From Candidatus Woesearchaeota archaeon (GTDB taxonomy: Archaea > Nanobdellota > Nanobdellia > Pacearchaeales > GW2011-AR1), in NCBI GenBank assembly GCA_964549155.1, contig CAZJUG010000005.1:1-36841 (forward strand): a stretch of 36,841 nucleotides of DNA, given 5' to 3'. Under the pieces are notes generated by a model, which ran no database searches, was not told where the DNA came from, and worked only from the letters and a program-made list of their open reading frames with translations. Of the stretch, positions 1 to 36,841 are shown piece by piece (positions within the stretch are counted from its first letter, which is position 1; the number at the start of each line of letters is the position of its first letter). A program made the position numbers and the translations under genes.

Positions 1-44
1 TTAGGAATCTCCCATTCAAATTCAGATATTTTTTTAAGTTTCAT
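1..44 (-). CDS. rtcB: RNA-splicing ligase RtcB, first 14 codons only (gene runs off the left edge)
   Basis: Minus-strand ATG at 44..42 gives MKLKKISEFEWEIP, which resembles archaeal RtcB N-termini. It starts 2 nt after the archease stop, and archease-RtcB pairing is well known. Very short fragment. Confidence 0.4.
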   Translation of the reverse strand, partial: MKLKKISEFEWEIP

Positions 45-45
45 C

Positions 46-459
46 TTAAACATCCAAGACAACTATGCACTCAAATCCCTTGTCTGTCTCTTTTATTTCC
101 ATCTGCGAATATGTGACTGCCTTCACATCATTTGTGAAATGATACTTTTCAGCATTGTCTCCAAGAAGTTTAACCTTCAAGGAAAATTTCTCTCGGTCAA
201 TAGATAATCCTTCAACTCCTGAAACTAAAAAAGACTCAGAATCAAGCAAAACAAGGAATTCTTCCAAGAACTTATAGAGAAGATTCTCTAAACTAGTACC
301 CTCTATTTCAATTTCCTTAGAAGTTTGTTCTAAAACCTTCATTTCCCCACAAATCGATTCCTTCATAGCTTTCGCACACTCAGAAAACAATTCATCAATT
401 GTCCTTCCATTAGCAACAAACTTCAAATCTGCTGTGTGTTCTTGAAACTCATAACCCAT
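46..459 (-). CDS. archease (RtcB activator)
   Basis: 137-aa ORF with N-terminal MGYEFQEHTADLKF (the archease EHTAD motif). Length is typical and it sits next to the rtcB start. Confidence 0.85.
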   Translation of the reverse strand: MGYEFQEHTADLKFVANGRTIDELFSECAKAMKESICGEMKVLEQTSKEIEIEGTSLENLLYKFLEEFLVLLDSESFLVSGVEGLSIDREKFSLKVKLLGDNAEKYHFTNDVKAVTYSQMEIKETDKGFECIVVLDV

Positions 460-495
460 AAAAAGAACTATTTTAGAGAGTTTTTATGCCTTTGG

Positions 496-1104
496 TTAGC
501 AATCTTTAACTTCAGGTTCATAAAAGAACTCTATAGAAAAGGGATCTGTTTTTTGTATTTGGACTACTACAAATGGATATGTCTGGGCCATGGTATAGAA
601 GCAACCTTTTCCAGGAGACATTTCACTAACATAAACTTTCAAAATATTCTCTTTTTCTTCTATTCTTCTCACACCCATAGAATATCCTCCAGAACTTTTT
701 TGCCCTCCAAAAATCACGATTATGGTACTTTCATTAAAATCTATGTCTAAAATATTTTCACCGAAAATATCATTGAAAGATTTTTCATCTTGAATGAGAT
801 ATTCTTCCTTTTCAGTCTTCTTAGGATTTTGTAGTGCATTTGTTACATCTGCAAAATCTAATGCACTACCTCCAACAGACTCCACAAATATTTCCCTTTC
901 AGAAGTTCTACATTGTCTTGGATACGATTCCATCACAAGATATCCTGCATCAACACAATCTTCAAAGGAACTAATTTCTTCTTTCTGTTCTTTTGGCAAA
1001 TTGATAAAAAGAATCGCGATTAAAACTAAAATAACGGCGATAGCCGATAAGACATAAACATTCTCTATTTTCTTTTTTTTAGGCTGAATATTTCTTTTTA
1101 CCAT
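496..1104 (-). CDS. membrane-anchored protein with PrcB_C-like C-terminal domain
   Basis: N-terminal basic stretch plus one TM (VLSAIAVILVLIAILFI). C-terminal FGGQKSSGGYSMGV...YTMAQTYPFVVVQI resembles the PrcB C-terminal domain pattern. Family call is from memory. Confidence 0.5.
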   Translation of the reverse strand: MVKRNIQPKKKKIENVYVLSAIAVILVLIAILFINLPKEQKEEISSFEDCVDAGYLVMESYPRQCRTSEREIFVESVGGSALDFADVTNALQNPKKTEKEEYLIQDEKSFNDIFGENILDIDFNESTIIVIFGGQKSSGGYSMGVRRIEEKENILKVYVSEMSPGKGCFYTMAQTYPFVVVQIQKTDPFSIEFFYEPEVKDC

Positions 1105-1207
1105 GATATCTTTTAGAAAATTGAGTTTATAAAATGTTCGATAGGTTCAATCATAATCGGAGTGTTTCATACGGCAGATTTATAAACATCACTTGATTAA
1201 AACGGAT

Positions 1208-2233
1208 ATGGAAAATAGAACAATTGACAAAATGCTTATATCTGCAAGTATTATTGTTCTGATTTTGTTAGCATACCTTACTTTGAAGGCCCTCCTTATA
1301 CCCATATTCCTCGCACTTATTTTAGCTTATATTTTTAGACCTGCATATAATTCTGTTAAGAAAATAATTAAGCTAAGGAGTTTGTCTGCATTATTCATTA
1401 TTATCGCGATAATTTCATTTATTCTAATTCCTCTAGTTTCTCTAACTCCAGCACTCATAAAACAAACATTTAGTTTATATGTAAAAGTCCAAGATTTAAA
1501 CATAGGGAATGTTCTGAAGAATATTTTGCCCTCTACAACAACTCCTGAAATGGCTACTGCAATTAATTTACAATTTAACAATATTCTATCTAAACTTTTT
1601 AGTTCTATAATGAACGGTATGTCAAACTTTATTACTAATATTCCCACTCAAATATTAAATACTATGATATTTTTCTTTATTTTTTATTTCATCCTCATTG
1701 ATTTTGATAAAATTAGTCAGGCATTTTCTGATTTCATTCCTCTGTCAAAAGAAAACAAGATAAAGTTCTCTTCAGAGTTCAGGAATGTTACTGAGGGAAT
1801 AGTGTATGGGCAAGTTTTAATTGGGATTCTTCAAGGAATCCTGATGGGTTTAATGTTATTCATCTTGGGGATAGATGGAACTCTCCTATTCACATTCATT
1901 GCAATAATTGCAGGAATACTCCCTATGGTCGGTCCAACTATTGTTTGGGTTCCGTTAGGCCTTATATTATTATTCACCGGGAATTCTATGCAAGCAGTAA
2001 TATTAGCTGTGTGGGGAATGTCCGTTTCAGGTGTTACTGATGGAATCCTTAGACCATATATACTCTCTAGAAGAACTTCACTTCCAATCGCTTGGGGTTT
2101 TATAGGAACTATTGGAGGTCTTTATGCATTTGGTTTAGTTGGACTTTTACTAGGACCTCTAATAATCGCTTATCTAATTATAGTATTGCAGTTTTACAAA
2201 CAAAAAAAATTAAGTGATTTATTTAAAGAGTGA
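1208..2233 (+). CDS. AI-2E family (UPF0118/PerM-like) transporter
   Basis: Polytopic membrane ORF. C-terminal GILRPYILSRRTSLP...GGLYAFGLVGLLLGPLI is typical of AI-2E family proteins. First ATG is at 1208 (the ORF track opens at a TTG at 1193). Confidence 0.75.
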   Translation: MENRTIDKMLISASIIVLILLAYLTLKALLIPIFLALILAYIFRPAYNSVKKIIKLRSLSALFIIIAIISFILIPLVSLTPALIKQTFSLYVKVQDLNIGNVLKNILPSTTTPEMATAINLQFNNILSKLFSSIMNGMSNFITNIPTQILNTMIFFFIFYFILIDFDKISQAFSDFIPLSKENKIKFSSEFRNVTEGIVYGQVLIGILQGILMGLMLFILGIDGTLLFTFIAIIAGILPMVGPTIVWVPLGLILLFTGNSMQAVILAVWGMSVSGVTDGILRPYILSRRTSLPIAWGFIGTIGGLYAFGLVGLLLGPLIIAYLIIVLQFYKQKKLSDLFKE

Positions 2234-2234
2234 T

Positions 2235-3707
2235 ATGAAACTAAAGGCAAAAAATTTGAGGTGGTTAGCTGGAAGACCCGTAGTTATTTTTTCTCCAGAA
2301 ACTGCTAAGGGGTTAAATGTTCATGTCAATGAAAGAGTGGGGATTGTTTACAGAAAGAGGAAAATTTATGCCGTCGTAGACATCTTTTCAAACATGTTAA
2401 ATGATGGAGAGGTCGGTTTATCTGAAGAAATACTCTCTTTTGTTCCGATTAAAAATAAGGCTATTGTTGAGGTTTTTCCTGCTGATTCCTTTTTGGGCGG
2501 GCAGATAATAAAGAAGAAGTTATCTGGAAAAAGGTTGTCTGATGAGGAGATTAGAATTCTCATTTCTGAAATATCTCAAAATAACCTTACAGAATCTGAA
2601 ATTGCTTTTTTTGTTTCTGCTGAAAAAAATCACGGGATGTCAAAGAGAGAACTAATTTCACTTACAGATGCTATGGTAAAAACAGGGAATAAATTGGACA
2701 TAAAGAAAAAAATCATTGCGGATAAACATTGCATTGGAGGAATTGCAGGTAACAGAACAACTCCGATAGTTGTTTCTATTTGTGCTGCTGCTGGTTTGAC
2801 TATGCCTAAGACTTCCTCTAGAGCTATAACCTCTGCAGCTGGAACTGCAGATACTATCGAGACTATGGCGAGAGTGGAATTTTCTCAAAAAGAATTAATA
2901 GAGCTAATAAACCGGGCTGGAGCTTGTTTAGTTTGGAATGGTTCTTTAAACCTTTCTCCTTCAGACGATAAAATAATCCATGTTGAAAGACTTCTAAATC
3001 TAGATGTAGAACCTCAATTAATTGCTTCAATAATGTCTAAAAAAATCGCAGCAGGTTCTACCCACATACTCATAGACATTCCCTATGGGGGCGGGAAAAT
3101 AAGAGACCTTGGGTCCGCTAAAGCTCTTGGAAAGAAATTTAAAGTAGTAGCAAAACACTTCAAAGTTAAATTGAGTGTGGTATATACAAAGGGGAACCAA
3201 CCCATTGGAAATGGAATTGGTCCTGTTTTAGAAATGATAGACATTCTAAATGTTTTAAAGGGGGATGGTCCAGAGGATTTAAAAGAGAAGTCCATATTTC
3301 TTGCAGGAAATTTATTAGAACTTTGTGGGATAAAACGAGGAGAAGGCAAGGCAAGAGAGATTCTAGAATCAGGGGTTGCATATGAAAAATTCAAGGAAAT
3401 AATAAATGTTCAGAATGGAAAAAGTGATTTTGATAAACGAATAAAAAATTTAAAATTGGCCAAGTTTTCAAAAACATTTCTTGCTAATTCAGATAAACAG
3501 ATAAGGCACATAAGCAATAAAAAAATAAATCTCCTTTGCAGAGTTCTCGGAGCTCCGGAAACAAAAACTGCAGGAGTTTATTTGTATCACGGATTGGGAG
3601 CAGTTTCTAAGGGGGAAAAGATTATTACATTATATTCAGAAAGCGAGGACAAACTTAAAGATGCACTAAGATATTTTAATGAATTTGAGCCAATCGTGAT
3701 TAGATAA
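2235..3707 (+). CDS. deoA: AMP phosphorylase / archaeal thymidine-phosphorylase family
   Basis: MKLKAKNLRWLAGRPVVIF N-terminus, DKHCIGGIAGNRTTP and SSRAITSAAGTADT motifs, about 490 aa. ATG at 2235. Confidence 0.8.
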   Translation: MKLKAKNLRWLAGRPVVIFSPETAKGLNVHVNERVGIVYRKRKIYAVVDIFSNMLNDGEVGLSEEILSFVPIKNKAIVEVFPADSFLGGQIIKKKLSGKRLSDEEIRILISEISQNNLTESEIAFFVSAEKNHGMSKRELISLTDAMVKTGNKLDIKKKIIADKHCIGGIAGNRTTPIVVSICAAAGLTMPKTSSRAITSAAGTADTIETMARVEFSQKELIELINRAGACLVWNGSLNLSPSDDKIIHVERLLNLDVEPQLIASIMSKKIAAGSTHILIDIPYGGGKIRDLGSAKALGKKFKVVAKHFKVKLSVVYTKGNQPIGNGIGPVLEMIDILNVLKGDGPEDLKEKSIFLAGNLLELCGIKRGEGKAREILESGVAYEKFKEIINVQNGKSDFDKRIKNLKLAKFSKTFLANSDKQIRHISNKKINLLCRVLGAPETKTAGVYLYHGLGAVSKGEKIITLYSESEDKLKDALRYFNEFEPIVIR

Positions 3708-4283
3708 TTATTTAACTCTCGCTTTCAAAATCTTCACTTCTTCTAATGGTTTGTCTTGAGAATCTGTTTGAACTTTAGCAATTTTATCTACAACATCCAT
3801 TCCATTAACTACTTCTCCAAAAATGGGATGTTTGCTAGTAAAAGGAGGTTTATTAAAATCAAGAGGAGAATTATCTACAAGATTTATGAAAAATTGACTT
3901 GAGCCAGTATTGGGGCCTGCATTAGCCATAGAAATTGTTCCTCGAACATTGGAATGTCCTTCTACAAATTCATCTTTTATCTTCGGAATGGAAGGATCTC
4001 CATAACCTGTTCCAGTCGGATCTCCACCTTGAATCATAAATCCATCAATCACTCTATGAAATATTACTCCATCATAAATTCCTTTTTCTGTAAGATTCTT
4101 GAAATTTCCTGCAGTAATCGGCATATCTTCATACAAAAGAATTTCAATCTCCCCGAAGTTTGTTTCCAAAACAACAATTGTTTGTTTTTCCATATTTGAG
4201 AAAAATAAAACTAGGGTAAATAAAGCTATCGCTATAGCCATGCTCGCGATTAGATAACATTTATTCTTATTTTTTTGTTTCAT
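3708..4283 (-). CDS. cyclophilin-type peptidyl-prolyl isomerase with N-terminal membrane anchor/signal
   Basis: FHRVIDGFMIQGGDP and SMANAGPNTGSSQFFI cyclophilin signatures. Hydrophobic N-terminus. Its stop abuts the convergent deoA stop. Confidence 0.85.
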   Translation of the reverse strand: MKQKNKNKCYLIASMAIAIALFTLVLFFSNMEKQTIVVLETNFGEIEILLYEDMPITAGNFKNLTEKGIYDGVIFHRVIDGFMIQGGDPTGTGYGDPSIPKIKDEFVEGHSNVRGTISMANAGPNTGSSQFFINLVDNSPLDFNKPPFTSKHPIFGEVVNGMDVVDKIAKVQTDSQDKPLEEVKILKARVK

Positions 4284-4861
4284 TTTTTAGAAATTTTCTT
4301 TGCGAAAATAGGACCAAGAACTGCACCAATCAGATTAAAGACTAAATCAAGTGCTGTGTTGTAATAACCTCCAACGGCATCTGCAGCATCTGCAAATATT
4401 ACCATTCCGAATTCTATTACCTCGTTCAACAATCCAATTCCCAGTGCAGAAAGTGTTGCAAAAACCAAAAGTGCAGATTTAGATTTATTAAAATACTTTT
4501 TCAATGCAAAATATACTAAAACAGAAATTGCAAAATAGCAATAAGCATGGATTACTTGGTCATACTTCAGAATAAAAAAAGGATCTCCTAAAATATTTAT
4601 TAACATTAAATCATACAATCTAGTTCCACTAATTTTAATTAATCCTCCAGCCATGTGGGAGATAGACCAAATAGCAAAAAGAACTAAACTCCAAGGCGGA
4701 AATTCAAATTTCTTTTCCATTTTTATCACTAGCAAGAAGAGCAAAACCAAAACTACCCAGTATCCTACAAACTCATAGTTTTTTGCAGAGAAAGCTAACA
4801 TCAAAAATCCAAAGAGAACTAAAAGAGTCCCCCACATTATTATTTTCACCGACTTTTTCAT
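4280..4861 (-). CDS. polytopic membrane protein, family not recognised
   Basis: 193-aa ORF with about 5-6 hydrophobic spans. 4-nt overlap with the downstream PPIase gene. Confidence 0.6.
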   Translation of the reverse strand: MKKSVKIIMWGTLLVLFGFLMLAFSAKNYEFVGYWVVLVLLFLLVIKMEKKFEFPPWSLVLFAIWSISHMAGGLIKISGTRLYDLMLINILGDPFFILKYDQVIHAYCYFAISVLVYFALKKYFNKSKSALLVFATLSALGIGLLNEVIEFGMVIFADAADAVGGYYNTALDLVFNLIGAVLGPIFAKKISKK

Positions 4862-4903
4862 ATTTCTTTCAGTGAATAAGAGTTTTTAAAAGTTTGGAAT
4901 TTA

Positions 4904-5323
4904 CTATGCTTCATTAATAAAGCCCCTACAATTCTTACTTCCACACCTACAAATTTCTCTTTTAGAATCTTTGTCATATTCATAGTCTATAGTTAATTCT
5001 TCTCCTTTCTTTATTGGACGATCTGAGAAATAAAATATTCTTCCTTCTTTTATAACATACTCGCAATTCGGATCGCAAGAATGATTAAAATATATGGAAT
5101 CATTCCCTCCAACAGCCCCATCTATGAATGTGTCTTCATCCACACAGAATATATATGTAACACCTTTCTCATCATTTATAGTTTCTCTCTTTTCTGCTTC
5201 AGCACCATCAATTCTTTCCCCAACATATTCTATAAGAAATGTTTTTTCGGGAATATCTTCGCTTGCAAATGCCCCTCTACAATCAATTTTAGATTCTTTA
5301 ATTATGAATTTTTTAGATTCCAT
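4904..5323 (-). CDS. SET-domain protein (lysine methyltransferase family)
   Basis: NHSCDPNC, ELTIDYEY and cysteine-rich post-SET CRCGSKNCRG. I use the internal ATG at 5323 (MESKKF) because the longer ORF to 5446 runs through tRNA-derived fragments. Confidence 0.8.
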   Translation of the reverse strand: MESKKFIIKESKIDCRGAFASEDIPEKTFLIEYVGERIDGAEAEKRETINDEKGVTYIFCVDEDTFIDGAVGGNDSIYFNHSCDPNCEYVIKEGRIFYFSDRPIKKGEELTIDYEYDKDSKREICRCGSKNCRGFINEA

Positions 5324-5371
5324 ATTTATTTTTTCATATAGTTCCTTTATAAATCTTATAGAATTATAAAC

Positions 5372-5383
5372 CGCCCACTCCCA
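5372..5383 (-). repeat. duplicated 3'-terminal fragment of tRNA-Ser (T-stem 3' strand + acceptor 3' strand + discriminator)
   Basis: Plus-strand cgcccactccca at 5372-5383 is identical to 5503-5514 in the intact tRNA (131-nt offset). A T-loop-like GGTTCGATTC (minus strand, 5424-5433) lies between them. Confidence 0.6.
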
Positions 5384-5502
5384 TCCAAAAAACAGGAAGT
5401 TTTTAGTCCCTTCAGTTCTCCTTGAATCGAACCTACAGGGAATCAAACTGATTCATTTAATTCAGAGAGTGAATCTATTCAACCTTATGTTGAATAGATA
5501 TA

Positions 5503-5583
5503 CGCCCACTCCCAGAATCGAACTGGGGAGCCCCGAAGGGCCTGGATTTCAAGTCCAGTGCAATACCACTATGCGAAGTGGGC
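5503..5583 (-). tRNA. tRNA-Ser (anticodon UGA), 81 nt, long variable arm, no encoded CCA
   Basis: Manual cloverleaf on the minus strand: GCCCACT/AGTGGGC acceptor, CTGGA-CTTGAAA-TCCAG anticodon arm, GCCCTTCGGGGCTC variable arm, CCCAG-TTCGATT-CTGGG T arm. Confidence 0.85.
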
Positions 5584-5628
5584 ATGATAAATAGTTAGAA
5601 TTTATAGTTTTAAATGTTTGGTATTGCA
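5570..5628 (-). repeat. direct repeat copy A: A/T-rich promoter-like region plus first 13 nt of tRNA-Ser (belongs to the intact gene)
   Basis: About 58-59 bp identical to 5699-5757 by direct comparison. Contains TTTAAAACTATAAAT upstream of the tRNA 5' end (minus strand). Confidence 0.8.
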
Positions 5629-5698
5629 TAGTGCAATAACACTACTTTCAAAATAGGGGATTTCGATTTTGGAAGGACAGAAATTTTCTCAATTTCTG

Positions 5699-5757
5699 TA
5701 TGCGAAGTGGGCATGATAAATAGTTAGAATTTATAGTTTTAAATGTTTGGTATTGCA
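5699..5757 (-). repeat. direct repeat copy B: same promoter-like region plus tRNA-Ser nt 1-13, followed by a hairpin and a degenerate D-arm piece
   Basis: Identical to copy A at a 129-nt offset. On the minus strand it is followed by the hairpin ACAGAAAT-TGAGAAA-ATTTCTGT, then AGTAGTGTTATTGCACT (compare AGTGGTATTGCACT in the intact tRNA). Confidence 0.8.
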
Positions 5758-5772
5758 ACATATTTAACTAAT

Positions 5773-6315
5773 TTATTTAACAAACATTTCCAAATCTGCG
5801 ATTTGTTCTCTTTCATATGCTCTAAACTCTTTTCCCTGTTCTTGTGAGATTTTCAACTCTCTTACAATTTTTCTAATATTTTCATCTAGATTACCTTGAC
5901 CATATAAACCGAGAATACCCTCTCGAAGCTCTCTCAGGTTTCTATATCTTCCAAAACCTAATTCATGGTATTTGAGAGCATTATTTATTGTAGATAGCTC
6001 TTCTAAAAGTACTGGATAACTTCTAACTGCGGATTCCACTTTTTTAGGGTTTTTCTTGAATTTGAATAATCTATCAAATAAACCTCTTTTTGCATTGCAT
6101 GTATGGCCCAGCCTAATTAGTCCTCCAATAACCTGTTCCCTATGAGCTTCTAATCTTTCTTTTGAATACCTCAAGCAGTACAAAATCCCTCCCTTGGCTT
6201 GATTTGGTTCATCCAATGTAAAGTTATTCCAAAAGCAATCCCATGAATAGTCTTGCATAGATTTAGTCCTAAACGGGTGTTTAAAAGGATTATTATACAG
6301 AAAAACTAGGGTCAC
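5773..6315 (-). CDS. hypothetical protein (no family recognised)
   Basis: 180-aa ORF with no competing ORF. An internal ATG (MQDYSW, about 6258) is an alternative start. Confidence 0.55.
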   Translation of the reverse strand: MTLVFLYNNPFKHPFRTKSMQDYSWDCFWNNFTLDEPNQAKGGILYCLRYSKERLEAHREQVIGGLIRLGHTCNAKRGLFDRLFKFKKNPKKVESAVRSYPVLLEELSTINNALKYHELGFGRYRNLRELREGILGLYGQGNLDENIRKIVRELKISQEQGKEFRAYEREQIADLEMFVK

Positions 6316-6476
6316 AACCTCTCAAATTTGCTGATAATAATAGCACAACTACCTCCATCATTCAATTCAAGGTAGCCCCGAGCTAAACTAAACCAAGCCT
6401 AGTTTCATTCTCGGATGTAAGCAAACTGCAAAGCTAACTTAACTTCACAGTTCAACTAATCATAAAACTACTACGA

Positions 6477-6761
6477 TTAACCGAATAATGAAGCTAAGCC
6501 TTCAGCTGCTTCAGCCTTTGGCTCTTCTTTCTTCTTTTCTTCTTCCACTGGTGCTGCTCCGCTAGAAGCTGCTGGTGCTGATGCGATAGCCGCATTAGCC
6601 AACTGCTCGTCAATATTCACACCTGATAATGAAGCTACAAGGACTTTAACCTTGCTTTCATCAACAGCTGCGCCAGTTGCAGAGATAACTTTCTTCAAGT
6701 TGTCTTCGCTAACTTCTTGACCTAGTTTGTGCAACAAAAGTGCTGCATATATGTATTCCAT
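6477..6761 (-). CDS. rpl12: ribosomal stalk protein P1 (aL12)
   Basis: MEYIYAALLLH N-terminus, Ala/Glu/Lys-rich hinge and the canonical C-terminal EGLASLFG tail. Confidence 0.9.
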   Translation of the reverse strand: MEYIYAALLLHKLGQEVSEDNLKKVISATGAAVDESKVKVLVASLSGVNIDEQLANAAIASAPAASSGAAPVEEEKKKEEPKAEAAEGLASLFG

Positions 6762-7028
6762 TTATTGTGTTTCTCCAGTTTTAATTGGAGTTTGATATTT
6801 TTCTAAAACATTCATCACTTCATTATAAACAGGTTCATTAGCAGACAAACATAAGACAATACCTGTATCAATCTCAACATCTGAAAGTCTATGAGGTCTA
6901 GAAGATGCTTGTGTACGGATCTGCTCATAAAGTGCACCCCTAGAAATCATTTTTCCAGAATCTCCAAAGAGTTCTAGTTCTCCCGACTTTGCATGAAATC
7001 TATAATGTGTATTCTTTGGTAATCCCAT
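6762..7028 (-). CDS. hypothetical 88-aa protein inserted between the P0 and P1 genes
   Basis: 88 stop-free codons in an AT-rich context. Starts 2 nt after the P0 stop and ends immediately before the P1 start. No family recognised. Confidence 0.6.
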   Translation of the reverse strand: MGLPKNTHYRFHAKSGELELFGDSGKMISRGALYEQIRTQASSRPHRLSDVEIDTGIVLCLSANEPVYNEVMNVLEKYQTPIKTGETQ

Positions 7029-7030
7029 CT

Positions 7031-7864
7031 TTAATTCCCCCTCCCGACTTTAATTTCTTCCTTCGGAGCCTCTTCTTTCTTTTCTTCAACAACAATATCT
7101 TCTTTGATTAAACCATTTAATGCATTCTCATGTGCAACTGCCTTGCCTAATATGAATGGCATCGTTTCTTTGTTTAAGAAATCAATAGAAACAGCGAATG
7201 CTAAGCTTCTTGAATACTTCTCTAACAAATCTGCAAGTGTTCCCTTTTTGTCAATCTTAATTCCTACATAGACTTTTCCGTCAGAGAAGGCTGCAATAGG
7301 TTCTAAACCAATTTCAAAAGGAGTTATATCCAATTTTGCTAGAATAGAAACTTTTTCTGAAGAAATTTTTTCTCCTGCTTTAACAAATAGAGTATCTTTT
7401 GCAATTGCGATTTTTCCACCCTCAACTTTAGGTTGAAGACCCACAGCACTTAATGCAGAAATATCTGGACCTGGAGCAAGACTGGTTGGACCCGCCTTAA
7501 CCCAAATCTCTTCTGTAGCTTCTTGTCCCTCTCTTGCTTTTGCTGGAGCTTTATTATCTGCTAAAATCCCACTCAATTTAAATGCATCTTCATCTGAAAA
7601 TATCAAAGCATAATCTGAACTTATGTGAGGAACTAGTGCTTTGAACTCTTCATTCTTTGCATGCTCTAATGCAAAATCAATTAGACTTTTCTTTGCAACT
7701 TTTACAGCTGCAATATCCCTTATCTTTTTCTTTATATCCTGAAATTGAGCCGATTTCAAATTTTTAATTGAACAAACAAGAATAGTCTTTTTACTTAACA
7801 AAGAAGCCAAATCTTTCACAATTTGTTTTTTCTTTTCTGATATATGGGTCGATTTTTTAGCCAT
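7031..7864 (-). CDS. rplP0: ribosomal stalk protein P0 (uL10)
   Basis: Length, position between L1 and P1, and an L10/P0-like N-terminal domain. The C-terminus ends ...EEKKEEAPKEEIKVGRGN, without the GLxxLF tail. Confidence 0.85.
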   Translation of the reverse strand: MAKKSTHISEKKKQIVKDLASLLSKKTILVCSIKNLKSAQFQDIKKKIRDIAAVKVAKKSLIDFALEHAKNEEFKALVPHISSDYALIFSDEDAFKLSGILADNKAPAKAREGQEATEEIWVKAGPTSLAPGPDISALSAVGLQPKVEGGKIAIAKDTLFVKAGEKISSEKVSILAKLDITPFEIGLEPIAAFSDGKVYVGIKIDKKGTLADLLEKYSRSLAFAVSIDFLNKETMPFILGKAVAHENALNGLIKEDIVVEEKKEEAPKEEIKVGRGN

Positions 7865-8606
7865 ATTTTATTTTGACTGCAGGAGTCATTGTGAATTTAA
7901 TTAGAACATTTTTGACATTATCCTTCTTCTGGGGAAGCAAATCAATCACTCCCTTGATTACAGATTCTACATTTTCTTTCAGTTGGTTGTCATCCATATT
8001 TTCCTTTCCTACACCTATTTTGACAACCTTCTCCTTTGTTCTTATCTTAACAGATTTTTTCATCTTATCAACAAGTTTCTTAATTGTTTCTTCATCTTCC
8101 TTTACAACAATCCCAAGTTGAGGGGAAGGCATTTTACCAGAAGGACCTAAGGCTCTACCAAACTTTGTTGCAACTTGCCCCATTAATGGTGCCGCAGAAA
8201 TAAACATATCGTATTTTTTTGCGAGCCTCTTCGCATCTCTTAAATTTTTATAACTCTCAAAAGTATCTTTTTGAATTACATCAACACCCTTAACTTTCGT
8301 GGATAAGAATGCTGCAATTTTTCTTTCGTAAATATTTGGAACTTGAACGAAAGAATTTATAGATTCCTTCCTGCTGTCAAACTTCTGTAAATTGATTATC
8401 AAATCTAGTGTTTGAACAAACTTTCTCTTTTCAAAACTTCTTAACTGCTTAATCGCTTCTTCTATACTAATCTCTTCATGTGTAGCTTCGGATGTCTTCA
8501 CAACTTCAGGTTTTTGAACTTCCTTTGCTTTTTCAATTGGTTTAACCTCAGTTTCCTTTTTAACTACAACTTTCTTTTCTTTAGTTTCTTTAGTTTTCTT
8601 TTCCAT
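7857..8606 (-). CDS. rpl1: ribosomal protein L1 (uL1) with Lys/Glu-rich N-terminal extension
   Basis: L1 core (FVQTLDLIINL...GPSGKMPSP...). 8-nt overlap with the P0 start. Start taken at MEKKTK (8606); the ORF track extends to 8651. Confidence 0.85.
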   Translation of the reverse strand: MEKKTKETKEKKVVVKKETEVKPIEKAKEVQKPEVVKTSEATHEEISIEEAIKQLRSFEKRKFVQTLDLIINLQKFDSRKESINSFVQVPNIYERKIAAFLSTKVKGVDVIQKDTFESYKNLRDAKRLAKKYDMFISAAPLMGQVATKFGRALGPSGKMPSPQLGIVVKEDEETIKKLVDKMKKSVKIRTKEKVVKIGVGKENMDDNQLKENVESVIKGVIDLLPQKKDNVKNVLIKFTMTPAVKIKYG

Positions 8607-8901
8607 TTTGAATAAACTGCATAGAAGACTTTTTGTATCTTCCACACCCATATGGGCTCCTAAAATCCAGGATGCAGTGGTCCGTGATGATTTAATGTAT
8701 TTTGAAGGGTTTTTAAAGACTTCGGTTTACTTCAATCTCGCAAGAGTTGAAGTCCCCAAAAAATTCCTATTTTTTGAGGATCCGAAACTCTACCTCTTAG
8801 AGTAAGAAAAGGAAATTAAATTTCATGTCTAAAGAAATCTTTAATTATCTATTAAAATTTAGTATATAAATCCTTAAAAAGGAATAGGGAGTTTTATTGG
8901 G

Positions 8902-9267
8902 ATGGCACAACTAGTAGCATTATTATCTAAGGGAGAAGGAACTTGGGGACAGGTTGCAGGTTTAATAAAACATGGAAAGTGGGATAAAATTGTTCTTGTC
9001 GGAAGTTCTTTCGCTAAAAACTTTGATGTTCCAGGAAAAGAATATGAAATGGTGGAAGTCGATTTAGGAAAGCCATTAGTTAACCTCAAACAAGAAATGG
9101 CTGAGAAGTTGAAACCTAAACTAGACTCGGATTTTAGTTCAGAAGTTGCACTTTCAATTGCCTCAGGAGATGGAAAGGAGCACATGGCATTAATCTCTGC
9201 TTTGCTTTCAATCCCAGTTGGAGTTAGATTCACTGCTTTGACTAAAGAAGGAATTGTATTTTTGTAA
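8902..9267 (+). CDS. conserved-looking hypothetical protein (small alpha/beta domain)
   Basis: 121-aa ORF with globular composition, preferred over the antisense ORF 8874..9233, which is low-complexity. No family recognised. Confidence 0.6.
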   Translation: MAQLVALLSKGEGTWGQVAGLIKHGKWDKIVLVGSSFAKNFDVPGKEYEMVEVDLGKPLVNLKQEMAEKLKPKLDSDFSSEVALSIASGDGKEHMALISALLSIPVGVRFTALTKEGIVFL

Positions 9268-9268
9268 G

Positions 9269-9544
9269 ATGGCCAAATCTATGAGATTGAAGTTAAATCC
9301 CACTAGCACACCCGATCAAGATTGTCACGAAGAAAGGCATAATAAGCTCTATAATGGTCTTGTTGGGAAAACAATAACTCTTGCAAAAGATGGAGAAGTA
9401 ATCTTCTCCAATTGGAGATTTTGGCTACCCAAGCGAGAAGTGGAATTAGATAGTTCTTACGGAGAAACACATGCCAGATTCTCTTCTAGCAGTTATCCCC
9501 GGAGGTTTGAAAGAGATAGTCGAGGGAGATTATATTTAAGGTAG
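9269..9544 (+). CDS. hypothetical protein
   Basis: ATG at 9269, 1 nt after the upstream stop. 91 aa, no family recognised. Confidence 0.4.
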   Translation: MAKSMRLKLNPTSTPDQDCHEERHNKLYNGLVGKTITLAKDGEVIFSNWRFWLPKREVELDSSYGETHARFSSSSYPRRFERDSRGRLYLR

Positions 9545-9556
9545 ATTAATATTTGT

Positions 9557-10594
9557 TTAAACTTTCCTAATTTTCATTCCTTTTTTACTCTTTCCGATTA
9601 AAACAACACAACTTCCTTCCACACTTCCTAAAACTTTCCAAGGTTTCTCTTTTCCATCTAAATTAGAATTCAATTCTTTCAAAAGCTTTTTAGAAAACTC
9701 ATCAACTTGATTAAACCAAGGCATTTTATCATAACCCATTCTTTCTCTAGCAGAGCCAATCGCAGTATAACCCTTTACATGAATAAAATCTGGTTCGGAA
9801 GTCTTAATTAATTCTGCATATTCTGAAACATTTTCATCAGCCATGTTAGTCAAAGAAGCTAATTTTTCTTTTGGGTTTTTACATTCTGTAACAAGAGTCA
9901 ATCTTATACATCGACGGCATTTTCCCTTTAGTTTTTTAATTATAGAGATTGTTTCATTGAATCTTTCCCAAGAATCTTTTCTCAAAGAGTTATGCCATTT
10001 AATAAACAACTCTTCATTAGGGGCATTTGTGGAAAGAGTTAATTGTGTTGGGAGAGAATTTTCCTTATCTAGTTTTTTAATCATCTCGGGATTTTGTCCA
10101 TTTGTAACCAAAAAAGAAATCGCATTTCTTTTTCTTATTAATCTAATCAACTCCGGAAGTTTTGGATAGAGTGTTGCTTCTCCAGAAAGAGAAAGTGTGA
10201 ATAGTGAAGGCTCAAAAGATTTTTCCAACTTTTCTTTATCAATTCCTTTTCTTCCGCCGAAACCCCTAAGTAATTTTTTTCTTTCCTTAATTATTCCTTC
10301 TAAAATATTTTCAGGCTCATCAAAATTTTTTATATCAATTCCTAGATTCATTTCAATAGGTCTCCAACAATGAATGCACATATTGTCGCAATTCATTACA
10401 CAAGGAGAAAATTGACAACAACGAGACGAGTCTATTCCATAAAATTTTTCTTTCCAACAACTCTCTTTCCCACGAAGAGAATTTTTGGTATAATTACAAA
10501 CTTGTACAGCACCTCCAATGCCAAACAAACCATAACTCTTCTTTTTTAGGTCGTTTTTTATTTCTTCTGTCAACCCAGCAGAATTTTTTACCAT
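9557..10594 (-). CDS. taw1: tRNA 4-demethylwyosine synthase (Taw1/TYW1, radical SAM)
   Basis: CDNMCIHC radical-SAM CxxxCxxC motif preceded by a second Cys cluster (CNYTKNSL...CW...CCQFSPC). About 345 aa, typical of archaeal Taw1. Confidence 0.8.
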   Translation of the reverse strand: MVKNSAGLTEEIKNDLKKKSYGLFGIGGAVQVCNYTKNSLRGKESCWKEKFYGIDSSRCCQFSPCVMNCDNMCIHCWRPIEMNLGIDIKNFDEPENILEGIIKERKKLLRGFGGRKGIDKEKLEKSFEPSLFTLSLSGEATLYPKLPELIRLIRKRNAISFLVTNGQNPEMIKKLDKENSLPTQLTLSTNAPNEELFIKWHNSLRKDSWERFNETISIIKKLKGKCRRCIRLTLVTECKNPKEKLASLTNMADENVSEYAELIKTSEPDFIHVKGYTAIGSARERMGYDKMPWFNQVDEFSKKLLKELNSNLDGKEKPWKVLGSVEGSCVVLIGKSKKGMKIRKV

Positions 10595-10634
10595 AAATAA
10601 AAAAAATAAAATAGGATTTAAATAGTTATTGAAA

Positions 10635-10727
10635 CTATTTCTTCTTCTTTTTAGCTGCTTTCTTCTTAACTGATTTCTTTGCAGTTTTCTTCTTTGCAGT
10701 TTTTTTAGCAGCTTTTTTCTTTGCCAT
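10635..10727 (-). CDS. 30-aa Lys/Ala-rich micro-protein (not in the ORF track)
   Basis: Hand translation gives MAKKKAAKKTAKKKTAKKSVKKKAAKKKKK*. AAGGGGAT Shine-Dalgarno-like element about 8 nt upstream and an A/T box further upstream. Confidence 0.4.
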   Translation of the reverse strand: MAKKKAAKKTAKKKTAKKSVKKKAAKKKKK

Positions 10728-10789
10728 TTTTATTTAATCCCCTTCTTTTAATTGAAAGAATCAATACTTATTAGTTTAAATAGTTTTCC

Positions 10790-12196
10790 CTAATTGAAGA
10801 ATTTTGCAAAGATCCATCCAAATATTATCAAAAGAAAAATTATTCCCACCGTCGATAAAATAAATTTGTAGATTTTTTCAGATTTCGCTTTAGATTTTGT
10901 TAGAGAAAGAATAAACAAATAACTGAATCTTCCGCCGTCTAAGATTCCTAATGGCAACATGTTAAACATTGCTACAAAGAAATTTATTAGGGCAATCCAA
11001 TAAAATAAATATCTAAAATAATCCGCAACATCTGAATTATATCTAGCTTGATAAAAAATTGAGGAATCTTTATATTGTATCAATCCAACAAATTTTCCGA
11101 GGATATTTCTACTATAAACAATTCTTTTTCCTGAAATTCCTAAGAATCCAACTGAAGAGTTTAATGGGTGCTCATCCAAAACGAATCCATATTCTTTTAT
11201 TTCTCCAAGATAATTTGTTTTTATTTGAACTTCTTGTCCAGGGATTTTAGATGAAATTTTTTCTTGAAATGTTATCGCATCTGAAATTTTTTCATCATCA
11301 AGTGCAATTATAGCTCCTTTCAACTCATTTCTTATCGCTGGATGATCTGCATAGACTATCAATGAAGAATTTTCTAATAAAGATTCATTTTGCAGAATTA
11401 AAGAATAAAGAGAAATAGGGATATAATATTTATTATCTGTTGTATTTATCCTAACTAGATTCTCTGAGAAGTTTTCAAATCCAACAATTTCTGAAGAATT
11501 TATCGTGGTTTGTACATATCCTGAAAAGATATAACCTGAAGGAGCATAAGACAAATTGAAGAATACTATCAATCCTACGAAGAAAATTATCGCAAAAATA
11601 AGATTTGCAAACACTCCAGCTCCAAGAATTGCCATCTGTTCAGAATTTTTCTTCTTCTCAAAATTATTCTTATCTTCTTCTACAAAAGCTCCTAAAATTG
11701 GTCCAAGGAAAATAAATCCTGTGGATTTTATTTTCACACCAAAGGTTTTCATAAATACTCCGTGAGAAAATTCATGGACAATTGCAACAATTGCCAATGC
11801 AATTATGAAATAACTGAAATAAAAATTTGGAAAGAAACTTTGCATTCCAAACAACTGAGGGAAATAAGGGATTAGCGGTGCAACAGGAGGAGCTCCATTC
11901 GTTGCCGCTATCACTTGTTCAGGAGATTTTAGGTAAGCATATGCATTTGTCGCTAACAATAAAATTATCAAAATCATCAGGAAAAAAGCCACCACAATTA
12001 CAAAATACTTTATTCTCTTCAATAATTTAGAATGATTTTTTGAAAAATTTTCTATGGCCTGCATTCCTAATCTAGTTCTATACATATACATAATTCCTTC
12101 TCTTTTGAGATTCCTTCGATTTTTAAACAAAAAAAGTACTACCCAGACACAGAATACTACTAAGAATGCTAAATCTACTATTAAGATTTTATCCAT
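10790..12196 (-). CDS. site-2 protease (peptidase M50) membrane metalloprotease
   Basis: HEFSH (HExxH) within a TM segment, later FNMLPLGILDGG (NxxPxxxLDG). Polytopic, with a central PDZ-sized insert. Confidence 0.8.
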   Translation of the reverse strand: MDKILIVDLAFLVVFCVWVVLFLFKNRRNLKREGIMYMYRTRLGMQAIENFSKNHSKLLKRIKYFVIVVAFFLMILIILLLATNAYAYLKSPEQVIAATNGAPPVAPLIPYFPQLFGMQSFFPNFYFSYFIIALAIVAIVHEFSHGVFMKTFGVKIKSTGFIFLGPILGAFVEEDKNNFEKKKNSEQMAILGAGVFANLIFAIIFFVGLIVFFNLSYAPSGYIFSGYVQTTINSSEIVGFENFSENLVRINTTDNKYYIPISLYSLILQNESLLENSSLIVYADHPAIRNELKGAIIALDDEKISDAITFQEKISSKIPGQEVQIKTNYLGEIKEYGFVLDEHPLNSSVGFLGISGKRIVYSRNILGKFVGLIQYKDSSIFYQARYNSDVADYFRYLFYWIALINFFVAMFNMLPLGILDGGRFSYLFILSLTKSKAKSEKIYKFILSTVGIIFLLIIFGWIFAKFFN

Positions 12197-12202
12197 TTGT
12201 AC

Positions 12203-12367
12203 CTACTTTTTCTTTATTGCTCTAAAAGACTTCGACTTACATTTTCTACAAGCCACTTTTCCAGATAATATTCTACCCGGTTCTATTCTCATCTTATGTT
12301 TACAAACCTTGCAAAAGAATACATTCTTGAACAATCTTCTCTGGGCTGTAGGAATCTTTGCAGCCAT
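12203..12367 (-). CDS. rpl40e: ribosomal protein L40e (not in the ORF track)
   Basis: Hand translation gives MAAKIPTAQRRLFKNVFFCKVCKHKMRIEPGRILSGKVACRKCKSKSFRAIKKK. CxxC...CxxC zinc ribbon and L40e-like N-terminus. Starts 3 nt after the aIF5A stop. Confidence 0.75.
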   Translation of the reverse strand: MAAKIPTAQRRLFKNVFFCKVCKHKMRIEPGRILSGKVACRKCKSKSFRAIKKK

Positions 12368-12369
12368 TT

Positions 12370-12759
12370 CTAAACCACTCTTTTAAGAAGTTTAGTTCCC
12401 TCAATATCCCAATATTCTACATTCGCTCCATCGATAACTTGGCCTTTTAGCTCTTCAGGGATATCTAATTCAAAATTATCAAAATTTTCAGAATCCATAA
12501 GGCTTACTTTATCCCCCATTAGAGATAAAACTTGTGCTTTTCTCTTATCGATCATTGGAACTTCAAATCTTTCTCCTCCAGGACACATAAAAATTCTCTT
12601 TTTCTCTGTAGTAGCTGCGATTGCTTCAAAACGACACTTGCTCGCTCCATGCTTTCCAGTCTTAGAAATATCCATTGTCTTTACCAAATATGCTTCTCCA
12701 TCGACGAAGATATAACCGCCAAGCCTCAAGTCATGTGCATTCACTATTTTTAATACCAT
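12370..12759 (-). CDS. eif5a: translation initiation factor 5A (aIF5A)
   Basis: Hypusination loop SKTGKHGASK. 129 aa. Confidence 0.9.
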   Translation of the reverse strand: MVLKIVNAHDLRLGGYIFVDGEAYLVKTMDISKTGKHGASKCRFEAIAATTEKKRIFMCPGGERFEVPMIDKRKAQVLSLMGDKVSLMDSENFDNFELDIPEELKGQVIDGANVEYWDIEGTKLLKRVV

Positions 12760-12848
12760 AAAAAATTGAGACGGAATTGATTTATAAAGTTATTGTTTGA
12801 GATTTTTAGAAACAACAAACTTAAAAAGCATCGCTTATAGTCTTGGAT

Positions 12849-13490
12849 ATGGCAATAGAAAATAAGGATTTCCTAGAAATAGACTTTAGTGCAAAAGTTA
12901 AAAATGGAGAAATTTTTGACACAACAAGGAAAGAAGACTCTAAGGTTCTAAATGTGAAAGAGGATTCTCTAAAACCTCTCATAATCTCTGTTGGAAGTGA
13001 GATGGTTGTAAAAGGATTGGATAGCGATTTAATCGGAAAAGAGATTGGGAAGGATTATGAGATTGAAATTTCTCCAGAAAATGCTTTTGGTAAAAGAGAT
13101 GCATCTCTAGTCCAGATGATTCCAATGAGGAATTTTTCAGAACAGAATGTTTATCCTCAAAAAGGAATGCAGTTTTCTTTTGATGGAAGACTTGCAAGAA
13201 TTTTATCTGTTTCTGGGGGAAGAGTATTGGTGGACTTTAATAATCTCCTTGCAGGAAAAGACATCGTTTATAATTATAAAATATTAAGAAAGGTTGAAGA
13301 CAAAAAAGAACAATTCGATGCTTTGCAAGATTTTTTCTTTAGAAGAAAGTTTGAGTGCGAAGTAAGGGATAAAAAGATAAATGTCAAGGTAGACAAAGAA
13401 TTTTATCCTCTATTTGACTTAATGAAAAAGAGATTTGAAGACATATTGGAGTTAGAGATTTCTATGGAACTGCTCGGGAAGAAAGCATAA
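12849..13490 (+). CDS. FKBP-type peptidyl-prolyl isomerase (SlyD-like archaeal FKBP)
   Basis: FKBP core with an inserted-flap region (LEIDFSAKV..GEIFDTT...; GRVLVDFNNLLAGKD). ATG at 12849. Confidence 0.75.
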   Translation: MAIENKDFLEIDFSAKVKNGEIFDTTRKEDSKVLNVKEDSLKPLIISVGSEMVVKGLDSDLIGKEIGKDYEIEISPENAFGKRDASLVQMIPMRNFSEQNVYPQKGMQFSFDGRLARILSVSGGRVLVDFNNLLAGKDIVYNYKILRKVEDKKEQFDALQDFFFRRKFECEVRDKKINVKVDKEFYPLFDLMKKRFEDILELEISMELLGKKA

Positions 13491-13536
13491 TTTTCAGTCT
13501 ACAAATACTTATAAATAGATAGTTCCTTTGTTTTTT

Positions 13537-14628
13537 ATGGCATATATTGAAAATCAAGGGGGTTTTGATCAAAATTCTGAACTTAACAAGGAGCTTGAAG
13601 AGTTATTGAAAAAACAAAATGCTCGTATTAAGGTAATCGGTGTTGGTGGTGCGGGAAATAATACTGTTTCTAGAATGAGGGAGGTTGGAATAAAGGGTGG
13701 AGAAATTATTGCAATCAATACAGATGCTCAGGATTTGTTATATTCAAATGCAGATCAGAAAATTTTAATTGGAAGAGAGATATCGCGAGGATTGGGTGCA
13801 GGTTCAAATCCTAGAATTGGTGCGGAAGCTGCAAAAGAACAGGCTCAGGAGATTAGAAAGAAATTAGAAAACTCAGACATGGTTTTCGTTACTTGTGGTC
13901 TTGGAGGAGGAACTGGAAGTGGTGCTGCACCTATAGTTGCGGAGATTGCAAAAAAAACAGGGGCTTTAACAATTGGGATTGTTACACTGCCATTTACAGT
14001 TGAAGGAAAGAAAAGAATAGAAAATGCAATGGAATCTTTAGAAAGAATTGAATCTGTTGTAGACACTTTGATAATAATCCCTAATGATAAATTACTCGAA
14101 CTTGCTCCTGATTTGCCATTGCCAACTGCTTTTAAAATTGCAGACGAAATATTGACTAATGCTGTTAAAGGAATTACAGAACTAGTTACTCGGTCGGGTT
14201 TGGTGAATCTAGACTTTGCAGATGTCAAGGCAATAATGTCCAACGGAGGTGTTTCTTTGATTGGCATGGGAGAAGATGATTCAAGTAATAGGGCAGTTGA
14301 GGCTGTTGAAAAAGCTTTGACAAATCCTCTTCTTGATGTTGATGTTTCCAACGGAACGGGAGCCTTAGTGAATGTAATTGGGGGGAACGATTTATCATTA
14401 ACAGAATACAAGAAAATAATGGAAATCATCGGAGAGAGACTTTCTCCAGAGGCTAAACTTATTTCAGGAGCACAAATCTCTAAAGATTTAGAAGGAACGA
14501 TAAGAGTAATGGTTATCATTACGGGTGTTAAAAGTTCTCAGATTAGGGGGGAAAGAAAACCACTAGAAGAAAGAAAAAGGGATGAAATGTCTGAAGAATT
14601 AGGAATTGAATATTTGAGTGAAGAGTAA
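13537..14628 (+). CDS. ftsZ: cell division protein FtsZ
   Basis: GVGGAGNN and the tubulin signature [13 protein letters not shown] at 13537. Confidence 0.95.
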
Positions 14629-14659
14629 CATTTAAAAAGAATTTTTTCATGTAAATAAT

Positions 14660-14839
14660 ATGGTAAATATCAAACACTGGACATCTCACCAACTGAACCA
14701 ATATGTTCGACTTTGGAGAATTATGAGAAAACCTTCTATGGATGAATTCAAGATGATTTCTAAAGTTTCGGCTGTAGGGGTTTTGTTATTGGGACTCATG
14801 GGTTTTTTGATTAATCTTGCTGTTTCTTTGATAAAGTAA
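14660..14839 (+). CDS. secE: preprotein translocase SecE / Sec61-gamma (not in the ORF track)
   Basis: Hand translation gives MVNIKHWTSHQLNQYVRLWRIMRKPSMDEFKMISKVSAVGVLLLGLMGFLINLAVSLIK. RKPxxxEF followed by one TM, and the ftsZ-secE neighbourhood is common in archaea. Confidence 0.65.
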   Translation: MVNIKHWTSHQLNQYVRLWRIMRKPSMDEFKMISKVSAVGVLLLGLMGFLINLAVSLIK

Positions 14840-14878
14840 GATACAAATCCTTAAATAACTTCGGAATTTTTGTTTTTC

Positions 14879-15616
14879 ATGGTTGAAACTAAAATCTCTG
14901 CAGGAGCATACGATTTAAATAAATTTCTTTTCGGAGGTTACGAAACTGACATAATCACAACTCTTTATGGTCCTGGAGGAAGTGGAAAGACAAATCTTTG
15001 TACACTCGTTGCAGTTTCACAGGCTAAGAAGGGAAACAAAGTTGTCTATGTGGATACCGAGGGAGGATTTTCTCCAGAGAGAGTTTTTCAAATAATGAAT
15101 GAGCCTCGAGAAAAGGTGGGGGAAGTTTTGAAAAATATTCTTTTGTTGAAGCCAACTTCTTTTAAGGAACAAGAAAAAGACTTTGAGAAGTTACTGCAGT
15201 ATGTTAATGGAGGAGATATTTCTTTGATTATTATAGACAGCATTGCTATGCTTTACAGGTTAGAACTTGCAGATGCAATAAAGACAAAAGAAGACAGAAA
15301 AATAAAAGAGGTCAATAGTAATCTTGCGACACAATTAAGAAAACTAAACGAAATCGCTCGGAAACAGAATATTCCTGTGATTGTTACAAACCAGGTTTAT
15401 TCTTTATTCGTGCAAGGAGAAAATCAAATTGATGAAGAAAGACAGGTTTCAATGGTTGGGGGGGATTTGTTAAAATATTGGTCAAAATGTTTAATTGAAC
15501 TTAAAAGAGGGAGCAATAGAAGAACATTAGTTTTGAAGAAACATCGTTCCTTGCCTGAAAAAAACTTGGATTTTGAAATTGTTAATTCTGGAATAAGAAA
15601 GAAGGGTTGGATTTAG
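14879..15616 (+). CDS. radB: RadB-type RecA/RadA paralog
   Basis: Walker A GPGGSGKT, Walker B LIIIDS, about 245 aa with no N-terminal HhH domain. Confidence 0.8.
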   Translation: MVETKISAGAYDLNKFLFGGYETDIITTLYGPGGSGKTNLCTLVAVSQAKKGNKVVYVDTEGGFSPERVFQIMNEPREKVGEVLKNILLLKPTSFKEQEKDFEKLLQYVNGGDISLIIIDSIAMLYRLELADAIKTKEDRKIKEVNSNLATQLRKLNEIARKQNIPVIVTNQVYSLFVQGENQIDEERQVSMVGGDLLKYWSKCLIELKRGSNRRTLVLKKHRSLPEKNLDFEIVNSGIRKKGWI

Positions 15617-17328
15617 TTCTTTCTCTTTCTCAAATTATCAAACAACCAAATAAAATAAGGTTTCTTCTCTGCCTTCGCCATTTTTTCTATAATTAATTCA
15701 GGAGTTGAGTTTGCTAACTTTCCTAGAACTGGATTGTGATCTACGATTAACTCATAATTCTCTGTTAACCCTTTAGCTTCTATTCCATCTATTCTACATT
15801 TTTCTGGTAACAGGTGTTGAACTTCTTGACCTAAATGGGTTGCAATTATCAAGAAACAATTTTTTTCTATAAAATACTCGGCTGTTGAAACGATAATCTC
15901 TCCAGCAACTCCAGGTTCTGTAACAGCTTCGATTTCATCTGCAAGAATTAAGGTTCTTTCTCCTGGATTAATCTCAGACATTTGAGTTAAAAGAGTTTCA
16001 AAAGCTCCCTTCGACATTGAGCCTTTATTCTTTGCAAAATAATAAATTTCTGTAAATAATGGAAGACTAACATTTCCAGAGACAGGCAAACCTAATTGAA
16101 ACAATGAGATTAGTTGAATTATATGTTCTATCAATGTTGTTTTCCCACCAGAATTCGCACCTGTTAAAATAGAACATCTATTTTCAGAATCTAAAAAAAA
16201 TGAAATGGGTTGAGGATTTGCAACATAAAGATTTTTTGAAGTTTCTATTCTAAAACCCTCTTCTATCTTCGGGAAATCATAGTCTTCCTTAACACATTTC
16301 TTCATTCCAGAAATAAAATCTAAATAAATAATTTCTGTTTCTAGTTTTCTCAATAACTTTGGTATCTCCTTTATTCTCTGAGAATCTCTCTTTATAGATG
16401 CTGCAGAGTTTGTGAACTCTAGGGTTGATTGTCTCTTTAAGAACGATTCCACTTCCTTTTCATCTAATTTTAATGGAACACTATCTTGAAAAAGTTCCCT
16501 AGGAATTCCAGATTCTGAAATTTCTCTTTCTAAAATATCTTTTATTTCCTTGGGTATACTCTTAACCAACAGCGAAACTACGGAATCTCCAGAAAGAGTT
16601 GTCTTCTTTATCGCAGACAAGATTTTTTCATTTATCTTAGAAAGTTCCAATTCAATTTCATCAAGACTTAATTTCTTAACTTTCTCAGAATCAATTAGTG
16701 GAATAAACGAATTTAGTTCATTTAATGTTTCTTGAATTTCTTGGGTTTTAGATTCCTCTTTCAATATCCTTATATTTTCTTTCCAAGCAGACAGAATAAC
16801 TAAAAACCTCTCTAGATATGCATCTTCGATACTATTTATAAAAATCGTTTGAGGAATTCTTTCTAACATCGAGCCAAAATTTTCACAACCCAATACTTGA
16901 ATAAGGTCATATTTTTCTAGACCTGCCAAATCCGAAGGATGATTCAAGAAAATTACTGGACAACCAAGTTCTTGAAGTTTCAGCAAACTAGATTCTTCTT
17001 CCGTAACAACAACTAAATCATATTTAGGTCTCCAGTTTGAAGAAGTTTTCTTCAATTTTTTCAGAAAACCATTCTCTATGGGGGAAATATGCTTGAAGAA
17101 TTCCTGTCTTTTTTTTATTTCCTCTCGAGAATTTGTAAAACTAAATAATTTTAATATCTGTTTTGTGTCCTCTAAACAAAAATTATTAGAGATTGTAGAT
17201 AAAACTTTTTGATTTATATCTTTTGCATCTTTTGTTTTAAAGATATTATAGTTGCTAGCTCTCACATTAGTTTTAGAAAAAACAGATAGGTTGTTCAACT
17301 CTATAAAGTTTAATATTTCATCTCTCAT
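15613..17328 (-). CDS. MutS-family ATPase (MutS2/archaeal MutS-like, domain V only, no Smr seen)
   Basis: GANSGGKTTLIEHI Walker A and LILADEIEAVTEPGVAGE...IATH Walker B region. ATG at 17328 (the track opens at a TTG at 17337). Confidence 0.75.
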   Translation of the reverse strand: MRDEILNFIELNNLSVFSKTNVRASNYNIFKTKDAKDINQKVLSTISNNFCLEDTKQILKLFSFTNSREEIKKRQEFFKHISPIENGFLKKLKKTSSNWRPKYDLVVVTEEESSLLKLQELGCPVIFLNHPSDLAGLEKYDLIQVLGCENFGSMLERIPQTIFINSIEDAYLERFLVILSAWKENIRILKEESKTQEIQETLNELNSFIPLIDSEKVKKLSLDEIELELSKINEKILSAIKKTTLSGDSVVSLLVKSIPKEIKDILEREISESGIPRELFQDSVPLKLDEKEVESFLKRQSTLEFTNSAASIKRDSQRIKEIPKLLRKLETEIIYLDFISGMKKCVKEDYDFPKIEEGFRIETSKNLYVANPQPISFFLDSENRCSILTGANSGGKTTLIEHIIQLISLFQLGLPVSGNVSLPLFTEIYYFAKNKGSMSKGAFETLLTQMSEINPGERTLILADEIEAVTEPGVAGEIIVSTAEYFIEKNCFLIIATHLGQEVQHLLPEKCRIDGIEAKGLTENYELIVDHNPVLGKLANSTPELIIEKMAKAEKKPYFIWLFDNLRKRKN

Positions 17329-17450
17329 GTGAACCAAAAAGAATCTGGCTTTTTAAGAATTTAGGGCTTTAGATTCCATTCTCAATTTATGAATTTTCTT
17401 ATGTACTCTCAATCCATTAGGTTTATATTTGGGCCAATATCTATTTTTTC

Positions 17451-18026
17451 ATGGATGAAAACTTTGTTTGTGATTATAAAAAAGGAAGAGGAGTAAGAAT
17501 CCTTGATTGGATTATCATTTCTGTGATAATCTTGATTAGTATTTATGCAATAATCAAATATAATTATTTTCAAGAAGAACTTTCCCATGGTGTTGAGAGG
17601 TATGGGGTTCTTGGTGTGTTTGTTTTTTCTTTTATATTAGAATCTATTCCCCAGTTCATCCATCCATTTTCTAGTGTTATATTTGCTTCTGGAATCGGAA
17701 TAAATGTCTTCATTGCTACATTTTTTTCACTTATTGGAAGTTTTGTTGGAGCAGTTGTTGCATTCGAAATTGGGAAAAGGTATGGTTTTAGACTTGTTTG
17801 CCCTCTATTTTCTGAGAAAACTCTTGTGAGGACTCTTAAAAGCTTAGACAAGTATGGCAATGTGTTTATACTAATTTCAGCAGTATCTCCATTTCCTTAC
17901 TTACCTTTAATTTTTGGTTCGTTAGGAATTAGGAGAAAATATTTTTGGTTGTATGGTATCCTTGTCAGGGCAATAAGCTTCATATTCCTGGGATTTTTAC
18001 TACAAATCGGAGTAAACATTCTTTAA
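17451..18026 (+). CDS. DedA/VTT (SNARE-associated) family membrane protein
   Basis: Polytopic, with G..VGAVVAFEIGKRYG and a re-entrant-like pattern typical of DedA/TVP38. Confidence 0.7.
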   Translation: MDENFVCDYKKGRGVRILDWIIISVIILISIYAIIKYNYFQEELSHGVERYGVLGVFVFSFILESIPQFIHPFSSVIFASGIGINVFIATFFSLIGSFVGAVVAFEIGKRYGFRLVCPLFSEKTLVRTLKSLDKYGNVFILISAVSPFPYLPLIFGSLGIRRKYFWLYGILVRAISFIFLGFLLQIGVNIL

Positions 18027-18050
18027 GAATCATATATCTAAAAAATACAA

Positions 18051-19412
18051 CTAAATTTTCTTTAGCTGATAACCTTCTTTTGTATCCTTAATCTGCCAAC
18101 CTTCTTCTTTTAGCAAATCTCTCAATTCATCTGACTTTTTCCAATCTTTGTTTTCTCTAACTTTCTTTCTTTCTTCTGCAATTTTTCTTATTTCTTCAGG
18201 AATCTCAACTTCTTCTTTCTCAAAAAGTTTCAACCCCAAAACTTCATCCATTCTTCCTATAGTTTTATATTTCCCTTTTGCCTTTTCATCTCGGACTAAC
18301 TCCCAAAGAACTGCAAGAGCTTTTGGAGTGTTCAAATCATCATTCATTGCTTCGGCGAATTTCTCTAAATACTCTTTATTTATTTTTGAATCTTCTTGTA
18401 ATGAACCGCATATATTCTTGAGTTTTTTATAAGAAGTTTGTGCATTTTCTAATGCTTCTATTGAGAAATCTAAAGGCTTCCTATAAATTGTGTTTAAACA
18501 TAGATACCTGTAAGATAAAGAGAGAAAACCTTTTTCTTCTAGTTCCTCTAATGTATATAATCCCCCCTTAGACTTTGAAACCTTTTCTCCCTTGAATGTT
18601 AAAAACCCTGTATGCATCCAGTAGTTCACAAACTTTTTCCCTGTTGCTGCTTCGGATTGTGCAATCTCATTTTCATGGTGTGGAAATTTGTTATCTGCTC
18701 CACCAGTATGAATATCTATTGTTTCTCCTAAATGCTTCATAGACATTGCGGAACATTCTAAATGCCAGCCTGGAAAACCTCTTCCCCATGGAGAATCCCA
18801 TTCCTGCTGTCTTTTATCTTCAGGAAATGAAAATTTCCAAAGTGCAAAGTCTGTATTGTTCCTTTTCTCTTTCAATGTAACTCTTTTTCCAGCTTCAATA
18901 TTTTCTACATTTCCTGAGAGTTTTCCATAGTCTTTGAATTTAGAAGTATCAAAATAAATTCCATCTGAGGTTTTGTATGTAAATCCCTTTTTTTCTAAAA
19001 TCTTTAATAGTTCAATTTGTTCTGAGATATATTCGGTAGCTTTACACCAAATGTCTGGCTCTTGGATATTTAGTCTTTTGAAATCTTGCTTGAATGCTTC
19101 CCAATAGAAATTTGCAATGTCCTCGGCTCTCTTACCTTCTTTTGTAGCAGACTTCTCCATCTTATCTTCTCCCTCATCAGAATCTCCAGTCAGATGCCCT
19201 ACATCCGTAACATTCATGACTCTATTAACCTCGTAATCATTGAAAATTAATGTTCTAGTAAGAATATCTCCAAAAATATACCTAAGCATATTTCCTATAT
19301 GGGGGTAAGAATAAACCGTCGGCCCACATTCATAAAGTCTGACCTTTCCTTTCTCAATCGGTTTGAAAACTTCTTTTTTCCTTGATAGGGTGTTGTATAA
19401 CTTTAATACCAT
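18051..19412 (-). CDS. cysS: cysteinyl-tRNA synthetase
   Basis: HIGN (HIGH) and KVSKSKG (KMSKS) motifs. CGPTVY and WHLEC zinc-site motifs. Confidence 0.95.
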   Translation of the reverse strand: MVLKLYNTLSRKKEVFKPIEKGKVRLYECGPTVYSYPHIGNMLRYIFGDILTRTLIFNDYEVNRVMNVTDVGHLTGDSDEGEDKMEKSATKEGKRAEDIANFYWEAFKQDFKRLNIQEPDIWCKATEYISEQIELLKILEKKGFTYKTSDGIYFDTSKFKDYGKLSGNVENIEAGKRVTLKEKRNNTDFALWKFSFPEDKRQQEWDSPWGRGFPGWHLECSAMSMKHLGETIDIHTGGADNKFPHHENEIAQSEAATGKKFVNYWMHTGFLTFKGEKVSKSKGGLYTLEELEEKGFLSLSYRYLCLNTIYRKPLDFSIEALENAQTSYKKLKNICGSLQEDSKINKEYLEKFAEAMNDDLNTPKALAVLWELVRDEKAKGKYKTIGRMDEVLGLKLFEKEEVEIPEEIRKIAEERKKVRENKDWKKSDELRDLLKEEGWQIKDTKEGYQLKKI

Positions 19413-19466
19413 GAATATTATAGAATTAAAAGGGTTTTTAATTGTTTACAAATAGCTAAGATATTC

Positions 19467-20033
19467 CTATTTTCCTGCAATAAAGTTCACATCCATAATC
19501 TGTGGAGAACCATAGGGCTCATCATTTGCCTTAGCAGATATTCTGAATCTAACTAAACAAAGAGGGTCTCCAATTTGAGTTTCAAATGTGACACGAGTAA
19601 CATAAGATTGACCACTCGCGATGGGAATTCCTTCTTCAGACTGCCCAACCGATATAAGACTCTCAATTTCTTCTTTGGTGTATCCATCACATTTCTCTGA
19701 AACTTTAGAATCGGAAACTTCAACAACATAGGAGAATGTTACATCTGAAGAAGCTCCACGCCTAAGGTTTGTTATTCCAATTCCAAATGCCGTAGGTTCT
19801 CCTTGCCGAACATCAATCTTTTTAGAACTTGGTGTGACTCCTATTTCTGTTTCCTTGCCATAAATATTTTTAAGTTCTTCCATCAGTTGATCATCGGTCA
19901 TTTTCAATGCATTCTCGGCTGAAGAAAATATATTCCTAATTAACATCAATCCCAAAATCAACATAGACATTGCCAAAACTATTACAACAATAGTGCTAAC
20001 ACTCAATTCCATTGCTGCTCTTTTGGACTTCAT
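19467..20033 (-). CDS. archaeal type IV pilin-like secreted protein (class III signal peptide candidate)
   Basis: MKSKRAAMELSVSTIVVIVLAMSMLILGL: basic residues, small residues, then a hydrophobic helix, followed by a beta-rich domain. Cleavage site not proven. Confidence 0.5.
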   Translation of the reverse strand: MKSKRAAMELSVSTIVVIVLAMSMLILGLMLIRNIFSSAENALKMTDDQLMEELKNIYGKETEIGVTPSSKKIDVRQGEPTAFGIGITNLRRGASSDVTFSYVVEVSDSKVSEKCDGYTKEEIESLISVGQSEEGIPIASGQSYVTRVTFETQIGDPLCLVRFRISAKANDEPYGSPQIMDVNFIAGK

Positions 20034-20266
20034 TTTTTAAAAAAACTTTTCAGTGGTTTAATTGAAAGAATGATTGCCATTGCGAGAAAAGCCCATTTGA
20101 AATCTTCAATATCAGAAAAGAATTGAGGAATCAAATAAACTAAAAATAGTGTTCCGAAAAAAACCGTAAACTTAGTCATGACTATATCTGACATCGAGGC
20201 ACACCAATAACATTTTCTATCCTGAACCCTCTTCACTTCTTTCTTTACACTCTTTTTCATATTCAA
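20030..20266 (-). CDS. small two-TM membrane protein
   Basis: 78-aa ORF with a 4-nt overlap with the downstream pilin-like gene. Confidence 0.5.
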   Translation of the reverse strand: MNMKKSVKKEVKRVQDRKCYWCASMSDIVMTKFTVFFGTLFLVYLIPQFFSDIEDFKWAFLAMAIILSIKPLKSFFKK

Positions 20267-20319
20267 TCTACATTTTAGAGGTTTATAAAACTTATTCTTT
20301 TTGAAAAACTTCCTTTTAA

Positions 20320-20375
20320 TTTTATAAAGACTTAAAAAGCCAAGATTTATTTAATTCATTAAGGGGCTGTAGCTC
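20320..20375 (+). repeat. direct repeat copy 1: promoter-like region plus tRNA-Phe nt 1-13
   Basis: 56 bp (ttttataaagacttaaaaagccaagatttatttaattcattaaggggctgtagctc) identical to 20483-20538 at a 163-nt offset. Confidence 0.85.
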
Positions 20376-20468
20376 GACTCGAGATTTGCATCTCACAGAA
20401 TCGTCTTAAATTCTATTTTTGTTCTTGTTCGAAGCGAATCTCTCGGGAAGAGTGTCCGACTGAAGACC
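20363..20468 (+). pseudogene. truncated 5'-half copy of tRNA-Phe(GAA) interrupted after nt 13
   Basis: GGGGCTGTAGCTC, then a 69-nt insert, then GGGAAGAGTGTCCGACTGAAGACC (compare GGGAGAGCGTCCGGCTGAAGACC in the intact gene). The insert ends can pair (GAGATTTGC 20381-20389 with GCGAATCTC 20434-20442). No 3' anticodon-stem strand or T arm follows. Confidence 0.55.
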
Positions 20469-20482
20469 TCTTCAGCTATTCG

Positions 20483-20538
20483 TTTTATAAAGACTTAAAA
20501 AGCCAAGATTTATTTAATTCATTAAGGGGCTGTAGCTC
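20483..20538 (+). repeat. direct repeat copy 2 (belongs to the intact tRNA-Phe gene)
   Basis: Identical to 20320-20375. Confidence 0.85.
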
Positions 20539-20597
20539 ATTGGGAGAGCGTCCGGCTGAAGACCGGTAGGTAGGGAGTTCGATTCTCCCCAGCCCCA
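20526..20597 (+). tRNA. tRNA-Phe (anticodon GAA), 72 nt, no encoded CCA
   Basis: Manual cloverleaf: GGGGCTG/CAGCCCC acceptor, GCTC-ATTGGGA-GAGC D arm, TCCGG-CTGAAGA-CCGGT anticodon arm, GGGAG-TTCGATT-CTCCC T arm. Followed by a T-run. Confidence 0.9.
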
Positions 20598-20683
20598 TTT
20601 CTTTTTTGAGAATCGAACTTTCGATTACTTACATTCGATTTATGGAGAATGGAAGTCCCAGAAAAATTTTCTATTTTTCTGAG

Positions 20684-20701
20684 CTCCCCAGCCCCATTTC
20701 T
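20684..20701 (+). repeat. duplicated 3'-terminal fragment of tRNA-Phe plus trailer
   Basis: ctccccagccccatttct is identical to 20585-20602 (99-nt offset). Isolated TTCGATT T-loop-like motifs at 20620-20626 and 20634-20640, and an inverted GAGAATCGAAC at 20608-20618. Confidence 0.7.
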
Positions 20702-20793
20702 ATTGAATCGAACGACCGAAGTAGGGAGCGAAAATTTCGCTTTGAATAAACTACTTTTATTCATGATTTTTATGAAATGCAAAATTTGAGTAG

Positions 20794-20818
20794 ATTCTCC
20801 CCACCTTTCTCCACTATG
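20794..20818 (+). repeat. left arm of a 25-bp perfect inverted repeat (partner inside the SplB-like radical-SAM ORF)
   Basis: attctccccacctttctccactatg is the exact reverse complement of 22479-22503. Similarity drops abruptly outside the 25-mer. Confidence 0.85.
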
Positions 20819-20850
20819 ACTGGACATAGGGGGTTTTGAGAGGTGAAGGA

Positions 20851-21366
20851 TTATTTAGTTTTTATTAGTCCGCCAACATAATTCCTAAAACAAACCTTAC
20901 TTCCATTAAAATGAATATTCTCTTCCCCAATGAACCCCTCTATGTCTCCTTTCCAATTGTTTTCATAACCCCAAGAACCTCTCTTAAGTTTTTTTGGACC
21001 TCTAGCAGGGAATTCTTTTGGAGGTTTACTAATACACTTTTTTAGAAAACTGAATGCTTTGTTGTGTAAATCTTCATATTTTTTAAAAACTCCTCCCCTA
21101 TAAGACATTACCCAAATAACCTTTCCATTCAAAAAAACTCTTTCTTGACCACAATCAATTAAATTCCCAAAATAAGTATCTGTATAGGTGTACTTTCCCT
21201 TTTTTACAATATAGGTTTTTCCGCCATCTTCTGTTTTTTTGGGTCTTGAAAAAAAAGAAGCATAGGTTTTCTTCTTTGCATAAGAAATAAAATTAATTAA
21301 TTCGTCATCCATTCTTTTATAGTGTGTACCACTCTTATTAAATCTTTTTATTGGAATGCTCTCCAA
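20851..21366 (-). CDS. DUF5680-like protein, paralog 1
   Basis: Shares with ORF 23135..23596 the pattern xLIxFxxxAKxKTxAS...Y.DxYFG...W.M...GG...FSFLKK...FP.RGP...G...Y.N.W.GD...F.GEE.I. DUF5680 assignment is from memory. Alternative start MDDELINF at 21312. Confidence 0.6.
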   Translation of the reverse strand: MESIPIKRFNKSGTHYKRMDDELINFISYAKKKTYASFFSRPKKTEDGGKTYIVKKGKYTYTDTYFGNLIDCGQERVFLNGKVIWVMSYRGGVFKKYEDLHNKAFSFLKKCISKPPKEFPARGPKKLKRGSWGYENNWKGDIEGFIGEENIHFNGSKVCFRNYVGGLIKTK

Positions 21367-21435
21367 ATTATAATAAATAATCTTATAATCACTCTGGAGG
21401 GGTACATTTAAATATACTAAAATCCTCTAAATTAA

Positions 21436-22341
21436 ATGAAGCACAGTATTATATGGAACATCACCCGGGCTTGTCCCTGGCATTGTGATTTTTGTTGTGT
21501 TGGAGCATTGTATGTTCCAAGAGAAGAACAGTCTCAACAAAAGAGACTAGAATCTCAAGGAATAGAACTTTCTTTAGATGAAAAACTGAGAATTGTAGAG
21601 AATTTAGATAACGATTGGTTTAAATTAGATGTATCTGGAGGGGAACCTCTTCTATTCGCCGATAATAGACATATAATCGAGAGGCTATCTTCAAAGTTGG
21701 GCAAGGAGAATCTTTCTGTAACATCTACTGGAAAAGGTCTTGAGTTAGTTAGCCCTGAATGGTTGCAAGACAATGTTTCTGAGGTGGGATTTACATATGA
21801 CTTTCCTAGAGAACATTCTCCAAATAGGCCTAAGGGATATAATCAATCTAATCTTAGTGCAATCAAGAATCTTGGTGGTACTGTCAGGACTATGGCCCAA
21901 ACTCCTTTGACTAGAGACAACTCAGATCCAGAAATTATTAGTGAGATTTATCAGAATTTGAAAGATGTAAATGTAGATACCCTTCTACTTATTGGACTTA
22001 AGGGGTCTGGCAGAGGTCATGGAAAAGAAAATTTGAATTTATCAAGAAAGGAGAGACTGAGGATAGTCAGGATCTACAAGGCCCAAGAGAGCCATTATAA
22101 TGGCCCAAAAATAAAATTAGCACCAAACTTATATGGCCCTCTTGTCGAGAAATTCGTTGGTTCATTTAATATAGATACTCAAGGAAGGCTATTGTCCAAT
22201 CCATGGTCCTATAATATAGATGGAACACCTTATGCAAGAGCCATAATGGGAGATTTAAAAAGTGAAAAGCTTTCTATTTTAGTAGGAAAATTGCTCCCTC
22301 AAGCATACTTAAGACAAGTAAAGAGGAATCTAGAAAAATGA
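21436..22341 (+). CDS. radical SAM enzyme, subfamily not recognised
   Basis: CPWHCDFC (CxxxCxxC) near the N-terminus and the SGGEPLLF SAM-binding motif. No SPASM-like C-terminal Cys cluster seen. Confidence 0.8.
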   Translation: MKHSIIWNITRACPWHCDFCCVGALYVPREEQSQQKRLESQGIELSLDEKLRIVENLDNDWFKLDVSGGEPLLFADNRHIIERLSSKLGKENLSVTSTGKGLELVSPEWLQDNVSEVGFTYDFPREHSPNRPKGYNQSNLSAIKNLGGTVRTMAQTPLTRDNSDPEIISEIYQNLKDVNVDTLLLIGLKGSGRGHGKENLNLSRKERLRIVRIYKAQESHYNGPKIKLAPNLYGPLVEKFVGSFNIDTQGRLLSNPWSYNIDGTPYARAIMGDLKSEKLSILVGKLLPQAYLRQVKRNLEK

Positions 22342-23138
22342 AAGTAACAAGAAAAGAAGTCAAGTCATTATTAACAAAAAGCAACTTGCCAGAAGCAGAT
22401 TATGTAATCAACCCTTACATCGGTTGTCAACATGGTTGTAGTTATTGCTATGCAGATTTTATGAAAAGATTCACTGGGCATAGTGGAGAAAGGTGGGGAG
22501 AATTTATAGATGTTAAAACAAATGGTCCTGAAACTATCAAAAGAGTCAAGCCAGGCTCTACAATCGTTATAGGTTCTGTAACTGATCCCTATCAACCAAT
22601 AGAAGCTAAGGAACAATTAACTAGAAGAACCCTTCAGCATCTTGTTCTACATCAACCAAGATTAGAAATAATTACAAAGTCTCCTTTAATTTTGAGAGAT
22701 GTTGATTTGTTAAAACAATTTAATAATCTCAAGGTCGGAATGTCTATCGGAATATTGAATGATGAGTATGCTAGAGAACTAGAACCTTATGCTCCCTCCC
22801 CAAGCAATAGGTTAGATGCATTAAGAAAATTACATAAGGAAGGAATTTTTACCTATTTGTTTATGTCTCCCATTCTTCCAGAGTTCTCTGAGATTGGGCC
22901 TTTAATAAAAAAAGCTAAAAGATTTGTAGATGAGATTTATTTTGAAAATTTGAATATAAGGGCAAATAACAGAAAGGCAGTTCTTGAATTTGTAGCTAAA
23001 CATAAACCAGAATTAGTTGAGTTCTATAAGGGATTATCTAAGAATAGAGAATATTGGGATAGAGTAGAAAGTCGGATTGTTGAGAAATGTAAATGTGATG
23101 GAATTAAATATCGTATGTTCTTTCATCACAGAAAATGA
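22338..23138 (+). CDS. radical SAM enzyme of the SplB / COG1533 (spore-photoproduct-lyase-like 'DNA repair photolyase') family
   Basis: NPYIGCQHGCSYCYADFMKRF is the hallmark N-terminal motif of this family. ATGA overlap with both neighbours. Confidence 0.8.
   Translation: MKVTRKEVKSLLTKSNLPEADYVINPYIGCQHGCSYCYADFMKRFTGHSGERWGEFIDVKTNGPETIKRVKPGSTIVIGSVTDPYQPIEAKEQLTRRTLQHLVLHQPRLEIITKSPLILRDVDLLKQFNNLKVGMSIGILNDEYARELEPYAPSPSNRLDALRKLHKEGIFTYLFMSPILPEFSEIGPLIKKAKRFVDEIYFENLNIRANNRKAVLEFVAKHKPELVEFYKGLSKNREYWDRVESRIVEKCKCDGIKYRMFFHHRK
22479..22503 (+). repeat. right arm of the 25-bp perfect inverted repeat (codons for HSGERWGE)
   Basis: catagtggagaaaggtggggagaat is the reverse complement of 20794-20818. 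Confidence 0.85.
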
Positions 23139-23596
23139 ATCTAATTGAATTTTTAGCAAAAGCTAAGATTAAAACTTTTGCATCCCAATTTTCTATTCCA
23201 AAAGGAATCTTAACAGGAAATAAAAGATATGAGTATTCTGAAGGAGACTTTGAATATTTGGATTCCTATTTTGGGTATACCAGGGACCAAAGTACAGAAA
23301 CTATAAAGTTTCAAGGAGAGGAAGTTTGGAAAATGCGATCTCAGGGAGGAATGAGTCCCGGATTAGAGAGAGAAGCGAGAAGATGTTTCTCTTTTTTAAA
23401 AAAAGCTTTAAGAAATACCTCCGCCGATTTCCCAGTTAGGGGACCAAGACAATTTAGAAAAGGCCACTTACTCTACCTAAACGAATGGAAGGGGGATCTT
23501 CAGGAATTTGAAGGAGAAGAGAAGATTTTCTGGTTAGAGAAGGTAATTTATTCACGAACATATTCTGGAGGAACAGTCAGAAAACAAGGCCTCTAA
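23135..23596 (+). CDS. DUF5680-like protein, paralog 2
   Basis: Alignable by eye along its length with the ORF at 20851..21366. ATGA overlap with the upstream radical-SAM gene. Confidence 0.6.
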   Translation: MNLIEFLAKAKIKTFASQFSIPKGILTGNKRYEYSEGDFEYLDSYFGYTRDQSTETIKFQGEEVWKMRSQGGMSPGLEREARRCFSFLKKALRNTSADFPVRGPRQFRKGHLLYLNEWKGDLQEFEGEEKIFWLEKVIYSRTYSGGTVRKQGL

Positions 23597-23720
23597 AAGT
23601 ACACCCATTGTTTCGGACAAACCTTCTGGATGCTCCCTAACCAAAAGAACTAATTTAGACAAAATAGGAAATTTTGTTTGTTCACAGTGTGTGAAACACT
23701 CTAAAATTTTTAGAATTTTG

Positions 23721-23758
23721 AGTGGGATTTTCATCCCACTATAAGTAAGAAATAGGCC
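23721..23758 (-). repeat. second copy of the RNase P RNA 3'-terminal module (P1 3' strand + 8-bp GNRA-loop hairpin)
   Basis: Minus strand reads GGCCTATTTCTTACTT-AT-AGTGGGAT-GAAA-ATCCCACT. The 16-mer (23743-23758) is identical to 23897-23912. The hairpin has the same shape as the one after the RNase P RNA but a different sequence. Confidence 0.7.
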
Positions 23759-23896
23759 ACGAGTTACTTTTCTTTCACAAAGAAAAGTTTCTCTAAATCA
23801 AAAGAAACTTTGTTTAGGGTTTCAAAAATAAGAAATTTTTTAAACTAATTATTAACAGAAAGCGAAATCATTAATCGGGAGTTTACACTCCCGAGC

Positions 23897-24281
23897 AAGT
23901 AAGAAATAGGCCGCTTTCTGTCAGACTTTGTCCGAAGACAAACAGTCTGTGCCAACATCCGACTAAGCCCACGCAAGATTTGTGGTTTCATCAACCAAGG
24001 CATCTGTTTCAGCATTTCTCTTCATCAACATCAGTTGCTTCCCTTGAGAGTTTTTTGACATTACTGCCAATCACTTTTCAAGGCCAACATCATTTAAGAT
24101 GAGAGCTGTGTCATTTCTGTTATGGAGCTCTGCCTTACGACAGTCCTTTTACAAGGATGGTTTCTTTTGATTGCTTCCATTCAAGGAAACAAGATGTGCG
24201 GACCTTCCTCAGAATTCAAGATTGATTTTTACAATCTTTAGGCTATTAACCCTGAATCCCGAAATTGGCTATCTTACTTAC
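23897..24281 (-). ncRNA. rnpB: RNase P RNA (archaeal type-A-like), about 385 nt
   Basis: Minus strand carries CTGAGGAAGGTCCGCAC (CR-I-like, consensus GAGGAAAGUCCGGGC) and GACAGAAAGCGGCCTAT (CR-V-like, consensus ACAGAAnnnGGCUUA). The 5' GTAAGTAAGATAGCC pairs with the 3' GGCCTATTTCTTACTT as P1. Ends are approximate. Confidence 0.8.
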
Positions 24282-24373
24282 ATTTTTTAGAAGGAGTTTG
24301 AGTTTTTAAGGTTGTGGGTTTGGAAAAATTTCTCAATCAAAAGGCTTAAAAAGCCTTCCGAAGTACTAATTTT

Positions 24374-24484
<111 letters not shown>

Positions 24485-24500
24485 ACTTATTCTCTTAATA

Positions 24501-24683
24501 TTACTGGGTTCTTATCCTATAGCAATTTCCAGAATAATATACTCTTCTTTCCCGAAATGCTCTATGCCATTTAGCATCAGTTTCATCAGAAAATAAACTA
24601 TCTCTAACTTCTTGAGCCGTCATTCCAGTAGATCTTTCCACAACTTGTTCAATTTTTCTCAAGACTTCACTTTTTTCAGGCAT
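24501..24683 (-). CDS. possible 60-aa hypothetical protein
   Basis: ORF only, no motif. It lies where the Rpp21 promoter is expected, so it may be spurious. Confidence 0.3.
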   Translation of the reverse strand: MPEKSEVLRKIEQVVERSTGMTAQEVRDSLFSDETDAKWHRAFRERRVYYSGNCYRIRTQ

Positions 24684-24716
24684 AACTTTTTAATGTTCTA
24701 TTACTATATAAATTTT

Positions 24717-24962
24717 ATGTCCAGTAAACAAAAAACCCTTGAAAAAATTAAAGAACTGATTTCTAAAAAAGAGGTAAGAAGTAACAAAGCTGCGAAGAAA
24801 CTCGCAATGAAGAATAATATTAAACTTGGAAAACTCCGAAGAGAATTCTGTCAAGAGTGTTATGCTCCTTTGGAAAAAGCAAAGAGAAGAGTGAAGAAAG
24901 ATTATCTGAATGTTGAATGTTTGAAATGTGGGAAGAAAGTTAGATGGAAAATTAAAAGTTAA
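24717..24962 (+). CDS. rnp4: RNase P protein component 4 (Rpp21/Rnp4)
   Basis: 81 aa, basic N-terminal helix, zinc ribbon FCQECYAPL...VECLKCGKKVRW. ATG at 24717. Confidence 0.7.
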   Translation: MSSKQKTLEKIKELISKKEVRSNKAAKKLAMKNNIKLGKLRREFCQECYAPLEKAKRRVKKDYLNVECLKCGKKVRWKIKS

Positions 24963-25000
24963 ATCTTCAAAATGCGAATTTTGAACGAATCAAAAAATTC

Positions 25001-25198
25001 TTAGAATTTTTTGAACTTATTAACCAAATCAATATAATCTTCTTGTCCCATAAACATTGCTCTACAACAATATCTGTCTAATCCAACCTCATCCATGACT
25101 TTTCCAGGGTCTTCGCCAGCAGCAACTCTTTCTTTAAACTGCTTCCACAAATGAGCGATTGGCTTTCCACATGAAAAACATCTTATAGGAATTAACAT
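25001..25198 (-). CDS. rpoN: DNA-directed RNA polymerase subunit N (Rpo10)
   Basis: MLIPIRCFSCGKPI...RYCCR signature. 65 aa. Confidence 0.9.
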   Translation of the reverse strand: MLIPIRCFSCGKPIAHLWKQFKERVAAGEDPGKVMDEVGLDRYCCRAMFMGQEDYIDLVNKFKKF

Positions 25199-25248
25199 AT
25201 ATTTTGATGTTTCAAAGCATTTTTAAAGCTTTTGTTCTTAAAAAATAC

Positions 25249-25947
25249 ATGAAAAGGGAAATAATCAAACTAGAAAATGTATTCAAAATTTATTCTATGG
25301 GGGAAAGTAAGGTTTATGCCCTTTCAGGTATTGATGTATCTGTGAGGGAAGGAGAGTTTGTTGCCATAATGGGACCTTCGGGTTCAGGGAAAAGTACTAG
25401 TATGAATCTTGTTGGGAGCTTGGACACTCCAACACGAGGGAGTATATTCCTAGATGAACACAATATTTCCCATCTACATGAATCAGATTTAGCACAAATA
25501 AGGGGAATAAAGATAGGTTTTATTTTTCAGAGTTTTAATTTGATTAATACATTAACCGCCAAAGAAAATATTGTTCTACCTATGGTTTTCCAAGGAAAAT
25601 CTAAGGAAGAACAAGAAGAAAAAGCAAAAGAGCTTTTAGAATTAGTAGAACTTGCTGATAGAGCAGACCACTATCCAAACGAACTTTCTGGTGGACAAAG
25701 ACAAAGAGTTGCAATTGCAAGAGCTTTAGCAAATGACCCGGAGGTTATTCTTGCCGACGAACCAACAGGAAATCTGGACTCTAAAACTGGGGGGAAAGTT
25801 TTAGATTTTTTACAAAAATTACACAAACAAGGAAAAACAATTGTTATGGTTACACACGACCAAAATCTCGCTCAAAAATATGCTCAAAGAGTTTATTGGT
25901 TAAAAGACGGAAAAGTTGAAAAAGTTACAAATGGAAAGAAAAAATGA
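25249..25947 (+). CDS. ABC transporter ATP-binding protein (MacB/LolD-like)
   Basis: GPSGSGKST Walker A, LSGGQRQRVAIARAL signature, LADEPTGNLD Walker B. Start at MKREII (25249); ATG 25207 is an alternative. Confidence 0.9.
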   Translation: MKREIIKLENVFKIYSMGESKVYALSGIDVSVREGEFVAIMGPSGSGKSTSMNLVGSLDTPTRGSIFLDEHNISHLHESDLAQIRGIKIGFIFQSFNLINTLTAKENIVLPMVFQGKSKEEQEEKAKELLELVELADRADHYPNELSGGQRQRVAIARALANDPEVILADEPTGNLDSKTGGKVLDFLQKLHKQGKTIVMVTHDQNLAQKYAQRVYWLKDGKVEKVTNGKKK

Positions 25948-27164
25948 CATCAATAAAAGATTATTTTGTTTTAGCAATAAAAAACCTCAGACACAGAGGA
26001 ATTAGAAGTTGGTTAACTCTTTTAGGAATTGTTATCGGTGTTGCTGTCGTAGTTTCTTTAGTTTTTTTGGGGAATGGATTGAAACTTGCAGTGATGAATC
26101 AATTCGGGATGAGTTCTACAGAAATAATTTCTGTTCAAGCTGGGGGACTAAACTCCTACGGACCTCCTGGAAGCGGAGTTACAAATCCATTAACGATTGA
26201 AGATTTAGAAGAAATTGAGAGACTTTCTTCTGTAAAAAAAGCTATCAGAAGAAATATTGGATATTTAGAAATCGAGTTTCAAGGAATAACTGCGATAGGT
26301 TATGTTACAAATGTTCCATTAGAAGAGAGAAGATTCATTTATGAAATTGCAAATTTAGAAATGGAAATAGGAAGGTTCTTTGATGGAGGAGATTCTAAGA
26401 AAGTGGTTTTGGGATACAATTTTTTAGTAGGAAAGTCTGGGTTGGTTGACAAGAAGATTTCTCCAGGGAATAGAATCTTATTAAATGATGAACAATTTGA
26501 GGTTATAGGAATTACAAAGAAACAAGGAAGTTTCATTACAGATAATGTGGTCTATATGGTTGACGAAGATATGAAATCTCTTTTGGATTATGGAGATGAA
26601 ATTGATATAATCGCAGTTCAACCAGAATCAAAGGAAAAAATGGACCAAGCAGTTCTTGACATTGAAAAAGCCTTGAGAAGAACTAGGAATATCAAGGTTG
26701 GAGAAGAAGACTTCGAAGTTTCAACTCCTGAGGCAAGTTTGGCGATGATAAATGATATCATAACTGGTGTACAAATTTTTATCATAATCGTTGCGGGAAT
26801 TTCAATTGTTGTAGGAATCGTCGGGATTGTAAATACTATGACTACTTCCGTTTTAGAAAGAAGAAGAGATGTGGGAATCATGAAAGCAATCGGAGCAAAA
26901 AATAGTCAGATATTTTTACAATTTTTTGTTGAATCTGGAATGCTTGGTCTAACAGGTGGAGTTTTAGGAGTTCTAATCGGAACCTTGATGGGCTGGGGGG
27001 GAATAGTTGCCCTAGGAAATTTTTTAGCAACGAGTTTAACATTAGAAATTGATTGGTTAGTTATCGGAGGAGTTTTTGTTGGAAGTTTCTTAATTGGAGG
27101 AATTGCAGGTATTGCTCCCGCAATGCAAGCGGCTAGACAAAATCCGGTGGAGGCTTTGAGATGA
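25944..27164 (+). CDS. ABC transporter permease, FtsX/MacB-type
   Basis: N-terminal TM, large extracytoplasmic domain and a C-terminal FtsX-like 3-TM bundle (TSVLERRRDVGIMKAIGAK). ATGA overlap with the ATPase gene. Confidence 0.85.
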   Translation: MTSIKDYFVLAIKNLRHRGIRSWLTLLGIVIGVAVVVSLVFLGNGLKLAVMNQFGMSSTEIISVQAGGLNSYGPPGSGVTNPLTIEDLEEIERLSSVKKAIRRNIGYLEIEFQGITAIGYVTNVPLEERRFIYEIANLEMEIGRFFDGGDSKKVVLGYNFLVGKSGLVDKKISPGNRILLNDEQFEVIGITKKQGSFITDNVVYMVDEDMKSLLDYGDEIDIIAVQPESKEKMDQAVLDIEKALRRTRNIKVGEEDFEVSTPEASLAMINDIITGVQIFIIIVAGISIVVGIVGIVNTMTTSVLERRRDVGIMKAIGAKNSQIFLQFFVESGMLGLTGGVLGVLIGTLMGWGGIVALGNFLATSLTLEIDWLVIGGVFVGSFLIGGIAGIAPAMQAARQNPVEALR

Positions 27165-28366
27165 TCAATGAGGAAGGCATCAAATATGTTTTAAGAAATT
27201 TGAATAATAGGAAAACAAGAACTTTTCTTACTTCGCTTTCTATATTAATTGGGATAATCACAATTTTCATTTTTATCAGTTTTGGTTTTGGACTCTATAA
27301 TTATATTGAAGAAATGAGTTCTGGTTCTTCAATGGACAAAATAATTATTCAACCGAAGGGAAGCGGTGCCGTTCCTATGGATGATACATTCCAATTAACT
27401 GATGGAGATATAAGGGCCGTTGAAAGAGTCCCTGGAGTTCTATCTGTAAGCGGAGTTTCTTTCAAGGTCGCTGAAATTGTTAGGGGAAGTGAGAGAGTTT
27501 ATACATTTTTGATTGCTTATGACCCTGAAAAACCATTAATTATGGATGTGTTCAATATCGGAATGGAGAAGGGAAGAATGTTACAAAAGGGCGACGACAA
27601 AAAAATTGTTTTAGGATATAACTATTTATTAGAAGACAAGGTACTTTCAAAAAGCTACAGCTTAAACCAAAAGATAAATGTGCAAGGAGAAGATTTGACA
27701 ATTGTCGGATTTTTTGAAGCTGTTGGAAGTCCACAGGATGATGCCCAAGTTTATATTACTAATGACTACTTGAGAGATCTTTATCCTGGAACAGATGGAT
27801 ATGGATGGGTTGTTGCTAAGGTAGACACAGCTAATATAGATTCCATTGTTGAAAAAGTAGAAGATGCGATAAGAAAGGAACGAGACCAAAAAGAAGGAGA
27901 AGAAGATTTCTTTGTTCAAAGTTTTGAAGACTTAATGGATTCTTATTCTGGAGCATTAAATGTTGTGATTGGATTCATTATTTTGATTGCCTTGGTTTCA
28001 GTTATTGTCTCTGCAATAAACACTTCAAATACGATGATAACTTCGGTTTTAGAGAGATATAAAGAAATTGGAGTTATGAAATCCATCGGAGCGAAGAATT
28101 CTGAAATCCTTTGGATTTTCTTATTTGAATCCGCATTAATCGGATTTGTTGCTGGTTTAATTGGTGTTGGAATCGGAGCAGGGCTAAGTTATCTCGGAGG
28201 AGAAATTCTAGCTTCGCTTGGTTGGAGTTTCCTTAAACCCATGTTCTCTGTTTGGTTATTCGTTGGATGTGTTGCATTCGCAACAATAACTGGGGCAGTT
28301 TCAGGAGTTGCACCTGCAATAAGAGCTTCAAGGATTAACCCGGTTGATGCTTTGAGATATGAGTAG
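27161..28366 (+). CDS. ABC transporter permease, FtsX/MacB-type (second paralog)
   Basis: Same architecture (TSVLERYKEIGVMKSIGAK). ATGA overlap with the upstream permease. Confidence 0.85.
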   Translation: MINEEGIKYVLRNLNNRKTRTFLTSLSILIGIITIFIFISFGFGLYNYIEEMSSGSSMDKIIIQPKGSGAVPMDDTFQLTDGDIRAVERVPGVLSVSGVSFKVAEIVRGSERVYTFLIAYDPEKPLIMDVFNIGMEKGRMLQKGDDKKIVLGYNYLLEDKVLSKSYSLNQKINVQGEDLTIVGFFEAVGSPQDDAQVYITNDYLRDLYPGTDGYGWVVAKVDTANIDSIVEKVEDAIRKERDQKEGEEDFFVQSFEDLMDSYSGALNVVIGFIILIALVSVIVSAINTSNTMITSVLERYKEIGVMKSIGAKNSEILWIFLFESALIGFVAGLIGVGIGAGLSYLGGEILASLGWSFLKPMFSVWLFVGCVAFATITGAVSGVAPAIRASRINPVDALRYE

Positions 28367-28400
28367 ATAAGGTTAAAACCTTAGATTTGTTTGGGAGAAT

Positions 28401-31139
28401 ATGGAAAATCTCAGTGAAAGAGATACTAGGGAGAAGCTAATAGATGGAGCCCTCTATGAAGATGGTTGGAAAGAAGAAGATATTCGGCGAGAAGTCAATT
28501 CTGTAAAATCCGATTTTAAAACTAAACAATACAACTCTAAGAAAGGAGAAGGGAAAGAAGAAGGCAGATTCATAGATTATGTTCTTCTTGCCCTAGATAA
28601 ATCTGTTTTGGCAATTATTGAAGCAAAGAGATTTTCTTTAGATACGGAAAAGGGAAGCATCCAGGCTACAACATACCAAAAAGATATAGAATCTCAAACA
28701 GGAATTTCTGTTCCAGTATTTTTAACTAATGGTAAAAAATGGTATTTAAAAGAAAAAGGATATCCCACAAGAGAAATTTCTGGACCCTTGACACAACAAG
28801 ATTTACAAAGGAGAATGCAACTTTCTAGAGATAGACAATTGCTTTCCAATATAGGGGTCAGTCCAAAAATTTTAGATAGATCGAAGAATGTTGAAATTGT
28901 TAAACAAGTTTTGAATCACTTAGAAAAGGGAAATAGAAATGCTTTGATAAACATGGCTACTGGAACAGGTAAAACAAGAGTTGCAATGGCTTTAGTAGAA
29001 GCTTTGATAAGAGCAAATTATGTTAGAAATGTTTTGTTTGTTGTAGATAGAATTTCCTTAGGGAAACAAGCATTTGGCGCCTTTGATAACTTCTTGCACG
29101 GCGAACCTAGAACCTTATTAAATGAAGAGGGCGATTTCGATATGGACAGAAGACTTTATGTTTCTACCGTTCAGACACTGATGGCAAAGGATGAGAAGAC
29201 CGGACATAAATTTCAGAAGTTTAGCCCGGGATTTTTTGATTTAATAATTTTTGATGAGGCCCATAGATCTTATTACGACCGACAAAATTTAGTTGCTAAA
29301 TACTTTGATGCAATTAGAATAGGTTTGACTGCAACGCCTTCTAAGAGCGAAGAAAAAAATACTTATGATTTGTTTGACTGCCCACGAGGAAATCCGACTG
29401 TAAAGTATGATTATGATGAAGCCGTGCGAGATGGTGTTTTGGTTCCTTACGAAGCTCAGATTGTTTCGACAGAAGTTTTGGAGTTAGGGATTGATGGAAT
29501 GAAGCTAGACAATGAACTTAAAACTGCATTAATTAAACAAGATGAAGATCCAGAACATTTTCAAGTTTCAGGAGCGAGATTTGCTAAATATTTTACAGAT
29601 AGAAAAACCAATGAACTGATTGTTCAAGAGTTTATGAATAGATGTTATAAAACCGAAGATGATAAACCCTGCAAAACTATTTTCTTTTGTTCAAGTGTAA
29701 AACATGCAGAAGAATTGAAGAAAGTCTTCGGTTCCCTCTATCCTAATCTCAGTGAAGATGTTGAAGTGATTGTATCGGATAAACAAAGATATATGGATGA
29801 AGTTGAAAGATTTAAAAAAGATTCAAGTCCAAGAATTGCTCTTTCCGTAGGAGTTTTAGATACCGGAGTAGATATTCCTGAAATTATGAATCTTGTTTTT
29901 GTGACTCCTGTCTTTTCACATATTAGATTCTGGCAAATGCTTGGAAGAGGTACAAGAAGTTTATCTGCTTGCAAGCATAGAGGGTGGTTACCCTTATCAG
30001 ATGGAGTTCATGTAAAAGATGATTTTAGAATTTTAGATTTTAAATTTAGTGATTTCTCGAATGTAAAAGAACATCAAATCGAACCGGCAGACAAATCTAA
30101 AATTTCAGAAGATATGAAAGTCAAGATTTTTAATAAGGAAGTAGAGTTATTGAAGAAAAAGTTATCTAAAGAAGAAAAAGAGATTATTGAAAATAGAATT
30201 ATTATGGATGTAAAGAAGATTAATCCAAATTCTTTTATTGTAAAACCAAAGGCGGAAATAATTAAGAAAGTTGTTTCTAGGAAATTTGATTTGCAAGTTT
30301 ATATTAAAGAGTTACAAAACGATATTGCAAATTTAATGAAATTTACTGAATTTGGCGATGGAAGAGTTCAAACTTTTATTTCTCATTGCGTTGATTTATT
30401 TGGTTATGTTAAAGAAGGAGATATTGAAGCTATCGCAGAAGAGCAGGATTTTTTGCTAGAGAGAATTGAGAATATTTGGAGTTCAAATCTACAAGTTATA
30501 AGAGCGAAACATAAAGAGATTATGAAAATAATGCAACCTGTGTTCTGGAAAGAATTGACTTTTGCAGATATTGAATTTATGATTAGAGAAATTGCTCCTT
30601 TAATGAGATATTATGAATCCGAAAGAAAGAAAATCATTAGAATTGATGCGAAAGATTACACTCGGAATGTAGAAGACTTCAAGATGCAAGTTAAAGAAGA
30701 TCCGAATACCGAATATCTTAAGAACAGTTCATTGTTCAAGAAAATGGTAAAAGAAGGCGTTAGTTGGAAAGAACTTTTTGAAATAGAGAAAAAATTAACC
30801 GAGTTAAATTGTGCTTGGACAATCGATTACATTCAAAATGTAAGGAAAATTGATTTTGTGGTATTTTTGAGGAATATGCTGGACTTGAAGGATTTGCCAG
30901 ACCCACAAGAAATGATAAAGAATGAGTTTGAGAAGATAATTATAGAACGAAATGAAGGATATAATGCCGAACAGATTAGGTTCTTGAGACTTTTAGAGAA
31001 GTTCTTTGCCTTTAACAAGCATCTGACTCCCAAGGATCTCACAACTTATCCGTTAGCAGATGAAAACCCCTTGGATAAGTTTAGTTCTGACCAGCTTAAG
31101 CAGGTGATCAAAGAAGTTGAAGGGATAAGGATACGGTAG
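28401..31139 (+). CDS. hsdR: type I restriction enzyme R subunit (HsdR)
   Basis: N-terminal PD-(D/E)xK-like IDYVLL...IIEAKR. SF2 motifs MATGTGKT, FDEAHR, LTATP, QMLGRGTR. Long helical C-terminal region as in EcoEI-type HsdR. Confidence 0.85.
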   Translation: MENLSERDTREKLIDGALYEDGWKEEDIRREVNSVKSDFKTKQYNSKKGEGKEEGRFIDYVLLALDKSVLAIIEAKRFSLDTEKGSIQATTYQKDIESQTGISVPVFLTNGKKWYLKEKGYPTREISGPLTQQDLQRRMQLSRDRQLLSNIGVSPKILDRSKNVEIVKQVLNHLEKGNRNALINMATGTGKTRVAMALVEALIRANYVRNVLFVVDRISLGKQAFGAFDNFLHGEPRTLLNEEGDFDMDRRLYVSTVQTLMAKDEKTGHKFQKFSPGFFDLIIFDEAHRSYYDRQNLVAKYFDAIRIGLTATPSKSEEKNTYDLFDCPRGNPTVKYDYDEAVRDGVLVPYEAQIVSTEVLELGIDGMKLDNELKTALIKQDEDPEHFQVSGARFAKYFTDRKTNELIVQEFMNRCYKTEDDKPCKTIFFCSSVKHAEELKKVFGSLYPNLSEDVEVIVSDKQRYMDEVERFKKDSSPRIALSVGVLDTGVDIPEIMNLVFVTPVFSHIRFWQMLGRGTRSLSACKHRGWLPLSDGVHVKDDFRILDFKFSDFSNVKEHQIEPADKSKISEDMKVKIFNKEVELLKKKLSKEEKEIIENRIIMDVKKINPNSFIVKPKAEIIKKVVSRKFDLQVYIKELQNDIANLMKFTEFGDGRVQTFISHCVDLFGYVKEGDIEAIAEEQDFLLERIENIWSSNLQVIRAKHKEIMKIMQPVFWKELTFADIEFMIREIAPLMRYYESERKKIIRIDAKDYTRNVEDFKMQVKEDPNTEYLKNSSLFKKMVKEGVSWKELFEIEKKLTELNCAWTIDYIQNVRKIDFVVFLRNMLDLKDLPDPQEMIKNEFEKIIIERNEGYNAEQIRFLRLLEKFFAFNKHLTPKDLTTYPLADENPLDKFSSDQLKQVIKEVEGIRIR

Positions 31140-31215
31140 GGTTAGAGTAGGGGTGGTATAAAAGTAAGACTCAAAAAACCAAAAGATTTAAATAGTTCTT
31201 CAAACTAAGCTTTTT

Positions 31216-31611
31216 ATGGAGAATTCCACCCCAATTCAAAAAACAAAGGTGTTCAGAGTAAAGGTAGATCTGGAAAAAGGCCAGCTTTTTGAAGAACAAT
31301 GCCAAAATGAAAATTCCAATGTAAATGCGAAGTTAAAGGAATTTATAGAATCTTATTTGAAAGAACAGAAGAAATTCTTCTTGGCAGGGAAAAACAAAAT
31401 AGAATACAATAAAATGAAAAACAGCTTTGAGTGGTCGGCTGAATTGGACTTGGGCAAAAAAATTACGTTACTAGAAAATTTATCTTTAGAATTTTTGATG
31501 AATTTGAAAGAGGAGATAGTTTCGACAGTTCAAGAAAGAAATGAATGGGTCCATCATAGAAATCCAAGTTCTATAGCTATTCCAAGTGAATTGCTTGGAG
31601 GAACAAAATGA
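31216..31611 (+). CDS. hypothetical protein, possible N-terminal ribbon-helix-helix (CopG-like) fold
   Basis: 131-aa ORF. KVFRVKVDLEKGQLFEEQCQNENSNVNAKLKEFIESYL has a strand-helix-helix pattern; the RHH call is a weak inference. First gene after an A/T box near 31186. Confidence 0.45.
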   Translation: MENSTPIQKTKVFRVKVDLEKGQLFEEQCQNENSNVNAKLKEFIESYLKEQKKFFLAGKNKIEYNKMKNSFEWSAELDLGKKITLLENLSLEFLMNLKEEIVSTVQERNEWVHHRNPSSIAIPSELLGGTK

Positions 31612-32453
31612 GTATTGTTGTGTTCAATAACAAGCGAATAAGAAGAAAACTAGTCGATGGAGAATGGTTTTATTCAGTTGTTGATGTTGTGGGGGTTCTG
31701 GCTGAAAGTGAAAATCCGAGAGATTATTGGTACAAATTAAAAGTAAGAGAAAAAGAATCCTCCGGAATTGAACTGTCGACATTTTGTCGACAGTTGAAAC
31801 TTGTCGCAGAAGATGGCAAGTTAAGAGAGACAGATTGTGCAGATAAAGAAGCACTATTTAGAATAATCCAGTCAATTCCTTCCAAGAAGGCAGAGCCTTT
31901 CAAATTATGGCTCGCAAGAGTTGGAAGTGAAAGGATTGATGAAATTGAGAATCCCGAGCTTGCTCAAGAAAGGATGAAAGAGCTTTATGAAAAGAAAGGC
32001 TATTCAAAAGACTGGATTGATAAGAGATTGAGGGGGATTGCGGTTCGTCAATCTCTTACAGATGAGTGGAAGAAAAGGGGTGTGGAAGAGCCGATTGAAT
32101 TTGCTATTTTAACTAATGAAATTAGCAAGGCCGCTTTTGGAAAAACAATTGAAGAGTATAAAAAATTCAAGAAATTGAAAGATGAGAATCTGAGAGATCA
32201 TATGACTGACATTGAACTAATTTTTAATATGCTTGGAGAAGCTTCCACGACAGAAATAGAAAAAGTTCAAAATCCTTCTGAATTTGATGAACACTTGGTT
32301 GTTTCAAGGAAGGGGGGAGAGGTTGCTAAGATTGCTAGAGAGAAATTAGAACAAGAAATAGGAGAAGAGATTGTTAGTGAGGAAAACTATTTGGATGAAG
32401 AAGAGAGATTTGCTCGAAAGAAAAGAAAGAAGAAATTGGCGGTGATGGGATGA
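31608..32453 (+). CDS. Bro-N domain protein with DinD-like C-terminal region
   Basis: N-terminal FNNKRIRRKLVDGEWFYSVVDVVGVL fits the Bro-N pattern (R..dGe.WF.a.Dv...L). The C-terminal helical region resembles DNA-damage-inducible protein D architecture. ATGA overlaps on both sides. Confidence 0.6.
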   Translation: MSIVVFNNKRIRRKLVDGEWFYSVVDVVGVLAESENPRDYWYKLKVREKESSGIELSTFCRQLKLVAEDGKLRETDCADKEALFRIIQSIPSKKAEPFKLWLARVGSERIDEIENPELAQERMKELYEKKGYSKDWIDKRLRGIAVRQSLTDEWKKRGVEEPIEFAILTNEISKAAFGKTIEEYKKFKKLKDENLRDHMTDIELIFNMLGEASTTEIEKVQNPSEFDEHLVVSRKGGEVAKIAREKLEQEIGEEIVSEENYLDEEERFARKKRKKKLAVMG

Positions 32454-32665
32454 GTGAACCAATAGACAGAATAGTAATCTTTGAGGATAAGATTCGTGGA
32501 GATCTCTCTAGATGTAATATCTGCCAGATTAATTTTACAGCGATTCAGCCATGTATTGTTTGCTCGGCAATAATTGAGAAACAAAATAAACTCGGAAGAA
32601 GATTAAACAAAGAAGAGTTTGAAGAGTTGAGGGAATGGTTTATGGGGGTAAAAGGTGGAAGATAA
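32450..32665 (+). CDS. small zinc-ribbon protein
   Basis: 71 aa with CNIC...CIVC (two CxxC pairs). Confidence 0.5.
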   Translation: MSEPIDRIVIFEDKIRGDLSRCNICQINFTAIQPCIVCSAIIEKQNKLGRRLNKEEFEELREWFMGVKGGR

Positions 32666-33377
32666 AAAAACAGAAGCCAGAAAGAATGTCAATAACATAT
32701 TATTTTCTAAGATTTTAGATTTTATAGAACATTTTTATCCAGGCATATATGAAGAATCCCAAGAAGAATATATTAAAGAGGATGAAGACCGATTTAAAGT
32801 ATTAAAAGACAAACAAAATTTCCAAGAAGATTATAACGCTTGGTTTTTGACGAAGATGCTCCTACCTAATGGAGTTAGTGTTGTGCAAATGGCAAAATCC
32901 TTCCCAGATAGTTATTTTACAAGAGATGAGAAGAAAATGCTAAACAACTTGTTTAACTATAATGAATCTTTATTTACGATATTATCAGTTTCTAAAGATA
33001 ACAAAAACTATGAAATCATGGATTTTGCAGATAGTAAAATTTACAAAATTAAAACATTTGATTTGCCGAATAAGTTCAAGAAGGGAGATATAATCAGTGC
33101 ATTTATTGTGAGGGATATAGAAAATTCTTATTTTTTTCTTGGAGGAATTGTTTCTTGGAATGTTACAAATAAATTAGAGTTTGTTTCGGCTTTCATGATG
33201 AAAAAAAAGCTTGAGGAAGCTTTAAGGAAGAGGAGAAATCAGATTGAAATTGATTGGGAGATAGAAAGGGAAGAGCCTGAAAATAAAGAAGATTTATGGG
33301 AAGAGAAGACTAAGATAAATGGTGTTTGGGTTGATGATAAAACTGGAAAAGTCTTGGAGGGTGAAGATGAAGACTGA
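32655..33377 (+). CDS. hypothetical 240-aa protein, acidic termini, no family recognised
   Basis: Long stop-free ORF. GTG start at 32655 preceded by GGGGG. 11-nt overlaps with both neighbours. Confidence 0.6.
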   Translation: MEDKKTEARKNVNNILFSKILDFIEHFYPGIYEESQEEYIKEDEDRFKVLKDKQNFQEDYNAWFLTKMLLPNGVSVVQMAKSFPDSYFTRDEKKMLNNLFNYNESLFTILSVSKDNKNYEIMDFADSKIYKIKTFDLPNKFKKGDIISAFIVRDIENSYFFLGGIVSWNVTNKLEFVSAFMMKKKLEEALRKRRNQIEIDWEIEREEPENKEDLWEEKTKINGVWVDDKTGKVLEGEDED

Positions 33378-33552
33378 AGAGATAATAGGTTTAATCTTCG
33401 GTGGATTTGTAATATTCTTACTTTTAGTTTATGGAGTTTTCTCCGATGTTTTGAAGGGATTTATCGGAGCATTTGGAGTTGGTTTTGGTTTGATTTTAGG
33501 AATTTTATTTGTTTTGATGATTGTTTTAGGATTGATGGGGAAGAGGGGATGA
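33367..33552 (+). CDS. 61-aa two-TM Gly-rich micro-protein
   Basis: MKTEEIIGLIFGGFVIFLLLVYGVFSDVLKGFIGAFGVGFGLILGILFVLMIVLGLMGKRG. Strong GGAGGGTGA Shine-Dalgarno-like element 5 nt upstream of ATG 33367. Confidence 0.55.
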   Translation: MKTEEIIGLIFGGFVIFLLLVYGVFSDVLKGFIGAFGVGFGLILGILFVLMIVLGLMGKRG

Positions 33553-35450
33553 GCAAAATTTTATTAAACCCTGAGCAAGTAGATGCAATAAATACAAGTG
33601 AAGGCAATTTATTAATTCTTGCCAGTGCGGGCACAGGAAAGACTACAACCATTGTTGAAAGATATGTAAATCTGGTGGAGAATCAGGGAATTTCTCCAAA
33701 TCAAATAATGATGACTACGTTCACAAATAAAGCTGCAAAAGATATGATTGGAAAAATTAAAAAGAAAACAGACAAATTGCCCTATTTTATAGGAACCATG
33801 CATTCCCTATTTTTAAAGATATTAAGAGATCATGCTGAAAAATTAAATATTAATTCTAATTTTACCCTATTAACTGAAGAAAGTGACAAAAAGAAATTAG
33901 TCAAGCTAGTCTTACTTGAAAAAAACATTGAACCAACTAAAAACAATATTTCCTATTTGTTAAGGAGAATTGAACAATTTAAAAATAGGGGCATAAATTC
34001 GGATGATTTAGATGAGGTTTTGGATGCCGAAGAGGAAAAACTCGTAGAGGAAGAAATAGAAGGAGAGTTTGTTAGGGTTACTTCTAGTATAAAACGTCTG
34101 GCTAATTTTGTATATAAGAAATATCAACAAAAATTAAGAAGCTTGAATAAACTAGACTTTGATGATATACTCCTGTTTATATATATTCTACTTGATAAGA
34201 ATAAAGAATTAAGAGAAGAATACAAAAACAAATTCAAAGCTATAATGGTAGATGAAGCTCAAGACTTAAATATTGTTCAAAGAAATATTTTAGAATTATT
34301 ACAAAGCAATAATCTTTGTTTGATCGGGGACGATTGTCAAAATATTTATGCATGGAGAGGTTCTTCAAATGAATTTATCTTTAGTTTTGATAAATCTCAT
34401 AAAAAAATTGTTTTAAAGGATAATCATCGCTCTTCGAGGAATATCATTTCTAATGTGAATAAAATAATAGATGAAATCGCTTTTAAAATAGACAAGAAAT
34501 TGGTGTGCACCAGGGAAGATGGGGAGGTTATCCGAATAAGAGAATTTAGAAGTTCGAGGGATGAATTATCATTTGTGGCTTTTGAAATAAAAAAGTTACT
34601 TCAATCCCAAGAAAAGCCAGAAGATATAGCCATTTTGTTTAGAACAAATAAGATAGGAAAACAAATGGAAAGGATTCTTAGAAAAAATAAGATTCCGTGT
34701 CATCTATCAAGAGCAAAAGGTTTTTTTGAGAGAGAAGAGATTAGGGACATCTTATCATTTATTAAATTAAAAATAAATCCAAAATCTTTCTTAGATTTTG
34801 AAAGATTGTTAGGGCTGGTTGAAGGTGTTGGAAAATCAAAACTAGAAGTTCTGAGTAAAATCGCATTAAAAGAAAAGATAGACGTTCGAGGGTCTTTAGA
34901 TTATTTGGATAAAATTAATCTCAAAGAGAGTACAAAAAAAAGCTTGGAATCGCTGAACTCTATATTAAAAGATAATAGTATTAATCCCGTGCTTTCTTTT
35001 TTAAACTTTTTTGAGTATAAATTAAAATTAGAAAAGAAATATCATGATACTCCTGAAAAGATAGAAGACAAATTAGAAAATATTGGAATTTTAGAAGAAT
35101 TTGTTAAAGATTATGAATTTAGTGAATTGGGAATAAGAGAGTTCTTAGATAGTTTAATTGATCTTGAGAGAAAAGAGAATGATAAAAACAAAATTGTTTT
35201 AACTACTATCCATAGTGCGAAAGGTTTGGAGTGGAAGCATGTTTATCTTGTCGGATGTAACGAGAATATATTGCCTTCGTATAGGGGAAGCTTAAGTAAA
35301 ATCAAGAGGGATGATGAACTTAGATTGTTTTATGTAGCCGTATCTAGGGCAAAGGATTTTTTAACAATAACTTATTCCTTGTTTAAAGATTTTGAGAATT
35401 TTGAACCCTCTCAATTTTTAGAGATAATCGAGGGAGATTTTGAAAGATGA
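33549..35450 (+). CDS. UvrD/Rep/PcrA-like superfamily 1 helicase
   Basis: ASAGTGKTTT (motif I), MVDEAQDLN (II), GDDCQNIYAWRGS (III), NHRSSRNI (IV), TIHSAKGLEW (V/VI region), YVAVSRAKDFL (VI). 633 aa. Confidence 0.9.
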   Translation: MSKILLNPEQVDAINTSEGNLLILASAGTGKTTTIVERYVNLVENQGISPNQIMMTTFTNKAAKDMIGKIKKKTDKLPYFIGTMHSLFLKILRDHAEKLNINSNFTLLTEESDKKKLVKLVLLEKNIEPTKNNISYLLRRIEQFKNRGINSDDLDEVLDAEEEKLVEEEIEGEFVRVTSSIKRLANFVYKKYQQKLRSLNKLDFDDILLFIYILLDKNKELREEYKNKFKAIMVDEAQDLNIVQRNILELLQSNNLCLIGDDCQNIYAWRGSSNEFIFSFDKSHKKIVLKDNHRSSRNIISNVNKIIDEIAFKIDKKLVCTREDGEVIRIREFRSSRDELSFVAFEIKKLLQSQEKPEDIAILFRTNKIGKQMERILRKNKIPCHLSRAKGFFEREEIRDILSFIKLKINPKSFLDFERLLGLVEGVGKSKLEVLSKIALKEKIDVRGSLDYLDKINLKESTKKSLESLNSILKDNSINPVLSFLNFFEYKLKLEKKYHDTPEKIEDKLENIGILEEFVKDYEFSELGIREFLDSLIDLERKENDKNKIVLTTIHSAKGLEWKHVYLVGCNENILPSYRGSLSKIKRDDELRLFYVAVSRAKDFLTITYSLFKDFENFEPSQFLEIIEGDFER

Positions 35451-36424
35451 TAAATGAATCTGGATTAGAACTTAAAAATGAAAGCATTTCGGAGATTGAA
35501 ATATACTTTGATGAAATCGAGCCAGACGAAAAGAATTGCAACTATTTAATTTTGGGAGCATTATTTTTAGAAACTAATAACAAATCAAAGATTCTGAATA
35601 GATTACTGAATTATAGATGTTTAAATGATAAAAATATAAAATGGAGTAAAGAGTACACTACATGTCCCAATAAGGAATATTGCAGAGAAAAGTGGCACAA
35701 ACAAAACAATACAGAAATTCATTTTGTAGAAATCAGAAATGGATCAAGCTCATCACAAATAAAAATAGCTAAGAGATTAATAGAATTATACAAAGTAGAA
35801 AAAAGTCTTAAAATGGCGATATTATATATAGATTTGAAAAAACTCGATAAGTCTCTTTTTAATGACTCGAATGCTAACATATACAATAAATTTTTCAGAA
35901 CAATAATAAATTATGGATTAAAATGTTTTTACAATTTGAATAATAAAATTCAGATAAAAAATATTTTTTATGATAAAAAGGAGGAGCTTGAAAGACATAG
36001 TTTTTTCAAAGATTATAATTTTGATAAGCTAAAATACGAAACTAATGACAATGTTGAATTACTAGGTAAAATATTATTTATAGAGTCAGATCATAAAAGT
36101 GAGGGAAAATATTCAGATGAATCTAATTTTATCCAGTTAGTTGATTTAATGTTGGGCATCATTAGGCAGAATATTTTCTATGTTTCAAAAGATAAGATAA
36201 AATGTGATGTTGCTAGAACCCTCAGAAAAGAACTAAATGACTTACAAGAGAATAGACATTCGCATAATCGGCTTAAGATAAGCTTTTTTCCAAAAAATGG
36301 ACTTAAATCTGTGGTGGATTTAGATAATAAGATTTCAACAGAAAGAAAGGATGAGTTTTTATCTTTAGAAGACTTTAAATTAAACATGCCTGCTCAAGAG
36401 GCAGATTTGAGCAGATGGTTCTAA
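35447..36424 (+). CDS. DUF3800-like protein (family assignment tentative)
   Basis: N-terminal IEIYFDEIEP and C-terminal FIESDHKS...FIQLVDLMLGII resemble the two DUF3800 motifs (xxxDE.. and DS...iQlaDl). ATGA overlap with the helicase gene. The ORF itself is solid (325 codons). Confidence 0.5.
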   Translation: MINESGLELKNESISEIEIYFDEIEPDEKNCNYLILGALFLETNNKSKILNRLLNYRCLNDKNIKWSKEYTTCPNKEYCREKWHKQNNTEIHFVEIRNGSSSSQIKIAKRLIELYKVEKSLKMAILYIDLKKLDKSLFNDSNANIYNKFFRTIINYGLKCFYNLNNKIQIKNIFYDKKEELERHSFFKDYNFDKLKYETNDNVELLGKILFIESDHKSEGKYSDESNFIQLVDLMLGIIRQNIFYVSKDKIKCDVARTLRKELNDLQENRHSHNRLKISFFPKNGLKSVVDLDNKISTERKDEFLSLEDFKLNMPAQEADLSRWF

Positions 36425-36425
36425 A

Positions 36426-36841
36426 ATGAAACCCTCTAATATCCCAACTGGCTGGCAAGAAGTTGAACTAGGCACCATAACAGAATGTTTAGATGGAAAA
36501 AGAATCCCTATAACGGAAGGGGACAGAAAAGGAGGAGATGTTCCTTATTATGGTGCAAATGGACAAGTTGGTCTGATTGACAAACCAATTTTTAATGAAG
36601 AACTACTATTAATCGCAGAAGACGGCGGAAGTTGGGGAAAAGGACAAAAATGCTCTTATATTATCAACGGAGAAGCATGGGTTAATAATCATGCTCATGT
36701 CTTAAGGATAATAAAATCAAAAGCAGAAATAAAATTCCTAATGTACTGGTTAAATAATTCTGATTTAAATAAATATATCTCCGGAACAACAAGGGGAAAA
36801 TTAAATCAAAAGATTATGAACAGAATAAAAATCCTCCTCCC
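36426..36841 (+). CDS. hsdS: type I restriction enzyme specificity subunit (HsdS), N-terminal part, runs off the right edge
   Basis: Hand translation gives MKPSNIPTGWQEVELGTITECLDGKRIPI...LLIAEDGGSWGKG...NNHAHVLRI...FLMYWLNNSDLNKYISGTTRGKLNQKIMNRIKILL, a typical HsdS target-recognition domain pattern. Confidence 0.8.
   Translation, partial: MKPSNIPTGWQEVELGTITECLDGKRIPITEGDRKGGDVPYYGANGQVGLIDKPIFNEELLLIAEDGGSWGKGQKCSYIINGEAWVNNHAHVLRIIKSKAEIKFLMYWLNNSDLNKYISGTTRGKLNQKIMNRIKILL

Follow-up and report, generated by a model that had tools for sequence, protein, structure and literature searches.

A three-gene cassette of paired radical-SAM enzymes and a DUF5680 protein, apparently mobile between DPANN archaea and ultra-small bacteria

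Why does an archaeal genome carry two adjacent radical-SAM (rSAM) genes with a DUF5680 gene on either side, and on what might the encoded enzymes act? To our knowledge, obligate rSAM pairs acting on nucleotides or nucleic acids are rare. The question arises from a 36,841-nt stretch of DNA of a Candidatus Woesearchaeota archaeon (the window), for which an initial annotation had proposed a nucleic-acid modification, repair or defence module. The four open reading frames lie where they had been placed, and because all have many homologs none is a chance ORF; the four genes are real. On the forward strand rSAM-1 (21436-22341, 301 aa), rSAM-2 (22338-23138, 266 aa) and DUF5680-B (23135-23596, 153 aa) follow one another in that order, with ATGA overlaps at both junctions (22338-22341 and 23135-23138), and form a translationally coupled operon. 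The CPWHCDFC(C) motif of rSAM-1 and NPYIGCQHGCSYCYA of rSAM-2 are likewise present. DUF5680-A (20851-21312, 153 aa) is divergent, on the reverse strand. A longer ORF beginning at a TTG at 21366 can also be read, but the database gene call (P0056) and homologs 65-77% identical to the protein are 153-155 aa long, so that the internal ATG is most likely the start. The A/T-rich divergent spacer, read from the sequence as 21313-21435, would then span about 123 bp rather than the 69 bp first given. It contains a TATA-box-like element, TTTAAATATA, some 20 nt before the rSAM-1 start codon, a putative promoter of rSAM-1.

Are the two small proteins duplicated partners of the enzymes, as had been supposed? 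Both belong to DUF5680: against Pfam PF18931 (gathering score 25 bits) DUF5680-A scores 81.3 bits (E 8e-23) and DUF5680-B 83.1 bits (E 2e-23), both matches spanning the full 104-position profile. They align and yet are diverged, at 39% identity across 147 residues. DUF5680-A is 65-77% identical to solo DPANN DUF5680 proteins and is an ortholog of that large clade, which is normally without an rSAM neighbour; DUF5680-B groups with the rSAM-linked DUF5680 clade. The two sit in different clades and are not a local duplication. The solo genes adjoin a gene for an HTH protein near Rpb7/Spt4, or lie elsewhere, and rSAM genes are absent from their surroundings. The HTH-containing protein that shares an operon with solo-clade DUF5680 is a separate protein; the suggestion that DUF5680 homologs might be fused to HTH domains fails, as no other domain occurs among the 120 listed DPANN and 10 plasmid DUF5680 matches. 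Neither this HTH partner nor its downstream gene was found in the window by tblastn. Nor is bracketing by two DUF5680 genes a general feature: each of 12 other cassette loci has one, and the adjacency of DUF5680-A to an rSAM cassette is unique to this window. Of the supposed four-gene linkage, then, the trio is linked elsewhere but DUF5680-A falls outside, and the conserved unit is three genes, rSAM-1, rSAM-2 and DUF5680-B.

The initial annotation had allowed that the genes might prove unlinked in other genomes. Twelve further distinct loci carry the trio with its gene order unchanged and, for the most part, with overlaps between the genes; their hosts are Pacearchaeota, Woesearchaeota, Patescibacteria and one Bacteroidota. 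Linkage of rSAM-1, rSAM-2 and DUF5680 is strict, and one metagenome contig (L116) encodes both rSAMs as a single 580-aa fusion protein, with DUF5680 next in line. The three proteins give identity matrices that are congruent with one another. An all-against-all comparison of the flanks of the 13 loci found no common flanking genes, and no recurrent extra cassette gene. The members of the trio very probably function together as one mobile module, and the operon is a self-contained three-gene cassette that has moved horizontally between archaea and ultra-small bacteria. Trios assigned to one Patescibacteria MAG and one Woesearchaeota MAG are 74-87% identical, which would make them a clean candidate for recent inter-domain transfer of a whole module. 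An IS240 transposase adjoins the L022 cassette and genes of an ABC-3C system (DUF2326 and MC6/MC7) adjoin that of L001, both in keeping with mobility. Several cassettes are surrounded by housekeeping genes, as is expected in tiny genomes, and such surroundings are no positive evidence for defence. A virus-borne cassette was considered and rejected, since no relatives of rSAM-1 or DUF5680 were found among the 2.9 million viral contigs of IMG/VR and DUF5680 has no PHROG match.

Where has the cassette landed? The inserted segment is bounded on the left by tRNA-Phe(GAA) (20526-20597, forward strand) and on the right by the archaeal RNase P RNA (23895-24281, reverse strand; 89 bits, gathering score 84). 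The gap between the two is 46-911 nt in relatives, which hold other cargo there, versus 3297 nt here, and tRNA-Phe is inverted with respect to most syntenic relatives. An insertion zone between two stable-RNA genes had been suspected, and the cassette does fill a gap enlarged against the syntenic relatives; together with a relocated, solo-type DUF5680-A it occupies a variable hot spot. The tRNA-Phe 3' end recurs as 18 identical nt, CTCCCCAGCCCCATTTCT, at 20684-20701 (forward strand), 99 nt downstream of the original; with two matches against 0.01 expected by chance, the copy looks like an att-like scar. At 23743-23758 (forward strand) there is a 16-nt exact copy of RNase P RNA 3'-end sequence (23897-23912). 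No integrase was found in the 3.3-kb insert. We rejected tRNA-targeted integration as a general rule: a tRNA gene occurs in the fetched flanks of two of the 12 other loci, and beside the cassette only at L022.

What kind of enzyme is rSAM-1? Radical_SAM is its only Pfam domain, its conserved cysteines are confined to the CxxxCxxCC motif, and it is without a SPASM domain or auxiliary-cluster cysteines. Its invariant or nearly invariant basic residues are only K50, K87, R131 and R193. Its best NCBIfam match is viperin (NF038283), at 34.3 bits against a cut-off of 180 and over residues 4-125 only; the PADLOC pVip models give 34.3 and 23.7 bits, again for the N-terminal part only, so that rSAM-1 lies below the full-length viperin threshold in both collections. 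A Foldseek search with the AF2 model (pLDDT 91) returned viperin for all of the top five matches (E 1.6e-11 to 1.5e-10, TMq 0.54-0.63), with a T. virens viperin-like enzyme at rank 7 (TMq 0.67); the ranking runs from viperin to DesII, BlsE and MoaA. The attempt to place rSAM-1 thus succeeds at the level of predicted fold, which is nearest viperin, but fails at that of the viperin family profile. As modelled, rSAM-1 has a viperin-type partial TIM-barrel without auxiliary Fe-S clusters.

How far does the likeness to the viperins and pVips, which are ddhNTP synthases, extend? The shared features are the model's best match (6q2q, E 1.6e-11), the lack of auxiliary clusters, the rank of viperin as top-scoring NCBIfam and PADLOC profile, and relatives of rSAM-1 that lie beside kinase/nucleotide-metabolism genes and in immune-type architectures. 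Unlike viperins, rSAM-1 has a second rSAM enzyme as its obligate partner or as part of a fusion; it is only 14-17% identical to them, the profile match covers the N-terminal SAM core alone, and it has the CxxxCxxCC motif and a C-terminal region of its own (SLNIT..GLLLSNPWSY). At the sequence level its matches are generic (Tes, MoaA, SkfB), and we rejected a bona fide viperin, MoaA or NirJ, the scores being far under all cut-offs. We also rejected a SPASM/twitch RiPP maturase: PF13186 is unmatched, conserved C-terminal cysteines are absent, and there is no precursor-peptide ORF, for which the overlapping cassette genes leave no room. Contrary to one possibility raised at the outset, rSAM-1 belongs to no housekeeping family. 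It has 44 close homologs, every one in DPANN/CPR-type MAGs, and represents a small distinct family.

For rSAM-2, the earlier reading as a SplB/COG1533-like protein is borne out by profiles and by the nearest solved structure. The protein is a radical-SAM enzyme of the COG1533/SPL superfamily, in which "radical SAM mobile pair protein B" is its sister. It scores 220.4 bits against TIGR04470, the model for protein B (238-257 bits for rSAM-2 from other cassette copies; the cut-off of 410 is not passed), and is 41-42% identical to annotated mobile pair B proteins on Bacteroides and Clostridium plasmids. It matches phrog_13321 (E 2e-51), and homologs occur in phages and archaeal viruses. It also matches the models of the SOS-regulated COG1533 families (PA0069 148 bits, Rv2578c 121 bits), in each case below the family cut-off, and the family profile finds SPL as the nearest solved structure (E 1e-3). 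It differs from these families in being shorter (266 aa), in being always coupled to rSAM-1 and DUF5680, and in its cysteines: the three cluster cysteines are the only invariant ones, and no conserved fourth cysteine was found at the SPL H-donor position, where the SPL alignment puts G/S/V.

The radical SAM mobile pair itself (TIGR04471 protein A and TIGR04470 protein B) is annotated on plasmids and mobile elements and is uncharacterised; we found no literature on the pair or on either model. The cassette resembles it in having two neighbouring same-strand rSAM genes with the COG1533-type enzyme second, in a mobile context (insertion relative to relatives, unshared flanks and 74-87% cross-domain identity), and in the motifs common to rSAM-2 and protein B (TKSxLP, NPYxGCxHxCxYCYAxFMxRFTGH, SVTDPYQPxE and ENLN). 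Unlike protein A, a 222-aa enzyme, rSAM-1 is a 300-aa COG0535/viperin-fold protein and is not homologous to it: TIGR04471, on which bona fide protein A scores 456 bits, is not among the best 25 of 30 families matched by rSAM-1. We rejected a divergent protein A, as hhalign against a bona fide one gives a probability of 18.5%. The cassette has DUF5680 where the mobile pair has an MBL hydrolase and regulators, and its hosts are DPANN archaea and CPR bacteria. One might think that the cassette serves resistance to, or detoxification of, a xenobiotic or antibiotic, as is suspected for the plasmid-borne pair. The closest named relatives of rSAM-2 do lie on Bacteroides plasmids that also encode an MBL-fold hydrolase and AraC regulators, an Lnu/ANT(2'')-like nucleotidyltransferase gene is translationally coupled upstream of the cassette in L001-L003, and bacterial solo DUF5680 genes occur near bleomycin-resistance/glyoxalase and efflux genes. 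Every such link, however, is one of neighbourhood only and in one lineage each, the nucleotidyltransferase match covers the catalytic core only at about 25 bits, and neither a regulator nor a hydrolase was found in the window or at the other cassette loci. We regard this explanation as very improbable.

On what, then, might the pair act? Enzymes of the viperin/DesII/BlsE/MoaA type remove a hydrogen atom from the sugar of a substrate linked to a nucleotide, and SPL/COG1533 members that are characterised or regulated have pyrimidines in DNA as their target or are responsive to DNA damage. We propose that the two enzymes are one physical and functional unit that would carry out two radical steps on one substrate, each making a 5'-deoxyadenosyl radical from SAM via its [4Fe-4S] cluster. 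Given the fold class predicted for rSAM-1, without auxiliary clusters, and the activities in the superfamily of rSAM-2, the substrate would most likely be a (pyrimidine) nucleotide or a nucleic acid. Gene neighbourhoods speak for this substrate class too: a CYTH gene adjoins the L029 cassette, an Lnu/ANT-like nucleotidyltransferase gene is coupled upstream in L001, and the TIR- and AAA_16-HEAT giants described below have PfkB and ThyX neighbours. On the side of rSAM-2 the LexA/SOS link of COG1533 and Rv2578c (PMC8565304, PMC3381160) and the homologs in phages and archaeal viruses point the same way. A viperin-fold enzyme coupled or fused to an SPL-like enzyme would define a new radical chemistry. 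Low-GC genomes commonly encode high-pI proteins, a point that bears on repair or damage tolerance as the role of the cassette. There, rSAM-2 would, in the manner of SPL, reverse a radical or cross-link lesion of pyrimidines, rSAM-1 would handle a sugar-centred lesion or activate its partner, DUF5680 would bind damaged DNA, and the whole would be an accessory gene set for UV-, desiccation- or radical-exposed cells. SPL is indeed the only solved relative of rSAM-2, the three cassette proteins are all basic (pI 8.4-9.7), COG1533 SplB-like genes are SOS/LexA-regulated in several phyla (PMC8565304), and Rv2578c has a LexA site (PMC3381160). Yet the SPL model TIGR04070 (cut-off 400) gives rSAM-2 22.3 bits, the protein is without a conserved fourth cysteine at the donor position, the high pI is what low-GC genomes would lead one to expect, the distribution of the cassette is very sparse for such a function, and the more distant relatives of rSAM-1 described below do not fit it. 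A repair function is in our judgement unlikely.

Those relatives are of two kinds. The giant proteins P0188 (TIR-HEAT) and P0190 (AAA_16-HEAT) have as C-terminal domain a member of the rSAM-1 family with all signature motifs kept, related at the wider-family level (about 210 bits versus more than 400 inside the core family). They lie on a conjugative-element-like contig, near genes for a PfkB kinase, a conserved duplicated ThyX, another TIR protein, E1/JAB and a T4SS. The rSAM-1 of the window differs from such NLR-like/STAND and TIR conflict proteins in standing alone, without NTPase, TIR or repeat domains; even so, the TIR/STAND-HEAT-rSAM giants would tie its family to NLR-like systems. The other kind comprises rSAM-1 homologs of about 30% identity from Treponema, Lachnospiraceae, Brooklawnia, Caulobacterales and L134, where a partner resembling rSAM-2 has been retained. 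Wider-family bacterial homologs retain C-terminal cysteines and give weak SPASM matches. The bacterial variants insert a conserved 10-TM protein (HYFxYCY motif), which was rejected as a DUF5680 relative for want of any similarity, and add a DHO_dh/PreA-like flavoprotein with two 4Fe-4S motifs; in one of them (L025) a GT2 and a MatE efflux pump are present as well. DUF5680 is absent from these distant operons, as from the TIR/STAND fusions.

The membrane protein and flavoprotein suit DNA no better than they do a diffusible metabolite. Might the cassette then make or salvage a small molecule, such as a modified nucleoside or base, a cofactor or an antibiotic-like metabolite, in two radical steps, with DUF5680 as carrier or binding protein and the bacterial product exported or membrane-associated? 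Besides the bacterial variants, L025 among them, one could cite the ferredoxin gene upstream of the cassette in L005, the natural-product enzymes DesII and BlsE among the fold neighbours of rSAM-1, and weak fold matches of DUF5680 to small-molecule-binding chorismate-lyase/UTRA domains. The last are not significant, however; the DPANN/CPR cassette consists of three genes, without transporter or tailoring enzymes, recurrent neighbours are absent across its loci, and the bacterial variants, at about 30% identity in rSAM-1, may have diverged in function. We think a biosynthetic role unlikely.

An accessory conflict role, antiviral or in competition, would be the most likely biology of the pair, because of the patchy distribution, the cross-domain transfer, the insertion hot spot and the TIR/STAND-fused relatives of rSAM-1. 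The whole chain, from mobile module through paired radical steps with a nucleotide or nucleic acid as substrate to an accessory conflict role, seems to us plausible, though somewhat short of probable. A more specific version makes the cassette an unrecognised immune or conflict effector, in which the heteromeric, sometimes fused pair of viperin-fold and SPL-like enzymes stops invading genomes by converting a pyrimidine nucleotide or by an attack on nucleic acid, DUF5680 is a sensor or self-protection factor, the module is exchanged between DPANN and CPR lineages, and the rSAM-1 module has been recruited as a TIR/STAND NLR-like effector domain; this is possible but doubtful. None of the PADLOC defence models matched the cassette above noise. 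The defence repertoire of DPANN archaea and CPR bacteria is poorly known, and the cassette might represent a class of antiviral or competitive effector new to these groups.

What does DUF5680-B contribute? We would cast it as an accessory subunit, not an enzyme, that binds substrate or product, has a regulatory task or serves self-protection, but its role in the cassette is a guess. The AF2 model (pLDDT 92.8) consists of two repeats, each a helix and a four-strand meander. Neither structure searches of the PDB and BFVD nor the sequence profile gave a significant match, and a known fold was rejected; the recurrent chorismate-lyase/UTRA-like matches (best E 0.012, TM 0.24-0.30) are sub-threshold and only a hint. 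One incidental mention aside, the literature on DUF5680 yielded nothing functional. Twenty-one residues are invariant, including the R-G-P loop and the C-terminal YxGG, and one may ask whether the rSAM enzymes modify DUF5680-B at one of these sites, or whether DUF5680 presents another protein to them. Such protein modification would agree with the strict co-transfer and co-evolution of DUF5680 with both enzymes, with its invariant residues, and with SuiB and PqqE, SPASM-type peptide maturases, among the fold matches of rSAM-1. It is nevertheless improbable: no SPASM, twitch or RRE domain was found in rSAM-1, the overlapping genes leave no precursor-peptide ORF, the distant operons and the TIR/STAND fusions do without DUF5680, and most DUF5680 genes (478 clusters versus 44 for rSAM-1) have no rSAM neighbour. 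The cassette could offer a first functional handle on three families, DUF5680, the "radical SAM mobile pair" and the SOS-regulated rSAMs of COG1533.

A last observation concerns an internal segment of rSAM-2 (22479-22506, coding for HSGERWGEF), an inverted copy of which lies at 20791-20818 (listed on the forward strand). The match is 28 nt at 96%, or 25 nt exact (E 8e-9), and the copy is possibly a recombination scar, or perhaps an antisense element.

Four ORFs lie between the tRNA-Phe gene (20526-20597, + strand) and the archaeal RNase P RNA gene (23895-24281, - strand; 89 bits, gathering score 84) of the window, which is archaeal, has a low GC content (about 33%) and also encodes a 5S rRNA. 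The genes for rSAM-1 (21436-22341, +), rSAM-2 (22338-23138, +) and DUF5680-B (23135-23596, +) are joined by ATGA overlaps at both junctions. Both enzymes match Pfam Radical_SAM, and the cysteine motifs quoted for them in the initial annotation are found in the sequence. The fourth ORF, DUF5680-A (20851-21366, -), is divergently transcribed. Pfam confirms that both small proteins are DUF5680 members, with full-length matches (E 8e-23 for A, 2e-23 for B); they align along their length yet are diverged, with 39% identity over 147 residues, and each has an internal sequence repeat. DUF5680-A probably starts at ATG 21312, since both P0056, its gene call in the database, and close homologs have lengths of 153-155 aa; this makes the spacer to rSAM-1 about 123 bp instead of the 69 bp given initially. 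A TATA-like TTTAAATATA is found in the spacer just 5' of rSAM-1.

What is the conserved unit? The rSAM-1, rSAM-2 and DUF5680-B trio is a mobile, self-contained three-gene module. Homologs of rSAM-1 make up only 44 clusters in a 5.8-billion-protein collection, and for the few clusters with a source name the label is Pacearchaeota, "archaeon" or Patescibacteria. Wherever the contig is long enough, an rSAM-2 ortholog and then DUF5680 lie downstream of rSAM-1 in the same orientation. Apart from the window, 12 distinct loci show this arrangement (assigned to Pacearchaeota, Woesearchaeota, Patescibacteria, one 141-kb Bacteroidota contig and one short "Clostridia" MAG contig). The co-occurrence for which the initial annotation proposed a survey is thus real, and the contrary case that it foresaw, a housekeeping rSAM-1 with no linkage elsewhere, does not describe these loci. 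The unit is however a trio and not a set of four genes, as the second DUF5680 is absent from all 12 other loci. No common neighbour emerged when all genes up to 5 kb from the trio were compared with each other across the 13 loci, and the three cassette proteins have congruent matrices of pairwise identity. The trios of MAGs assigned to Patescibacteria (L004/L018) and Woesearchaeota (L022) are 74-79%, 84% and 87% identical per protein, higher than most archaeon-to-archaeon values, and their flanks are unrelated. If the MAG bins are correctly assigned, such identity (74-87%) across domains makes these loci a candidate case in which the complete unit recently passed between domains. In L022 the trio is next to an IS240 transposase, and an ABC-3C conflict system adjoins it in another locus (L001).

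We infer that rSAM-1 and rSAM-2 are coupled physically and functionally. In metagenome contig L116, whose CysS shares 54% identity with that of the window, a single 580-aa ORF (6109-7851, -) combines domains of the rSAM-1 type (residues 2-289, E 5e-46) and the rSAM-2 type (315-580, E 5e-89), and a 153-aa DUF5680 (5577-6038, -) comes after this fusion. In Treponema, Lachnospiraceae, Brooklawnia, Caulobacterales and others, the operons of distant rSAM-1 homologs (28-34% identical) still include a gene of the rSAM-2 type. Usually a conserved polytopic membrane protein lies between the two types and a DHO_dh/PreA-like flavoprotein, which has two 4Fe-4S motifs, comes after the pair; DUF5680 is absent from these operons. 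In a further variant, two genes without known function separate the rSAMs and a DDE transposase adjoins. The bacterial variants with a membrane protein and a flavoprotein keep a metabolite pathway, that is, small-molecule biosynthesis, plausible as the module's role. In these bacterial operons (L025, L031, L034, L036-L038) the membrane protein has 10 TM segments and an invariant HYFxYCY motif, and Pfam holds no family for it.

What reaction might the first enzyme carry out? Sequence profiles give only generic matches to rSAM-1; the best, viperin, scores 34 bits against a cut-off of 180 and is confined to the N-terminal SAM core. Profile matches in the PDB are to Tes, MoaA and viperin (E 1e-6 to 1e-4). 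The AlphaFold model (pLDDT 91) finds viperins as its best structural matches (E 1.6e-11; TMq 0.63-0.67), followed by DesII, SuiB, BlsE and MoaA, so that a viperin-like predicted fold emerges from the proposed placement searches, and viperin profile membership does not. Viperin, DesII, BlsE and MoaA abstract H from the sugar of a nucleotide-linked substrate; modification of a protein is a rival reading. Invariant in the rSAM-1 family are CxxxCxxCC, the GGxP SAM motif, and the FTYD, GRG and LLLSNPW(S/A)Y motifs, with no conserved cysteines beyond the first of these. When 1.84 billion representatives were searched exhaustively by HMM, the core family came to only about six clusters and the wider family to about 96 at E<=1e-30, or up to 408 at E<=1e-10. 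Two giants of the wider family, of 1407-1482 aa, keep every signature motif in a C-terminal rSAM-1-like domain, which is preceded by a TIR domain and HEAT repeats in P0188 (L132, 8001-12224) and by an AAA_16 (STAND) domain and HEAT repeats in P0190 (L133, 1152-5600). Such TIR/STAND-HEAT architectures are typical of bacterial NLR-like conflict systems. A PfkB-family kinase gene overlaps the P0188 gene upstream, and P0188 faces a duplicated ThyX, a 59%-identical homolog of which also flanks P0190; a second TIR protein, an E1/JAB protein and T4SS genes are in the P0188 neighbourhood. Other family members adjoin a CYTH domain protein or a Lnu/ANT-like nucleotidyltransferase. Together, the giant architectures and these neighbours point to nucleotide chemistry.

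The second enzyme has relatives in known mobile systems. Against TIGR04470, protein B of the radical SAM mobile pair (TIGR04471/TIGR04470), rSAM-2 scores 220 bits over its full length (cut-off 410); PA0069 and Rv2578c are the next-best families, and the spore photoproduct lyase (SPL) model gives only 22 bits. SPL is the best solved relative (family profile, E 1e-3), in keeping with the SplB/COG1533-like label first given to the protein. Annotated B proteins of Bacteroides and Clostridium plasmids are 41-42% identical to rSAM-2. The partner in the Bacteroides record inspected (H4) is a 222-aa protein A unrelated to rSAM-1, and that record also has an MBL hydrolase and AraC regulators. A match to phrog_13321 (E 2e-51) is joined by homologs in gut phage fragments and Acidianus two-tailed virus, and the three cluster cysteines are the only invariant ones in the family. 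A DNA repair module is a rival reading; COG1533 genes are reported to be SOS-regulated (PMC8565304), and Rv2578c carries a LexA site (PMC3381160).

The module is best described as a new form among two-rSAM mobile systems, which are themselves uncharacterised. The two enzymes may act in sequence, by radical chemistry, on a substrate that is a nucleotide or nucleic acid, probably a pyrimidine, with DUF5680-B as a putative binding, regulatory or protective subunit, and the cassette may have an accessory conflict role. Of the nucleic-acid modification, repair or defence module first proposed, the mobile, linked unit stands, and the nucleotide or nucleic-acid substrate and the conflict role are what we infer. 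Placement of the module within the viperin, SPL or mobile pair families was considered and rejected on those families' own profile criteria.

The DUF5680-B model (pLDDT 92.8) has two repeats, each a helix and a four-strand meander, in agreement with the internal sequence repeat. The pattern Y-x-[DN]-x-[YW]-x-G ... Y-x-G-G is invariant and present in both repeats. Neither fold nor sequence gave a significant relative in the PDB or BFVD. Among the weak PDB fold matches, about 20 of the top 50 are chorismate-lyase/UTRA ligand-binding domains, a resemblance of the model that is only a hint. We found no literature describing a function for the family. The HTH fusions for which a check had been proposed were seen in none of about 130 DUF5680 proteins inspected. 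Bacterial members also occur solo, at about 150-158 aa. On Bacillus cereus-group and Rahnella plasmids they are beside SMI1/KNR4, AbrB, IS elements or bleomycin-resistance-type genes; a resistance determinant is a further rival for the module.

Is the bracketing of the enzymes by two DUF5680 paralogs meaningful, as first supposed? DUF5680-A shares 65-77% identity with a large clade of DPANN proteins that occur solo and are 153-155 aa long, and DUF5680-B is 45-56% identical to rSAM-linked members; a neighbor-joining tree sets the two clades apart. The solo gene typically overlaps, and is translationally coupled to, the end of an upstream gene (L008-L013, L129-L131) whose product is 185-189 aa long and has a weakly HTH/UPF0175-like C-terminus, and the pair adjoins PIN_9, Rpb7, Spt4, S24e and sometimes fibrillarin/Nop5. 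This group is a conserved DPANN operon; a DUF3368 (PIN-like) gene is often nearby. The closest homolog of A (77%) has a PNO1-like KH protein on one side and enolase on the other, and no cassette-type rSAM adjoins a solo-clade gene in the loci examined. Since A belongs to this clade, with its other contexts, the bracketing is accidental in this genome, or no more than a recruitment specific to its lineage.

The segment with DUF5680-A and the trio is an insertion in the window, as an insertion zone between two stable-RNA genes had suggested. Among 80 metagenomic loci encoding CysS relatives (50-69% identical), five have RNase P RNA, tRNA-Phe, the pilin-like gene and CysS in this order on one strand, with gaps of 46, 144, 399, 710 and 911 nt from RNase P to tRNA-Phe, against 3297 nt in the window, where tRNA-Phe is inverted relative to most syntenic relatives. 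Neither DUF5680 nor a cassette rSAM is found at the equivalent gap in the syntenic loci; of the 80, only L116 has them, in another arrangement. The longer gaps hold unrelated small genes, and in one there is a different rSAM; the RNase P RNA/pilin-like gene intergenic zone behaves as an insertion hot spot. Between those two genes, the small cargo differs among L048, L054, L079, L081 and L083: in L081 it includes an unrelated radical-SAM protein of 358 aa, and in L048 a protein of 171 aa.

No integrase is encoded in the inserted segment, and both of its borders carry duplications. An exact 18-nt duplicate of the tRNA-Phe 3' end is left as a scar at 20684-20701, 99 nt downstream; mirroring it, an exact 16-nt duplicate (AAGTAAGAAATAGGCC) of the RNase P RNA gene 3' end (23743-23758 versus 23897-23912) sits 154 nt cassette-ward. 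The tRNA-Phe promoter and first 13 nt are also duplicated (20313-20375 versus 20476-20538; 63 nt, 95%), and the upstream copy is continued by a degenerate D-arm/anticodon fragment (20446-20468, similar to 20542-20564). The intact gene is thus immediately preceded by a decayed pseudogene of the tRNA-Phe 5' half. The spacer that separates the DUF5680-A stop codon from the tRNA-Phe scar contains, at 20791-20818, an inverted copy of a stretch inside the rSAM-2 coding sequence (22479-22506; 28 nt at 96%, of which 25 nt, 20794-20818, are exact). It would be antisense to the rSAM-2 mRNA if transcribed with the tRNA, and is otherwise a recombination scar.

The RNase P RNA gene of the window appears to carry insertions: its product scores 89 bits against 106-152 bits in relatives, and is 387 nt long against a 288-position model. 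The pilin-like gene (19467-20033, -) encodes a 188-aa protein without a Pfam match, whose hydrophobic N-terminus is typical of archaeal type IV pilin-like signal peptides, and it lies upstream of CysS (18051-19412, -) in 26 of the 80 related loci, as in the window.

Follow-up and report, generated by a model that had tools for sequence, protein, structure and literature searches.

A seven-gene insert in an archaeal type I restriction-modification operon, probably assembled from separately acquired genes

Defence genes embedded in restriction-modification (R-M) operons are an already known pattern. PrrC occurs almost only inside type I R-M systems, and the PDC candidates were defined by being nested within BREX, DISARM or type I R-M loci ("guilt-by-embedding"); more than half of the genes nested in type I R-M are of unknown function (Payne et al. 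2024, bioRxiv 10.1101/2024.01.29.577857). Two further inserts, each of two genes with a demonstrated function, are co-transcribed between bacterial hsd genes: TgvAB within the type I R-M operon of Vibrio cholerae VPI-2 (PMC11411939), and DarTG2 in the RptR-R-M island of EPEC, where a small repressor encoded by the first ORF controls the unit as a whole (PMC12255303).

In contrast to TgvAB and DarTG2, the insert described here, known to us from its sequence, is archaeal and comprises seven genes with what appear to be at least five independent origins. It lies at the end of a 36,841-nt stretch of DNA (the window) from a small-genome, DPANN-type archaeon. We consider it likely that the seven are accessory genes acquired separately within a conserved R-M frame, and not one system. 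A preliminary description of the window had viewed type I loci as docking sites for immunity genes, on the model of PrrC in EcoprrI; this analogy is apt, and the genes are indeed embedded between hsdR and hsdS.

Layout of the locus

The ORF map and direct reading of the junctions reproduced the arrangement already described (Table 1): seven same-strand ORFs between the end of hsdR at 31139 and the start of hsdS at 36426, joined by ATGA overlaps (31608, 32450, 33549, and 35447), 11-nt overlaps (32655 and 33367) and, at the junction with hsdS, a 1-nt gap. ORFs on the opposite strand of the insert are at most 76 aa long. Profile searches agree with the earlier domain calls (RHH-like, Bro-N/DinD-like, SF1 helicase, and DUF3800-like), and the assignment to an archaeal type I R-M locus is borne out, with an archaeal RNase P RNA at 23895-24281.

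Table 1. Features of the hsdR-hsdS region at the end of the window
Feature	Coordinates	Strand	Remark
hsdR, type I restriction subunit, 912 aa, EcoAI/EcoEI (type IB-like) kind	28401..31139	+	
TATA-box-like element TTTAAATA	31187..31194	+	29 nt 5' of ORF2 ATG
ORF2, 131 aa, N-terminal ribbon-helix-helix (RHH) and conserved C-terminal domain of unknown fold	31216..31611	+	
ORF3, 281 aa, Bro-N domain and DinD-like C-terminus, PDC-S13 member	31608..32453	+	
ORF4, 71 aa, CxxC...CxxC zinc-ribbon-like orphan	32450..32665	+	translation
ORF5, 240 aa, OB-fold protein	32655..33377	+	GTG start
ORF6, 61 aa, two-transmembrane-segment peptide, orphan	33367..33552	+	
ORF7, 633 aa, full-length PcrA/UvrD-type SF1 helicase	33549..35450	+	
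ORF8, 325 aa, DUF3800, RNase HII-like fold	35447..36424	+	
hsdS, N-terminal 138 codons, first target-recognition domain	36426..36841	+	cut by window end

hsdR matches Pfam ResIII (2e-37), Helicase_C and EcoEI_R_C, PADLOC REase_I (6e-96) and, under that model's cut-off, NCBIfam restrict_EcoAI (8e-69); its translation carries a D..EAK nuclease motif and an FDEAH box. Identity is 74% with the hsdR of L130, the closest of the related operons, and 47-55% with the hsdR proteins of L013, L017, L058, L114, and L121. The start of hsdS matches Pfam Methylase_S (2.8e-16) and PADLOC Specificity_I (8e-31). As had been noted before, hsdM is absent from the window (tblastn with three hsdM proteins, best E 0.3); we predict it just past the window end, after hsdS.

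The conserved frame and its promoter

For comparison, about 130 loci were collected by seeding on homologues of ORF8, ORF5, and ORF7, so operons lacking all three fall outside this set. A recurrent frame emerges, consisting of hsdR, a small RHH gene preceded at 27-31 nt by a TATA box, variable cargo, hsdS, cargo, and hsdM. An ORF2 homologue follows hsdR in all nine related hsdR-first loci, directly in L013/57, L035, L046, L058, L114, L130, and L121 (where the resemblance is limited to the RHH) and behind a 235-aa ORF in L017; hsdM lies 3' of hsdS within 0-2.6 kb in all nine.

The A/T-rich box that the preliminary description placed near 31186 corresponds to TTTAAATA. Eight of the nine homologous hsdR-ORF2 loci have a TATA-like box at -27 to -30 relative to the ORF2 ATG; in the ninth (L046) it lies at about -31, provided that the true start is an ATG eight codons downstream of the called one. 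Apart from the box, the nine intergenic regions are unrelated in sequence. Across the entire window, the + strand has TTTAWATA only seven times. TTTAAATA may thus represent the archaeal promoter of a leaderless transcript running from ORF2 to hsdS. A scan for bacterial-type terminators returned one weak + strand site inside the insert, not above shuffled expectation. Given the conserved TATA position, the overlapping codons and the lack of a convincing terminator, the insert and hsdS very likely form one transcription and translation unit, as first suggested.

ORF2 itself has no Pfam, PADLOC, NCBIfam, or PHROG match. The best five PDB matches of its family profile are all RHH proteins (ParG, AvtR, HP0222, SSV 56B-like, and DinJ), at weak E-values of 0.01-1, and the family is small, with 67 representatives among 1.84 billion proteins. 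We propose that ORF2 belongs to the frame, as a regulator placed after an internal TATA promoter; it is probably an autoregulator of the leaderless transcript carrying cargo, hsdS, and hsdM, and would thereby control the downstream unit. Its position first behind a conserved promoter parallels that of the small repressor heading the EPEC island, although RptR is all-helical and not RHH.

Mosaic cargo of the hsd operons

The frame would offer two cargo slots, one from ORF2 to hsdS and one from hsdS to hsdM, and ORF3-ORF8 would have been picked up independently from a gene pool shuffled among related operons. Because it is placed behind the promoter and ahead of the methylase genes, the cargo would be expressed as long as the R-M system is maintained. 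The result could be layered immunity of the sort seen with PrrC, TgvAB, or DarTG2 in type I operons of bacteria. The position of each cargo gene suggests a role in defence.

The preliminary description had proposed one unnamed seven-gene system. The block as such is absent from every other locus among the roughly 130 compared, and fails the co-conservation test set in that description. Between ORF2 and hsdS, the cargo is DUF3800 only in L058, an ORF5 homologue only in L114, YhcG/DUF1016 plus DUF3800 in L046, a Schlafen-AlbA2 ATPase, a 223-aa protein, and DUF3800 in L013 and L017, five small genes plus DUF3800 in L035, and UvrD, two TM proteins, and a 629-aa protein in L121. In L130 this slot holds seven genes, for an AlbA2 ATPase, a 195-aa protein, UvrD, and four further products, while an ORF5 homologue occupies the hsdS-hsdM slot; of the seven genes of the insert, L130 has only ORF2, UvrD, and ORF5, in a different order and in different slots.

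We consider it very improbable that the seven genes constitute one new multi-gene defence or abortive-infection system acting with or alongside the R-M enzyme. Such a system would accord with the tight same-strand coupling, the location inside a defence operon and the failure of any single named system to match, and Cas12a2-linked loci with TPR-DUF3800 and UvrD show that both domains can cooperate (PMC10910872). Yet relatives of UvrD, ORF4, ORF5, and ORF6 appear in none of the 113 loci around ORF8 homologues, ORF5 homologues are never neighboured by UvrD or DUF3800, and UvrD homologues are never neighboured by DUF3800, ORF4, or ORF6. Since UvrD and the ORF5 family share the same hsd frame in L130, some cargo genes may be more loosely linked in function.

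ORF3 further argues against a single system, being a stand-alone candidate that also occurs inside a CRISPR-Cas operon: a homologue is embedded between cas4 and cas1 on the Arcobacter plasmid pACLO. It fits PADLOC PDLC04920 (PDC-S13) end to end (2.2e-118, residues 2-273 on a 286-position profile), and one of the seven genes thus already maps to a named candidate; the locus as a whole is just the setting, genes nested in type I R-M, that Payne et al. describe. Our literature search found no paper naming PDC-S13, nor experimental validation of it. Further ORF3 matches are phrog_15286 (7e-98), Pfam Bro-N (6e-8) and, under its cut-off, NCBIfam DinD (9e-6), and identity to bacterial proteins is 50-59%. 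ORF4 has no match in any profile library searched and no relative in any of the collected loci; ORF5, ORF6, and ORF8 likewise match no PADLOC model.

ORF5 is independent cargo. Its GTG start agrees with its six homologues, and its AF2 model (pLDDT 81.8) comprises a helical N-domain, an OB fold (about residues 103-168), a long C-terminal helix, and an acidic tail. The best Foldseek PDB matches, covering the OB domain only (E 7e-4 to 5e-2), are P. abyssi RPA32/RPA14, human RPA, Ten1/Stn1, and cold-shock domains, and ORF5 probably binds single-stranded nucleic acid. Outside the hsd operons, its homologues are paired with a Cas4-like PDDEXK_1 protein or with their own free-standing C-terminal piece. 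ORF6, which could also start at an ATG at 33319 to give 77 aa, has two hydrophobic stretches (Kyte-Doolittle 19-residue means up to 2.6-2.8) and no homologues were found. Small hydrophobic ORFs unrelated to it are common in the related operons L035, L114, and L121.

A provirus or mobile-element origin has some points in its favour. Bro-N proteins are typically phage antirepressor-type, the pairing of ORF5 homologues with a Cas4-like nuclease is typical of viral recombination modules, GC content falls from about 0.36 to 0.27-0.30 across the insert, and integrases flank the whole related R-M islands L114 and L121. The insert could then be a remnant of a provirus or of mobile-element cargo (antirepressor, SSB-like protein, helicase, and small regulators) without a defence role, which landed in an hsd operon or around which the operon was assembled. 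We regard this as the least probable reading. Neither an integrase, capsid, terminase, or other structural gene nor att-like repeats were found in or beside the insert, and the 10 kb upstream hold no integrase but CysRS, tRNA-Phe, RNase P RNA, 5S rRNA, and a MacB-type ABC transporter. IMG/VR viral contigs contain no relatives of ORF5, ORF7, or ORF8, and GenBank phages none of ORF8, and the perfect same-strand translational coupling to hsdS points to a maintained operon rather than debris. The provirus alternative raised in the preliminary description is thus not supported. Given the integrases around L114 and L121, however, the entire operon may belong to a mobile island; the right-hand border of the locus lies beyond the window.

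DUF3800, UvrD and the R-M enzyme

Two of the seven genes recur in such operons often enough to merit testing, and the coupling of DUF3800 to hsdS is the most testable lead. ORF8 passes the Pfam cut-off for DUF3800 (6.6e-6). Across 39 homologues, D22 and E23 are nearly invariant and E90, H92, D176, S214, H216, Q230, and D233 are invariant; seven of the 39 match PDC-M04A, weakly (best 1e-7). The AF2 model (pLDDT 87.6) finds its best Foldseek PDB matches in RNase HII (1eke, E 1.8e-4), Tk-RNase HII, RNase HIII, and human RNase H2A, which makes ORF8 a predicted DUF3800 nuclease of RNase H fold with an intact acidic motif set. An ORF8 homologue lies directly 5' of hsdS in 19 of 86 evaluable loci (spacing -50 to +1 nt), and in 7/10 loci for relatives at ≥45% identity. 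This adjacency occurs in both gene orders (M-DUF3800-S-R and R-...-DUF3800-S-M), in archaea and bacteria, and may reflect a physical link between DUF3800 and HsdS.

The same Pfam family and predicted RNase H2-like fold are found in type VII retrons (PMC7736814) and in Cas12a2-linked TPR-DUF3800 loci, where UvrD is an occasional neighbour (PMC10910872), as it is of DUF3800 in the window. The recurrent partner of the ORF8 clade, however, is hsdS, not UvrD, and no reverse transcriptase, Cas12, CRISPR array, TPR domain, or DUF3800-associated RNA motif was found here. PrrC in EcoprrI is a nuclease whose gene is nested in an hsd operon and co-expressed with it, which parallels the coupling of DUF3800 to hsdS in the 19 loci. 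The proteins differ, PrrC being an ABC-ATPase/anticodon-nuclease protein and ORF8 having an RNase HII-like fold; none of the seven proteins matches a PADLOC PrrC model. PrrC nuclease is masked by the R-M complex, whereas for ORF8 such masking is conjecture.

ORF7 matches Pfam UvrD-helicase (4e-67) and UvrD_C (9e-56), TIGR pcrA (7e-112, under its cut-off) and, over its full length, PcrA in the PDB (1pjr, 7e-79), with all helicase motifs intact (GTGKT, DEAQD, and VAVSRA present). Although it also resembles the UvrD helicase GajB of Gabija (PADLOC model, 9e-87), it scores better as PcrA/Rep/UvrD, and no GajA (OLD-family ATPase-TOPRIM) occurs among the seven ORFs or beside ORF7. There are 666 homologues below 1e-60, and among the 119 of these listed identity is 50-72%, the named ones coming from Nanoarchaeota, Woesearchaeota, and Pacearchaeota MAGs. 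Homologues stand in core contexts in L123, L125, and L131. Wide conservation in DPANN MAGs and core-gene neighbours in L125 and L131 suggest that helicases of this family may serve in housekeeping rather than in defence.

These two genes leave room for a sub-module dependent on the R-M enzyme, in which DUF3800 is restrained or recruited by HsdS/HsdM, or UvrD and a nuclease complete the breakdown of HsdR-cut DNA in archaea that lack RecBCD. We consider this possible, though unlikely. The DUF3800 version has a precedent in PrrC, itself nearly confined to type I R-M operons, and draws on the recurrent position 5' of hsdS and the conserved catalytic-type residues on an RNase HII-like fold. Many DUF3800 relatives, mostly at <35% identity, nevertheless have no R-M neighbour, others adjoin a different methylase/PLD-SNF2 pair, and the two closest non-identical relatives of ORF8 (L034 and L037) are not R-M-linked. 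For the UvrD version, the R-M-embedded copies are not monophyletic and the closest homologue is located between two RFC genes. In its favour, UvrD stands between hsdR and hsdS in three independent loci (the window, L121/122, and L130). A further UvrD gene, in L119, precedes another type I R-M system by about 3.4 kb, a distance taken up by four small ORFs and a GmrSD gene.

The hsd operon and its surroundings

The seven genes ORF2 to ORF8 lie on one strand between hsdR and hsdS (see table below) and are joined, as read from the sequence, by four ATGA overlaps, two 11-nt overlaps and a 1-nt gap to hsdS. No antisense ORF within this insert exceeds 76 aa. A mechanical ORF listing and the junction reading reproduced the gene map of the preliminary description, and profile searches confirmed the domains it had proposed for hsdR, ORF3, ORF7, ORF8 and hsdS.

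Features of the window, with coordinates and strand
Feature	Position	Strand	Basis or remark
Tandem repeat	10648-10731		27 nt, 3.1 copies, 75% matches
ORFs flanking the repeat	9557-10594, 10790-12196	-
tRNA-Phe	20526-20597
DUF5680 gene	20851-21366	-
Two radical-SAM genes, adjoining	21436-23138
DUF5680 gene	23135-23596	+
RNase P RNA and 5S rRNA genes	23895-24486	-, +	back to back
hsdR	28401-31139	+	ORF listing
TATA-like octamer	31187-31194		5' of ORF2
ORF2	31216-31611	+	ORF listing
R-x4-H string of ORF2	31555-31580		residues ~114-123
ORF3	31608-32453	+	ORF listing
ORF4	32450-32665	+	ORF listing
ORF5	32655-33377	+	ORF listing
ORF6	33367-33552	+	ORF listing; alternative start 33319
ORF7	33549-35450	+	ORF listing
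ORF8	35447-36424	+	ORF listing
hsdS, partial	36426-36841	+	ORF listing; continues past window end

HsdR matched ResIII (2e-37), Helicase_C, EcoEI_R_C and the PADLOC model REase_I (6e-96), and its translation shows the D..EAK and DEAH motifs; it unites a PD-(D/E)xK nuclease at the N-terminus with an SF2 helicase/translocase, as the HsdR of a type I R-M system should. The hsdS part matched Methylase_S (2.8e-16) and PADLOC Specificity_I (8e-31), which qualifies it as HsdS with the first TRD alone inside the window. The window holds no hsdM, as had been stated earlier (best tblastn E 0.3), and in 9 of 9 related hsdR-first loci this gene lies within 0-2.6 kb downstream of hsdS. For ORF2, ORF4, ORF5 and ORF6, searches of Pfam, NCBIfam, PHROGs and PADLOC gave no match. 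The host is an archaeon, as shown by the archaeal RNase P RNA, which lies with a 5S rRNA at 23.9-24.5 kb; the two genes are ~90 nt apart, and the 5S gene stands alone, 16S and 23S rRNA genes being absent from the window.

The preliminary description had allowed that the insert might consist of provirus genes, with an integrase and att sites just outside the window; no integrase was seen in the left flank (18051-28366) or in the insert. The 10 kb 5' of hsdR carry CysRS, tRNA-Phe, radical-SAM genes, RNase P RNA, 5S rRNA and a MacB-type ABC transporter, repeats flanking the insert amount to short matches of chance quality, and relatives of ORF5, ORF7 and ORF8 are absent from IMG/VR, as are those of ORF8 from GenBank phages. 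This evidence argues against debris of a provirus or other mobile element.

The R-M island as a whole may be mobile. Among the homologous loci retrieved around ORF8, ORF5, ORF7 or ORF3 homologues (L-numbers), Phage_integrase (tyrosine-recombinase) genes bracket the entire hsdR...hsdM island in L114 (3121-4278, 15642-16928), and one lies upstream of the island in L121 (158-1342). The genomic neighbours of the operon also differ between the window and L130, a Pacearchaeota MAG locus whose hsdR is 74% identical to ours. The flanking integrases suggest that this operon type travels on integrative islands; the left flank of the window contains no tyrosine-recombinase gene.

A shared frame with changing cargo

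Homologues of ORF2 are present in L013/L057, L017, L035, L046, L058, L114 and L130, and in L121/L122 as a 57-aa version confined to the ribbon-helix-helix (RHH)-like part. The gene follows hsdR directly everywhere but in L017, where a 235-aa ORF intervenes, and in all ORF2-bearing loci variable genes come next, then hsdS, zero to four further small genes and hsdM. The hsdR-ORF2 spacers share no sequence kinship among related loci, and a TATA-like octamer (TTTAAATA in the window) is found 27-30 nt 5' of the ORF2 start in 8 of 9 loci; that of L046 fits, at about -31, only if translation truly begins at an ATG eight codons inside the ORF as called. Several loci have an inverted repeat of the GTyTAC...GTAGAC type directly 5' of the box, with none obvious in the window.

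In archaea, a TATA-to-ATG spacing of this size puts the start of transcription close to the ATG, giving a leaderless mRNA, and the octamer spacing therefore points to a leaderless ORF2 transcript. A scan of the insert for bacterial-type terminators yielded nothing convincing; bacterial promoter and terminator counts equalled the shuffled expectation, under models that do not cover archaeal promoters. The five best PDB matches of the ORF2 family profile are all RHH DNA-binding proteins (ParG, 0.01; AvtR, 0.019; HP0222; SSV 56B-type; 2kke), at E-values of 0.01-0.5, none significant, and the family is small (67 cluster representatives among 1.84 billion proteins). From its position after hsdR, the TATA-like box and these RHH-type matches, we read ORF2 as a putative resident regulator heading a transcript with the cargo, hsdS and hsdM. 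Its C-terminal domain contains an R-x4-H string (ERNEWVHH) that recurs in the L035 and L130 homologues and is missing from more distant ones; the L130 homologue (L130:4971-5393) gave sub-threshold HEPN matches (E 0.002-0.004).

What lies between ORF2 and hsdS differs from locus to locus.

Cargo between ORF2 and hsdS in related operons
Locus	Cargo
L058	DUF3800 alone (Shedu-type SduA_C nuclease after hsdS)
L114	ORF5 homologue alone
L046	YhcG/DUF1016 nuclease + DUF3800
L013, L017	Schlafen-AlbA2/HATPase_c_4/HTH protein + 223-aa protein + DUF3800
L035	five small genes + DUF3800
L121/L122	UvrD + two membrane proteins + 629-aa protein
L130	AlbA2 ATPase + 195-aa protein + UvrD + four further genes

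The preliminary description had proposed the seven genes as one candidate R-M-linked defence or abortive-infection module and suggested looking for their co-conservation in homologous loci. The comparison contradicts that view: no seven-gene block recurs, the block of the window is unique among the operons compared, and the same cargo families appear elsewhere in varying combinations, orders and slots within a shared frame. In L130, for instance, the ORF5 homologue occupies a second slot, between hsdS and hsdM. Homologues of ORF8 numbered 44 in a collection of 5.8 billion proteins; an alignment of 39 of them led to 113 loci in genomes and metagenomes, in which ORFs were called and proteins clustered, and none of these loci contains a relative of ORF4, ORF5, ORF6 or ORF7. 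Smaller units were rejected as well. The helicase and DUF3800 do not recur as a pair, UvrD being absent from all 113 DUF3800 loci; as to ORF6+UvrD and ORF4+ORF5, no homologue of either ORF4 or ORF6 stands beside any UvrD or ORF5 homologue. ORF2 probably belongs to the frame, and the remaining insert genes are probably independent passengers.

The G+C content within 31000-36500 falls from ~0.36-0.37 over ORF2-ORF3 to 0.27-0.30 over ORF7-ORF8, and is likewise low in the 3' third of hsdR (0.29-0.30), a profile that fits a patchwork history. Small hydrophobic ORFs with one to four TM segments, mutually unrelated, coding-strand and tightly coupled, are strikingly common in these archaeal hsd operons, especially in the hsdS-hsdM gap (L114:11691-12540; L121:9582-10261 and 13290-14097; L035:5207-6058; ORF6 in the window). 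In L130, the closest related operon, hsdS (11281-12473) is split into ORFs of 238 and 121 aa, possibly through a frameshift or because the specificity gene is half-size.

The accessory genes

The two commonest neighbour families of ORF8 homologues are HsdS and HsdM, both Pfam-confirmed. Among the 86 loci with enough downstream sequence, 19 have the DUF3800 gene directly 5' of hsdS (-50 to +1 nt), rising to 7/10 for relatives at >=45% identity. The adjacency occurs in archaeal and bacterial MAGs and in both gene orders, hsdM-DUF3800-hsdS-hsdR and hsdR-...-DUF3800-hsdS-hsdM. ORF8 itself scored 27.3 bits against DUF3800 (PF12686; cut-off 21), and its residues D22, E23, Q230 and D233 (DE...D...QxxD) are conserved across the 39 homologues. 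An AF2 model built from their alignment (pLDDT 87.6) matched RNase HII (1eke) best in a Foldseek search of the PDB, with an E-value of 1.8e-4 and modest TM (0.34-0.49), followed by Tk-RNase HII, RNase HIII and human RNase H2A. ORF8 is a DUF3800 member with a predicted RNase H2-like fold and a putative nuclease, in agreement with the fold already predicted for DUF3800 (PMC7736814, PMC10910872).

No PADLOC model matched ORF8 of the window, although 7 of its 39 relatives weakly matched PDC-M04A (PDC, PADLOC phage-defence candidate), and a PADLOC scan of DUF3800-neighbouring genes in related loci returned nothing. A retron type VII or Cas12a2-TPR-DUF3800 locus was rejected, as the locus encodes no RT or Cas domain and 31000-36841 has no Rfam match at E<=1; DUF3800-associated RNA motifs (DUF3800-I to -XI, drum, skipping-rope) gave no Rfam match at gathering score, and the window contains no repeat array. 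A second recurrent home of DUF3800 (L053, L065, L067, L083, L084, L091, L113; e.g. L083:1724-10927) adjoins a gene pair for a ~1200-aa Eco57I-type methyltransferase and a ~1050-aa PLD-nuclease/SNF2-helicase protein, with an Mrr-nSTAND3 NTPase downstream in L083, and resembles a further R-M-like or DISARM-like system in which DUF3800 is embedded.

ORF7, placed between the 2-TM peptide ORF6 and the DUF3800 protein, is a complete PcrA/UvrD helicase with UvrD/PcrA N- and C-domains and intact motifs. Its homologues below 1e-60 number 666; identity is 50-72% for the 119 of them that were listed, and the named ones among these come from DPANN MAGs. Of eight other distinct contexts, two place the homologue between hsdR and hsdS in an operon of this type (L121/122, L130), the window being a third case, and in another (L119/120) UvrD is ~3.4 kb upstream of a different type I system, separated from it by four small ORFs and GmrSD. 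Four of the eight have no nearby R-M gene: UvrD lies between two RFC subunit genes (L125), near S6e and MgsA genes (L131), near tRNA synthetase genes (L123/124) or after a HATPase_c_4/HTH gene (L126). The R-M-embedded copies have their closest relatives elsewhere, not among one another. Gabija, in which a GajA nuclease (OLD-type ATPase-TOPRIM) is encoded beside the GajB helicase, was ruled out for ORF7, since no protein among the nine in the locus matches GajA, AAA_15 or TOPRIM.

An R-M-dependent sub-module within the cargo is possible: the DUF3800-hsdS coupling is strong, and UvrD, captured repeatedly, might help to process DNA that has been restricted. In a fuller version, which we consider unlikely, the RNase H-fold DUF3800 clade would be a dedicated type I R-M partner, translationally coupled to hsdS in archaea and bacteria; its members would be second-line effectors that depend on R-M, either freed in the manner of PrrC upon an attack on the R-M complex or brought by HsdS/M to nucleic-acid targets; and the DPANN operon headed by the RHH-like gene would repeatedly recruit PcrA/UvrD to process HsdR-cut DNA, replacing the missing RecBCD.

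ORF3 carries a Bro-N domain (Pfam 6e-8) and a DinD-like tail, and residues 2-273 align with positions 6-278 of the 286 in the PADLOC profile PDC-S13 (PDLC04920; 2.2e-118). This full-length match makes it a member of that single-gene candidate. The PDC candidates were defined by embedding in BREX, DISARM and type I R-M systems (bioRxiv 10.1101/2024.01.29.577857). Bacterial homologues of ORF3 are 50-59% identical, and one (51%) sits in a type I-B CRISPR-Cas operon of the Arcobacter cloacae plasmid pACLO, with cas4 on one side and cas1 on the other (L127; NZ_CP053834.1:58385-59281), so that PDC-S13 nests in another kind of immune operon too.

ORF5 has six homologues, and its model (pLDDT 81.8) has a helical N-domain, then an OB fold, and at the C-terminus a long helix, resembling RPA32/RPA14 and Stn1/Ten1 in Foldseek; among viral structures only generic OB-fold matches were returned. 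With overlapping codons, a homologue is preceded by a 395-aa Cas4-like PDDEXK_1 nuclease in L115 (8817-10615) and by a free-standing 122-aa protein in L116-118 and L130 (L116:6941-7922; L130:12470-13469), the latter homologous to the C-terminal ~100 residues of the nuclease. This two-gene pair is conserved; its first member is missing in the window, where the unrelated ORF4 takes its position. ORF4 (CxxC...CxxC) and ORF6 (2 TM segments) have no detectable relatives.

Comparison with nested defences, and other features of the window

Type I loci as docking sites for immunity genes, which the preliminary description had invoked, are well documented, the anticodon nuclease PrrC being nested in the EcoprrI type I R-M operon. 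TgvAB is nested in the Vibrio VPI-2 type I R-M operon (PMC11411939), DarTG2 with the repressor RptR in that of EPEC (PMC12255303), and PADLOC lists 145 PDC candidates (bioRxiv 10.1101/2024.01.29.577857). PrrC joins an ABC-ATPase N-domain to an anticodon-nuclease C-domain, and the strong DUF3800-hsdS coupling resembles it in operon position only; none of the seven insert proteins matched a PADLOC PrrC model. The claim that the gene set corresponds to no named system has to be amended for ORF3, a named candidate. Compared with the documented nested genes, the window is an unusually cargo-rich archaeal instance of the same kind and not a new category of system. Three details are new: DPANN-type operons have a two-slot frame headed by an RHH-like gene, DUF3800 is coupled to hsdS, and a PcrA/UvrD helicase has been embedded repeatedly.

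Knowledge of archaeal immunity is sparse, above all for DPANN. According to a 2026 survey, DPANN archaea are enriched in single-gene PDC candidates, with R-M and CRISPR-Cas under-represented (PMC12988326). This locus and ~10 relatives present a compact archaeal design, in which hsdS, hsdM and accessory genes that vary from locus to locus share one probably leaderless transcript headed by the RHH-like gene. It supplies a list of candidates (the hsdS-coupled DUF3800 clade, the embedded PcrA/UvrD, the OB-fold protein and PDC-S13) and a caution that a tightly coupled gene string in a defence operon is not necessarily one system.

Elsewhere in the window, two DUF5680 genes flank the adjoining radical-SAM genes in a small cluster (20851-23596) next to tRNA-Phe, and the 27-nt tandem repeat occupies the spacer of two minus-strand ORFs.
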